DNA of 64,000 bases from Proteromonas lacertae (lineage: Eukaryota). The stretch's first letter is position 1, and each line of letters starts with the position of its first letter. The stretch spans positions 1 through 64,000 of the forward strand of contig NGBS01000303.1 in the NCBI GenBank assembly GCA_002245135.1, read 5' to 3'. The notes beneath the pieces are model-generated. The model worked only from the letters and a program-made list of their open reading frames with translations. It was not told the DNA's origin and ran no database searches. Both the position numbers and the translations under genes were made by a program. Shown here in pieces: positions 1 to 64,000 of this stretch.

Positions 1-1515
1 CAAAGGAGGAGGTGGTATTTGATTACTCATATCACCAAGATCATAAGTGTCTGAATCTTCTTCAGTATCACTACTTGATGGATTATTATCATTATCTTCA
101 CTATCACTATTTGCAGGTGATGCATTATAAAATGCATTGACATTTCTATCAATCAAATCTGCAGTAATTGATGGATGAGCAGGAGGATAATTAGCTGGTG
201 CAACATATCTCCAATTTCTATGATCTGCAACATTCATTCCAACATAAGCTGGAACTGATCTTCTATGTTTAATTTGACGGTTAAGTTGCGTATCTAAAGC
301 TCTATTCATTCTAAAAGTTATAGGATTAGCAAATATATTTGTATTGATTTGACCTTGTGGTACATGCGCTTCTGTTAATATTTTTTGTATAGTTGCTAAA
401 TAGTTATATCTATATCCTGTTCTATTATCACCATCTGGTAATCCCATAAAATTTCTTCTATCAGGATGATATGGTAAAGTATATTCATTATCATTTTGAT
501 AATTACCACTTAACTTATCTTTTAATATTGGTATGTAATATAAAGCTAATATATACAAATCAGTTACACAGTTGTATATGATTAATGCAATTGAATAAGC
601 TGTTTCTTCTTTTTGATTTGTTAAATACCAAAATTTAGTTCTCATTAAACGACCTATGTAGAACTTTATCTTATCTTTCAGAGAATCGCAAAAGCTAATT
701 ATATCATAATTTGCATTGTTATTATTTTCATTATTATCATTGTTATTATTTCCATTGTTGTTATTATTGTTATTATCATTACTTCCATTGTCTGCATTTA
801 CTAATACTCCTCTTACCATATTATCATGTCTATTTTGCATAACATTTTCCGCTCTTATTTCAGCTGCACTATTATAATGTTCATTATTCATTATGTTAAA
901 ATCATTTTCTGGTTCTGGATGTCTTTCATCAATTTCATAATGAGTTTTTTTAATTCTTCTATTTTCTAGTTGTGTAACACCTATTCTCTCTTTTGGATGT
1001 AAAACAACAAATGGATTTCTTTGTAATATAAAATCAGATGCCATACACAATTTATCAATACCATCTGCTATACGAGTTTTAAATATTCCACATTCTCTTG
1101 CATTAGCAGAATTTTCATTTCCTGCTAATTTTGGATTATAAGCTTCTAATGGTTTGCCATGTGCAAAAGGACCTGTTACAAATAAATTCTTACACCAATT
1201 AAACATTTTCATATGTTCATCATATAAATTATATATTCTATTAAATTCATGATTTGGCCATCCTATAGGAATTAGTCTATATTGCATAATCAATGCTTTG
1301 TTAAATCTTTTCACTTCTTGATTCACATAGTTATTCAAATCATCTTCGCTTATATCTTGAAATGGTATGACTTGATTCCTTCTATGTCTTCTTCTATGTC
1401 TTATTCTGTTCATATCAATAGGTACATTATCTTCATCTTCTTCATATTCATAATCATCATCTGTTGGTTCATCTTCTTCATCATTTGAATTGTTAACTTG
1501 TGGTTGTGGTTGCAT
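1..1515 (-). CDS. Viral hypothetical protein, >505 aa, partial (open to the window edge)
   Basis: Read manually from ATG at 1515 (MQPQPQVNNSNDEEDEPTDDDYEY...RIRHRRRHRRN...). No stop in 505 codons; absent from the ORF track because it has no stop in the window. Acidic, Arg-rich and Asn-rich segments. Confidence 0.85.
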   Translation of the reverse strand, partial: MQPQPQVNNSNDEEDEPTDDDYEYEEDEDNVPIDMNRIRHRRRHRRNQVIPFQDISEDDLNNYVNQEVKRFNKALIMQYRLIPIGWPNHEFNRIYNLYDEHMKMFNWCKNLFVTGPFAHGKPLEAYNPKLAGNENSANARECGIFKTRIADGIDKLCMASDFILQRNPFVVLHPKERIGVTQLENRRIKKTHYEIDERHPEPENDFNIMNNEHYNSAAEIRAENVMQNRHDNMVRGVLVNADNGSNDNNNNNNNGNNNNDNNENNNNANYDIISFCDSLKDKIKFYIGRLMRTKFWYLTNQKEETAYSIALIIYNCVTDLYILALYYIPILKDKLSGNYQNDNEYTLPYHPDRRNFMGLPDGDNRTGYRYNYLATIQKILTEAHVPQGQINTNIFANPITFRMNRALDTQLNRQIKHRRSVPAYVGMNVADHRNWRYVAPANYPPAHPSITADLIDRNVNAFYNASPANSDSEDNDNNPSSSDTEEDSDTYDLGDMSNQIPPPPL

Positions 1516-1600
1516 ATATATATATATATAACGATATATAAATTAAAGAATAATTCAAATAAAATTATATTTTAATATTTCTCAACAATTATAAAACATA

Positions 1601-2572
1601 ATGCAACCTAAAGATAGTAATAATGTTATAAATAATAGAAGATCATTGTTCTTAACTACATCAGACTATGATTCAAAATTTTCAAATAGATGGACAAGAT
1701 GTATTAATACTCCAACTATAACTGAAAAATATCAATATATGAGTTTAATTACTGCAGTTATTCCAAATAACTTCTATACAGTACAAGATGAAGTAAATGA
1801 TCATATACTCTTTAATTTTACTTATTATAACTGCATTAATCCAGATGAAACAAATCCAATAAAATGGGCATACCCTGAAAACCAAAATGGACCTTATAAT
1901 AAAACTATTGATATTAAAATACCTCAAAGAAAATATACAGGAAAAGAATTATTAGATTATTTTGCTAGAAATCTCTTAAGTTTTACTTTTTATGCATTTG
2001 ATAATGGAGTGGAACCATTACCTGATGAAGATTTTGCAAATAGATTTCCATTTCATAAAGTAGATGATCAAACAGATGTACTTCAATTTGAAAAAACTTC
2101 AGAAAATAGATTAAAGTTACAATTTAATTATATTACTCATTTCGGAAAATATTACTTTACAGACTTTACTATAGAATTCCCTAACTTAGCATATAAGTTA
2201 TTTGGTTTAGATGAAATAAATAAAAGTATATCAATTTATCATGCAAATCATTTAAGTGATGCATATTTCAGTAAAGATTTTAATTATTATTCTAATTTGT
2301 TACCAAATCAGCCTTCTTTACTATGGGTGTCATTCATACAAATTAGATGTGACTGGGTTAATAGTGGTGAGAATTCAATGGTTTTAGCAAATATACCTGT
2401 AACTGATATAAATGCAGATTATACTACATTCACTAATCCACAAATTGAATGGACAACTAAAAAGATGCAATATCACGAATATCAACGAATGAATATATCA
2501 GTCTCTCAACAAGATGGTTATGCAATTGATTTAAATAACTTACCTATTTATTTTGAGATTATTTTGTATTAA
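1601..2572 (+). CDS. Minor capsid protein (penton, single jelly-roll) of a Polinton-like virus
   Basis: Motif pattern typical of PLV/virophage pentons: SLITAVIPNNFYTV, YKLFG, IQIRCD, VLANIPV, C-terminal NISVSQQDGYAIDLNNLPIYFEIILY; lies directly before the MCP. Confidence 0.8.
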   Translation: MQPKDSNNVINNRRSLFLTTSDYDSKFSNRWTRCINTPTITEKYQYMSLITAVIPNNFYTVQDEVNDHILFNFTYYNCINPDETNPIKWAYPENQNGPYNKTIDIKIPQRKYTGKELLDYFARNLLSFTFYAFDNGVEPLPDEDFANRFPFHKVDDQTDVLQFEKTSENRLKLQFNYITHFGKYYFTDFTIEFPNLAYKLFGLDEINKSISIYHANHLSDAYFSKDFNYYSNLLPNQPSLLWVSFIQIRCDWVNSGENSMVLANIPVTDINADYTTFTNPQIEWTTKKMQYHEYQRMNISVSQQDGYAIDLNNLPIYFEIILY

Positions 2573-2626
2573 TAAATTTCTTGCTATTTTTAAGCATTTT
2601 TTGATTTTTAAAAAATAACATAAAAT

Positions 2627-4045
2627 ATGTCAATCACTGCTGTACCTAATTCACAAAAACATGAAAGCATTGTGCCAGCTTATATACCTGTCTACAATCA
2701 TATTTTAGTTACACCTAACCAAAGCAGAAATGAGACTGTTTTATCTTTAAATTCAAACAGTGATGCTATTACATTTGAAATATCTGGTGATAATTGTGTT
2801 AATCTATCTAAAAGTTACTTTGAATTTGAATTAGATTATACTACAGGTCAAAAAAGAGATCATGCAGATGCAGGTAAAGGACAATGGAAATTACCTATTA
2901 CACCTGTAACTGATTCTACTACTGGTAAAATGTTAGATCATATAAATTTAAGGAATTCAATGAATTTTGGAACTATCAAAGTATACAATAAAACTGGAAC
3001 ACTTCTATGTGATTTAGATAGTAGTTATAATGAATATCGAGATTTAGCTCATCAAATTGCTAACCAGTATCCTTATGATATAAAAGATTATCATTATTAT
3101 GAATATTTATTTGATGGCTTACGCATTAGAAATAATAAAATAGCTGAAACAACTATATGTAATTCTAATTCTACTTTAAATGCAAATGGAGGTGTTTGGA
3201 ATTATTGGGAAGAAATGGGAACAACAGAAGATATATTACATGGAAAACTATACTGTAGATTTCATTTTGCAGATTTCTATAATACCATATTAGCTTTGAA
3301 GAATGATATTTATTTTGGTGAAGTCATTTATATTCAATTCACATTTGCTCCTATAATGAATTGGATTCATCATAGCAATGGTTCTGTTTGGATTAATTCA
3401 TGGCAACAGCATGTAGGAATGAAAATTATTAATCCTAGACTTTACATTTGTTACAATAAAGATCCAACATGTAATGCTAATACCATTAATTATTCAACTC
3501 ATCATCCTATTGACTTTACTGACTTTAATATAGTTCAAATCACTAAAGATCCAATTCCAGGTAGTAATACTTTTAACTATAACTTCAGTATTAATAGTAG
3601 CATAGGAAGTTATGTTAAATATATATTATACAGAGCATATTATAATGATGCATATAATAGAGATACTATTCCTTTTGATCAAGATCAAGATAGAATAAGA
3701 TGGCAAATTAATGATTTCGTTTATACACCTGATTATTTATATCCTGCAAAATATCAGACATGGGAATATATGAGAAATATTATTCAAAATACAATATTTG
3801 ATAAATGTAATACATTATCATTTCCCAATTCATTTTTTGATGTTCTAAATTTCAGTACTGATCGATTAACTGAATTAAAATTAAGAGCTGGTAAAGACTT
3901 AGCAAGTGATTTAAAAATTACTTTGGATTGCTCAAATCAACGATTTGATGCTAATCATAATCCATATACAATTCATCATAAGTTCTACATAATTACTGGT
4001 AAACAATTGATTATTGGACCAAGAGGTGTTGAAAAGGTAGTATAA
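2627..4045 (+). CDS. Major capsid protein (double jelly-roll) of a Polinton-like virus
   Basis: 472 aa, beta-rich, intronless; N-terminal VTPNQ...ITFEISGDNCVNLSKSYFEFEL resembles PLV MCPs; sits between penton and ATPase. Confidence 0.78.
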   Translation: MSITAVPNSQKHESIVPAYIPVYNHILVTPNQSRNETVLSLNSNSDAITFEISGDNCVNLSKSYFEFELDYTTGQKRDHADAGKGQWKLPITPVTDSTTGKMLDHINLRNSMNFGTIKVYNKTGTLLCDLDSSYNEYRDLAHQIANQYPYDIKDYHYYEYLFDGLRIRNNKIAETTICNSNSTLNANGGVWNYWEEMGTTEDILHGKLYCRFHFADFYNTILALKNDIYFGEVIYIQFTFAPIMNWIHHSNGSVWINSWQQHVGMKIINPRLYICYNKDPTCNANTINYSTHHPIDFTDFNIVQITKDPIPGSNTFNYNFSINSSIGSYVKYILYRAYYNDAYNRDTIPFDQDQDRIRWQINDFVYTPDYLYPAKYQTWEYMRNIIQNTIFDKCNTLSFPNSFFDVLNFSTDRLTELKLRAGKDLASDLKITLDCSNQRFDANHNPYTIHHKFYIITGKQLIIGPRGVEKVV

Positions 4046-4115
4046 GTAATAATACTTTATTATTGACTTCTATTTTTATTTTTTGATTTCTCACTACATA
4101 ATATATACACACACT

Positions 4116-4877
4116 ATGTTTAAATTTGAAAAAATAAATAATATACAAATTGAACCTGTTGATGGTGGTGAGTCTTTTGATCCTAAGAAAATTCTGGGAT
4201 ATGATTACTTTAATGAGCCTTTCTGCAATATATTTATTGTAGCTCGTAAGAACAGTGGGAAAACTACTTTGATATACAATATATTAAGACATATTATAGA
4301 TCCAAAATATAAGAAAAAACAACATGTACATTTTTTCGTAGGTACAATTAAACAAGATAGGATATATGATTCAATTAAAGAGTTATTAGATTATAATGAA
4401 ATTAGTTATGATGAAAACGATTCATTATTTGAACCTTATTCAGGAGATAATTTAGTAGAGAAGTTAATGAAATCAATTGATGATACAAACAAAGATAATT
4501 TTGAGTATGCAGAACATATTATAATATTTGATGATCTTAGTTTAGAGTTGAAAACAGCTAATATCATACCAGTATTAATGAAAGAAAATAGACATTTAAA
4601 ATCAAAAATTATAATTAGTAGTCAATATATTACTGATATAGTACCTTCAGCAAGATCACAAGTAGATTATTGTTTAACATTTTATGGATTGAGTAATAGA
4701 AATTTGTTTGACTTATACAACTCATTGAATATATGGATACCTGAATATGAAACATTTAAAGAGTTATATTTAGCTGTTACTAAGCCACAATATAACTTCT
4801 TATATATTGATAATGTTAAAAAAGTGTTTAGAGCTAACTTTAATATTTTGATTGAAGATCATTCTGAAGTTTCTTGA
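4116..4877 (+). CDS. A32-like (FtsK/HerA) genome packaging ATPase
   Basis: Walker A ARKNSGKT, Walker B IIIFDD, RH...IIISSQY and IVPSARSQ motifs; ATG at 4116. Confidence 0.9.
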   Translation: MFKFEKINNIQIEPVDGGESFDPKKILGYDYFNEPFCNIFIVARKNSGKTTLIYNILRHIIDPKYKKKQHVHFFVGTIKQDRIYDSIKELLDYNEISYDENDSLFEPYSGDNLVEKLMKSIDDTNKDNFEYAEHIIIFDDLSLELKTANIIPVLMKENRHLKSKIIISSQYITDIVPSARSQVDYCLTFYGLSNRNLFDLYNSLNIWIPEYETFKELYLAVTKPQYNFLYIDNVKKVFRANFNILIEDHSEVS

Positions 4878-4921
4878 TGTTTTTATTAATTTTGTTATTT
4901 TATTGTTTATTAATTCAAAAA

Positions 4922-5707
4922 ATGTTTATTGGGGAACGAAATACTTCAGATATAAATATTGATACAGATAAGCTTGCTAAAGATATAGCTGACAAAATAA
5001 ATATACAACCTACTGATCCTGATACTATTGTTAAACCTATTAATAATCATACTGATACTCAAATAAATAATATTATTACACCTGTTAATGATATCAAAAC
5101 TACTACAAATACTATATATGGTAAATGTCAAGAAATATATAATGTTGTAAATAATAGCTCTGGAGGTAGTACTACAATAGTTAATAATTCTGTATCACCT
5201 AAATTATTGCATACTGAATATACATATTGGTCAGTTAATTTCTATATATTTCAAGATGGTTCCATCAATCAATATGAATCTACTGTAAAAGTACCTATAA
5301 AAATTCAAATGTTTGAACATTTTATGAGAATCAAGATATACAATGGCCTTGTTTTAAAAAATCATGATGATGGTTATGGATTTATATTATATCTAGATGA
5401 CAATCATGTTATTAAAGCTGAACCAGGTAAAGAAGATTTATTGCAACAATATTATAACAAATTATTAGAAACATACTTTGTAGATGGTAGTAATGGAATA
5501 TACTTCCCTATACAAGGTGTAATAAATGAAACTTCACAACCTGCAATTAATGATTATGGATGTTTTTGGCCTATATTAAGAAATAATAATAATAAATGTA
5601 ATCTTTATATAGAACGAAAAGGTCTTGATGCATATTCATATCAAGCATTCCCACCTCAAGTTATTATAACAGAGTGGATGGATACAGGTGTTACAGAACC
5701 ATTTTAA
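4922..5707 (+). CDS. Viral hypothetical protein, possible fibre/spike
   Basis: ATG at 4922; N-terminal repetitive I/N/D/T stalk, SSGGS linker, beta-rich aromatic C-terminal domain; follows the morphogenesis block. The function is inference. Confidence 0.6.
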   Translation: MFIGERNTSDINIDTDKLAKDIADKINIQPTDPDTIVKPINNHTDTQINNIITPVNDIKTTTNTIYGKCQEIYNVVNNSSGGSTTIVNNSVSPKLLHTEYTYWSVNFYIFQDGSINQYESTVKVPIKIQMFEHFMRIKIYNGLVLKNHDDGYGFILYLDDNHVIKAEPGKEDLLQQYYNKLLETYFVDGSNGIYFPIQGVINETSQPAINDYGCFWPILRNNNNKCNLYIERKGLDAYSYQAFPPQVIITEWMDTGVTEPF

Positions 5708-5842
5708 TCTTTATTATGATTATTTTATTATGTTTATTATAAAATTTATTATATTTTTATTATATTATATGATTTTTATTAAATTACGCATATTTTTAAA
5801 CCCTGTCCCAAATCATTTTAAGATAAAGATTCGTTTTAAAAT

Positions 5843-6322
5843 TTAGAGTATGTTTATCGTAGTTTGATCATTGTTTCCTTTAACTTCTTCTTGTGCTTCT
5901 TCTTCCTCATCATCATCACTATCATCAAATATATAATTCTTCTTTACATAATGTTTCAACATAGGATTCTTCTTCAAATGAACACTTCCCATTCCTTCAG
6001 GTAGTGTTAACCATTCAATATACTTATCAAACACTGCAAAATAATGTCTATTTAATCCTCTTGGTTTTACTGATGGTTTAATATCGAAAAGCATCATATA
6101 ATATCTCTTATCACTATACTTTGTCCACATCTTTTGATGGCAAATAGCACAGAATTCATTATAAGACTTTATCTCTTCCTTAGGTAATGGGCTATCTAAA
6201 ACTGCACTTATGTTATGGTTAAAATATAAGTAAAACTTACATGTTCCACATATACACTTATCTAAATAATCTTCATTATTTCTAAATGAACAAAAGAAAG
6301 CAAAGTTTACTGAAGCACACAT
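5843..6322 (-). CDS. Viral hypothetical protein (Cys-rich, acidic tail)
   Basis: 159-aa intronless ORF with CICGTC and CAICH motifs (possible zinc binding) and a DDSDDDEEEE tail. Confidence 0.65.
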   Translation of the reverse strand: MCASVNFAFFCSFRNNEDYLDKCICGTCKFYLYFNHNISAVLDSPLPKEEIKSYNEFCAICHQKMWTKYSDKRYYMMLFDIKPSVKPRGLNRHYFAVFDKYIEWLTLPEGMGSVHLKKNPMLKHYVKKNYIFDDSDDDEEEEAQEEVKGNNDQTTINIL

Positions 6323-6675
6323 ATTTTATATTTTTTTGATAAAAAACGGTTTTTCTAAAATATCAGGAAAATCAAAACTGTTTCTTTTTTCTGTTTATAA
6401 CAACAGTTTCTCGTCAGAATTTCGATTTATTAAAAAATATAGAATACTGCAGATAATTCTTTAAATATATATTTTTGATACTATTTAAATTCTTTTGAAT
6501 GTTTTTAACTACACTATATAAATCCATGAATAAATTGATAAATGAAAAAAAATAACCAAAAAAAAAGTAAGAACGCATTCTGTAGCTTGGCCACCACACT
6601 ATTTAATCACTAAGTCCTAGTCAGGCTACACAGGACACGCTACTTACTTACATAGAAATACATTTCTTATTCTAT

Positions 6676-6716
6676 AAAGTAGCTACCCTGCCGGGGTAGA
6701 ACAGGTAGCTACCTTT
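6676..6716. repeat. GC-rich palindromic cluster
   Basis: GTAGCTAC at 6679 and 6705, perfect 12-bp palindrome AGGTAGCTACCT at 6703-6714, inner hairpin CTACCC-tgccg-GGGTAG. Confidence 0.8.
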
Positions 6717-6843
6717 CTATTTCTACACATTATTTCTACTATCCTACGCTAAAAACTATTGAGGATATAAAAATAGAATTTGACCCATAAATTTATTCAC
6801 ACACTAAAATATATACACAATTTAAAATTCACCGCTTGCTCCA

Positions 6844-6960
6844 GTATAACCCGTACCAAAAACTAATTCACACTCAAATCGCTTATTCTTACCTGTAGAA
6901 GGCACCTAAGAATAGTCTGGTACGGTTTACCCACATACAGTGATATTCTTACGGTTATAC
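6844..6960. repeat. Nested inverted repeats
   Basis: CCGTACCA (~6851) pairs with TGGTACGG (~6918); TATTCTTA (~6884) pairs with TAAGAATA (~6907); GTATAACC (6844) pairs with GGTTATAC (6953-6960). Confidence 0.75.
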
Positions 6961-7225
6961 ATATATCAGATAAGATGATTTACATTAAATGTAACAATTG
7001 ATCTAATTCTCTAGTTTATATTAGAGTAATTAAATTCGAAAACAGTTTATTGTTCTTTTCATATATAACCTATTTTACCGATTAAACTATGCCTTTTGTA
7101 TATCACACATATATAGTATATTTTTGGTATAATATATAATTATTTATAAAAACTTTAAATGATACCAAGCTGTGATTTTTTAATGTCTTTTTATTGTATA
7201 GTTTATTAAATTACCCCCAAAAAAG

Positions 7226-7961
7226 CAAACAATTTAATAATTTTAAACAATTATTTATTAATTACGATTTATTCTCGTCTACTTTAAGTCTACAATGAAC
7301 TTCTTAATTCCCTCACTTGTTGCTTGAATACCTTTATCACCTTTCTTCCAGTTAGCTTGACAAACATTACCAGTTGTTCTTACAAATTCATAAGCATCTA
7401 AACATCTTAAACATTCATCTACACTACGACCAATTCCGAAATCATTAATAATAGTTTGAGCAATTATACCATCGTGGTTAATTACATATAAAGCACGATA
7501 ACAAGCTCCATTGTTATCATCTGAGGTTTTACCAGTGTGATAAATACCTAATTGTTTTACTAATTCATGGGTATAGTCAGAAGCATGTGCAATCTTTAAG
7601 GGACCAATACCGCCACTTGATCTTGGAACTCCTTGCCATGACAAATGAGAATAAACACTGTCACCAGATATTGTAATCACATCGCACTTTCTTTCAGCAA
7701 ATTTATCAGCAGCATCGTTAAATGCAAGAATTTCAGTTGGACAGACAAAGGTATAGTCCAATGGGTAGAATAACATCACTATAAGCAATAAATTTGAATT
7801 CTATAAAATGATCTTATACCTAAATACTTTCCTTTGTAATCAGAAAGCTTTACATGACTTATTTTGCCATTAACAACAGCTGGTAAATCGAAATCAGGGA
7901 ATTTTTGACCTGTGCAAGCCATAATTTAAAAAAGAATCTTGAGAGAATAAAAAAGAATTTT
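7226..7961 (-). repeat. Inverted duplicate (736 bp) of 24917-25652
   Basis: Reverse complement matches 24917-25652 across flanks, intron and CDS; the proteins are identical. Confidence 0.95.
7279..7922 (-). CDS. Typical 2-Cys peroxiredoxin, copy 1 (one 41-nt intron)
   Basis: FYPLDYTFVCPTE peroxidatic motif, GGIG, GRSVDE, resolving VCQANW; ATG at 7922. Confidence 0.95.
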
Positions 7962-8377
7962 GAAGATGAAATTGTTAAATTATCTTCAGAATTCTTGAGA
8001 AACCTTCAGAAATATCTTGAAACAGTAAGATTCAATATGCATCAACATTTTTTGATAATTATAATTGTTTGCTTTATATAACTTTTCACATGAACAATAT
8101 TACTAGCTATTTTATTGGTGCAATCCATCATAATAACTGTTATACTATTCTTTAATTATATTTTCATAACTGGACGATCTTTAGAGACAATTGAATTATT
8201 TATATTTTAGATCAATACAAATTACCTCAAATGCTTTCATAAACTCATCTTCATTCTATTGTCACGTTTCATTAAGCACTTCAATAAACTTCAGTAAATT
8301 TTAAAACAGATTCGTTTCAATTTTTATCACATCAGTTATACATATCTTTTAAGACAATAGGTGGCCATAATATTGTT

Positions 8378-9666
8378 ATGCTCCCAGAAATGTCTGCTAA
8401 AGAGGAAGGAGCAGCTATAGTTGATGTTCCATCACCTTCTATCACTCAATCAATGCCCTTACCTCCAGTTGAAGATACTAGTATTATTAAAAATAGTCAT
8501 TGTATTTAGACCAAGAAAATAACGTAGAAAATAAAAAAATAGCAGAAGAACAGCTTGATGTAGTAAATACACTGTAATCTTTTCATTTTTATATTATTAT
8601 GAATAGTGTAAATGCTCTTGTCATAGTTCCAAAATCAGAAAATGATAAAGAGAAAACAATAAACGTATTCTTTTAAAAAATAATCAAATTATTAGACTAT
8701 CCAATCTCCAATTAGTCCTAATACTTTACCAAATAGTAATGTAATGGGTTATTTCATGAATTACGCATTAGATCAAGGTAAAAGACCTTACATGGAAGAT
8801 CGAGTCAAAATCTCACCTCTCTTTTTCGCGTTACCTAATATAACCCTCAGTTATGCAGTATTATGTGATGGACATAGTGGATCAATAGCCTGTGATTATG
8901 TAATGGAAAATATAGATATATTACTTTCCACTAAAATTAGTGAAATAGATTGGGATAATATAGAGTGCTTAGAAACAGTAGTTAAACCAATGATAAATGA
9001 AATATATATAGAGTTAGATAAAAATATAATAGAGAAAACAAGACAAATGAAGAGAAATGATGGTTCAACAATGGTGTTAATCATTATCATCAATGAACAG
9101 TTATTTGTGAGTCATGTTGGAGATAGTCGAGCAGTCATGTCAATCAATAATAAAGCCAAAAGATTAACAGAAGATCATAAGCCCAATACAAAGAGTGAGA
9201 GTACTAGGATAAAGAATGCAGGTGGAATATTATATAAAAGTGATACATGGAGAGTAAGAGCAACTCCTAAAGCTCCAATTGGTTTAGCAGTGAGTAGAAG
9301 TTTGGGAGATAAATATGGTAAAACTACAATGCCGCATGTAATTAGTGAAATACCAGAATATCCTTTTTTTATATAATATATATATATTATAAGTAATAAA
9401 CTTCTTTAATTTTATTTTTTACTATTTCAACATACAAGATAACAAGTGATTATGATTTTTTAATCATTTGTAGTGATGGTGTTTGGGATGTAATTTCAGA
9501 TCAAAAGGCTGTTAATCGTGTGAATCAAGTACTACAAGTTGAATTGAAACATCATAATATTCCTGAAAGTTTAGAGATTGCAAGTAGAGCTATTCTAAAT
9601 GACGCTATGAATTTACATTCTCCAGATAATTTGTCTTGTATTATTATTTATTTAAAAAAAGAGTAA
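8378..9666 (+). CDS. Protein phosphatase 2C (PPM family), spliced; 5' end uncertain
   Basis: QGKRPYMEDR, CDGHSG, DGST, HVGDSR, DHKP, GLAVSRSLGD; after the AT-AC intron PDISTYKITSDYDFLIICSDGVWD...DNLS. Confidence 0.9.
9358..9422 (+). other. U12-type AT-AC intron (65 nt)
   Basis: 5' ATATCCTTT, branch-like TTCTTTAAT at 9402-9410, 3' TTTAC; removal gives GA|T and restores the frame and the conserved EIPDI motif. Confidence 0.9.
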
Positions 9667-9854
9667 TATAATATGTTTTTCAAAACGTGTATATATATTA
9701 TATTATTATTATATGTGTCTCTTGTCCATCACTCTTCATTATATGAAGAGTATTAAGATCTTTATAAATTACTAAAATTTTAAAAGAATTTTTGTTTTTT
9801 AAAATGATAATACAGAAAGAAAAAAACAGAAATAAATAGTATATATGTTTTTAT

Positions 9855-10598
9855 TTACTTAGAATCATTCTTTACTCTTCTTGGTGATTTAGATTTAGTC
9901 TTTTTCACTCCTTTCTTATTTCCTTTAGCTCTAGGTGATGTACCAGAAAATTCTAACTTAGTTTGATATATTTTATCAATATTCTTTCTCTGTTCCTTCA
10001 TTATTGTCTTTACATTCACTTTTTGAGGTGGATTTGGGTTTAATAGTTCTGCTATTGTCTTATGCTTTTCATTTGACTTGTATAGCTTTTCTGGACTTTC
10101 TAAATTATTAAAACAAGATGGTCTTTCTGTTACACCTGTATCATTTGGATTATAACTGTAATTAGCGAGTTTTTCTTTGTTTTCAGGTGAATTCTTTTGT
10201 GGATAATGAGATGGAAGCGGCTTTTCTGGATCTACACAAGTAGTAACTGAATGAGTTGTGTGTGATTTTGTTGTTGATTTTGGTGATTTTGTATTTCGAG
10301 CAGGAGACTGTTCATTTGATGTACTATTATTGTTTTCTGTTGTATCAGCTGGAAGATCATCTTCTTTTTTCTCTTCCTCTTTAAACTCATCAACATTGTC
10401 TTGTTTATCATCTTCATCTTTCTTTGCTTCACTTTCTGACTTTTCTTCATTGTTAGTAGTATTATTATCTTCTACGGCTGGCTCTATTTCTAATTCTTCT
10501 TCTTTTGATTCTTCTAATTGTTCAACATCATCTTTGTGTTCTTCAGTTGGATCAGGTGCATCTTCTTCTGTTTTTACAACAATATCTTCATCAGACAT
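9855..10598 (-). CDS. Hypothetical low-complexity protein (acidic N-terminus, basic C-terminus)
   Basis: 247-aa ORF, E/D/K-rich with SP motifs. Confidence 0.7.
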   Translation of the reverse strand: MSDEDIVVKTEEDAPDPTEEHKDDVEQLEESKEEELEIEPAVEDNNTTNNEEKSESEAKKDEDDKQDNVDEFKEEEKKEDDLPADTTENNNSTSNEQSPARNTKSPKSTTKSHTTHSVTTCVDPEKPLPSHYPQKNSPENKEKLANYSYNPNDTGVTERPSCFNNLESPEKLYKSNEKHKTIAELLNPNPPQKVNVKTIMKEQRKNIDKIYQTKLEFSGTSPRAKGNKKGVKKTKSKSPRRVKNDSK

Positions 10599-10763
10599 TG
10601 AGATTTCAAGAACGGTTTTTAAAAATATCGAAAATGGTGTATAAAAATTTTCGAATGAAAAAAAGCCGCAAAATTAAAAATCATTAAAACAAATGAAATA
10701 AAACATTATAGATATGTAATTAAGGTAATTATGAAAATAAAATGTTATTAATTATTGTATTTT

Positions 10764-12908
10764 TTACTTATGTTCATCTCTTAATTGACAAAACTGTTCA
10801 ATTAAAGCTTCAATAGTCTTCTCACCTTCAACAACATTTTCTCTTGTTCTAACATTCACAGTCTTCTTAGATTCTTCTTCTTTACCAACAACCAATATGT
10901 AATTGAACTGAGATACTTGAGCTTCTCGAATCTTCTTATTCAATGTATTACTAGAGTCATCTACTTCAACATCAAAACCAGCATTCCATATCTTATTCTT
11001 AATTTCATTAGCATATCCCATAAATGCTTCACTGACTGGAACAACAATACATTGTCTTGGAGATAACCAGAATGGCCATTTTCCTTTATAATGTTCACAT
11101 AATATAGCATAACATCTTTCTACACTTCCTAACATAGCACGATGAACTATAACTGGAGTTTCAAATACATCTTCGCCTGATTTACCTGATTTATATTTCA
11201 ATTCGAATCTAATTGGTAATTGGAAATCTAATTGTACTGTAGCTGTTTGATGTTGTCTTTTTAATGAATCCATCACTTTAATATCTATCTTTGGACCATA
11301 GAAAGCACCATCACCTGGATTTACCTTCCATTTACCTTCACCAGCGAATTCATTCAACGCTTCTGTTAATTGTTGTTCTGCCTTATCCCATAATGCAATA
11401 TCTCCCATTGATTTCTCTGGACGTGTTGATAATTCTAATTCGTAACTCATACCGAATGTATCATATACATGTTTCATAAAATTTAATGCACCAGAAACTT
11501 CTTGTTTAATTTGATCTTGTCTACAGAAAATATGAGCATCATCTTGTTGGAATCTTCTAACTCGAGTCAAGCCTGATAAAGCACCACTCAATTCATTACG
11601 ATGTAATACTCCAAAATCAGCGAATCGAATAGGTAAATCTCGATAAGATCTAATAGAATGTTTGAACATTAAACAATGTCCTGGACAATTCATTGGTTTT
11701 AAGCCAAATTCAACATCTTCAGCTTTAAATAAGAACATATTCTCTCTATAATGATCACCATGACCAGATATTCTCCATAAATCGAAATTGAACACATTTG
11801 GTGAAATTACTTCAGTATATCCTCTTACTCTATATTGTTCTCTAATAAATTCAACTAATCGATTATATATCCTTGCACCATGAGGTAAAAAGAAACAACT
11901 GCCAGGTGATAACTCATGGAAGAAAAATAGATTCTGTTGTTCACCAATTCTTCGATGATCATTCTTCTTAGCTTCTTCTTGGAACTTGAGGAACTCTTTT
12001 AATTGCTTTGCTTCAGGGAAGGAAGTACCATATACTCTTTGAAGACTATCATTACTTGCATCTCCTAACCAATAGCATGCACTGTTCTTTGTTACAGCAA
12101 ATCCTTTCACTTTTTGAGTGTTTGGTAGATGTGGGCCACGACATAAATCAATTAGAGTACCACAACGGTATAATGTTGTCATATCACCATCTTTTACTTT
12201 TGTAGTTAATATTTGGATTTTGAAGGGGTTATCACTGAATATTTCCATTGCTTGTTCTTTGGTACATACTAATCTTTGGAAGGGTTGCTTCTCTGATTGG
12301 TATTGTTTAACTAATTTTTCTAATTCAGAGTAATCTTTCTCTGTAACTACGTTTCCTCCCATATAAGCATCATAATAGAAACCATCTTGAACAGCTGGAC
12401 CGGTACATAACTTTACACCATAGTAATTTTCTAATGCTTCACCTAACATGTGAGCTGAACTGTGCCAGAAGACGTTTTTACCTTCTTCATCTTCGAATTT
12501 GAATAATTTCAATGTACAACTCTTCTCAAGTACTCTTGTTAAATCATACATTGCATCATCAACTTTTGCAGCAACTACATGTTGGGCAAGACCTGAAGAT
12601 ATTTGGTTTGCAATATCTAATGGTGTTGTCTTCCATGCTTCACCTTCTTTTGTGCTACCATCAGGTAAAGTTATAGTAATCTTGTCATGAGGTTTAGCTT
12701 CGATATCTGCTTGCATTTGTGCATAATATTTATCAAATACATCAGTACGATCTTTTAAGAAGGATGGTGTCTTTTGAAGGATGAACTCTCCACCAATACT
12801 TCCTTTAGTACTCATGGTCTTTTCAGTTCCTGCAACTAAACGACCTCCTTCTCTTTGTCTATTGAAATATTAACTTATCATTGCATACGGTGCAGCTGGA
12901 ATACTCAT
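10764..12908 (-). CDS. TARS1: Threonyl-tRNA synthetase, cytosolic type
   Basis: TGS domain, HSSAH, KPMNCPGHC, GLTRVRRFQQDDAH, GAFYGPKID; short first exon followed by a 30-nt intron. Confidence 0.97.
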
Positions 12909-13108
12909 AACCCAAGAAGAAATTAAGAAATAAAATTCTGTTTGATAATTATAGATGTTTTTATAGAATCACTGAACGTTTAGATGTGAGGCTTATTTTT
13001 TAATTTCCGATTTCGTCATTATATAAAAATATTTATACAAAAATATCTACGAAATCATATTAAGTTCATTAATACTAATTAAATTATTCAATAAATAAAC
13101 TAAATTCT

Positions 13109-13460
13109 CTACACATTGTTTGGATTTATCTCAAAACTAGGCTTAGACATACTGAATCTTTCAAAAATATATTTAATATCATTACTAAAAGACTACTTTC
13201 TCATAATTTTCACAACATCTTCTTTAGATAGATTTGAAAGTGTGTTTAACATTTCAATTAATGTATCTATCATTATAACAAATCTAAATAATTACTCATT
13301 TCTTCATCGGTAGTATTTATCACACTTAATTTATTCAATATTATCAATTCTCTAACATTTGATTTAACCTACATAATAAATAAATGATACTTTTGGTTGT
13401 ACTAATGTAGGCAGCTTCTTAATATTTTTGATTACTATTTTCATTTTCGAATACATTCCT
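13109..13460 (-). CDS. Small spliced hypothetical gene (start not identified)
   Basis: Four segments join through three short GT-AG introns into one frame (NVFENEIVIK...KPSFEINPNNV*). Confidence 0.4.
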
Positions 13461-13591
13461 TATAAAGCGAGAAAAATGAAAGAATAAAATCAAGCAAATG
13501 TTTGAATAAAACGACTATATATTTAGAAATTGAATATCTCATGCAATAATGCCATAAACACAAATTAAAATAAATAATAACAAAATAAAAA

Positions 13592-14694
13592 TTAATCTGT
13601 TTGTTTAGGAATCCAAAACGCAACATTCTTACCACAAGTTACAAACATTGCTTGTTCTGGTGAAAATTTCATAAAACTAATATTAGTCATATTACCAACA
13701 CTCCCCAAATTACAAGTTTCTGCAGGTGCATTAATATCAACCAAGTCAATACTACTATATTTCGATCCAGAAGCTAATAGATACTGTGTTTGTGGTACAA
13801 AGCATGTCGCACTAGAATCAACATCTTTCAATATACCTCCATGAAGTGTTTCCATCACTTGAGTCACATAATTTGTTACACCCAATTTAATAATCTCTTT
13901 GCCTATGGCTACATTATCATTAAATCCGGTAGTTTCAAAGGATAATACTTGCTTAGTATCTTTAGATAATGGATATGTAGAAAATGCACCTGTCGCTATT
14001 TTTCTTATATCAATCAAGCTCAATCCTGTTGTGGCTGTGATTACTTCAATCACTAATTCGCTTGGATCTAAAAGACAATGTAAATCTGCACCAGATTGTT
14101 TACCTGTAGCTACAGCCTTCTTTTCTCTTAAATCCCACAAAAGGAACTTCTCATCAGATCCTCCTGTTATAAAATAATCATTCTTTATTGCTGAACATAT
14201 ACTATTCACTCTATTTACATATAAATAAATATAAAATTATGAAAATTCATACTGATCTTTATGCCCAACGAATTTACATAGGCAACGATTATCATGAAGT
14301 GATATATATTGTATAGCACCAATATCTTCCTTTGTACATGATGCTAATACACTTGTTTGATGATGAGTGAATTTTATATTGGAACAACCTGTTGCTTGGC
14401 ATCCTAGTGTTTTTCTCTCTCTATTAAGATATATTATTAATAAATTATATACTTTCCATATGTTGCATCATATAATTTGATTTCATCATTAGAAGTAGTC
14501 AATACACAGTATGCACCTGTTTAGAATAATTTAATAAACATACCTGTATAATGAAAATCCATTGATGTCACATCTTCAGCCTATCCATGATGTAAATCCA
14601 ATAAAAATACCCCAGATGGAAAAATTGCTGCAATATCAAATGATTTTATATAATCTGGAGTCAAAACAACCCCTTGCTGTGGTGATTCTTCCAT
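13592..14694 (-). CDS. WD40 protein, WDR82/Swd2-like
   Basis: VTSMDFH, KFVGHKD..VNSI, FITGGSDEKFLLWDLR, C-terminal FSPEQAMFVTCGKNVAFW; several ~30-nt introns. Confidence 0.75.
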
Positions 14695-14766
14695 TTATTA
14701 AAATTGATTTTGAAATGTTTGAAACGATCAAACTTTCATTACATTTTTAAAAATTTCTAGTGAAGG

Positions 14767-16745
14767 ATGAAGATTGTAATATTTTTAATGCTTTGCCTGA
14801 TGTATGTTACGCCTATACATTATGTTGACAATGAAGTTGTGCCATTAATAGCCAGAAAAGTACCTTATTTTTGTTTAATATCAATATAGATTGGTCCAAT
14901 GCACAATCCAAGTGAAACTTATAATTATTTACACTTACCTTTCTGTTCTAGAGAAGTATAATATTTTCATCTCTCTATTACTTACACAAAATAGGATTCC
15001 AAATCAGTGAATTCAAAAATGGAGGAAGTATTAATTGGATCAAGACGTTACTTAACTCCTTATGAAATTTTGTTCAAACAAAATGTAACGTTTAAAGAAT
15101 TATGTAGAAAAATCTTAGATAAAGATAAAGTGATGGAATTCAGTGAAGCAGTACATGATGAGTATTATATTGAATTTCTAATGGATGAACTTCCATTTTG
15201 GATTCATATCGGTGAAGTAAAGAATGAAGACATGGTATTTGGTCATTTATCAGATGCTCGTCATTATCTATACACTCAAATCAACTTTGACATTGGATAT
15301 AATGGAGATCAAATAATCTACGTAAATGCGACTACTCCTTCAACAGAACGTGTAGATGTATCAAATACAATTGGGCATAAATTAAAAGACAATGAACCAC
15401 TAGAAATTGCATTTTCTTATTCAGTTAGATGGATTCCTTGCAGTATCCCATACGAAGAAAGACTTAATACATATTTTAATGTATTTATTAGTGTATTATT
15501 ATATTTATAAATAGAAAGGATTTTTACCAAAGAGTAAAGAGATTCATTGGGTATTTATTATTAATTCAACTATATTGGTGATAATATTGGCTTTATATAT
15601 ATTATATGTATTAGCTAATAGCTTAAGACAAGATTTTGCAGTGTATATATATATATATCTATATATATATATATATATTACATTTTTTATATTTTTTTAC
15701 TTCTTCATCATTTTCTAATTATTCTAGTGGTGTTGCTTTAATGGATGATGATAATAGTGAAAAAGGTAATTCCGCTGTTGATGAAATCGGTTGGAAATTA
15801 GTCCACAGTGATGTCTTCAGAATACCCAATCAATTGTCATTACTATGTGCCATAGTAGGAAATGGAATACAATTATTGGTACTATCAGTTATACTAGTAA
15901 TATACTGTCAAATCGTAGAATATGGCTTGAGTAGAAAAGGTGCAATAGTGTTTACCATAATTGTAGTTTATTGTATTACTACTTTCATTAATGGTTATGT
16001 AACTGCTTATTTGTATGGTTATTTTGGTGGTAAATTTTGGGCTACTAATGTTTTATTATCTGATGGTTTATTTTTAATACCATTCGCTGTTGTATTTCTC
16101 TTATTAAACATGGTAGCAGTAGGCAATGAATCTACAGCAGCATTACCATTCACTACTATCTTAGCAATTTCTTGTATGTATCTCTTTATTGGCTTTCCAC
16201 TCAGTATATTTGGTGGAATAATGGCTCATAATAAAGCCAAACCATTCCATCCACCAGCTAGAGTAAGTAAAGTAGAAAGAGATATACCAAAATGTCCTTG
16301 GTATCATCAATTTACAAGCCATTTATTAATAGGTGGATTATTGCCATTCTCATCTATTTATGTTGAGATGTTTTATATATTTGGATCAATGTGGGGAAAT
16401 ATGTATTATACTTATTATGGATTATTAACTATTGCTTTATTCTTATTGATATTAGTTACATGTTTATTAACAATAGAGTTGACTTATTTTACATTAACTT
16501 GTGAGAATTGGAGATGGTGGTGGAGAGCTGTGATTTGTGGTGGTTCTGCTGGTGGATTTTTGTTTGCTTATAGTGTATTATATTATTTTATTTCTACTCA
16601 TATGGATGGATTTATGCAGGCTGTTTATTATTTTGGTTATATGGGAATTATATCCTATGGAGTATTTTTAATATTATCTGCTATTGGATTTGTCAGTTCA
16701 TTCAAATTTGTTAATTATCTATATGGTTCATTGAAATTTGATTAA
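14767..16745 (+). CDS. Transmembrane 9 superfamily (TM9SF/EMP70) protein
   Basis: Signal peptide, GPMHNPSETY, GWKLVHSDVFR, nine TM helices, C-terminal KFD. Confidence 0.93.
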
Positions 16746-16836
16746 AAAATTATTATTATTTTCTTTATCTTTTTTTTACATCATATTATGTGTTTTTATT
16801 GAATAACAAAAACACTATTAAGAAAAATATGATTAA

Positions 16837-17870
16837 TTATTCAAATTGTTTTTCTTCTAATACATGCATTCCGCCATGCCAATCGCCAATATATATTTTA
16901 TCATTAAAACAGTTGATACTAGTCAACTTTGTATTATCTTCCATAATTTTATAGATTGCTGGTTTTTCTGGGTTATTTAAATCATATACACCTATTTTAC
17001 CTTCACCATTTACAGCATATATTTTATTATGTAATCCTAACAAATCAAACACGATTTCTGACTCAATTTCAGGTAATCTTATAGGAGTAGTTACATCATT
17101 CTCTTTTCTCATCTAATCACAACAATAAATAAATATATATACGCATATTTTACCATCCATATAAGAATATAACAATGAATTATCATCTGATATTTTCAAA
17201 GCCAATGGACAAACGTTTAAATCAACATCAGCTATTCTTATTTCATTATTATCTAATACAGTACTCTGCTATATATTAATATAGGAGACTATATACTTTT
17301 ATTGTTAAATCATTGCTGGTTGTGATAATTGAATTAGCCCAATTCACTGATTTCCATATTATATCTTGATGTATTCCTCCTGAACATTTTATACCAAAAT
17401 TCTTATCTGTATCAAGATAATCTATTCTTCCATTTCCTCTTCCTGCTATTATTCCACCATTATATGATAATAAAGATGGTAATGTGTTTCTCTTACGTTT
17501 GAATATCAAGTAGGTTGATGGATAGGTTTTGGTTGTTTCACATTTCCAAGTTGCTGTATTCCATACTTTGAATGAATTATCTGCACTTGATGAATACATT
17601 TTATTTCCATGAGCAATCAAACATAATACACTTTTAGTATGTCCTTTCAAAGTCTTTTCACATTCTAAAGTGTTTTCTTTATGAACCTGTACTTATTATA
17701 CAAACAAATATTCATACCTTTATTGTAAAATCATCACTACAAGTGACAATTTTGTTTTCTATGTGAAGAACTGAGTTGATGTTAGCGTCATGCAATTTTT
17801 TGGTTAAAAGTGGTTTTAATAATCTCTAAATATATTATATATAATATATAAATACAATAGCTTTATTCAT
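16837..17870 (-). CDS. WD40 repeat protein
   Basis: GHTKSVLCL...SSSADNSFKVWN and further WD repeats; spliced. Confidence 0.8.
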
Positions 17871-18019
17871 TTGCTGAAGAAATCAAGAAATCCCAATTTT
17901 CTAAAATAAATAGATTCGTTTCTTCTCAAACAAATTCAAACCATTTCACTATGAAAGGTTACATATTTAGTTTTTCTCATTTTCGTCTCCTATAGTCCTT
18001 TATTTTATTCTTTTACTTC

Positions 18020-19764
18020 ATGTTGAGGTATATGCATATGTTTCCAATATGTACACGGAATTTTTCAAACTGTTTGAAACAAAAGAGAATTCAAACAGGT
18101 TTGAAGCATTTTAATAAAATGAGCGAAAAAAGAAAGGCTACAAATGCATCTAAGTCACCAGCTAAGAAGGTATTATTTATAAATGCATTTATCTATTTAT
18201 ATCTAGAAATTTAAGTCTAAAGAAGAGGAACTTAAACATTTTTATCAGACTCAACTAAATCAATACACAAAAGATGGAAATGCAGATGAAGCTTTTAACA
18301 CATTAAAACAAGCAAAAGAAAATAAAGTAATTATCACTCCGTATTTATTTTCATATTTTATAAGAATAGTTCAATGTGTGCACAAGTATTGAATCTATGT
18401 ACTACTGTTGAACAATTTCCAAAAGCCAAAGAAATACACGATATTATGAAAGCTGACAAAATTGAATTTTCAGAAAACTGTTTAACCCGTATATAATCTC
18501 AGCATTAATCTATAAATAAATAGCTTTAATAAAATTATATTCATTAAAAGATGACTATAATACAGCTAAATCACTTTACACACAAATCTTATATAATCAT
18601 TTAAAACCAAGATTAAGAACATATCAACCATTATTATCCTATTGCTCAAGCCACAAGCTTCCTGATGATATAGAGTATTATTATAATGAAATATTAAATA
18701 ATGATATTGAATTAAATCATGAAGTTTATTTACCTATATTAGAATGTTATGATTTAATAAATGATAAATCCAAATTTCACTCTACACTAGAAAGAATGAG
18801 TAATTCTTTGTTTTCAATAACTCCACCAATAAAAGATATAATTCAATCACATTATAAAAAAGAAGGTTATAATCTAGAAGAATGTAATATCAATAATGAA
18901 GGAATTTGTAGCAAATGTCAATGTAAATTGAAATCAATAAATTTAGAACAATCAGAAAAGGAGAATTTATTAACTCAATTGCATAGAATAATGACTAGTG
19001 GAAATACAAGTGGAAGTATAAGACAAAAATCAGCATCAGATTATATGGAATTTTTAAAAGCACATGATGATTATACTGTCTTTATTGATTCAGCAAATGT
19101 GGGATATTACGCTCAAAATTTTGAAAAAGGTTCATTTAGTTATTATCAGATTGATAAAGTGTATGATAAATTGAAAGAAAATGGAAATAAATGTCTATTG
19201 TTATTACACATTTCACATACAAATCCAACAAATGAATATTTAGAAGTATATATATATATATTCACTTGAAAATTATTTTTAATTTTACTTTTTCTGTTTA
19301 TATATAATAATAATAATAATTATTATTATTATTATATAGAAATGGAAGAAAAGTGGTGATTTATATTTAGTACCTCAAGGCAATAATGATGATTGGTATT
19401 GGATGTATGGTGCTTTAAGCAGTAAATTACCAAATGTAAAGATTGTTAGTAATGATTTAATGAGGGATCATTTCTTTCAAATGATATCACCGAAATATTT
19501 TAAAATATGGAGAGAAAGACATGAAATTAAATATACATTTAGAGGTGATATTAATAATAGATATCCTTATTTTTTCTATCCTTCTGTGTATTCTAAACGT
19601 TCTCAATTTGTTGTAGTATGTTTATTATATTATATTGTTTATTCTAGGATGATGAAAAGAACATAAGTAGTTGGCATTTTCCAATAATTACTGAAACACA
19701 GAATAATAAAGGTGAAATTATTTCTAATTATCAATGGTTTTGTGTAAACTATCCAAATAAATAA
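18020..19764 (+). CDS. PRORP: Protein-only RNase P (PPR + NYN nuclease domain)
   Basis: PPR-like helices (PRLRTYQPLL), CSKC zinc motif, VFIDSANVG, NDDWYWMYGA, VSNDLMRDH, C-terminal WHFP...WFC. Confidence 0.9.
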
Positions 19765-19834
19765 ATTTTAATTATTCAATACGATTGTTTTCTGTTTTTT
19801 CATTGAATCTGAAACGGTTAAATTTTTGGAATTT

Positions 19835-21052
19835 ATGTTTATTTTGCTTTATTTCTTTTATTCTTTGTGTTTAGCAGAAAGTAGAAAGAGTTCTATGAAG
19901 TATAACTATGAATTATTTTCAAAATATGGAATTTCTTCAATTACATTCCAGGATATTTGCTATAGTCAAGAATTAGATGGAATCCGAGGAAAATTAATAT
20001 ATTCAGTAAATAAATATGATGAAATTGAACGATGTTATACCGAACTACAAAAGCATGGTTATATAGGAGTTAGTATTGCTTTTAGATTAGTAAACACTTC
20101 CAAATTAGGGCTCATTTGGAATAGCTCATATATAAAATACAGCGAAGTATGGGCTCAATCGCTTTTTGATCATAGATACATTTTTAGTTTTATGAATTTA
20201 ATGTATTTAGCTAATATTAAAGATAATTCAAAATTTGTTCTAGATAATTTAATATTTCTTAATTTTGATGGAAGAACAACTATTCCATACAATAATATGT
20301 TGTTGAAGATGTTAACTAAATATTATCCTGTTAATATAATGTATAAAGATAGTGTTTTGAAATTATTAAGAAAGTCCAAAACGAAATATATTTGTTTCAA
20401 AAAGTTACACCTAATATTTAGTTGTATTAATGGAGGAATTGGTGGGATTTTCAGAAATAGCAAAATAAGAAATAAATTTAGAGATTCAGGAATGAATATA
20501 ATTAACATTACAAAGAAAGATGATAAAGATATAAAAGTTGCTATTTTATATAGAAAGAATATACAAAGAAATAGAAAAATAGTTAATTTGAAAGAAATAA
20601 TAAAGTTATTAGAATTAATGAGATTAGAATATGAATTAATAAGTTTTGAGGATTTGAATCCTAAACAGCAAATTGAAGTAATAATGAATAAAAGGATTAT
20701 TATAAGTCCACATGGTGGTAGTTTAGTAAATATAATGTGGTTAACTAATCCAAAATGTGGAATAATTGAATGTTCAAATGGATTTTTAACTTCATCTTAT
20801 GTATGGTTTTCTATATCAATGAATTTTAGATATATTCTTCTTATGACTATGTTTCACAATTGGGCATATGAAGAGTTATCTCAACAATATGGAGATATAT
20901 TCTTTTATCCTAATTATCCAGCAGCAAGGACTGTAAGTAATTATAATCCTTTTTTCCCAATATATAACAGAAATGGTGATGATATGAAAATTTCAATCAA
21001 ACATATTGAATTCTCTTTGTTCTATTTAGTAAATTATGTAATGTATAAATAA
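19835..21052 (+). CDS. Glycosyltransferase family 61-like protein
   Basis: Signal sequence; R.IVNLKE, FEDLNPKQQI, IISPHGGSLVNIMW motif; intronless. Confidence 0.75.
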   Translation: MFILLYFFYSLCLAESRKSSMKYNYELFSKYGISSITFQDICYSQELDGIRGKLIYSVNKYDEIERCYTELQKHGYIGVSIAFRLVNTSKLGLIWNSSYIKYSEVWAQSLFDHRYIFSFMNLMYLANIKDNSKFVLDNLIFLNFDGRTTIPYNNMLLKMLTKYYPVNIMYKDSVLKLLRKSKTKYICFKKLHLIFSCINGGIGGIFRNSKIRNKFRDSGMNIINITKKDDKDIKVAILYRKNIQRNRKIVNLKEIIKLLELMRLEYELISFEDLNPKQQIEVIMNKRIIISPHGGSLVNIMWLTNPKCGIIECSNGFLTSSYVWFSISMNFRYILLMTMFHNWAYEELSQQYGDIFFYPNYPAARTVSNYNPFFPIYNRNGDDMKISIKHIEFSLFYLVNYVMYK

Positions 21053-21231
21053 TTTAATATATTTTTTATTTTAATTTTTTTCATAAATCCAAAAAAACAT
21101 TATTCTACAAAATAAATAAATAATATATATATATATTAAAGGAAAATCACTGAATACATTTGAAAAATCAAAATTAGTTCTATAATATACATTATTCTTA
21201 AGAACCTTTCCATTTATTTCTAAGAACAATT

Positions 21232-21332
21232 TTAATTTGTAGCATTTGGGCTAGTTGGATAATTATTACCATTATCATCAATTTTAAAATTACTTAATGG
21301 TAAATCCCCTGACAAACTAAATGGAATAGATC

Positions 21333-21364
<32 letters not shown>

Positions 21365-22828
21365 GTAACTAGAGGATTAGAACTACTACCTCCACTTCCA
21401 TTACCACAATTATTACCATTATTATTACCACCACCACCACTACTTGATTTTCTACATTTATTCTCATGAGGTGAACTATTTGAATTAGTATTTGAGAAAG
21501 TGTTTTTATAAGTATAATCCATTGGATATACTTTGTTATTATTTGTGTTATTAAAATTACCATTATTAGAAAACATTCGTTTAGGGGATGCAGTACCACC
21601 ATAACCACCATAACCACCACCACCACCATTACCTGTTGAAGAAACAGACATATCAGTATCATGTCCTGATAATGGTCCACTTGTAGTATTAATTTGCATA
21701 TGTGATTTATTAGCACTTGGTCTCATTACTGAATGGGAAGATCCTTGCTTTATTATCTTTAGAATATGTGGATTATTAGAATTCTTGTGATATGCTGAAG
21801 ATAATCTATTTGCATTTAGATTCAAAATTGTTTTGATAATTAAATCTACATCACTTGCTTTACCACCATAATAATCATATTGATATGGATGTTGATAGAA
21901 TTTCATTACTAAGAAACAATTTAAACAACAGGATAATGGTGGCAAATCTCCATTATGTGATCTTTGATATACTTGGATATGGTTTATATTGGTCATTCTG
22001 TATTTTATTTGTTGATACTTTCTTTCTCCAAATATGATTGTTCTAACAGATAAACAAAACTCATTCAGCTGTGTATAAAGACATTTATCGTGTATTAATG
22101 ACAGTAGATCATTCAGTGATATAAAATCTACAAGTGGTCTATTAATATAATAATAATAATTAATGAATATATGTATATATAATACGATTTATATTTATTA
22201 AAATCTTCATTGTAACCTAACTTACTAAACCCAGTTGATTGATGAATAATCTGTAATAGTTGTAAAATTGTTTCAAAATCAATGGATTGATCATCGAATA
22301 CACCAATGTATGCAATGAACACTATTAAATAAATAAATATATAATGTCATTAATACATCTAATTAATGGAGTTAAATCTAATAAACCAAAAAGTGTACAA
22401 ATTTGAAAATACTCATCCCATGAAAAACATGCATCTTCTACAAGACGTCCTATGTTTAGATAATCTACAATAAGTTATAATATTAACTTGAAAATATAAT
22501 ACGAATTAATTTAAAAAGATGTGTAGTAAAATAATTGTTTTTCATTCTTAAAATTCGAAGTATTTGGTCTGCTCCAACAACTCCTGAACCTCTATTGAAA
22601 TGACAACAATAAATAAAATACCTCTGCATTGCTTGATGATAAAAACCATATAGTATTTTAAGTTCATGATGGTTTACTAATATATATCTATAAACTATAC
22701 AGTAGCAATAATTAGCAATAATTGTAGATGTTGCTCCAAGATGTGGATAACCTTCCGTTAGAACTATTCATGTAAAAATAAAATTATTTACATGTTTCAT
22801 CATCATCTGCAATATGAGATTTACTCAT
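21232..22828 (-). CDS. Hypothetical spliced protein with N/G/S-rich C-terminus
   Basis: Exons joined through short GT-AG introns from ATG at 22828. Confidence 0.6.
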
Positions 22829-23151
22829 ATTTCACTATTCTTTATAAAAAAAGAAAAACGACTATTTTTGAAAATCTATAATAAAAAATTATGAGTGTAA
22901 AAGGTATAAGAGTGTTGAATAAGAATATTTAATTGCCATTTCGTCATTTAGTTATGCATTATTAAAAAAAATTACAATTTAGTGATATATAAGAGTTTTA
23001 CTTTGTTGTTCTAAACACTTCAAACATGATTTTTAATAAGAAATATAAATAACAATACAATTTATGGTGATGTTTGGATAATAATGTTCTTTAATAGTGT
23101 TTATATATTAACGAAAATTTTCAAACACCAGATTTTAAAGATATTTTAATT

Positions 23152-24761
23152 ATGTCTTCTGAGTATATCAAGCTATTATTATCATCATAGGTATTTTGAA
23201 TCCCTTCTTGATCAATTACCTGAACCAAAATCTGTTTTTAAACACTTCTTCGAGGTTAATCAAGTTCCAAGAGGATCAAACCCAACTCAAGACAATTTAG
23301 AGAATTGTGACAAGATTATTGCCGCTATTTGCAAATGGACAAAGGATATGGGATATGAACCAATTGTTCTTCCGAGTAAAAACATCGTAATTAGAAAACC
23401 TGCTTCTAAAGGATGTGAAAATTTACCTGGAGTCTGTTTACAAGTACATATGGATATGGTTTGTCAAAAGAATGAAGGTGTTGATATTGATTTTAAAACA
23501 CAAGGAATTACACCTTATATTGATGGTGATTATATTAAAGCAAAAGGAACTTCATTGGGTGCTGATGATGGTATTGGTATTGCCATAGTGTTAGCTATAC
23601 TTGAAGATAAATCATTAATCCATCCACCATTAGAAGTATTAGTAACTAGAGATGAAGAAGTTGGATTATTTGGTGCAAATGCCCTAGAAAGTGGTGTATT
23701 AAAGAGTAAATACTTAATCAATGTAGATAGTGAAGAAGAAAAGTCAGTCTGTATAGGATGTGCTGGCAGTTTTTCATTAAAAATCGAAGCCCCATTTTTA
23801 AGAGTTCCAAAAAGAGATTTAAAGTATAAAGAAATTAGATTGAATAAATTCAGAGGAGGTCATACTGGTGTAGATGCTGATAAAGGAAGAGCTAATCCAA
23901 TAATGATGATTGGTAGGTTGTTAAAGACATGTGAAAGATTTAATTTCGTAATTAACGAAATTGAGTGTGGTACAGCCAGAAACAGTATACCTCGATCAGG
24001 AAGAATTGTTATTGGAGTTGCTCCAGGTATATATTATTGATATATTTATAAAAATAAATAGAAAATAGCAATATCTTAAATGAATTACTATTAAAAGAGT
24101 TTAATAACATAAAAGAAGAATATAAAACACCTGATGGTGATATGGAGATAGAAATTAAAGAAATTGCTGAGAATAATTTTAACCCAGTTGGTGTATCAGA
24201 ATCAATAAAGTAAGAAATATAAAGAAATATATATATTTTTTAATATTTTATAATAGATTGATTAATTTCTTAAATCATATTCCATTTGGTGTAGTTCGTT
24301 GGAGTCCTGAGTTGAAAGGGTTAGTAGAAACATCAATGACTGTTGCTGTAATCAAAACAATGAATGATCATTTTGAAATGATTGGAAGTTGTAGAAGCAG
24401 TAGAAATAGTCAATTAGATTGGATGTACAGTAGATTAAAGTCTGTCTGTGAGATGTGTGGATATGTTTTACATGAGAAAATGGGTAGTTATCCTGGATGG
24501 TTGAGTGATGCTAATAGTAAACTTAACAAAATCATTATTGATGAAAGTACAAAGGTGTATGGAGAAAAACCAAAGGTTTATTCCATTCATGCTGGTTTAG
24601 AATGTGGAATTATTAAGAACAAATATGATGATATGGATTGCAGTTCTATCGGTCCAGAAGTGAATAATGCTCATAGTCCTGAAGAAAGAGTGAAGATAAG
24701 TTCAGTATTACCTTGTTATCAAACTCTAGTTGGTAGTTTAAGGGAATTGGGCAAAAACTAA
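23152..24761 (+). CDS. pepD: Aminoacyl-histidine dipeptidase (M20C)
   Basis: LQVHMDMVCQK, GTSLGADDGIG, DEEVGL, GGHTG, IHAGLECG, AHSPEE; three introns. Confidence 0.92.
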
Positions 24762-24955
24762 TTGGTCTAATATGACTTATATCTTATAGTCAATTGATTT
24801 GGGTTAAAAAAAACAATTGTTAATCTAGAAAGTTCTTGATTTTTCGGTTTTAAAGCTTGATCTGGCTTGAATTCCTCAAACTTCTGAAGCGATTTTATTG
24901 GATATAACTTATCTCTAAAATTCTATTTTATTCTCTCAAGATTCTTTTTTAAATT

Positions 24956-25599
24956 ATGGCTTGCACAGGTCAAAAATTCCCTGATTTCGATTTACCAGCT
25001 GTTGTTAATGGCAAAATAAGTCATGTAAAGCTTTCTGATTACAAAGGAAAGTATTTAGGTATAAGATCTTTTTATAGAATTCAAATTTATTGCTTATAGT
25101 GATGTTATTCTACCCATTGGACTATACCTTTGTCTGTCCAACTGAAATTCTTGCATTTAACGATGCTGCTGATAAATTTGCTGAAAGAAAGTGCGATGTG
25201 ATTACAATATCTGGTGACAGTGTTTATTCTCATTTGTCATGGCAAGGAGTTCCAAGATCAAGTGGCGGTATTGGTCCCTTAAAGATTGCACATGCTTCTG
25301 ACTATACCCATGAATTAGTAAAACAATTAGGTATTTATCACACTGGTAAAACCTCAGATGATAACAATGGAGCTTGTTATCGTGCTTTATATGTAATTAA
25401 CCACGATGGTATAATTGCTCAAACTATTATTAATGATTTCGGAATTGGTCGTAGTGTAGATGAATGTTTAAGATGTTTAGATGCTTATGAATTTGTAAGA
25501 ACAACTGGTAATGTTTGTCAAGCTAACTGGAAGAAAGGTGATAAAGGTATTCAAGCAACAAGTGAGGGAATTAAGAAGTTCATTGTAGACTTAAAGTAG
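24956..25599 (+). CDS. Typical 2-Cys peroxiredoxin, copy 2 (intron 25059-25099)
   Basis: Same protein as 7279-7922. Confidence 0.95.
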
Positions 25600-25727
25600 A
25601 CGAGAGTAAATCGTAATTAATAAATAATTGTTTAAAATTATTAAATTGTTTGTTTAAATGGGTAATTTTCTGAAATAAAGCATAACGATTAACATAATAA
25701 TAATAATAATAAAATATATTAATAATC

Positions 25728-27287
25728 TTATTGTTTCATTGCCTTTTTAATAGTTTCTTCCATCAATTCCAAATTATCAGAAGGTAATTGAGTAATAGTA
25801 GAAGCATATTTCTGTTTAATAAAATTCAAATGATCCATATCTAAACCATTCGCTATTAAATTCACAGCACATCCTTTCTTACCCATTCTCCCAGTCCTTC
25901 CAATTCTATGTAAATAAGTCTCACAATCCACTTTCTTAGTTTCAATATTAATTGGTAAATCGTAGTTTATAACCAGTGTAACTCCACTTACATCTATACC
26001 TCTACTCATCACATTAGTCGTGATCAATATCTTCGTCACTCCTCCTCTAAATTCCTGCATTATAGTGTCTCTTTGCTCTTTTAATAATCCTCCTGTTAAT
26101 ATACCAACTTTATGACCAGAGTTACGTAAGAAAGCAGTTAATTTTTCACATGTTTTTCTTCTTTCACAGAATATGATTGTTTGACCGAATGTCATAACGG
26201 AATATAAATCGTTAATTATTGTCATTTTTTGTGTTTTGTCTACATTTACATAGAATTGAACAATGTTAGTTAAATTCAACTCTTTAGCTGTTTTTGTAAT
26301 TGATAAAGCGTCTGGTGCCAAATATTGCACCATCTTTTTGATTTGTGGTGGATAGGTAGCTGAGAATAATAACATTTGTGGATGAATAGTTTTTGGAATT
26401 GCTTTAGATAATGAAGTAATACCTATTTTATAGTATTATTATTAAAATATACCATTATATTGATTCATTGTCAAATCATCAGCTTCATCAAATACCAACA
26501 TCTTCACTGTTTCCATCTTCAATAATCTACCTTGTATTGCTTGTGATACTGATCCAGAAGTTCCAATAATAATCTGACCTGTTACTGGAGCTTTTGGCCT
26601 TTCTACTACTAAATTACTACTGTGGTGTGAATAGGTCACTAGTTTGGATAATATATCGTATGTTTGCACTGCTAATTCACGAGTTGGAACTAGACAAACT
26701 GCTTGTGGATAAGGAACATTTCGATCTATACTCATCAAGATACCTAATAAGAAACAGACTGTTTTACCACTACCATTTACAGCTTGTGCCACTAGATTAC
26801 GTGGTGGTCTCTTTAATATGTAAGGCAAAGCTTGTGCTTGAATTTTGGAGGGTCTGTTGAATTTCATTATATTATAACTATTTATATGATAGAATGAACA
26901 ATAATATATATTTATTAATACATTGCATCTAATATATCTTGAGGTAAATTCAAATCTTCGAATTTTTCTGCAGCTAATAATTTCTCTAGGGCTTCATTAC
27001 CTTTCTTTTCATCTGTAATAGTAATAACTGCATCATCTTCATATTGTAAACCTTCTGTGGGTGGTTCTTCTGGTGCTTCATCTGGTTCATCATCCTCACC
27101 ATCATCTGCAAGATCAGCCCAATCCTATTACATAAAAAACGTTTAAATATACTACACGACTGTTAGATGGTGCTGGAGCTGGAGGAACAGCTTCTTTTGG
27201 TTTTTCTTCAGTAGCAGCAGGTGCTGGTGGTACTTCTGTTGCTTCTGGTTTTGTTTCTGGTGGATTCGTTACTTCTTCACTTGACAT
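25728..27287 (-). CDS. DBP5: DEAD-box RNA helicase DDX19/Dbp5
   Basis: WADL N-terminus, PSKIQ, AVNGSGKT, PTRELA, DEAD, FSAT, YLHRIGRTGR. Confidence 0.9.
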
Positions 27288-27351
27288 TTTAATTTGAAAA
27301 AAAAAGAAATTAATACAGCTATACAGTGTATTAATTGTATTGTTAACAAAA

Positions 27352-28660
27352 ATGCCTCGTTTATCTCAGCCAGTCACTCAAGTATTAGTCTAACAAGTTC
27401 TATGAGTTTATCATCATAGGTCAGATTCACAAATGTCGCTATTGTGAGATATAAAAGAGCAGGAATCAAATTCGAGATTGCTTGTTATAAGAATAAAGTA
27501 TTGTTTTCTCCATTTTATATATTTGATGTAGATACTTAACTATAGAGATGGTGTTGAAAAGGATATAACAGAAGTTTTACAATCAAACGAAGTGTTTACA
27601 AATACACAAAAAGTATAACTCTATAATGTTTATTATAATCAACAAATAGGGAGTAAAAGCGAAAAAAGAAGAATTAAAGATGGCTTTCAACACAGTTGAT
27701 ATAATGGAGTGTTGTAAGATAATTCTAGAGAAAGGAGAATATCAAATCAGTGATATGGAAAGAGAAGTAGTAATAGAAGATTTGACTTCCAAAATAGCTT
27801 CAACAATCTGTGAAATGTGTTATAATCCAGAAACAAACACTCAATATACAGTAAATATGATAAAAAATGCAATGAAATCTGTCAATTTTAAAGTATTAAT
27901 AGACAAAAGCCCTAAGCAACAAGCATTAAAATGTATTGGTCTATTAGCACAAAAAATACCAATCAAGAAATATAAAATGAAAATTAATATTTATATTCCT
28001 TCTACCAATACAACCTTTCAATCATTAGTGATTGATCATTTTAAAATACCAATTTTAAATAAACTAATAGTAAATGCTAGTAAAAGTAATGCTGAAATTG
28101 AAAGTAATAAAAACAATACCAATAGTACAACATCAAGTGGTGAAGAAAAGAAGACTATTATATACACATGTGTAATTGAACCATCTCAATTTAGACCAAT
28201 AGAATTATATTTAGAAGATAATATGTATAGAAATGCTGAAATATTGGAGAGAACAGTGATGGATGTACAATCAACAACAAATACAGCAATAAAAGAAGAA
28301 ACACTTCCACCACCACCACCATCTACATCAACAACAACTACTATTGAAGATACAACTGCAAAAGACAATATAATGCCGCCATTACCTAGTGCATCTATTA
28401 AACCAAAACTACAACATCCTCATCCTCATCATCAACAACAACAACAACAAGCTGAAGATATTCGACCTTCTGGTAAGTTTATATGTAAGTCATGTAATGT
28501 TGGTTTTGAGAATAAAGATAAACATCGAGAACACTTCAAAACAGATTTTCATAGATATAATCTCAAGAGGAAAACGAAAGGATTAGAACCAGTGGATGAA
28601 AAAGAGTTTGAGTCGATAGAAAAAGCAGATTTAGAATCATTTTTTCATGAATTGTATTAA
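27352..28660 (+). CDS. SBDS: Ribosome maturation protein SBDS with C-terminal C2H2 zinc finger
   Basis: [46 protein letters not shown]. Confidence 0.92.
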
Positions 28661-28709
28661 ATATAGTTTAAAAAAAAATGTTTTTTAAAAATATTAAAAA
28701 CTAAAAAAA

Positions 28710-29072
28710 TTAATCAACTTTGAATTTTTCATCATCATTCTCTTCGGAAGTATCTGACAAAGAATTTCTTAATTTCTCAGCAATTAAATCAGTTTCTTCT
28801 TGAAATGCAATAATAGCATAAAATCCTGTAATTATAATACATGAAACCATAGCAATAATGCCACTAAAACCTAATCTTGATTTCTCTTCAATATTTGTAT
28901 CTAATAATAACATATATGAGTTCATACGTGGTGTGATATATTTATAAGTAACAAAAAAAGTTGTTAAAGGAACAGTAAGCATAATGAAGGTGAATATCAA
29001 AAAATTTGCAATCACAGAATGTTGATTTAATCGAATTGTCCTATAGAGGTATTATTTGAGCAAAATATACAT
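28710..29072 (-). CDS. VMA21: VMA21-like V-ATPase assembly factor
   Basis: Two TM helices (FLIFTFIMLTVPLTTFF; SGIIAMVSCIII), AFQEE, C-terminal KFKVD; start codon split by a 30-nt intron. Confidence 0.7.
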
Positions 29073-29197
29073 TGTCACAACAGAAAATCGAAAAAAACGA
29101 AAAGTAAAAGGTTTGATTAAAGCTTGATTCTCTTTCTTTCAGATTTCATTATATACACAACAAATTCATTAAAAGAGCATATACTTCAATTAATCAT

Positions 29198-30334
29198 TTA
29201 CTTATCACACCAATCAAAAAATCCAATTTTAGTCAAATCATCTTTCAACATCTTTTCAGCTGCTTTAGTGAGTTGCTTTCTAGGTAATCTAGCATATCCA
29301 ACATCACAACCAGTTAGCTTCATTATTGCTTTTAATAATTCAATACTACCAACACCTGGTCCATATTTCCCTCCATTGTAATAAACCACACCAGCTAAGT
29401 CATTAGCATTTTTCTGATGTGCCATAGCTTCTTTTAAATTGCCTTCTTTGAAGTATTTCAAAACCAAAGAGAATTCATGACCAACTAAAGAAAATGTAGC
29501 TCCAATACCACCTTCAACACCCATAGCTAATCCACCCAAGAAAGTATCTTCTCTACCTAACAACATACTGTATTTATGGTCTAAACTCAAACATCTTTCT
29601 AATTCAAATAAATTGTAATTGGTATATTTCATTCCACACAATGTTGGTACTTTCTTATGAGCAGCTTCTAATACTTTTTGTGTTGGGAAGGTTGTACCTG
29701 TCATTTCTTGGAAGTGGTAATAGTATAATGGTGTTTTTGGACAAGCTTCACTGACTTTAGATAACCATTCCACTAATCCATCAATATCACTTGGTTTGAA
29801 GAATGTTGGCGGTATTAATGCGATTGCCTTTACTCCTACTTCCTATTCAATATTATATATAGATATATATACAACAGCATGCTTTAGCTAAAGCAATTGT
29901 ATCATATAAACATTCACTGCCAATATGATCAAATACAGTGAAGTCTTTACCTTTACTAGCTTCCATCCATGCATCAACTACCTAATCCATTCAAATTATG
30001 AAAAATATACTTTGTTTCTTTCTTCTACAGTCATTGATACAGATTCTCCCATTGTACCACATACAAATGCTGCGTATACACCATTTCTGATGAGTCTATC
30101 AACTTGGTTAGGAATTGTTGATAAATCAAGTTCACCGTTTTGTTTAAATGCAGTATGAGATGCACATATTAATCCATGATATTCAAATGATGAAATATCA
30201 TTTTCATCTCTAAACCCACACCAATGATCTGAATTGCCTTCATCTACTTGATGAGAAGCTGTTGAATCTTCTTCTACCTTTGCAACTTTATCTTTTTGTT
30301 CTTTAGCTGAAGCAGCAGCTTTTCTTTTAGGCAT
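29198..30334 (-). CDS. N-acetylneuraminate lyase (NanA/NPL, DHDPS family)
   Basis: FVCGTMGES, PPTFFKP, LYYYH, Schiff-base GMKYT, GVEGGIGAT; two introns. Confidence 0.8.
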
Positions 30335-30648
30335 TTTATTGAAAAGATTTTTTAGGCTTGAATGAGTTTGATTTAATTTTATTTCAAATTCATTTGGCAG
30401 TCTTATTTTTAAGGCAATAACAATGAAAATTCAACCAATACATATTGTTTATTCCTTTTAAATTTATAAAACACATTCTTATTTTTGTGTTTATTTTCAA
30501 AAACTATTGAAAATGGTTGAATATATATATTCTATTTCATTACAAATTGATTATATGTTCTATAAAGCTTAAATATTCTTACATAAGGAAATAACAAAAT
30601 TCGAAAAACTGAAAGTGTCAAACATACTTGTCAAGCTTTTTCTAAGAT

Positions 30649-31550
30649 ATGAAATTTAATCACGACGAGGTACTTATTTAATTTTATACTTCTAGGTTTT
30701 GGACATTGTGAAAAAGTACATCACATGTAAAACGGAAGATGAAAAAATGAAGCTTGGTGAGAAAATATCACTTGATTATGGGTATATTTTAAATTTACTG
30801 TATAGATATCTTGGAGTTATGCACAGTCGTGATATTGAAAATACAGTTTACGATAAAGCTTATCAATCTCAGGATTTTTATTTTGATGATGGTACAGAAG
30901 ACATACTACAATTGCCATTTAAAAATCCACCTGGTACATGCTTCAAAGATCTTTACAATTGGAAAGCACCAGTGCAAATAACAAATACAACAGAAGCTTG
31001 TACAATTCAACTATATATTCAACAAATGTTACGTAATGATCCATCAAGATATAAAGAAATCAATAAATGTCCTTCAAAAGTCGCAGAAAACTTATGGTTG
31101 TGTGAATTATTCAGACAAGTTATAATTGATCTAAATTTCTTAGTCCTTGAACTAAGTACCGTATGTAAAAGCGACAATCCAGATTGTGCTAAGATGATAG
31201 CCACTACAACTTATGAATTCAGATGTGCTGCTCATTCACCCCCCAAACAGTGCAGTGCAATGGATTACATGTTACATACTTTAGATAATGTAACACTTAT
31301 ACTAAACTCACCCAAAGTATATACAGAACGTAATAAACCAAGTAAATCATGTCATCGAGATTTAGAAACGTTGGATAGAAGATTATATAGATTATATGCA
31401 CATGCATTTTTCCATCACAAGGATGTATTTGTTAATTATGAGAAAAAACACTATTTGTATAGAAGATTTATGGATATGACTGCTACTTATTCATTGGCAA
31501 CTCCTGATCAACTATTACCGAAGATACCGATTACTGCTTTTGATAATTAA
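30649..31550 (+). CDS. MOB4: MOB4/phocein family protein
   Basis: W..ELFRQ, CAKM.AT..EFRCAAH..PKQCSAMDYMLHTLD, RRLYRLYAHAFFHH. Confidence 0.88.
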
Positions 31551-31740
31551 TTAGATATGTATTTTTCAATTAACATAAATAATAATAAATAATAAATATT
31601 ATATTTTGTTTTATTTCGATTATTTGTTTTACCTTTTATTTGTAAATAAAAGAGAAAATGAAAATAACAAAATACAAACAAATCATATTTGTTATAATAG
31701 ATTATCAATTAACTTTGTGATTAATAAAAATAGGAGGATC

Positions 31741-33226
31741 TTATAATCCTAATAACATTCTATTTGGATCTTCAATTTTATCTCTAAGTGAAACTAAGAA
31801 CGAAACAGCTTCAGCACCATCTACAATACGATGATCATAAGTCAAAGCCAAATACATCATTGGTTTAGCAACTACATTACCTTTTGCATCAACTACAGCT
31901 CTCATTTTAGTACCATGCATTCCCAATATAGCAGATTGTGGTGGATTAATAATTGGAGTTCCAAATAATGAACCATAAACTCCGCCATTAGATATTGTGA
32001 ATGTTCCACCAGCCATATCTTCAATTGCAATTGTTCCTTTTCTTGCTTTCTTTGCTAATTCACCTATTGCTCCTTCAATCTCAGCGAAACTTAATCTATC
32101 AGCATTTCTTATAACGGGAACCATTAATCCAGTTGGTGTTGCTACAGCTACACTCATATCAACATAATCATGATATACTAATTCATCACCTTCTAATACT
32201 GAATTGATTGCTGGAATTTCTTTCAATGCCATACAACAGGCTTTTACATATGCAGACATAAATCCTAATTTCACACCTGTTCTCTCTAAAAATTCATCTT
32301 TAAACTTCTTTCTCATTGACATTAATGGACCCATATCTACTTCTTGGAAGGTTGTCAACATTGCACATGTGTTTTGACTGTCTTTCAGTCTTTGAGCTAC
32401 TCTTTGTCGAAGTCTACTCATTTTAACTCTCTTTTCTGGTCTTCCTGCTTGTGGTGGTCCAATAATTGTGATTGGTCCATTGAAGGAAACTGGAGCTATT
32501 AAATTAGCAGCTTTAGAGGGTGTTGGAGCTGGTTTACTAGCTGCTGCTGCTGGTGTGGCTGGTGTAGATGATGATGCTTTTGGTGCTTCTGTTTTAGCTG
32601 GTGTTGGTGCAGCTGCTGGTTTTGCTTCTTCTTTCTTTGGTTCACAGATTTTGTAAGTGAATAAGGCATCTCCTACATTTACTGTATCTCCTGCTTTGTG
32701 CATACATTCTTGGATGATACCGTGTTGTTCAGCAGTAATATCTACACTGATTTTATCTGTTTCTAATACGACAACTACATCTAATGGCTTTACATAATCA
32801 CCTGGTTCTATACAAAATTAATTATTGTTATTATGTGAATATTATAAATATATACGATGTTTATATTCACCAACTGAACCTTCTGAGACTGATTCACCCA
32901 TTTGTGGGATTTTTACTGTTACAACTTCACCAACTAGTAAAAATAATAAATAAATAGCATACTATTAGCAAAGAATCTACGTGAATTGTTGAACAATGGT
33001 GTAATTTGTCTATAAAGGGAATTACAAGAAAAAATACCTTATGGGTGTATTGATTATTGGAGTACCTATTTAAAATAATACTACAATGTTATACATCTTC
33101 TAAGTGTTGTGCTTGCAATATTTCTAGAAGCAACTCTTAAAAAACTGTTCTATAGGATGATAATATAAAATGAAGCAAAGATAATATTTATACAACACAG
33201 TTTCGACTTACAACTCTCTTAAACAT
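31741..33226 (-). CDS. DLST: 2-oxoglutarate dehydrogenase E2 (dihydrolipoamide succinyltransferase) with targeting presequence
   Basis: Lipoyl domain (PQMGESVSEG, LETDKISVD), MSRLRQRVAQRLK, LTYDHRIVDG. Confidence 0.95.
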
Positions 33227-33542
33227 CTCTAAAAACAAAGATATTGATAAACGTAGAAACTATAGGAGAAACCCTTGTAACGAATATATTTTTTCATTTT
33301 TCATTTTCAATCAAAATGAAAGAATTAGTGAGTTTTATGATAAATATATTTATATTTTCATCATAAAATTCAATGATATCATGATTTTTTTCATTTTTAC
33401 ATTTACAACTGTTTGAATTTGTTAAACTCAAAGCTTTCACTTGCTCTATAATCTTTAATACGAATTCTATCATACGAATTCAAACATAAATACATTTTAC
33501 ATTCAAATTATTTCTATACAACATCAGCATTCACTTCATAAA

Positions 33543-33901
33543 ATGCTTGAAACGACAGCAACAACCGATCCATCTTCAATAACATCAACAGAACAAAAAC
33601 AAAAGTTTGTGTAATAAAAACGAAATTCAGAATGACGTTTTAGCCTCATTGTTTTAAGCCTAAAAAAAACCCAAAATACCAGCTTATTTTGCATCTTCTT
33701 AAAAGAAGTAAGCAAAACCCCCACACACTGTATATACATTTCTTATTTTATTTTTATATTATACCTATGGCCTCATTAATATTTGTGGCTATTTGCTTTA
33801 CTTACACATTGTTTTGTTCTCATTCTTATTATGTATAGTTTATAACCCTTGTTATGGATATTGCATTCATCAACTACGCCCATCATGAACTCCCCCCATA
33901 G
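33543..33901 (+). promoter_or_regulatory. uORF-containing leader of AdoMetDC
   Basis: uORFs at 33543-33614, 33632-33643, 33767-33838 (possibly intronic) and 33854-33901 (MDIAFINYAHHELPP*), the last overlapping the main ATG. Confidence 0.6.
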
Positions 33902-34970
33902 CGCTCCAGATATATCAGGATTTGAAGGTCCTGAGAAAATCCTAGAAATTGTCTTTGACGTACCTACTTCTTCAGAAGGCTTACGTTCAATTCCAAGATC
34001 AGAATGGGATGAAATACTGTCACTTGCACATTGTGCAATAGTAGACTATGAATCAAACAATTTTTTTGATTCATACATCCTATCTGAATCTAGCTTATTT
34101 GTTTATCCCCAAAAATTATTAATCAAGACTTGTGGAACAACAACATTATTGAAAGTCATACCCAGATTAAAAGATTATGCAAAGAACAATGATCATGCTA
34201 TTAAATGGGTATGTTACAGTAGAAAGAACTTCATCTTCCCTCAAAATCAGAAATCTCCTCACAAAAACTTCAGTGAGGAAGTTCGTTTCTTAGAAGAGGA
34301 ATTATTAGATGGTGAAGCTTACATTTTAGGTCCAGTAACGAGTGATCATTGGTTTTGCTACGTATCTGACCAATTAGGTGATACCTGTGAGAATTACCGT
34401 GATGTAACAATGAATCTAATGATGTATGATATGGATAGCACTGTTGCTAAACAATTTTATAAAGATGATGATTATACCAATGTTGATGATGTTACAGTCA
34501 AAAGTGGTATTGGTGATTTATTACCAGGTTCAAAGATCCATGCATTTATGTTCGATCCTTGTGGTTACAGTATGAATGGTTTAAAAGATAACTGTTATTG
34601 GACAATCCATGTTACTCCTGAATCTCACTGTAGTTATGTTAGTTTTGAAACTAATATGAAAATGAAAGATTACAATCAATTAATTCAAAAGGTATTGGAA
34701 GTATTCAAGCCAGGTAGATTTACATTATCCTTCTTCGCTGATGAAAATGGATTAAAAGACTTATCAGCTGAACCATATCGTAATAAAACCTTTACTTATC
34801 CAGAAACTGGTAAATTATATTATAGAACTAATGTTGCTATGACGAATATTACAGGAGGTTATATTAATGGTGTTGGGAACTTTATATGTGGAAAAAGTGA
34901 AAAAGATGCTCAAATTAGAGGAAAGAAACATACTGCTAAATGTCTTGATATGGTTATTGGGGAATTGTAA
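33885..34970 (+). CDS. AMD1: S-adenosylmethionine decarboxylase proenzyme
   Basis: GFEGPEK, YILSESSLFV self-cleavage site, KTCGTT, FDPCGYSMN, TIHVTPE. Confidence 0.97.
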   Translation: MNSPHSAPDISGFEGPEKILEIVFDVPTSSEGLRSIPRSEWDEILSLAHCAIVDYESNNFFDSYILSESSLFVYPQKLLIKTCGTTTLLKVIPRLKDYAKNNDHAIKWVCYSRKNFIFPQNQKSPHKNFSEEVRFLEEELLDGEAYILGPVTSDHWFCYVSDQLGDTCENYRDVTMNLMMYDMDSTVAKQFYKDDDYTNVDDVTVKSGIGDLLPGSKIHAFMFDPCGYSMNGLKDNCYWTIHVTPESHCSYVSFETNMKMKDYNQLIQKVLEVFKPGRFTLSFFADENGLKDLSAEPYRNKTFTYPETGKLYYRTNVAMTNITGGYINGVGNFICGKSEKDAQIRGKKHTAKCLDMVIGEL

Positions 34971-35120
34971 ATATAGATAATAAATGTATCTTTTTCCCTT
35001 TTTATTATTATTATGAGTCGTTTTTAGCAGTGTAATAAATTTTAACATTTTCTTCTTTTTTATTTTTTATAAATTGATTTTATTTTTGTTAATATTATAA
35101 AAAAAACAATTAAACATGTA

Positions 35121-38100
35121 TTAATTAAAAAATGATAATGTAAATAGAGCAACTTTTCTAATCTCTTCATTTTCATTACTAATCAGTGGTTTGATATACT
35201 TCATTGGGTCTAATAACATTATTTCCGTGTAGTAATTCTGAGATAATAATCGAATTATACAACAAACGTTTTGAATTAGTATTTCATTGTTTGATAATAA
35301 CATATTGAGTAATTCTTTCATTATATTATTATATGACATTATAAACACATGATTATCTTTTCTTTGGGATAAATTACTCAATATACATACAGTCATTATC
35401 TTCACTTCCATATTTGGATTATTTAAATACTTGATCAAATAACTTAAACCATTTTCATTCACAAATAATTTCTGATTATATGAATTCAATGTGATATTTC
35501 TAATGATATTTAACACTACCAATAATATATCTAATTCTTCTGTATTTAGTAATGGTATAAGCACTCTAATTCCTCCTTTATTGGCTATTATTACTTGATT
35601 CTCATTATCTCCATGATCAACTAATAAGATTCTACTATCTTCGTGATTTCTACTCAAATTGTTTAATATTTTACAGAGAATCAGTGTCAATTGTGAGTTT
35701 TCTGATCTTCGTAGTTTGTGTAGAATTATTGATATTCCATTAAACTCATTTATTAATACATGATATGAAACTATAAAATAATACAATTATATAAATACAA
35801 TTTTGTGAAAGTGATTCTAATACAGATGCATATCCAACATCACTGGATGGTTGATAGGATGAATTGCTATTATAAACAGAATCTTTGTCCAAATAGTTGA
35901 GTATATTCTGAATGAATTGAGGAGTAATTTGTTGATTTAATATTGAGTTATGATTATTATTATTATTATTACTTATACTGTAGTTGAATATATCTTTGAT
36001 GATAAGACATGTTTTATTCTCAATTTCATTGTTTATTCCTTGCTTATCAAGAATTGTCATTAACACTCTTATATTGCTATTATCAAAATAATTAACTAAT
36101 GGATCTATTGAATATATTATAATAAATAATACAAAGATATAAATATAAATATAAATATACAATTCTGATTAATCTTTAAAAGAAGATTCAATGTTGCTTC
36201 TAATATTTCATTATTTTCACTATTCAATAGTTTAAATATAACAGCAACACCTTCATTCTTAATTATTTCATTTTGAGATTCTTTCAAAAGACATAATTTG
36301 TTTAATATATCCATTGAATTGAGAATCAATTCTTCATTATTATTGTCAATATACTTTAATAAACTGAATATCACATTATATTTGATTAAGAATTGAATTA
36401 TCTCATCTAATAATATGATAAAATAAAATAACTAACTTATACTGTTATATGGTAAATTCTTTATCACTTCAGTAATAGACACTTGGAAATCGATTTTGTC
36501 AGTGTTTAGATATAATAATAATTGTGTCAAATCATGTTCTATGTTTATTTCTATTTCATCAAGTTTAATTATTAATAATTTGCTTACAACATTACATATA
36601 AGTATTTTTGTATTGAATGAATAATTATTGAGTTGTTGGAATAATAGAGGAATGAGAGTAAGATATTTTGAGACAAAATCAGTATTTACTATAATAAAAT
36701 AAACAAGAATATAAAAAATACTATTGGATATTATATTGAAGACTATTTTGAGTATATTGGTAGTTAGTTCTTCATTCTCATTCTCTATGCATTTCTGTAG
36801 TATTGAGATTAGATTATCAACTTCATTTATTAGATTAGAATCTAAATAGATAAATAAAATAATAATTATACATTTAATAGACAGATTAATTAGTAATTTA
36901 GAATTACTTACTTTTACTCCAATATTATCATTCTCCAAACACTGTATTAATGTAGAAACATAACTATTCTCAACTATTACATCTTCACTCATTTCTCCAT
37001 TGTTAATACAGTTATACAAGATAGTACATGCAAGACACTGTATTTCTGTATTTGTATTTTGTTTTAAAAAATTCATTATTTTCACTATATTATCGAAATC
37101 ATCAAATTTTATCTTATTATTTTCTATACATATCACAATAATAAAACTTATTATACTGTTAGATAATAGATATTTGAGTATAGAAAGTGATTCAATCTGT
37201 ATCTTTACATTTGGTATATCAATCCATTTAAATATATCATTTATTATATTATTACTCAATAACGTTGGATGATATTCAACTAAATATATAATATAATATA
37301 TAAAAGACTATATATATACATTCAATAGAGCAGTTCTTTATTATTGTAACTATATTTATAGCCAATTCTGAATCATTAATATTATTACTATTTGATAATA
37401 ACAAACTAGCACCTTTGTTCAATATAAAGTATTCTTTTCCTTTTACTATTCAATATATAAATATAAATAGAATGATATATATATATATATATACATGTTG
37501 TTGTTATGAGTGATAATGTTTCTGTTGAATATATTAATAACAATCTGTTATTGCATTGGATATATTTTACAAGTATATTCATTATATTCGATTTTAGTAA
37601 TATATTATTATTATTATTATTGATTTTGTACCAATCATTTATTCTTTTACAAAACTCAGTGCTTAGTTCAATATCATCATTTTCTATTTCATTATAACAG
37701 ATTAAATAAAATAATATACTTGATTCTATATAGTGGAATATATTATCATTAATTATATTATTTGATAAATATTCGATTAATAAATCAATAACAAATGAAT
37801 TTCCCAATAATATGTGTATTTGATTGATATAACTAACTATTAATAAAAATAAATAAATAAATAAATATACAATTAATGGTGAATAATGTTAATACTTTAA
37901 TAATCGTTGAATGATATGATTCTGGCAGAATTCTACTCATTTCTATTAACTTTTGAAATGAATTTACTAAAACTTCATTTGATATTACTATTAAAAATAA
38001 ATAAATAAAAAATATTCATACAATTAAACGAAATATGTAATCTTTTGATTATAATAAATGTTATTAGTGAAATCATATTATTATTCGATTGTAATAATGG

Positions 38101-38583
38101 GACTATATAGGATATGTAATCAATTGATAATAATATTCTTATATCAATATCACTAATCTCATCTGAATCAGGTAATTGATTGGATAGTTTATTATATATC
38201 TTATTTAATGATTCGTTATTTGAATTCAATATGGTTGGTAATGGTTCAATGATTTCTTGCTTTATTGATACTTTTTCTGGTGTTAATTCTTTTGTTTTTT
38301 CATTTTGTTTGTGTTTATGATGATGATGTTTATGATGATGATGTTTTGATCTATTATCATTGGATACTTGCTGTTGTTGTTGTTGTGGTGGTGGAGGAGG
38401 TGGTGGTTGTAAATAGATTATTGTTGGTTGAGTTTGTTGTGGTTGTGATTGTTGAATTGTTGGAATATACATTGGCATTTGATATTGTGGTAGTGATGGT
38501 GGATTTTGATATATTTGTGGTGGTATCTGTTGATAATTCATTGATTGAGTAGATGGTGGAGATGGAATAGGAGTAGATTGAGG

Positions 38584-38632
<49 letters not shown>

Positions 38633-40034
38633 ATTTGTAATGGAGGAATTTGCATTGGCTGTGGTTGAATCTCGTTTTGTATTGGTGGAGATATAGATAT
38701 TGTTGGTTTAACTTCTTCTTCTTCACTATTGTGTAACGACTGTTGTTGTTGTTGTTGTTGAATAATTGGTTGTGTTGCTTTTAATGATTGATGTGATAAT
38801 GATTTGGATGATTCTGATTTTGAATGATCAAATGATTGAGATAATATAACATTATTATTATTATTATTAGATTGTAAGTTTCTATTATTGATATTATTTT
38901 CATCATATAATATATCATCACCTGATATATGTTTCTGACTATCAATTCTACCTAAATCATTACCACTCATACTATTATCAAATTGTTCTTCAAAACTATC
39001 ATTCATTTCAGATTTATATAATTCCTCTGGTTTATTGTTGTTATTGTTAGGAATTTCTTCTTCTTCTACTTCTTCTACTTCATTATTATTATTATTATTA
39101 TTTGAATATTTATTATATTCATTGAATGGAATTACAGGTGGTGGTTCTTTAGATTCTTCTATACTATCATTTTCATTATTTATATCATTATTATTTTCTA
39201 CTTCATATAACTTATCAAAATCATTATCGTAGGATGGTTCATCATTGAAATTATTATCATCAATTTGTTGTTGTTGTTCTTCTTCTTCTACTTCTACATT
39301 AGTATTATCAACATAAGATTCAAATGGTTCGATTGATTTATTTGTATTTTCATTTTCTTCTTGTTGATTATTATCATTATCATATATTCGTTCTTCTTCT
39401 TCTTCTCCTTCTTGATATTGATTTGGATGTGGTGTTGAATCATATTCATTTTGAGATGGAGAGATAGTTGGAATTGGAGTTGGTGGTATTTCTTTCTTTG
39501 GTTTATATGCTTCATCATCATTTAATATATTATCGATTGAATCACTCACATCAAACTTTGTTGTTGGAGTATCTGCTGCTTTTTGTAATATATCATCAAC
39601 TGCAGCTATCACTGCATTCTTTACTTTTTTAGGTTTTTTATCTATCCATTTATATATCATTCAATATTTTATATTTTTATACTGGCTTTTTTATTTTCTA
39701 TTTCTTGAAGTTTTGCTTGACGTTTCTCTTCTCGTAATTTACGACGCTCTTCCATCATACGTCTCTCATTCTCATTATTACTTGAAGAAGAACCAAAAAC
39801 AGAATCTTCTTCAGAAGCATCACTCTTTTCGGCTTTATTCAGAAAATCAAATGCATAATCATCTTGAGACTATCATATATATTTTTGATGTTTATGAGTA
39901 TATACTACTTCGTTAGAAGTGTCATAAGTTGAACTTTTCTGAGATTTCTTCTTCTTGTTTTTCTTCAATAGTGATATTGCACCTTTTGGTTGAATTTCTT
40001 CTTCATCATCATCTCCAAACACATTAAAAGACAT
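35121..40034 (-). CDS. Large armadillo-repeat protein with low-complexity (Q/N/E/P) N-terminal region; many short introns; treated as one gene
   Basis: ARM-type segments (ENQVIIANKGGIRVLIPLL, NQKLFVNENGLSYLIKYL) in successive minus-strand exons; ATG at 40034. Exon structure not fully resolved. Confidence 0.7.
38583..38631 (-). repeat. (CAA)n microsatellite encoding poly-Gln
   Basis: Uninterrupted gtt run on the + strand. Confidence 0.9.
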
Positions 40035-40150
40035 TTTTCTAAATTTGAATTGTGAAACCACTCTATTTTTGAAAATTATAATAAAACCTTGATATATTTG
40101 TATGGAATATGTTAAATGTTATAAGAGAGTGTGATATGAATGTAGATGGT
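39988..40150 (+). repeat. 163-bp direct repeat, copy A
   Basis: Matches 41664-41826 (offset 1676) with 2 mismatches seen. Confidence 0.95.
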
Positions 40151-40635
40151 GTATTTGATGAGTTTGAACACTTTTAATGGTTTATGATGTAAAAGTGAAT
40201 ATTTAAAGAAGAGAGATTGAAAAGAATAATCGTATGATGTTAATTAAATGTGGACGATGATTAAAACGAAGTTTATTAAGTGTTTTAGCAAACTTAAAGC
40301 TAACTAGTGCTCTCCTTAGTTGAATGTAAAATGATGTAGTATATTTGCTAATTGAATGATATATGATGTTATATGAGATTTTATATCGTTATGAAATATG
40401 TTATAAAAAGGAAATTTAAGTGTAGTTTATTTCGATGTTGTATTTAGTAAGTTCCTATATGAAAGAATACTATGATGATGATTATAAATGATGATTATAA
40501 ATGATGATTTTATTTCCATATGCTTTATGTAAAAACTTCTGTGTAAATAGTTTTATGTAAATAATGAATAAACCAATAGTTTTCATCCAAATGTTTTAAT
40601 AAATACATAAAGATTATTTAGAGATTATTGATATA

Positions 40636-41606
40636 ATGATTGCAGGTATAATATTTATACAATGAAATATACTTATTGCTGAATAGATAGATATTATACA
40701 ATCCAAATATATGAAGAATCAGAGAGAAATTCCAAAGCTTTAGCTGAAAATAATACAGAAAGTGAAAATTCAGATAATATTCAAGAGATTAAACCATCAA
40801 AAAATGTTGGTAAGAAAATACTTGTTTCTGAATCAAATCTACCTCAAACTAGTAAAAGAAAAGTTAAAGATGATGTGAATCACCTTCCCCTACTATATCG
40901 TGTTACAATAATTTTTGTTATGATTTGTTTAAAGATAATTTCATATGAAGGAATTTCTGTGAATAGAATGGAAGGAAATTCGTCATTATTAAATGAATCA
41001 AATATAAGTGATCATTCAATTAATTTCAATGAAACAGAAACAAAAGAAATAACAAATAAAAAAGGTTTAATAGATAGATTAATATCGAAAGATGAAATAA
41101 CTGGCGATATATATAAAGACAATTCAAATATACAATTTGAAATGAACTCTTATGGTTTATCCTCAGATGGTAAAACAATAAAGCATTACTATAAGTCATC
41201 ATTTCATACTTATTATTTAAATAAAGAAATAAATGAAGGAATATATCATTTAAAATTTAAATATAATGGAAAATATAAACTAACGCTTGGAATAATAACA
41301 CCAAAAAGTAAAAACAAAGATGATCATAATGAAAAATGTTCAATTAAAATATTTGATTCCTTTTCATATTTGTATGGATTATGTGGTGAAAAAATAATGA
41401 AAAGAAAAATGAAGAGTATTAAAGCACATAGTAATGGTGAATATGAATTAATAATAAATATGAAAGAGAGAAGTATGAGTATAAGACACAATGACGGAAA
41501 AGAGATGATATTGTTTAGAAATATACCATCAAATGTAATTCCATATGTTGAATTATGGAATGAAAATGACACAGTGAGATTAATTGATTCATTTAACAAA
41601 TTATAA
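40636..41606 (+). CDS. Membrane-anchored protein with beta-rich stalk and SPRY/B30.2-like C-terminal domain (family copy 1)
   Basis: ATG ATT GCA G, 41-nt intron 40646-40686, then an open frame with a hydrophobic segment and EGIYHLKFKYNGK..TLGI..YELIINMKERSMSI..LFRNIPSNVIPYVEL. The domain call is inference. Confidence 0.7.
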
Positions 41607-41663
41607 TACTTATATTTTTATTATATTTAATTATATTTTTTAAAGTATTATTATATTTTTTGG

Positions 41664-41826
41664 GGTTAAATTTCTTCTTCATCGTCATCTCCAAACACAT
41701 TAAAAGACATTTTTCTAAATTTGAATTGTGAAACCACTCTATTTTTGAAAATTATAATAAAACCTTGATATATTTGTATGGAATATGTTAAATGTTATAA
41801 GAGAGTGTGATATGAATGTAGATGGT
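41664..41826 (+). repeat. 163-bp direct repeat, copy B (dead copy of the ARM gene start and promoter)
   Basis: Minus strand reads MSFNVFGDDDEEEI then TAA where copy A has CAA. Confidence 0.95.
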
Positions 41827-42025
41827 ATAAGTAATTATATTAAAAAATGTCATAAATAAATTATGAAATAGTTTTATTACTAAATAATGAATTATATACA
41901 CATATATTATTGAAATGAATGGCTTATTCTGTTTTTTAAATGAAAATTCAAATCTATTTTGAAACAAACATAAGCTTGATTGAATATTTAAAAATTTGTT
42001 TTTTGAAAAAACTTATTCTTAAGTC

Positions 42026-44693
42026 ATGCAGAATGAACAATCTGAATCACCAATTAGTGATGATGACAATATTCCACCCCCAATAGTCAAACATTTATCA
42101 GATATACCAAACTTACCCATTACTAAAGAAACTAAATCATCACCATCAGAAAACAGTATTAGTGAAAATATAATAAAAGATGTAAGCGTTTACATTACTT
42201 TAAAGAAATTTGTAAATACCTTAGTAAGAAAACGAAAGACGAATGTGAATAACTATATAAGAACATGGAATATACTGGATACAAAATCAGAGAGTGTATA
42301 TTTGTGAATATATGTTTTTGAATAGGAATTAATAGAACTTGAGAATGAAAGAAAGAAAATCTCATTTAAATTAGCTGGATTAACATCATTATTTACAGTA
42401 AAATCAAAATCTGATAATTTTTTTGTAAATTATAAACCAATTGATATTTTAGACAATTATGAAGGAATAAAAATAGATTTTCCATTAGAAATGAGTAATA
42501 TAATGAAAGTGATTGAATATATAAAAGTAGGAAGTATAATTAATATTATTATTGTATAAAAAATAGAAATAATTCATAGTAATTATATAATGAAAGTAAT
42601 TCATGAAGTTGGAAAATATTATTTATATAAACCAAATATAGAAAGAATAGAAACTAAAGAAAATCACAAAATAACAGTCGTTGGTGATTTGCATGGTCAA
42701 TTACAAGATTTATTTACAATATTTGAATTGAATGGTTTGCCATGTCCAAATAATATTTATATATTTAATGGAGATTTTGTAGATCGAGGTAAAAATGGAG
42801 TAGAAATATTTTTTATAATCTGTTGTTTTAAGTTATTATATAAGAACAGTGTATATATAAATCGAGGAAATCATGAAAGTATGAGTATGAATAGTATTTG
42901 GGGATTTAGAGATGAAGTGTATATGAAATACCCTGAATGTAAAGAAGTGATGTATATCTTATTTAACGAAGTGTTTCATACGTTACCATTGGTGACATTG
43001 ATAAATGAAAGAATATTTATAGTTCACGGTGGAATTGGTGGTTTAATGGATGTTAATCTAAATGATATAAATGAAATAAATGTATATTATTTATTGTAAT
43101 TATTTTTTATAGAGATTTCGTGACATTCCATGTGATAAATTAAATAAAGAAAATTATATATTTGAATGCTTATTATGGAGTGATCCAAGACCAAGTAAGA
43201 ATTTTCCAGATGTTGTATATATGTATTAACATTTATTGTTTATTAGATGAATGAATATTTCAGACCAGCAAATCGTGGTGCTGGATTTGAATGGAGTTAT
43301 GGTTTAACTTTGTTATTCTGTCAATCGAATTGTATAAATTATATAATTCGATCTCATGAATGTGTTGATGAAGGATATGAAGTTTTACATCAAGGATTAG
43401 TTTATACTATATTTTCAGCTTCATTTTATTGTAATAGTAGTTGTAATAAAGGATCCTATTTGAATATAGATAATTCGTTAAGATTCTACCCACAAAATTA
43501 TTATAGTAAAACAATAGACAAATCTGACATTTCTTTGAAAATGAAAAACCAATTAGAAAATCTAAAGAAAGATGTAATAGAGAGAATAAAAGAATTGATT
43601 ATAACATATAAAGCTGATTTATATGAATGGTATACTCAAACAGATAAAGCAAAATCAGGTTATATAACGAAGTATGAATGGGCTTATAGTTTATATACAA
43701 CAACAAAATTTGATATTCCTTTTATATCTTATGCTAAAGAGTTAGTAACAATAGAAGAGAATGGTAAAATCAAATATTGTGATTTCTTAGATCGTTATTT
43801 ATTAGATGTAAAAGGATTAGATAAGAGTTGGTATGAAGATACTTTAATGAAAATATGTAAGAAATTGTTGTTAACATGTTCTTCATTGACAAAAGCATTT
43901 GAAGTATTTGATAAAAATGGAGATGGTGTTATTGAGTATGATGAATTTGAATCTGCTATAAAAGCACTAAATATTGGTTTGTCTAAAAGTCAAATATATG
44001 AATTAATGAGATATTTAGATACTGAGAGAGATAATAAGATAAATTATCGAGAGTTTACTGAAAAAGTAAAAATCACCTTTTCTTCTTTAAAAACTTCTAA
44101 TAGAAATGATCCTTGGATTCAATCATCATTCTCAAAAGTATTTTATAGTTATCTGTTTCTCATTTTATTAATAATAGATTGGTGAAGCATTATTCATTAA
44201 AAAAACTCCGCTTAAAGAAATTTTTGATGAATTTGACGAGAATAATGATAATCAATTGAATGAAGAAGAGTTTGTAAAATCAATAAAGAAATTAAATTTA
44301 GATTTTAGTGATGATGATTTAATAAAAATCTACAATGCAGTTGATGTAGATTCTTCTGGTTTATTAAACTATGAAGAATTCACAAATGCGTTTCAAATCT
44401 CTTTAAATGATTTAATTTATGGTTATAGAATTCCAGAGAATTTAGTATTAGAATTATATAAAAGACGAAGACAATTGCAATCCTTATTCAAATATTTTGA
44501 TTATAACAATGAACATAAATTGAAAAATGATGTATTTTTTTATGCAATTCAATCATATTCTCAATATCATTATTTACCATTTACAAATGATAATATTAAT
44601 GATATGATCAATTATATGGATAAAGATAAAGATGGATTTGTAGATTATAATGAGTTTTGTAATGCTTTTAAAGTACTTGATCTAGAAGCTTAG
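42026..44693 (+). CDS. PPEF: Ser/Thr phosphatase with EF hands (PPEF/rdgC family)
   Basis: WNILD..E, GDLHGQ, GDFVDRG, RGNHE, LLWSDP, IRSHE, TIFSAS.Y and several C-terminal EF hands. Confidence 0.9.
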
Positions 44694-44879
44694 TATTGTT
44701 AAATAACTTTACAATTATTTCATTGATATATTGATTAGTGTCTTGTTATACCTCCTTCGTTTTGTATTATGCTTCTGCCTTATAATATTTGCTGATGCAT
44801 TTATATAACAATAACATGGTGTTGTTAATCAACAATTTGAAATATGAAATAACGACTATATTTATTGTAATCCAAAATA

Positions 44880-45503
44880 ATGAAATTCGTTATATTCTTC
44901 ATATTGCTTTCAATTTGCTTTTGCGACATTGATATGAGTGGTGTAGAAGCCAAATACGAAAATGGATATGTAGAAGCAAAAGGAGTTATAAAAATAACAA
45001 AACCAAGGAATATGTATGAGAATACAAGAATAAAGTTGGGATGCGTTGTAACTTATCAACGTGCAACACAGAATGATTTTTTAAATCCCAAAATATTCCT
45101 TATAACAAAGAATGAATGGGAGCAAGAAGTCCTCTATCATTCTACCACATTAAATACTCGAGGTAATTTATATACATGTGCATTGATTGAAGTGGATGAT
45201 TTTAACAAGATTTATTACTATCATGGAGTTAGTGAGGTTGTTATAAAGAACAATGTCAATTCACAGAAATATGTGAATTCACAGAACAATGTAGCTTCTC
45301 AAAACCATGATGATGGTTGGTGGTGTACTGTTGCTAAAGAATTTAATTATAATTCTAACAACTGGATGGCTAAGTTGTGTGGAGATAGTTGTAAATGTCA
45401 TATTTCTACAGCTGCTATCAATGGTTTGACTATAGCTTCACAAGTCTATTCCACTTTAAAATCTGATAAAAAAGAAGATGATAGAAGAAAGATCTATTAT
45501 TAA
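44880..45503 (+). CDS. Secreted Cys-containing hypothetical protein (paralog 1)
   Basis: Signal peptide, intronless; shares T.IK..C.V, TC..EI/V and SCKCH with 47394-47999. Confidence 0.8.
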   Translation: MKFVIFFILLSICFCDIDMSGVEAKYENGYVEAKGVIKITKPRNMYENTRIKLGCVVTYQRATQNDFLNPKIFLITKNEWEQEVLYHSTTLNTRGNLYTCALIEVDDFNKIYYYHGVSEVVIKNNVNSQKYVNSQNNVASQNHDDGWWCTVAKEFNYNSNNWMAKLCGDSCKCHISTAAINGLTIASQVYSTLKSDKKEDDRRKIYY

Positions 45504-46155
45504 TTTACTTTTGATTTATATATGTTGATAATATTAGTATTTTGATGTGTTTATTTTAGTAAAATACAATCTCTAAGTGTGAGAAATGATGTTTCATTAA
45601 TAATGAAAACGACTATATTTTTAGAAACATCTAAATAAGTGATATAAAGTATTATGGTTGAGTTTAGGATAATTGATAATGATGAATGTGTAATTGATGG
45701 TCATAGATAACAAATATTTTACTTCAAGCGTTGATTAGAAAGAAAAAGTGAATGAGAATAAGAGAGGAAGCAATACATGATGTGATCATGATAATTATTT
45801 AAAAAATAATGAAATGATATAGGTAACTAACTTATTATACATGTTGCTGTTGTTATTGTGATTAACTTACTGAAATAGGTAGTTGTATAATATTTTAGAT
45901 ATTATACTCGTCTACCACAAGTATGGTGATTATTTATCTGTTTTTATAATGACGAGATAAATTTAGAAAATAAGAGTGTAATGATAATGATAAATATAAT
46001 ATGGATAATAAATAGAGGTATGTTAATGAAGATGAAGATGATATCGAGTATATCCATAATTTATGTATAAACATTTTATGTAAAAACAGTTTATGTAAAT
46101 AAATATTTACATAGTCGTTATATATTTTATTACATAAAGATTATTTGTTGAGAAT

Positions 46156-47234
46156 ATGATTGCAAGTATAATCTATATATATTATAATATACTTATTGAT
46201 GAATAGATAGATATGAAAAGCAAGAAAGTGAAGAAACCGAGAGAAATGCAGAGGATTTAGCTGAAAATAATACTCAAAATAGAAGAAATAATAATAAAAG
46301 AAATAAAAAATCACCAAATAATTCTGGTAAGAAAGTACTTGTTTCACAATCAACTTTACCTCAAACTAATGAAAGAAAAGATAAGGAAGAAGTTTCTTTT
46401 CCAATTCCACTCTTTTATCGTATTGCGTCAATTATTACATATATACTTTTTTCAATCATAGTTGTAGGAATAGGATATATCTATTTGTATTTATATAAAG
46501 ATGGATATGTGGAGATAAATTTCAATATAAAAATAAATGGGAATGTAATAGTTAATAGTGTTAATGGTAAATCTATGAACTTTGAGAATGGAACAGTCGA
46601 TAGATTAACATCAAATGATAAAATAACAGTGAATAAAATAAAAAGTGATGAAATAATAGTTAGAAATATAAATGGAGATACATCTAATTTCCAGATAGGA
46701 TCAATTAACAAATTAGAATCTGATAAAGTAATAGTGAATGTTATAGAAGGAGAATCATCTACATTTGGAGAAATAAAGATAAACAATAAAGCATAATATT
46801 GATGTAGATGATGATTACGTTTATTATCTAAATAAAGAAATAATAAACAAAGGAGTATATCACTATTCATTTAAATATAATGGAAAAAATAAAATGATAC
46901 TTGGAATTGTAAGATCTGGAAGTAAAAATGAAACAAAAATAGAGCATGATGATGTTAATATATGTTCAGTTCAATTGTTTAAAGGTGTAGCCTCCTTGAA
47001 TGGATCATGTGGTGAAAAAATAACTGAAGAAATGATAAAAGGTATAAAAGCAGAAAATGAGAGTGTTTATGAATTAATAATCAATATGAATGAAAAAACT
47101 ATAAGTATAACACAGAATAATGGAAATAAGCTATTATTATATAAAAATATCAAGTCAAATGTTATTCCTTATGTAGAATTATATTATGAAGGTGATAGAG
47201 TTAGTTTAATTAATAGTGTTTATGAAATACTGTA

Positions 47235-47235
<1 letters not shown>
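46156..47235 (+). pseudogene. TM-stalk-SPRY-like family copy 2, interrupted
   Basis: Same first exon and intron as 40636, TM helix and longer stalk; stop at 46794-46796 and a degenerate junction, then the SPRY-like part at 46894-47235. Confidence 0.7.
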
Positions 47236-47272
<37 letters not shown>

Positions 47273-47393
47273 CAGTTTGTTAGTTTTTGATTTTATACAA
47301 AATTCATAAATGACTCGAAATTGGCTTGAGTTATAATCACCCAATCATTTTCATTTAAATATTTACATAAAGTAAATAATTACATAAAAAGAA

Positions 47394-47999
47394 ATGAAGG
47401 CATTCTTATTATTTTTCTTTGTGTTATTGTGCTCATGCACTCTTAATATGAATTACGTGGATGTTGAAGCTTATGAAGGGAAAGTAGAGATAAATGGTGA
47501 AATTGATTTAGAAAAACTAGATATTGAAGATTACAACACTAATATAAAAATAGTATGTTCTGTAGGTAATCATAAAGCTAATGATTATGAGCTAAGTAGA
47601 GGAAGATTTTTTGATATTTCAGCGGATGAATGGAATAATGGCCATAAAAGTATTTACAGCAATATGAAAGGTAGTGGAAGTATTTTTACATGCTCTACTG
47701 TTGAAATTAACAGATTTGGCAAAATAGTGAATTTTAATGAATACGCTACTACTGAGATAAAACAAAAAATTATATATAAACAGAACAACGTTGATGAAAA
47801 AACTGAAGATGAGTCATTCATCACTAAAATATGTAATTATGTTGAAGAATATAACGAAAGTAAATTCTATACAAGATATCTTTCAAAGTATTGTAACAGT
47901 TGTAAATGTCATATGGGAATATTTGCAGGTGACTTATTTTGGAATCTATATTTAGGGAAGTACCTCACTTCTGCATACTTCACCCCACTTAAGAAATAG
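47394..47999 (+). CDS. Secreted Cys-containing hypothetical protein (paralog 2)
   Basis: Signal peptide, intronless, YCNSCKCHMG; aligns by eye with 44880-45503. Confidence 0.8.
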   Translation: MKAFLLFFFVLLCSCTLNMNYVDVEAYEGKVEINGEIDLEKLDIEDYNTNIKIVCSVGNHKANDYELSRGRFFDISADEWNNGHKSIYSNMKGSGSIFTCSTVEINRFGKIVNFNEYATTEIKQKIIYKQNNVDEKTEDESFITKICNYVEEYNESKFYTRYLSKYCNSCKCHMGIFAGDLFWNLYLGKYLTSAYFTPLKK

Positions 48000-48128
48000 T
48001 TTTATTTAAGAAAATAAAAATCTATTTCATTCTTCATTATTTACTGTATTGATATTACTTTAAATTGTGAACAGATAAATTATGTTTTGTTGGGTTGCAT
48101 TGATATATCAACACAATAATAATAACAA

Positions 48129-48923
48129 TTAAATATGAATAATTGTTGTTCTTATGCTTTCTCGAGGATCTTCTTCTAAATCACTCTCAAACACACCTTT
48201 CATTGATAATACCCATTCCAAACAATCACAATTCATCTTATTACCTCCATATATTCCTATTCCTTCGATTTTCGTTAGTAATTTACCATTATGATAAATA
48301 ATTATTGTTGGAACGGATGAATCAGGAAAATTTTCAATGCAAGATGTAGCTATCATTTTAATAAACTTCACAGATTTGAATTTACTACTCAATTCGATTA
48401 GATTTTTTTCTAACAATCTTGAATCACCAACATTGAATTATTATTAAGGTTTACACATATAGATTATTTCAAAAATGATATTATTCTTGGTGTAAAAACA
48501 ATACAATAAAACAATTCTTACTTGCCTCAGTTACTTCTCTCACAAAATCATGTTTTTCTATCAAATATAATCCTCCATATTTTTCTTTTTTCTGTTGTTG
48601 TTTCAACTCTTCCAATCGTTTTTGTCTATATTCTTCTAATGCTCTATTATCATCATCTGATAAATAATCATCTTCCATATCATTTATTTCTTCTAAATTC
48701 TTATTTTCTAAATCAAGCACTTTATCATTTAATACTTGGTCGGGCAATTCAGGAGCTTTCCATTTTTTTATCTTTTCATTATATAAAATAGAATACTGGC
48801 TTTTTAATGCCATGTTGAACTAATATATCGTCCCATTCAGTAGTAGCACCTTCCTCACCTCGATATCTATCAAAGTAATTATTTCAAATTATTATAATAC
48901 TCATGACTTGTACCAACATTCAT
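48129..48923 (-). CDS. PDCL3: Phosducin-like protein (PDCL3/Plp2 type)
   Basis: TTEWDDIL..HGI, LEEYRQKRLEEL, FVREVTEAS, KFIKMIATSCIENFPD. Confidence 0.88.
48433..48481 (-). other. Putative U12-type AT-AA intron (49 nt)
   Basis: 5' ATATCATTTT, branch CCTTAAT ~11 nt before the 3' end, ends TCAA; removal gives LFLHQEY|VGDSRLL in frame. Confidence 0.7.
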
Positions 48924-48994
48924 TTATTCAAAAAATAAAAATAATATTCTCAAATCTCATTCAAGTTTTTTGAAAATTTCTTCTTAATTTTTTG

Positions 48995-49758
48995 ATGTTT
49001 ATATTCACAATAATTGCAAGAGCTCAAGATGGCATGTTTTTAGTATGAATGTATTGTTATTTTAAATAGGTTGAGACATCTGATCCTAATTCTGAAAGTT
49101 CTGAACAGTTTCAAGTTTACAGAAAGCAAGTATAATTCCCACATGTTTATATAATGCTAGGCAAAAGATTTGATCAGTAATGCGTGTGATAGTTCAGCTC
49201 AAATGATGAGAATATTCTCTGGACCTTATTCTTTCTTGTATGACCTTTTTAAATAATATAATATTGCATAGTTATGAGATCGAAGATAATATTTTATATC
49301 TAACTTGTACAGATAAGGGTTATCCAGAAAGATTAGGTTTTTCTTTCTTAAATGAAGTGAAGAATCTATTTACAAGAGATTTAAAATCGCAATACAATGA
49401 TGATTGGAAGAAGCAAATACAAATATTAGATCGTCCATACGCTTTTATCAAATTTGATCATGTATTAAACAATCTTCACAGAGACTTTTCAGATCCAACA
49501 TCGACTAGTAATACAGCTCGTTTGAATGAGACAATATCAGGAATTAACTCAGTGATGAAAAAGAATATTGAAGAATTATTAGACAGAGGAATAGTATTAG
49601 ACTCAATACATAGTGATTCTCAGAATATGGTTGATCAATCAAAATCATTCGCATGGGGAGCAAAGAGACTGAATATTGAAGCACAATTGAGAAAATATGC
49701 TCCATGTATTGTTATCGCAGTTGTGATAGTATTTGTTTTCTGGTGGAAGTTCTTTTAA
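48995..49758 (+). CDS. SEC22: Vesicle-trafficking SNARE Sec22
   Basis: Longin domain, RPYAFIKFD, VMKKNIEELLDRG, C-terminal TM helix. Confidence 0.92.
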
Positions 49759-49879
49759 ATATGAATTTCATTATGTTGTTGAATTGTGATTATTTAAAAC
49801 AAAAGAACGACAATTACTCATATCTAAATATTATTTAAAACAATCTATTTTTTTGAGGAGGTTGTAAAACAATAACTTT

Positions 49880-50461
49880 AGTTGAAGGTTATTCCTTCAA
49901 ACAAAGCACATTCTAATTCCAAGTGTTACATTTTCCATTATATTTAAATTTTAAATGATATATTCCTTCATCCAATATTTCTTTATTTAAATAATACATA
50001 TGATACTCGTCTATATCTACATTATGTTTTACTGTCCTTTATATAACCATTTATATTTTTTACTGATATTTCATCACTTTTTATTTTATATACTGTTATT
50101 TTATCTGTAGATGTTAGTCTATCTATTGATCCACTTTTACTTATTATTTCTTTCGTTTCTGTTTTATTGAAGTATGAAACATCAAGATATAATTACTTCT
50201 TTAAATGCTGATGTTTTACCATTCAGTTTATTTATACATACTTCTCCATCAAATCGAATATTGTCTTTACATACTAAATACTCTCTACCATTTTCATTCA
50301 TTTTATCGACTACAATTAATCTACCTCCAAATAATAAAATCAAAAATAAAATATTAACAATTGTATTGCATAACATGAAAAAATATATCCATTTTGGACA
50401 GTTATGAAAATGCTTGTGAATGTGAACATCTATATGAAATAATAATACCTGCAGGCATCAT
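49880..50461 (-). pseudogene. TM-stalk-SPRY-like family copy 3, degenerate
   Basis: ATG ATG CCT GCA G|gt first exon and TM helix; after stops and frameshifts, FNKTETKEII..SIDRLTSTDKITV.KIKSDEI and YYLNKEILDEGIYHLKFKYNGK match copies 1 and 2. Confidence 0.75.
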
Positions 50462-50562
50462 AATGTGATTAAATAAATAAAATATAGTCGTTTAATAAAT
50501 TCTTTTTACATAGTTAATAAACCATTGAAACAACACAAAACCAAAATAAAAAAATAGTTTAA

Positions 50563-52190
50563 TTACACTTGATTCATTGTCTCCTGTTGAGCTTTCTTAA
50601 TCGCACTTCGAGACTCTGGAAACATCGACATTAATTTACCTTCTGGAATATATTCAGCTTGAATCATCTTTTTAGCAAACCATCGACCATTCAAATTCTC
50701 TGCAACAGATCGACCTTGTTCAGGTGTTGCCATTACTAAATAAACATAACCCAATGAATTCTTATCAACTTCACAATGTAATACACTTCCATAAGTCTCA
50801 CATTCACTGATTACATCTTGTTTTATATCATTTTCCCAACCAACTTCACTCTCTTCATTGGGATTAAACATATTCTTTAATAATACACAATTACTTACAT
50901 TTCCTATTATATCTTTTGGATTTATTATTGTTTGAACTGACTATATCATTATAAAGAAATATATATATATATATACATTATTAACTCCTATTGCACTATT
51001 CATAGCAATTTTGGCAAATTCACTATCTCGATTTTGGGCTATCTTTGCCATTAATTCAGCTCTTTTCGCACTATTCATTTGTAAACCATCATCTTCATCT
51101 AATGACCATGAAGATTGACCTCCAGAGGTTAATGTACACTATCAAAATAAATAAATAATAATAATATAAAATATACTTTTATTCGTTTTCCACCTATATC
51201 TTTTCCATCCATCTTTTCCACTGCCTTCTCTGCATCTTCACGATGATCAAATGTGATAAATGCAAATCCTCGACTATATCCACGATCATCATATTGTAAA
51301 TCAACTTTATCTATTGCACCAAAGGTTTTAAACATTTCTTTTATATGATCTTCATTAATTCGACTGTGTAAATTTGAAACATACACTTTTGTAGGTGGAG
51401 CTTTCTATCATTAATATATATATATATACAATTATTATTATTATACTTTAACTGGTTCTGGCTTTAATGCAGCAGCAGCTTCAGCAGCTTTTATATTCTT
51501 TTCTGCTTCCGATGGTTTAACCACAATAGGTAAACCACTACAAGTACAAGCTTTATGTTGTGTACAAAACTTCATTCCATCTAATAACAATGCTTTGGAG
51601 ACATCTTCACTATTTGCCATTTCAATATATGCCATTCCACGACTTCGACCATATTTATCACGAATTAAAGTTGCTTTTCGTACTTTTCCTGCTTGTTCGA
51701 AGAATTTTATTAATTCTTTTTCTTCTACTTTTCGCTTTAGTTGTTTTACAAACACTGTTCGAAATTGTCTGGTACTTTCATCCTATTAGATTATATTAAC
51801 ATATATATGCATATATATATATATATATATATACTGCTATTATATCTAATTCTCTTCTCTTTATTTCATCTTCATCAAATGAAGGACTTCTGCTGTTATG
51901 TGTTTTAGACTTTTTCTTTGATTCTTCTCTATGATGACTGTGGTGACTGTGATGACGGGAGTGATGATGATGACTTCTACTTCTATCAGAGTGATGATGA
52001 TGCTTACTATGGCTAATTGAAATAACCGCTACAATATACCTGTGATGGTGTTTACTATGTGATCTATGTTTGCTTTTTCTTTCTCTACTTTTACTTCTTG
52101 AATCGTCCTAACAGCAAGATAAATGGTTAAAGTGCATACTCTAGTTTGTAAAGTCTTTTCTAAATATTTATCTGGATCAAAATTGTTCAT
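50563..52190 (-). CDS. RBM39: RBM39/CAPER-like splicing factor (2 RRM + UHM)
   Basis: RS/H-rich N-terminus, RTVFVKQL, SRGFAFITF, LKNMFNP.EE..W..DIKQDV..EC, LNGRWFAKK. Confidence 0.88.
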
Positions 52191-52525
52191 TATGTGTGTT
52201 AATTTGAAGAAAAGTAATTTGATGTAATTATCAAACCTCAAGCTTTTTAAATTCAAATTTTGTTTATTTTAAGCTAATGAAATGAGTTATGAGAATAAAT
52301 AATTCATAATTTTATAATATAATGCAATACAATGCAAATTGCCACATAAACAACATAAATGTAAAATAATTCTAACAAAAAATATATATATTCGTATGCA
52401 AAATGGCATCTACTGTGCAAAAGTGATACTTTTAAGTAAATTCATTAACATTATGACAAGATAAAATTAAAAGCTTGAACAAAGTGTTTGAGTTTTTTAA
52501 AAATTCAAATTTCTGAAATCAACAA

Positions 52526-54041
52526 ATGAGCAAGTTATCTCATGAAGAATTAATGGGATTATTTTCTTTTGGAGATAATTTACCAGGAGCTATACCTGAA
52601 AGTATGATATATATCGGTTTATTGTGAATTTAGAAAAACACCACCACCATCATCATCATAAGAAAGGCGATCATTCTAAAGAAGATTTAAGATTTTTTAA
52701 AGAACTAAAATCTCATAGAAATTATTATTTAATCACAAGATATGGTATAGTTACGCTTTTTATGAATAATAGATAAACCCCAACATCATTTTATAATGGA
52801 ATATACTAATGGTCAATCGGATTACATATATAAAGAAGCCTATTATATAGATAACGAAATGAATGTACACCATGGTAGTTTAGACGTTCATGGTCCATGT
52901 TGTTACTCTTGTCCAATCTCAGAGGAATTAGTTGCAAAGTTTTCATACAAGGAATACGAAGATAAATTATTTTCATATGAAATGGCAATATTAAAAGAGA
53001 TTAGAAAGACATGGCCAAAGGAAGTAACGAAGATGATAAAGTATAATGGTTACTACAGAGATTTCAGTATATCAGAAATGATCATATATTCAGATGGTGA
53101 AGAAAGTCCAAAGAAAATGTTAAAACAATCAATTCAAAATGAATATAAAGAATATTTAGATAAATCAATATCAGTAGAAGAATCAATGGATATGATGGAT
53201 TTAGAGAATATGATGTATATTTTACAAACAAGCAGTATATAAATATATATATATATTATATTTAATTATTATAAATAATAGAAAAATCAAAACAGTCTGA
53301 AAGTGATAGAGTAGTTGGTATTCATTCAATTCATTTCATTACAGATAAAGATGGAAATATTGTACAAGACCCAGACACAATTATCCAATCATTAGATACT
53401 GATATGACAATTATTGGAGATTTTTACCCAAGAATTAATTCTTATTGGTTGAATTATTATCCAGAATTTCCAGGATATTTTCACTTATCACCTAATAATA
53501 TAAAAGGTATAATATTATATAAATATATAAATATGTATATTTTGTAATAGAGTTGAATGATATATTAAATTCATTTTCTTCTACACTTAAATCAATAGAT
53601 GATGATACTTATTCCACACCACTTCCTTCCCTTCATTTTCTTATGGGAGAAGATTTACTACCTCCATTTTATAGAGAATATAAGAAAATAGTTTTACATA
53701 TAAATCCAAGTTCAATTGATTTTATGTCTTCGGAGATTGTATTTGTATTGGATGTTCATCAATCTTATCATCATTATAAAGATTATATGCTTTCAGAAGT
53801 TCATCCTGAATTTAAATTTGATATACAAATGTTTTTCAATTATAAAATGAAGAAAGTTGAAATGAAGATTGTGGATGAAAAGGAAGTTTATTCTTTTGAA
53901 ACTCCTATTATTGTAGATCCTACTGTTGAACATAAATTAGTGTATTTTGGTGAAATGAGTTTTTTCAAGGAGTTTAAATTCACAATTAACCATCCTGTGT
54001 ATTCAGTTATTCATTTCAATACACATACCGTATCATTATAG
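52526..54041 (+). CDS. Hypothetical spliced protein
   Basis: Successive + strand exons separated by short GT-AG introns; no motif recognised. Confidence 0.6.
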
Positions 54042-54137
54042 GTGAATTACTAATATGTATTTATTTTTTTATTTTTATTGTTGTGTTTTTAGAAAAATAA
54101 CAAAATTCAAAAAATATATTTGAGAGAATCAAGCCTA

Positions 54138-55254
54138 ATGTTTAAGGTTGGAATTATTGGATGCACTGGTGCAGTTGGGAAAGAAGCAATCGAAACATTG
54201 CATAAAAGAAACTTCCCTCTATCTGAATTGAGATTATTCTCATCTGAAAGATCTGCTGGTTCAATTCAAAAGACTCCTTATGGTGATAAAACATGTGAAT
54301 TGTTTACAGTAGAGAAAGCTAGAGAAGTTGATATTATTATAATGGCAGGTAATGATATTCATTCTATTTGATTTTTAGTCTCTGGTGATTTTTCTCTTGA
54401 AAATGCTAAAAAGATATGTGCAGCAGGTGGACCTATAGTAATTGACAATTCTTCTGCTTGGAGATATGATCCAGAAATTCCTTTGATTTGTCCAGAAATA
54501 AATCATCAAAAACTAACTAAAGGTATATTATTAGAATATTAATGAAAAATAGAAACTCGTTTAATAGCGAATCCCAATTGTACCACATTAATAGCAGCTG
54601 TAGTTTTATATCCTATTCATCAACATTTTCATTTAAAGAAAGTCATTGTTTCAAGTTATCAAGCAACCAGTGGAGCTGGATGGGAAGGAATGGAAGAGTT
54701 AAAGAAAACTACATTAGAAAGTATAAATATATAAATATATATATATATTTATATATAAATTAAAAATAGCATTAACCAATAAACCAATCACACCTCATAA
54801 AGTATTTACTCAACCAATAGCATTTAATGTAATTCCACACATCGATAAATTCCAAGAAAACGGTTATACAAAAGAAGAAATGAAGTTCGTATGGGAAACA
54901 AGAAAGATATTTGATGATAATTCAATTGATATTTCTTGTACAGCAGTTAGAGTTCCAACAATAAGAGCTCATGCTGAGACACTTATATTAGAATGTGAAA
55001 ATGATGTTGATGTTAAGGAAGTGAGAGAGATACTATCAAAATCAGAAGGTGTAACTGTTGTAGATGATCCTGAACATAATATATATCCAATGCCAATAAC
55101 AGCAACTGGTAAATATAATGTGGAAGTTGGTAGAATAAGAAATAATTTGATCTTTGGTAAGAAAGGATTAGAATTGTTTGTATGTGGAGATCAGTTGTTG
55201 AAAGGTGCTGCTCTAAATGCTGTTCAGATTGCTGAATTATATACTAAACTATAG
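54138..55254 (+). CDS. asd: Aspartate-semialdehyde dehydrogenase
   Basis: [63 protein letters not shown]. Confidence 0.95.
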
Positions 55255-55345
55255 ACTTGATTTTCTTTATTTTATATCAAATTAAAAAAATCATATTAAA
55301 ACAATTAAATAAATATAAAAAAAAATTAAAACAATGCAAATGTAT

Positions 55346-56052
55346 CTACGAATTAAAATTAATAGCTCTCTTTGTGTGAGATGCCTGTTCAATAATCCAA
55401 CTAATTGACTCATTTAACCCACTACCAGTTAAACAACTAGTTGGACATATTCTATATGGCGTACTTTGGTATAATAATATTTCATTTAAACCTAATTCTT
55501 GAATTATATTGGGTATTGATTCAGCATCACTTCTATCTTGCTTATTACAGCAAATTAGAACTGGTATTCCTTCTAGATCGGGATGATGTATAAAATCTGT
55601 TATTAATTGCTTCACTTCAGCAAATCTTTCTTTGTCTGCTGAATCTAAAATGAAAATTAAACCATGTGTTTCAGAATAGTATTTTGTCCATATGCTTCTC
55701 ATACGAGACTATCGTATAATAATAATAAACTATACATTTCCACCTACATCCCAAAAAGTAACTTGATTATCAAGAACAGTAAGTGTTGCAACTATATTTG
55801 TATTAGATAAAAATCGCATACCGTTCAAGCCAACAGTTGGTGGTATTTTATCTGGTGGAATTCCCTTCTGTTTTGAAAACATTCCTTTTAATTGTTCAAG
55901 TAATGTCTATTAATCAGAAAAGTACATGATACTGTCTTTCCCGCATTATCTGCACCTATGATCAAACACTGTAATTGATATTTTTTCAGAAACCACTGAA
56001 TAAGTCCAGAGATCAATGAAAACTTTTAAATATACATCTCAAAATATACCAT
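55346..56052 (-). CDS. ARFRP1: ARF-related GTPase ARFRP1
   Basis: MFSLISGL, GADNAGKT, IPPTVGLN, WDVGG, SIWTKYY, CNKQD. Confidence 0.88.
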
Positions 56053-56317
56053 TTTAAATAATTGTATATGCTAAACTAGAAGTGTGTTAAAGAAAATCGA
56101 AATAAAGAAGAAAAACTGAAAAAATATATCAAGCCTATTCAAAAAAGCTTGAATTTATGCTTTTTGATATTCAGTGGTGTATTAATATGCCATACAAATA
56201 TTATTATTATTAAACCAATACAAAATGAAATAAAATAAAAATTAAAAAGAAATTAGGAAAAAAAGAGAAGCTAGATTATAAATAGAAAAATGAGAGTTAT
56301 AAACATAAATAAATCAT

Positions 56318-57479
56318 CTACTCGAAATGTTCAGTTGGATACAAATCATGCCATGCATTATAATCATAATACAAAACTTCACCATTTCTAATATCTCTAC
56401 TTGCATAAAGAATAACATGAACTTTTCCATCAATATCAAATCTTGCACTTTTCACATTCTATAATATATATATATAAATAATTTTAAAAAAAAGTATTAA
56501 TAAATACTTGTTTTTTACGAAGATCATTATTACTATTATTAATTCCACTTAATAAAAATCCAATATTACCAACTGTTTCAGGAATAATTGTTAAACTAGA
56601 TTTCTTAGATTTTGCTCTTATTAACTCCATTACTCCATCATTGTTCTTTTCTTCTGATTCACTCAATCTATATACATTTCCTATATATTCTGCTAATATT
56701 GTTTTATCTAATATTCTTTCATCTGCTTTAACTATATATCCCTGATCTTTATCTTCACAAACTAACAATGGTGGAAATAATCCCATATTACATAATTCTT
56801 TATATTTATTAAACTTTGCTTTATTAACTAATGTCATTACTTGCACTGGTGTATCTCTTTCATATTTTGAATTATTCAATGATTCAGGGCAATTATAACA
56901 AAGTTCATTTGCAAAAGTTAAATTCTTATTATACAATGCATCAGCTAAAGAATACATTTGTTTTGTTCTTTTTTCTGGATTTTCTGAAGGAATATGGACT
57001 CTGAAAATTTGTCTACATTCTTTATGAAATGAACTTCTCTTCTTTGGTTTTTCTATTCTATCTTTTATTCTTTCTGTATTTAAAATATTAAAGAAATTAA
57101 ATATTTCATTCTTTTTTATATGTCTTTTATATGGGATTTTTGGCTTTAAACATTGTGAACAATGCCAATCACCATTTGGTATGTAAGGTAAAATAGGTCT
57201 TAAACAATATATATGATAACCTTTATTACAACTATCACAGATTAACATATTTTCATCATCGTCTCCACCATTACATATTGTACATTTTAGTTGTTCCAGT
57301 GGTATATCTTCTAACATTACAACACCACCTTTTCTTGCACATCGTCGTAAATCCTTTATTGTTATACCATTAGGCAATATCTTCTTAGAACGAGATCTAA
57401 TAATTGGTTGACATGATCTCATCTTTCTGAATGTTAATCGACTTGTACCGTTAACGTATGTCCTACTAATCTTACACAT
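56318..57479 (-). CDS. PHD-SET histone methyltransferase, ATXR5/6-like (start uncertain)
   Basis: PHD finger, PPLLVCED..GYIVKAD, IAEYIG-like segment, SGINN, LYYDYN...YPTEHF. Confidence 0.85.
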
Positions 57480-57543
57480 TTCAATTTTTAAACTGTCATA
57501 ATCAAATTTTATCAAATCACAGAATCAAACCTATATTAATGAA

Positions 57544-58523
57544 ATGTTGAAAAAATTGTTTATAGTGTTATGTTTTTTATCATTTTCATATTCTGAATAT
57601 TTAGTATATCTTTTACTGTTAATATAATAGATTGGATCAGAAATTGGAATAACTGATCAAAATACAACAGTAGCTTTGTCAGAAGAGAATATACAGAAAA
57701 TAAAAGAAGGAGCACAGAAAGGTAATTTAGGTATAAATGATTATTATTGATTAATCTATATTTATAAAACAGATTCAATATATTTTCTTGGATTGCTATA
57801 TTATTATGGATTTGGAGGTAAAAAGGATGTTGATAAAGCTGTAGAAGCATTCACCAGATCAGCAAAAGAAGGTCATGTTCACTCACAATTAGCATTAGGA
57901 ATAATCAACAGTCAAGTTAAACATCATAGTAAATAAATGAATGAATATAATAAATAGGTTCATCTGCTATTCAATGGTTGCAAGCCTCAGCAAACCAACA
58001 GAATAGTGATGCAATGTGGTTATTAGGAGAAGTTTATCAAAATCAATCAAATTATAAAGAAGCGTTTGATTATTATCATCAATCAGCTAATAATGATAAT
58101 GTAGAAGGGATGTATAGATTAGCACTACTGTATGAATATGGATATGGAATTCCAAAAAATACAAAAAAGGCAAAGCAATGGTATGAAAGAGCATCTAACA
58201 AAAACCACTTGGATTCAATCTATAATTTAGGATTAATGTATACATATGGTAGAGGAACAAAACAAGATTTTGGAATGGCTGGAAGTTTGTTTCTGAAAGC
58301 AGGAAATCAACAACATGGTCCATCTTTGTATTATTTAGGAATTATCTATTTCAATGGTTATGGTGTTCAGATGGATTATTATCAAGCTATTTATTGGTTT
58401 GAAAAAGCAAAGGAAACAAATGATTATAGAATTATTAATCAAGTTGATGAGATTTTAGTGAAGTTGAACAAAGCTATAGATCAGATGGATATTGAAAAAC
58501 AGAAATATTATAGAGATGTGTAA
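57544..58523 (+). CDS. Secreted Sel1-repeat protein
   Basis: Signal peptide; repeats such as LGLMYTYGRGTKQD and LGIIYFNGYGVQMD. Confidence 0.85.
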
Positions 58524-58600
58524 TTTAATTCTTTTTTTGTGTAATTGTTTGAGTAAGGTTTGAAGATTGTGTTTCAGTTTTTTTAAAATAATCTATAAAT

Positions 58601-60464
58601 ATGAGATTCTTTGTTGCTGTACTATTTGCAGTATGTATATCTGCTTATTGTGAAGGAGAATATCCATGTTATCATGTATATTATTAAGTGATTTTATCAC
58701 TAGGATCGATTGGAGAGAAATCTTGAGGGTTTATGGGATTTTACATTATTGCCAAAGAAGACTGATCCAACTAAAATCAACATTAGCTCTGTAGTTTTCA
58801 ATGACAAAATGATTGTTCCAGGTGCTTATGATGCTACAACTAGATATGCTGGTCTTAGAGGCTCAGGTGTCTATAGACGTTCATTCCACCAAACCCCAAA
58901 CACTGAAAGCAGAATTTTATTTGAATCTTGTGCTATGTGGTGTAATATTATTGTAGATGGTAAAAGTTTAAGAATTCACAACAATGCTTATACCGCATTT
59001 TGGGTTGATGTTCCACCAAGTGATAAATCAATCAGAGAAATTGTTGTTATTGCTGATGTATATATATTATTATTATTATTATTATTATTTATCATATTTA
59101 AATAGAATCAATTTGATTCAAACAGATATCCAATCGGTTATTACGATATGGACTTCTGGCAATATGGTGGATTATATAGAAAAGTCGCTTTATATGAAGT
59201 TCCAAATTTATCAATTCAAAATGCTGATGTAATGGTAAAAGACTATAAAAAAGGATTATTAAACCTCAGAGTAAGAATCCATTCAACAATTAACAGTGGT
59301 GTATATCCACAACAATTATCATTCAATGTAATATTTGATGATGATGAAAAGAATATGATTGAAGTAAAAGGTGAATATTTATATGGAGTTTATATGTTAA
59401 ACAATTTAACAGTTCCAAATCCAACATTATGGTCAACAATTACTCCTAATTTACATTTTGTGAAAGTCAATTTATTAGATAGTACAAGAAATGGAGTTGT
59501 ATTAGATTCATTTGAAGATCGATTTGGTTTAAGATTAGTCTCCACTTGTGGTAATATGATCTGTCTAAATGAACAGCCAATACAATTGCGAGGATGGTGT
59601 AGACATGATTTAGAGTTCAATTATGGTCCTCATATGCCTAAAGTACAAATGTATCAAGATATTAAGCAGTTACAAGAGTTAAATGGTAATTTCTTCAGAT
59701 TAGTCCATTATCCTCATGATCCAAGATTCTTAAGTTTATGTGATGAAATGGGTATTTTAATTTGGCAAGAGACTTATGGTTGGGGAAATGGTGAAAATCA
59801 AGCAACACGAAAAGATTTTCAAGAAGCACAATTATATGAATTAGAAGAAATGGTAAATCATACAATGAATCATCCATCTATTATACTTTGGGCTTATTTG
59901 AATGAAGGATGTAGTAACAGTCAGAAATGTTGTGATCAAATGTATAAACCATTAGCTCAAAGATATAGAGAATTAGAAGTTCCTGGATTAATTACTTATG
60001 CAAGTAATAAACGAGAAAATGATGTTTGTTTAGATTCTGTTGATGTTGTTTCATTCAATTCATATCCTGGATGGTTTCAAGGTGGTAATGACTTAGAGGA
60101 TAATTTAAATTCTATTAAACCTTATGTAAGAAATGAAGAAGTAAATGCACATAAGAAATGTCCAAATAAACCATTCTTAAAGAGTGAAATAGGTGCAGAA
60201 TCAGTCTGGGGATGGGATGATCGATGGAATGGATTATGGACTCAAGAATATCAACAGAAATATATTAATGAAGTATTAGAAGTAGTTGTTGGTAATAGTT
60301 CTTTTGCTGGTATTAGTTTGTGGCAATTCTTTGATACAAGGACTTATAATGCTCATTCTGCTCTGCAAAGACCTAGAGCTATTAATAATATGGGTACTTT
60401 AGATGAATATAGAAGACCAAAGCCTGTTGCGAAATTGATTAAAGAATATTATGGTAAGAAATAA
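58601..60464 (+). CDS. Secreted glycoside hydrolase family 2 (beta-glucuronidase-like)
   Basis: Signal peptide, LEGLWDF, GGLYRKV, RLVHYP, acid/base LNEG, nucleophile SEIGAE, DEYRRPK; two introns. Confidence 0.9.
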
Positions 60465-60843
60465 AAAAAACTATACTGTTAATTACTCTTATCTTGAAAA
60501 TGTTTGTGTGTCATGAATTATTATATAAATAGTTCATTTCAATGAAACAACTTTCATGATTCAGATTGAATCTGACCTTGTATAATCTTACAGCATATTT
60601 AATATTCATTGCTATCTTATGGTATTATAAAGTAGTAGTGTTATAAATAATAATTGGTTGTATTTTCTTCATTATTTTTCATCTTTCTTTACGATTCTTC
60701 ACTTAACTATCCTATCTATTCCATATCACAATATTATATAGTACATAAGATATTCAAATGATATAAACTACTAGTTTCAACCAAATTTCTTTAATTGAGG
60801 AAATAACGAATCTTTTTTAAAGAACTAAAAAATGTTATTTTAA

Positions 60844-61951
60844 ATGAATGAGTCAGTTGTGGTAGATAAAAATATTACAGAATCTGATCTCACAAATTAT
60901 GTACGTTCTGCCGTATAATATCTTTTTCTAGAAAGAATCGTACAGAGTTTATCTCAAAGAAAAGAGTAAAAGACAGCAGATGCCATGTTTTAGAGTAACA
61001 AGTACGGCATATTTAATATGTAAGAGTTTATTTCGTATGAATCAGTTTATTTATTTACTAGTCTCAAACAATGAGTTTAACTCGATAATTGGATTTTATT
61101 TATCTGTATGGAGTAAAAATCAAGATAAGCAGCACGTTTTAAAAGCAAATCTCCAAGAATATTTCAGAAAAGAAACTAAAGGGTTTATAGATCATTTCTT
61201 CCAGAATAATCAGATCATTTGCAACGATTTCATCTTATTTGTGTGTTTCTTTCTGTTTTATAGCATTCCAGATATTGTATCAGTGTTAATATCAATGTGT
61301 GGAGTAAATAGCAACATCATCATAACAAAAGATAAAATCGAATTATTCTTCCATTACTTTAATTTGAATTTATTAGAAAATGAAAAATTGTTGAAGGTTA
61401 TGGATAAAACAAAAGGATGTTACACTGAGTATATATATATATAATATATTGTTTTTAGTGATAAGAAGGCATATGATATTAAAACATTTCATTTGTATAT
61501 GATAGACAATTATACACTTGTTACTGCTCTACAAATACTTAAAAATGATTTAATCAATAATATATTTGTTGTTTCTCCATTAAATAGAATATATACAAGA
61601 ATCAACTATTATTCAATCATTTTGAATTCTTGTAATGATGAAATGAGTGTTTTACCGTTATTAAGACCACCTAAAGAATCATGTCTAGCAAATGTATTGA
61701 GATTAATCTGTACTCATGATCCTGATCCTTATTATTTTGATTTTTATATAACTACTCCAATTCAAAAAGTAAAATCATTGATAATATGCCAATTAAAGAT
61801 GAGATTTGGTTATTCACAAAGACCAAGACTTACACATTTTTTATCTTTACAATCCAAATCAATTACCTTAAGAAATGGAATGATTTCTCCAATAACTTCA
61901 CCTAAAAAAGAGAAAGAAGTAACATTAGAAACAGCATGTTATAGTTTATAA
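60844..61951 (+). CDS. Hypothetical spliced protein
   Basis: ORFs 60980-61444 and 61493-61951 linked by short introns; no motif recognised. Confidence 0.5.
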
Positions 61952-62235
61952 AACATTTAAAATCTGTCATTTAGAAGTGTATATAGTACAAATGTATAAT
62001 TTGTATATTTTGTCTTTAATTTCATTGTTGGATTGTATTTCTTACTGGTATTTAGAGATAAAAAGGTGTTTTTAGTTTTGCAAATAATATAATATTGTGT
62101 ATTTCTTTGTTTTGTTTTTTTTTTTTAATTATTTTTTAATATTTATAAACATAAATCATACATTCACAAAAATATTCAAATAAAATATATTAATATAGGT
62201 AAACTAAATTAGTATATAATAGTATTTTACTACTA

Positions 62236-62552
62236 CTATTCATTAAAGCTTAAAAATTCACATGAATCAGAATTAGGTAAAGAGAATAATATGGGAGACA
62301 TGTTGTTGGAATTAAATGACAATAAAGGACTGTTTACATTAAATAAATTACTATTGCTATTGTTACTGTAATTATTATTACCCAACATATCTCCAACATT
62401 ATTATTTGTATTTGATGTAATTACATTATTACTAATATCTACGAAATTTTCACTATTTTCACTATTATTATTATTATTATCAATTAATGATAAATATGGA
62501 CCAACCTGTAAAGATAATTGGTCAGGCATTTGGATTAAATTATCTTCATATA

Positions 62553-62585
<33 letters not shown>

Positions 62586-63891
62586 CATTACATAGAATCA
62601 TTTGCGGTTGTGGAATTAATTGAACTTCTTGTGGTTGTTCTATCATCTGAATCTGCATTTGTTGATCTTGCATATCCATCTGTTGTTGCGGTTGTTGTTC
62701 TATCTGTAACTGTAATTGTAATTGTTGTTGCATTTGCTGATTCTGTTGTTCAATTTGTTGTGGTTCATAGTAACAGTATGGATCATTACTGTAAGCATAC
62801 TGTTGTTGATCTTCATCTTCATTATTATAATTATTACTATTATCTATACAGTGTGATATGGATGTTGGTGTAACTGATGCTGATCTTGGAGTAACTGTAG
62901 TTGATGATGATAAAGATGGTGGTGAAGCTGCAGGGACAGGAATATCTAATTGAGGAGAATAAGTTATACCATTATTATTGTAAATTATTGGGTTATTATT
63001 ATTATTATTTTGAAATATTGCACCACCATATTTTTTCAATATTCTTGTTCCTATCCTTGGTTTTGATTTCATTTCATAATATTCTTTTACTTCTTTTCTT
63101 TTTTCTTCAGATATTTTTAAATTATCTATTAATTGATCTAGTGTAAATCCATTTTCCACAAAATTGTAAAATCCGAGCTTTATCATTGGTTCTGTATGAC
63201 TTTCTATATACTTCTTTTTGGCTTTTGAATTAAAGCGGTTTTTGATGTTATTTTCACTTCTTCCTGGAATTATTTTAGCTATTTCTGCCCATTTATTACC
63301 AATCACTTTTTGTAATTCAAATAATAGGATATCTTCCTCTTCTGTCCACTCAGATCGTTTGATACTTTGATCTAAATAGTTCAGGTATCTTTCTCTACAT
63401 TGCTTACCACTACGACCTTTTAGCTTATTAGCTACATCACTCCATTTTATATCATCTATTCCATTTGCTTCTACAGCATTTAAAATAATTCTGTCTTCTT
63501 CTGACGTCCAAGGTCCTTTAATTATTTCTGGTGATGTGATAATCCTCCACCGACGCATGCACTGTATTTCACTTCTTGTTCCTACGTAATCTGCAATCAA
63601 CCTCCAATTTTTGTGTGGATATTTTTTAAAACCAATTTGTAACCTTCTATCTTCCTCTTTTGACCATTTTTCTATTGAGTTCATTTTTCCTTTCTGTTTG
63701 GCGGTTGTATTTAAGTGTAATGTGTGTTCTAGATATTTATTCGGACTTTCACTTAGTGCTGAAGAAGGACTGACACTTACATCAGATAGTGGTGATGTAG
63801 ATCCTAATATTACAAATGGCGGTGTCAAAGTGTCATATTCCTCAATAGTGTGTGAAGTAATATCCGGTATAGCTATTGATGTTGTAGACAT
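62236..63891 (-). CDS. Three-repeat MYB transcription factor (MYB3R-like)
   Basis: KWSKEED, KGPWTSEED..GKQCRERY, WTEEED..GNKWAEIAK..GRSENNIKN; Q/N-rich tail. Confidence 0.92.
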
Positions 63892-64000
63892 CAGTAAAAT
63901 ATGTATTATAAATTACAAAATTAACAAACTCCCAAAAAGGCAAAATATGTTCAAGCCAAGTATTTTCTGAGTCATTTGAATTTTTAATACTATCGTGTTG

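Follow-up and report, generated by a model that had tools for sequence, protein, structure and literature searches.

The left end of the 64-kb stretch of DNA analysed here (the window) carries a run of virus-like genes beside the genes of a protist, raising the question of what kind of virus is lodged there and how much of it is intact. Bases 1-6322 are taken up by six unbroken, intronless ORFs (94.6% coding; Table 1). The initial annotation had pointed to three of these as penton, major capsid protein and A32 ATPase genes, and the three ORFs were confirmed. These core ORFs are co-oriented on the plus strand, as had been noted; this does not extend to the whole block, where only four of the six ORFs read in that direction and the first and last are on the minus strand.

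No internal stop was found in any of the six viral ORFs. At the base composition of the window, stop-free runs of 323, 472 and 253 codons from a given start have chance probabilities of 8.5e-13, 2.3e-18 and 3.5e-10, respectively. Independent homologues can be aligned with each of the three core ORFs over its full length, so that no intron or frameshift is required; the earlier claim that stops and frameshifts are absent thus held. Residues invariant among other family members are retained at 105 of 106 positions in the capsid protein, 54 of 56 in the penton candidate and 65 of 65 in the ATPase, within the range of the other members themselves. Decay is therefore not evident in the visible viral genes, which, judged from their sequence, show no sign of it.

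Table 1. Features of the left end of the window and its first host gene.
Feature	Coordinates	Strand	Evidence
ORF1, 505+ aa, open at window edge	1..1515	-	ORF list
Probable minor capsid protein (penton), 323 aa	1601..2572	+	weak but concordant fold evidence
Major capsid protein, predicted double jelly roll, 472 aa	2627..4045	+	structure model and Foldseek
A32-type genome-packaging ATPase, 253 aa	4116..4877	+	Pfam Pox_A32, structural match, motifs
ORF5, likely trimeric fibre/spike, 261 aa from second ATG	4922..5707	+	three-copy model
ORF6, 159 aa, Cys/His-rich, acidic tail	5843..6322	-	ORF list
Non-coding stretch, candidate right terminal inverted repeat	6323..6961	.	GC step and short repeats
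First host gene, peroxiredoxin, outside element	7279..7922	-	Pfam AhpC-TSA E 1.3e-19

The capsid protein matched no Pfam family at E<=1, and its family profile found nothing among PDB sequences at E<=10. Its AlphaFold2 model, of moderate confidence (mean pLDDT 59.6), retrieved the mavirus major capsid protein as the best PDB match in Foldseek (E 5.6e-11, TM 0.41). A total of 126 matches reached E<=0.001, and all 23 listed rows are double-jelly-roll proteins. A structure search of BFVD agrees with this assignment. The model and the Foldseek match thus bear out the double jelly roll that had been expected for this ORF.

The rank of mavirus, together with the ascovirus, pithovirus and other giant-virus capsids that BFVD returned at similar E-values, might be taken to indicate a genuine virophage, a giant-virus fragment or capsid genes that the host has domesticated. 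We consider these readings very unlikely. Identity to the matched structures is only 6-14% (8-11% to the mavirus and Sputnik capsid proteins in structural alignment), and the ranks fail to separate the double-jelly-roll families. Neither the window protein nor any of 25 relatives matches a virophage or giant-virus capsid family in Pfam; at the Pfam and PDB thresholds given above, the sequence of the window protein gave no sign of a virophage-type capsid. Furthermore, the closest profile matches with DNA context lie on contigs of at most 20 kb with Polinton-like gene sets, and six densely packed, intronless genes arranged in viral order are a poor fit to domestication.

The ATPase falls in its family on sequence evidence. 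It scores 23.0 bits against Pfam Pox_A32 (cut-off 22.8), matches the STIV B204 packaging NTPase (E 0.0024) and conserves the Walker A (residues 43-50) and Walker B (135-140) motifs. Many of its 107 homologues carry PF04665. Further downstream, its Arg and SSQ motifs are likewise conserved.

Assignment of the penton draws on several fold comparisons that converge, each weakly. The top ESM Atlas cluster is the Sputnik V18/19 minor capsid protein, with a score of 0.98 and with the family present on 26% of cluster members, recognition lying below the mark of the tool. Foldseek ranks 1-8 are all adenovirus penton base or its derivatives, but at E>=0.05; VIA gave Z 5.0-6.8, none significant, to five capsid chains including the aviadenovirus and mavirus pentons. 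Only residues ~56-244 are modelled well, the jelly-roll strands having pLDDT <50, and the penton profile retrieved nothing useful from PDB sequences. The protein has six homologues at 36-59% identity. The models suggest that this protein is probably the penton. Taken with the capsid fold and the ATPase family, it supports the earlier view of a Polinton-like morphogenesis module. Under the broad-sense definition of Polinton-like viruses, which rests on that module (10.64898/2026.06.19.733378), the block has both the predicted double-jelly-roll capsid and the A32-like ATPase. A genome of 15-40 kb between two terminal inverted repeats, a target-site duplication once integrated, a replication gene and an integrase (rve or tyrosine recombinase) also belong to that group; the window shows neither a repeat pair nor a target-site duplication, and the two genes would lie left of base 1. 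Double-jelly-roll capsid, penton, A32 ATPase and chromosomal integration are features of mavirus, endogenous virophages and Maverick-Polintons; the protease, PolB and integrase that define the latter are not among the six ORFs.

ORF1, with an acidic N-terminus, an Arg/His patch and a poly-Asn tract, had no convincing match in Pfam, PHROGs, PDB sequences or IMG/VR. Its lack of introns, its virus-like GC3s (0.09) and its position next to the penton gene led to its being counted as viral. The ORF5 frame is open from 4877 to 5707, and the start in Table 1 appears the likelier one. PDB sequences yielded nothing useful for it. Modelled in three copies, the protein scored 0.39 against 0.00 for the best control; the tool's mark was attained for 21 of 30 solved pairs and for none of 23 single chains. 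Runs agree in at least 52% of contacts (pLDDT 45), with in-register contacts at residues 18-77 and a predicted N-terminal coiled coil and C-terminal head. ORF5 is thus predicted to form a trimer, and is likely a fibre or spike. ORF6 has sub-threshold zinc-finger matches in Pfam (E 0.07 and 0.22) and could, from its sequence, be a zinc-binding regulator.

Where does this virus belong? The capsid protein has seven homologues at 39-75% identity and sits inside a 13-member long-branch clade in a tree built without a named Polinton reference. This placement supports the lineage being divergent, as first proposed. It is not an unknown one: related Proteromonas lacertae capsid genes were tabulated in 2023 (PMC10120064). 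Tables S1, S3 and S4 of that source give 285 capsid genes for the endogenous viruses of P. lacertae in a single cluster marked "new" (number 25 by our column count), lying outside the virophage columns and, by the same count, with no "Mavpol" label in Table S4. Clusters were defined there by at least 25% identity over 30% of length, and these viruses were estimated to make up 5.7 Mb, or 10.9% of the P. lacertae genome. Proteromonas capsids also appear as a separate cluster in 10.64898/2026.07.28.741278.

The P. lacertae capsid protein has 450 residues against 472 for that of the window, and both match double jelly rolls in fold. Compared by eye over 400 of the 450 residues, the two are identical at 38 of 56 positions in three hand-picked blocks (13/18 at residues 50-67, 9/15 at 218-232 and 16/23 at 316-338), compared with 21 of 56 for an outgroup, the environmental Polinton-like contig L014. 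Outside these blocks the sequences differ widely, and the window virus is clearly distinct from the P. lacertae one. An AT-rich host context is common to both. Allowing for a match made by eye, the sequence suggests that the capsid likely belongs to the Proteromonas-type clade.

More distant relatives are found among environmental Polinton-like contigs (L014, L017, L044 and L049) and other loci selected by their ATPase, with capsids that are ~20-24% identical to that of the window and fall outside its clade. They have homologous capsid proteins (for L014, HHalign probability 94.6, E 7e-8), pentons (for L014, 75.9, E 2e-5) and ATPases. The order penton-capsid-ATPase is common to the window, L014, L017 and L044, the L044 penton match being marginal; in L014, L044 and L049 the capsid and ATPase genes are separated by a small ORF that the window lacks. 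Among 555 locus ORFs, penton-profile matches at E>0.0004 were dropped, shuffled ORFs having reached E 0.001 in three of three replicates; for the capsid profile shuffled ORFs gave none at E<=0.05. ORF1, ORF5 and ORF6 had no match in these loci. No close relatives with DNA context were retrieved by the capsid profile from metagenome, viral and prokaryote-genome collections, or by the penton profile, ORF1 or the single ATPase sequence from viral contigs.

The initial annotation had found no polymerase, integrase or protease, and searches of Pfam and PHROGs with all six ORFs gave the same result. As ORF1 runs off the window, the element reaches base 1 at least. L014 encodes a protein-primed PolB and an rve integrase with a chromodomain, L044 an rve integrase, and L049 spans 18.6 kb with 154-bp terminal repeats. 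Such relatives predict the missing genes poorly, since their capsids are just ~20-24% identical and, as stated in the abstract of 10.64898/2026.10.13.758929, replication modules are freely swapped in the group. The "intact" provirus first described therefore stands for the undecayed genes of the capsid arm, for which intactness is established at the sequence level, and does not extend to the element as a whole.

The missing functions could also be explained by a truncated or non-autonomous integrated copy that kept the capsid arm while its replication and integration arm was lost or broken; such a copy would at most be mobilised by other copies or supply them with capsids. Partial copies are common in Halocafeteria, and about half of the high-quality insertions in PMC10120064 have no detectable terminal repeats. 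The viral ORFs are also poorer in CpG than host ORFs (observed/expected 0.21 vs 0.36, 14 of 16 host ORFs being included), which could reflect methylation-driven loss. We nevertheless hold truncation to be rather unlikely, as ~2,000 codons are free of stops and frameshifts and have not lost invariant residues to excess, and the element continues to base 1 at least. No further copies of the six viral proteins were found in 6961-64000.

On the right, the element plausibly ends at about 6960, without the position being fixed: candidate ends lie after 6961 (ending CA) or near 7011 (ending CT). Clusters of short repeats, both direct and inverted, lie at 6626-6750 and 6837-6961. The latter stretch, chosen after looking, ranks in the top 0.65% of 12,775 windows by repeat score and was equalled by 5 of 2000 shuffles. 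In 200-nt windows, GC content is 31-34% over 6500-7000 and 20% over 7000-7300. The candidate terminal repeat has no partner copy within the 64 kb, and 6323-7278 holds short frames but no other coding remnant. Folding of 6560-7000 is unconvincing (z -2.0 against shuffles), and a terminal hairpin was discarded, 34 of 300 shuffles folding as well. No tRNA gene was found in the window and Rfam gave nothing credible around the junction, hence no sign of a tRNA-gene insertion site.

Host genes begin at 7279. Those beside the block had been called intron-rich; introns of 27-48 nt are indeed present, among them a 41-nt GT-AG intron at 7779-7819 of the peroxiredoxin gene (read by eye), but not in every gene, ThrRS being a single intronless ORF of 683 aa. 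The peroxiredoxin gene has a 99% identical inverted paralogue at 24911-25662. As a terminal repeat this duplication was rejected, since what is duplicated is an intron-bearing host gene that begins 255 bp past the candidate end. GC content is nearly equal on the two sides of the junction (26.6% and 27.5%), as expected if the virus has long been adapted to a host rich in AT. From introns, GC content and the virus's named relative, the host would be an AT-rich gut protist of an Opalinata lineage. A human-subtype Blastocystis is unlikely, the downstream element of human Blastocystis (PMC12129017) not being enriched in the window (5 exact matches vs ~6.7 expected) and the GC content also being at odds.

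Could the block be genuinely viral and its join to the host a product of misassembly, with a free or episomal genome, or else a collapsed repeat, fused to a host contig? Section 7 of PMC10120064 warns that such regions assemble badly and may give a false consensus, and the join falls in AT-rich non-coding DNA 255 bp from one end of the 752-nt, 99% identical host repeat, a setting in which assembly may go wrong. Still, the 64 kb contain no Ns and hence no gap, the block ends in ~640 bp of repeat-rich non-coding DNA with a GC step rather than in mid-gene, and its named relatives reside endogenously in the genome of a protist according to the same source. An artefact thus appears quite improbable.

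Altogether, we lean, with somewhat better than even confidence, towards bases 1 to ~6960 being the right arm of a Polinton-like virus of 15-30 kb that belongs to the Proteromonas-type clade and is integrated within a chromosome of a gut stramenopile with AT-rich DNA. The GC step, the short-repeat cluster and the occurrence of terminal repeats in 47% of high-quality insertions (PMC10120064) were counted in favour of an integrated arm. An integrase encoded left of the window would have inserted the linear genome via terminal repeats. A retroviral-type enzyme is marginally favoured; a tyrosine recombinase is a lesser possibility, and absence of any integrase is improbable. The integrated copy would be inherited with the host chromosome and probably stay quiet until, upon induction, a viral polymerase or helicase-primase excised or copied the element. 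By analogy with virophages and adenoviruses, and given the modelled folds, capsid trimers and pentons would form an icosahedral shell whose vertices bear ORF5 trimers as fibres, and the ATPase, judging from its family, would pump the genome into it.

The element is likely another representative of a familiar class, its clade being listed but not described in the literature found. Since integrated Polinton-like viruses are common in protists, a further copy adds little, and the interest is in its clade: this occupies a long branch, was absent from the viral, metagenome and prokaryote collections scanned, and has as the only named relative found a table entry for P. lacertae, a protist of the reptile gut. 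The 2023 survey gives no capsid count for ten Blastocystis assemblies (PMC10120064), and neither "Polinton" nor "Maverick" occurs in the main text of a 2025 Blastocystis genome paper. For the host group, one study detected no gene exchange with the gut giant viruses it covered. Should the host be of a culturable Blastocystis type, an undecayed copy would make virion formation and the need for a giant virus testable. A bolder reading, which we judge unlikely, is that the lineage is a still-active one of small DNA viruses, with an order or class of its own, confined to vertebrate gut Opalinata, and that the provirus seen here is complete and inducible, resides in an AT-rich host of Blastocystis type and makes fibre-bearing virions without a giant-virus helper. 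If true, it would offer the first culturable DNA virus system for these gut protists.

Compared by description, the window element resembles the Blastocystis hominis MELD virus, a midsize capsid-coding DNA virus reported from datasets of that gut Opalinata protist (PMC8502044, section 3.4), in its probable gut-Opalinata setting and in virion proteins unrecognisable by sequence. An entry named "MELD virus sp.", with no host stated, ranked second in the BFVD search with the capsid model, at 12% identity.

Six stop-free open reading frames (ORFs) account for 94.6% of bases 1-6322 (table below); given a start, runs as long as these would occur by chance with probabilities of 1e-6 to 1e-19. The initial annotation had described penton-like, MCP-like and A32 ATPase ORFs free of stops and adjoining intron-bearing host genes. 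Both points held: none of the six ORFs contains an internal stop, and from position 7279 on the window carries eukaryotic genes with short GT-AG introns. By Pfam, these include peroxiredoxin, PP2C and threonyl-tRNA synthetase, as well as EMP70, PRORP, SBDS, Mob1, longin SNARE, Myb and others, with a family assigned in 18 of 22 further host ORFs scanned. A script found frame-restoring GT-AG intron candidates at 12 of 16 host-gene junctions; the introns that we picked among these candidates range from 27 to 48 nt, with half at 27-32 nt.

Features of the viral block and selected host genes
Feature	Position	Strand	Observation
ORF1	1-1515	-	stop-free, open at window edge
Candidate penton ORF	1601-2572	+	stop-free, 323 aa
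Capsid ORF	2627-4045	+	stop-free, 472 aa
ATPase ORF	4116-4877	+	stop-free, 253 aa
ORF5	4877-5707	+	stop-free
ORF6	5843-6322	-	stop-free
Peptidase M20 gene	23150-24761		Pfam; intron found
DHDPS-family lyase gene	29198-30430		Pfam; intron found
Semialdehyde dehydrogenase gene	54727-55254		Pfam
Glycoside hydrolase 2 gene	58704-60464		Pfam; intron found

We lean towards reading bases 1 to ~6960 as the right-hand part of a Polinton-like virus that is complete and integrated. By analogy with related viruses, an integrase coded further left would insert the element, which would then be inherited with the chromosome; upon induction it would be copied, double-jelly-roll proteins, pentons and fibres would assemble into a shell, and the ATPase would package the genome. 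The parts of this picture that come from the present analysis are the predicted folds, the ATPase family and the apparent lack of decay. A mis-join of virus and host DNA seems improbable. The 64-kb window contains no N, and GC content is nearly equal in the viral (26.6%) and host (27.5%) portions; viral ORFs are slightly more AT-biased (GC3s 0.11 vs 0.16, 6 vs 14 ORFs, p 0.03) and have a CpG observed/expected ratio of 0.21 vs 0.36 in host ORFs.

The capsid ORF has no sequence match in Pfam, PHROG or PDB. Its AlphaFold2 model, built from 8 sequences (mean pLDDT 59.6) and compared with the PDB by Foldseek, matches double-jelly-roll capsid proteins, mavirus best (E 5.6e-11), as the initial annotation had anticipated for 2627-4045. 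Sputnik, PR772, iridovirus, PRD1 and PBCV-1 follow, identity being 6-11% throughout. A search of BFVD, a second structure collection, agrees, and capsid families figure among the ESM Atlas neighbours at a recognition value under the tool's mark. The ATPase ORF lies narrowly above the Pfam Pox_A32 cut-off and matches the STIV B204 packaging NTPase; its Walker A and Walker B motifs are conserved, as are others downstream.

The 323-aa ORF is the weakest of the three core identifications. Its termini are poorly modelled; the leading Foldseek matches are adenovirus penton base and its derivatives, all at E>=0.05. VIA-align gives Z scores of 5.0-6.8 to five capsid chains, including the aviadenovirus and mavirus pentons, and at most 3.6 to all others, values under 8 carrying the tool's warning of a possibly common arrangement. 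Sputnik V18/19 minor capsid protein heads the list of ESM Atlas clusters. On these fold and cluster matches, and because it lies just ahead of the capsid gene, the ORF likely encodes a penton. ORF5 probably starts at 4922, the 15 codons before this point being T-rich and resembling a spacer. Modelled as three copies, it scores 0.39 (best control 0.00), on a scale calibrated on two copies only; among proteins of solved structure, 21 of 30 pairs and 0 of 23 single chains reach this mark. Separate three-copy runs share at least 52% of their contacts (pLDDT 45), with in-register contacts at residues 18-77 and a core mostly of Ile, Leu and Val. The predicted coiled-coil stalk with a head would suit a vertex fibre, a putative role for ORF5. 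That the block belongs to another kind of element is very improbable. It works like a Polinton-like virus, two of the group's three structural features being clearly present (definitions from the accessible parts of 10.64898/2026.10.13.758929 and 10.64898/2026.06.19.733378), without placement as a Polinton or virophage.

Three viral start codons are preceded, at a distance of 20-47 nt, by a 9-nt T-rich motif (2599-2607, +; 4081-4089, +; 6369-6377, -). It has 14 matches in the window vs 7.5 expected (2/100 shuffles) and also occurs 3' of some stop codons; promoter, 3' signal and chance occurrence are all possible readings.

Word-based searches returned 7 homologues of the capsid protein and 6 of the penton, all in one collection of assembled sequencing runs. 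A capsid profile search of 1.84 billion representatives returned 257 proteins, 12 of them at E<=1e-30. The midpoint-rooted capsid tree, drawn without named viruses, comprised 90 sequences: the window's protein, the first homologues other than one fragment (6 of 7), profile hits P0121-P0199 of 380-560 aa (P0200-P0268 excluded) and 18 locus ORFs. The window's protein falls within a 13-member clade (support 1.0, stem 1.36 substitutions/site); the ATPase also falls in a 13-member clade (support 0.993, 115 sequences). The ATPase has 107 homologues, the closest being 92, 89 and 81% identical. Such ATPase matches of 81-92% (P0014, P0015 and P0017, from sequencing-run assemblies) compare with best values of 52% (full length) and 75% (fragment) for the capsid; the gap may mean that the capsid changes faster or that modules are swapped inside the clade, or may simply come from incomplete sampling.

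ATPase-based scans yielded 64 further, more distant loci, 22 of which have an ORF matched by the capsid profile at E<=0.05 (shuffles: 0). The order penton-capsid-ATPase recurs in the environmental contigs L014, L017 and L044. A domain scan covered 8 long loci, with 24 ORFs picked by hand: rve integrase turned up in 2 of the loci, protein-primed PolB in 1, the helicase domain DUF5906 in 6, and adenovirus-type protease in 1. These loci are Polinton-like genomes; their capsid proteins are only about 20-24% identical to the window's. The rve integrases carry a C-terminal chromodomain (L014:12972-14063, L044:9912-11009). L049:1-18606 is an apparently complete environmental Polinton-like genome of 18.6 kb, with terminal repeats of 154 bp. 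One of its ORFs, 521 aa long, ends in an adenovirus-type protease domain; a phospholipase-A2-like domain and a superfamily-1 helicase are also encoded, and the 4 ORFs scanned yielded no integrase.

In the portions available, PMC10120064 assigns the 285 capsid genes that it lists for Proteromonas lacertae to a single cluster marked 'new', gives 400 of the 450 residues of a representative sequence, and does not name Proteromonas in the main text. In three hand-picked blocks compared by eye, this protein is identical to the window's at 13/18 (50-67), 9/15 (218-232) and 16/23 (316-338) positions, together 38/56; the outgroup L014 gives 8, 7 and 6. Ten Blastocystis assemblies have no capsid count in Table S1 as available (PMC10120064). 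The accessible text of a Halocafeteria preprint mentions Proteromonas elements as a cluster of their own and describes palindromes at the ends of some elements (10.64898/2026.07.28.741278). A MELD virus is reported from Blastocystis hominis datasets (PMC8502044, in part), and the accessible part of 10.1101/2024.03.23.586382 reports that egoviruses and Blastocystis show no gene flux. We found no description of the clade's genome in the accessible literature; subscription papers, preprint supplements or part of Table S5 may hold one.

The window's proteins keep 105/106 invariant columns of the capsid protein (7 other members), 54/56 of the penton (6 others) and 65/65 of the ATPase (13 closest others), a retention in line with that of the other members when each is left out in turn. 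By its sequence, the capsid arm is undecayed, which says nothing on insertion date. The initial annotation had called the element apparently intact: this stands for the capsid arm, whereas any remaining part would lie outside the window. A truncated or non-autonomous copy, which could likewise keep a sound capsid arm, is rather unlikely.

No gene was found in 6323-7215, between ORF6 and the peroxiredoxin paralogue boundary. GC content is 31-34% over ~6500-7000 and 20% just beyond. The segment 6837-6961, picked after looking, holds many short repeats, both direct and inverted (its score is in the top 0.65% of 12,775 windows; 5/2000 shuffles reach it), other places in the window scoring higher; it has no convincing fold (34/300 shuffles as good). 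Retroviral-type integrases require CA ends. The element could possibly end after 6961 (CA) or near 7011 (CT, as in Polinton ends); a partner repeat is absent from the 64-kb window. The previously proposed boundary (~6960) is a reasonable candidate. Peroxiredoxin occurs twice, inverted (7216-7967 and 24911-25662), 99% identical over 752 nt including an intron; the copies have unrelated flanks, one lying 255 bp from the candidate element end. The pair reflects recent duplication or gene conversion.

The window has a GC content of 27.4%. In the accessible part of PMC12129017, the values are 27.0% for P. lacertae, 39-55% for human Blastocystis, with introns of exactly 30 bp, and 21.5-23.1% for tortoise lineages, whose introns are longer and variable and which lack the downstream element. 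The downstream element of human Blastocystis shows no excess in the 64-kb window. Taken with the window's introns of 27-48 nt and the P. lacertae relative of the virus, these values suggest that the host is probably an AT-rich lineage of the Opalinata. A cluster of related host genes at 39988-50133, repeated in both orientations at 70-98% DNA identity, includes two ORFs with hydrophobic N-termini (44871-45503, 47388-47999); none of the 3 ORFs scanned there has a Pfam family. At 42560-44693, a calcineurin-like phosphatase is followed by several EF hands, an arrangement that resembles the PPEF/RdgC type. The peptidase M20, DHDPS-family lyase, semialdehyde dehydrogenase and glycoside hydrolase 2 genes are candidate transfers from gut bacteria.
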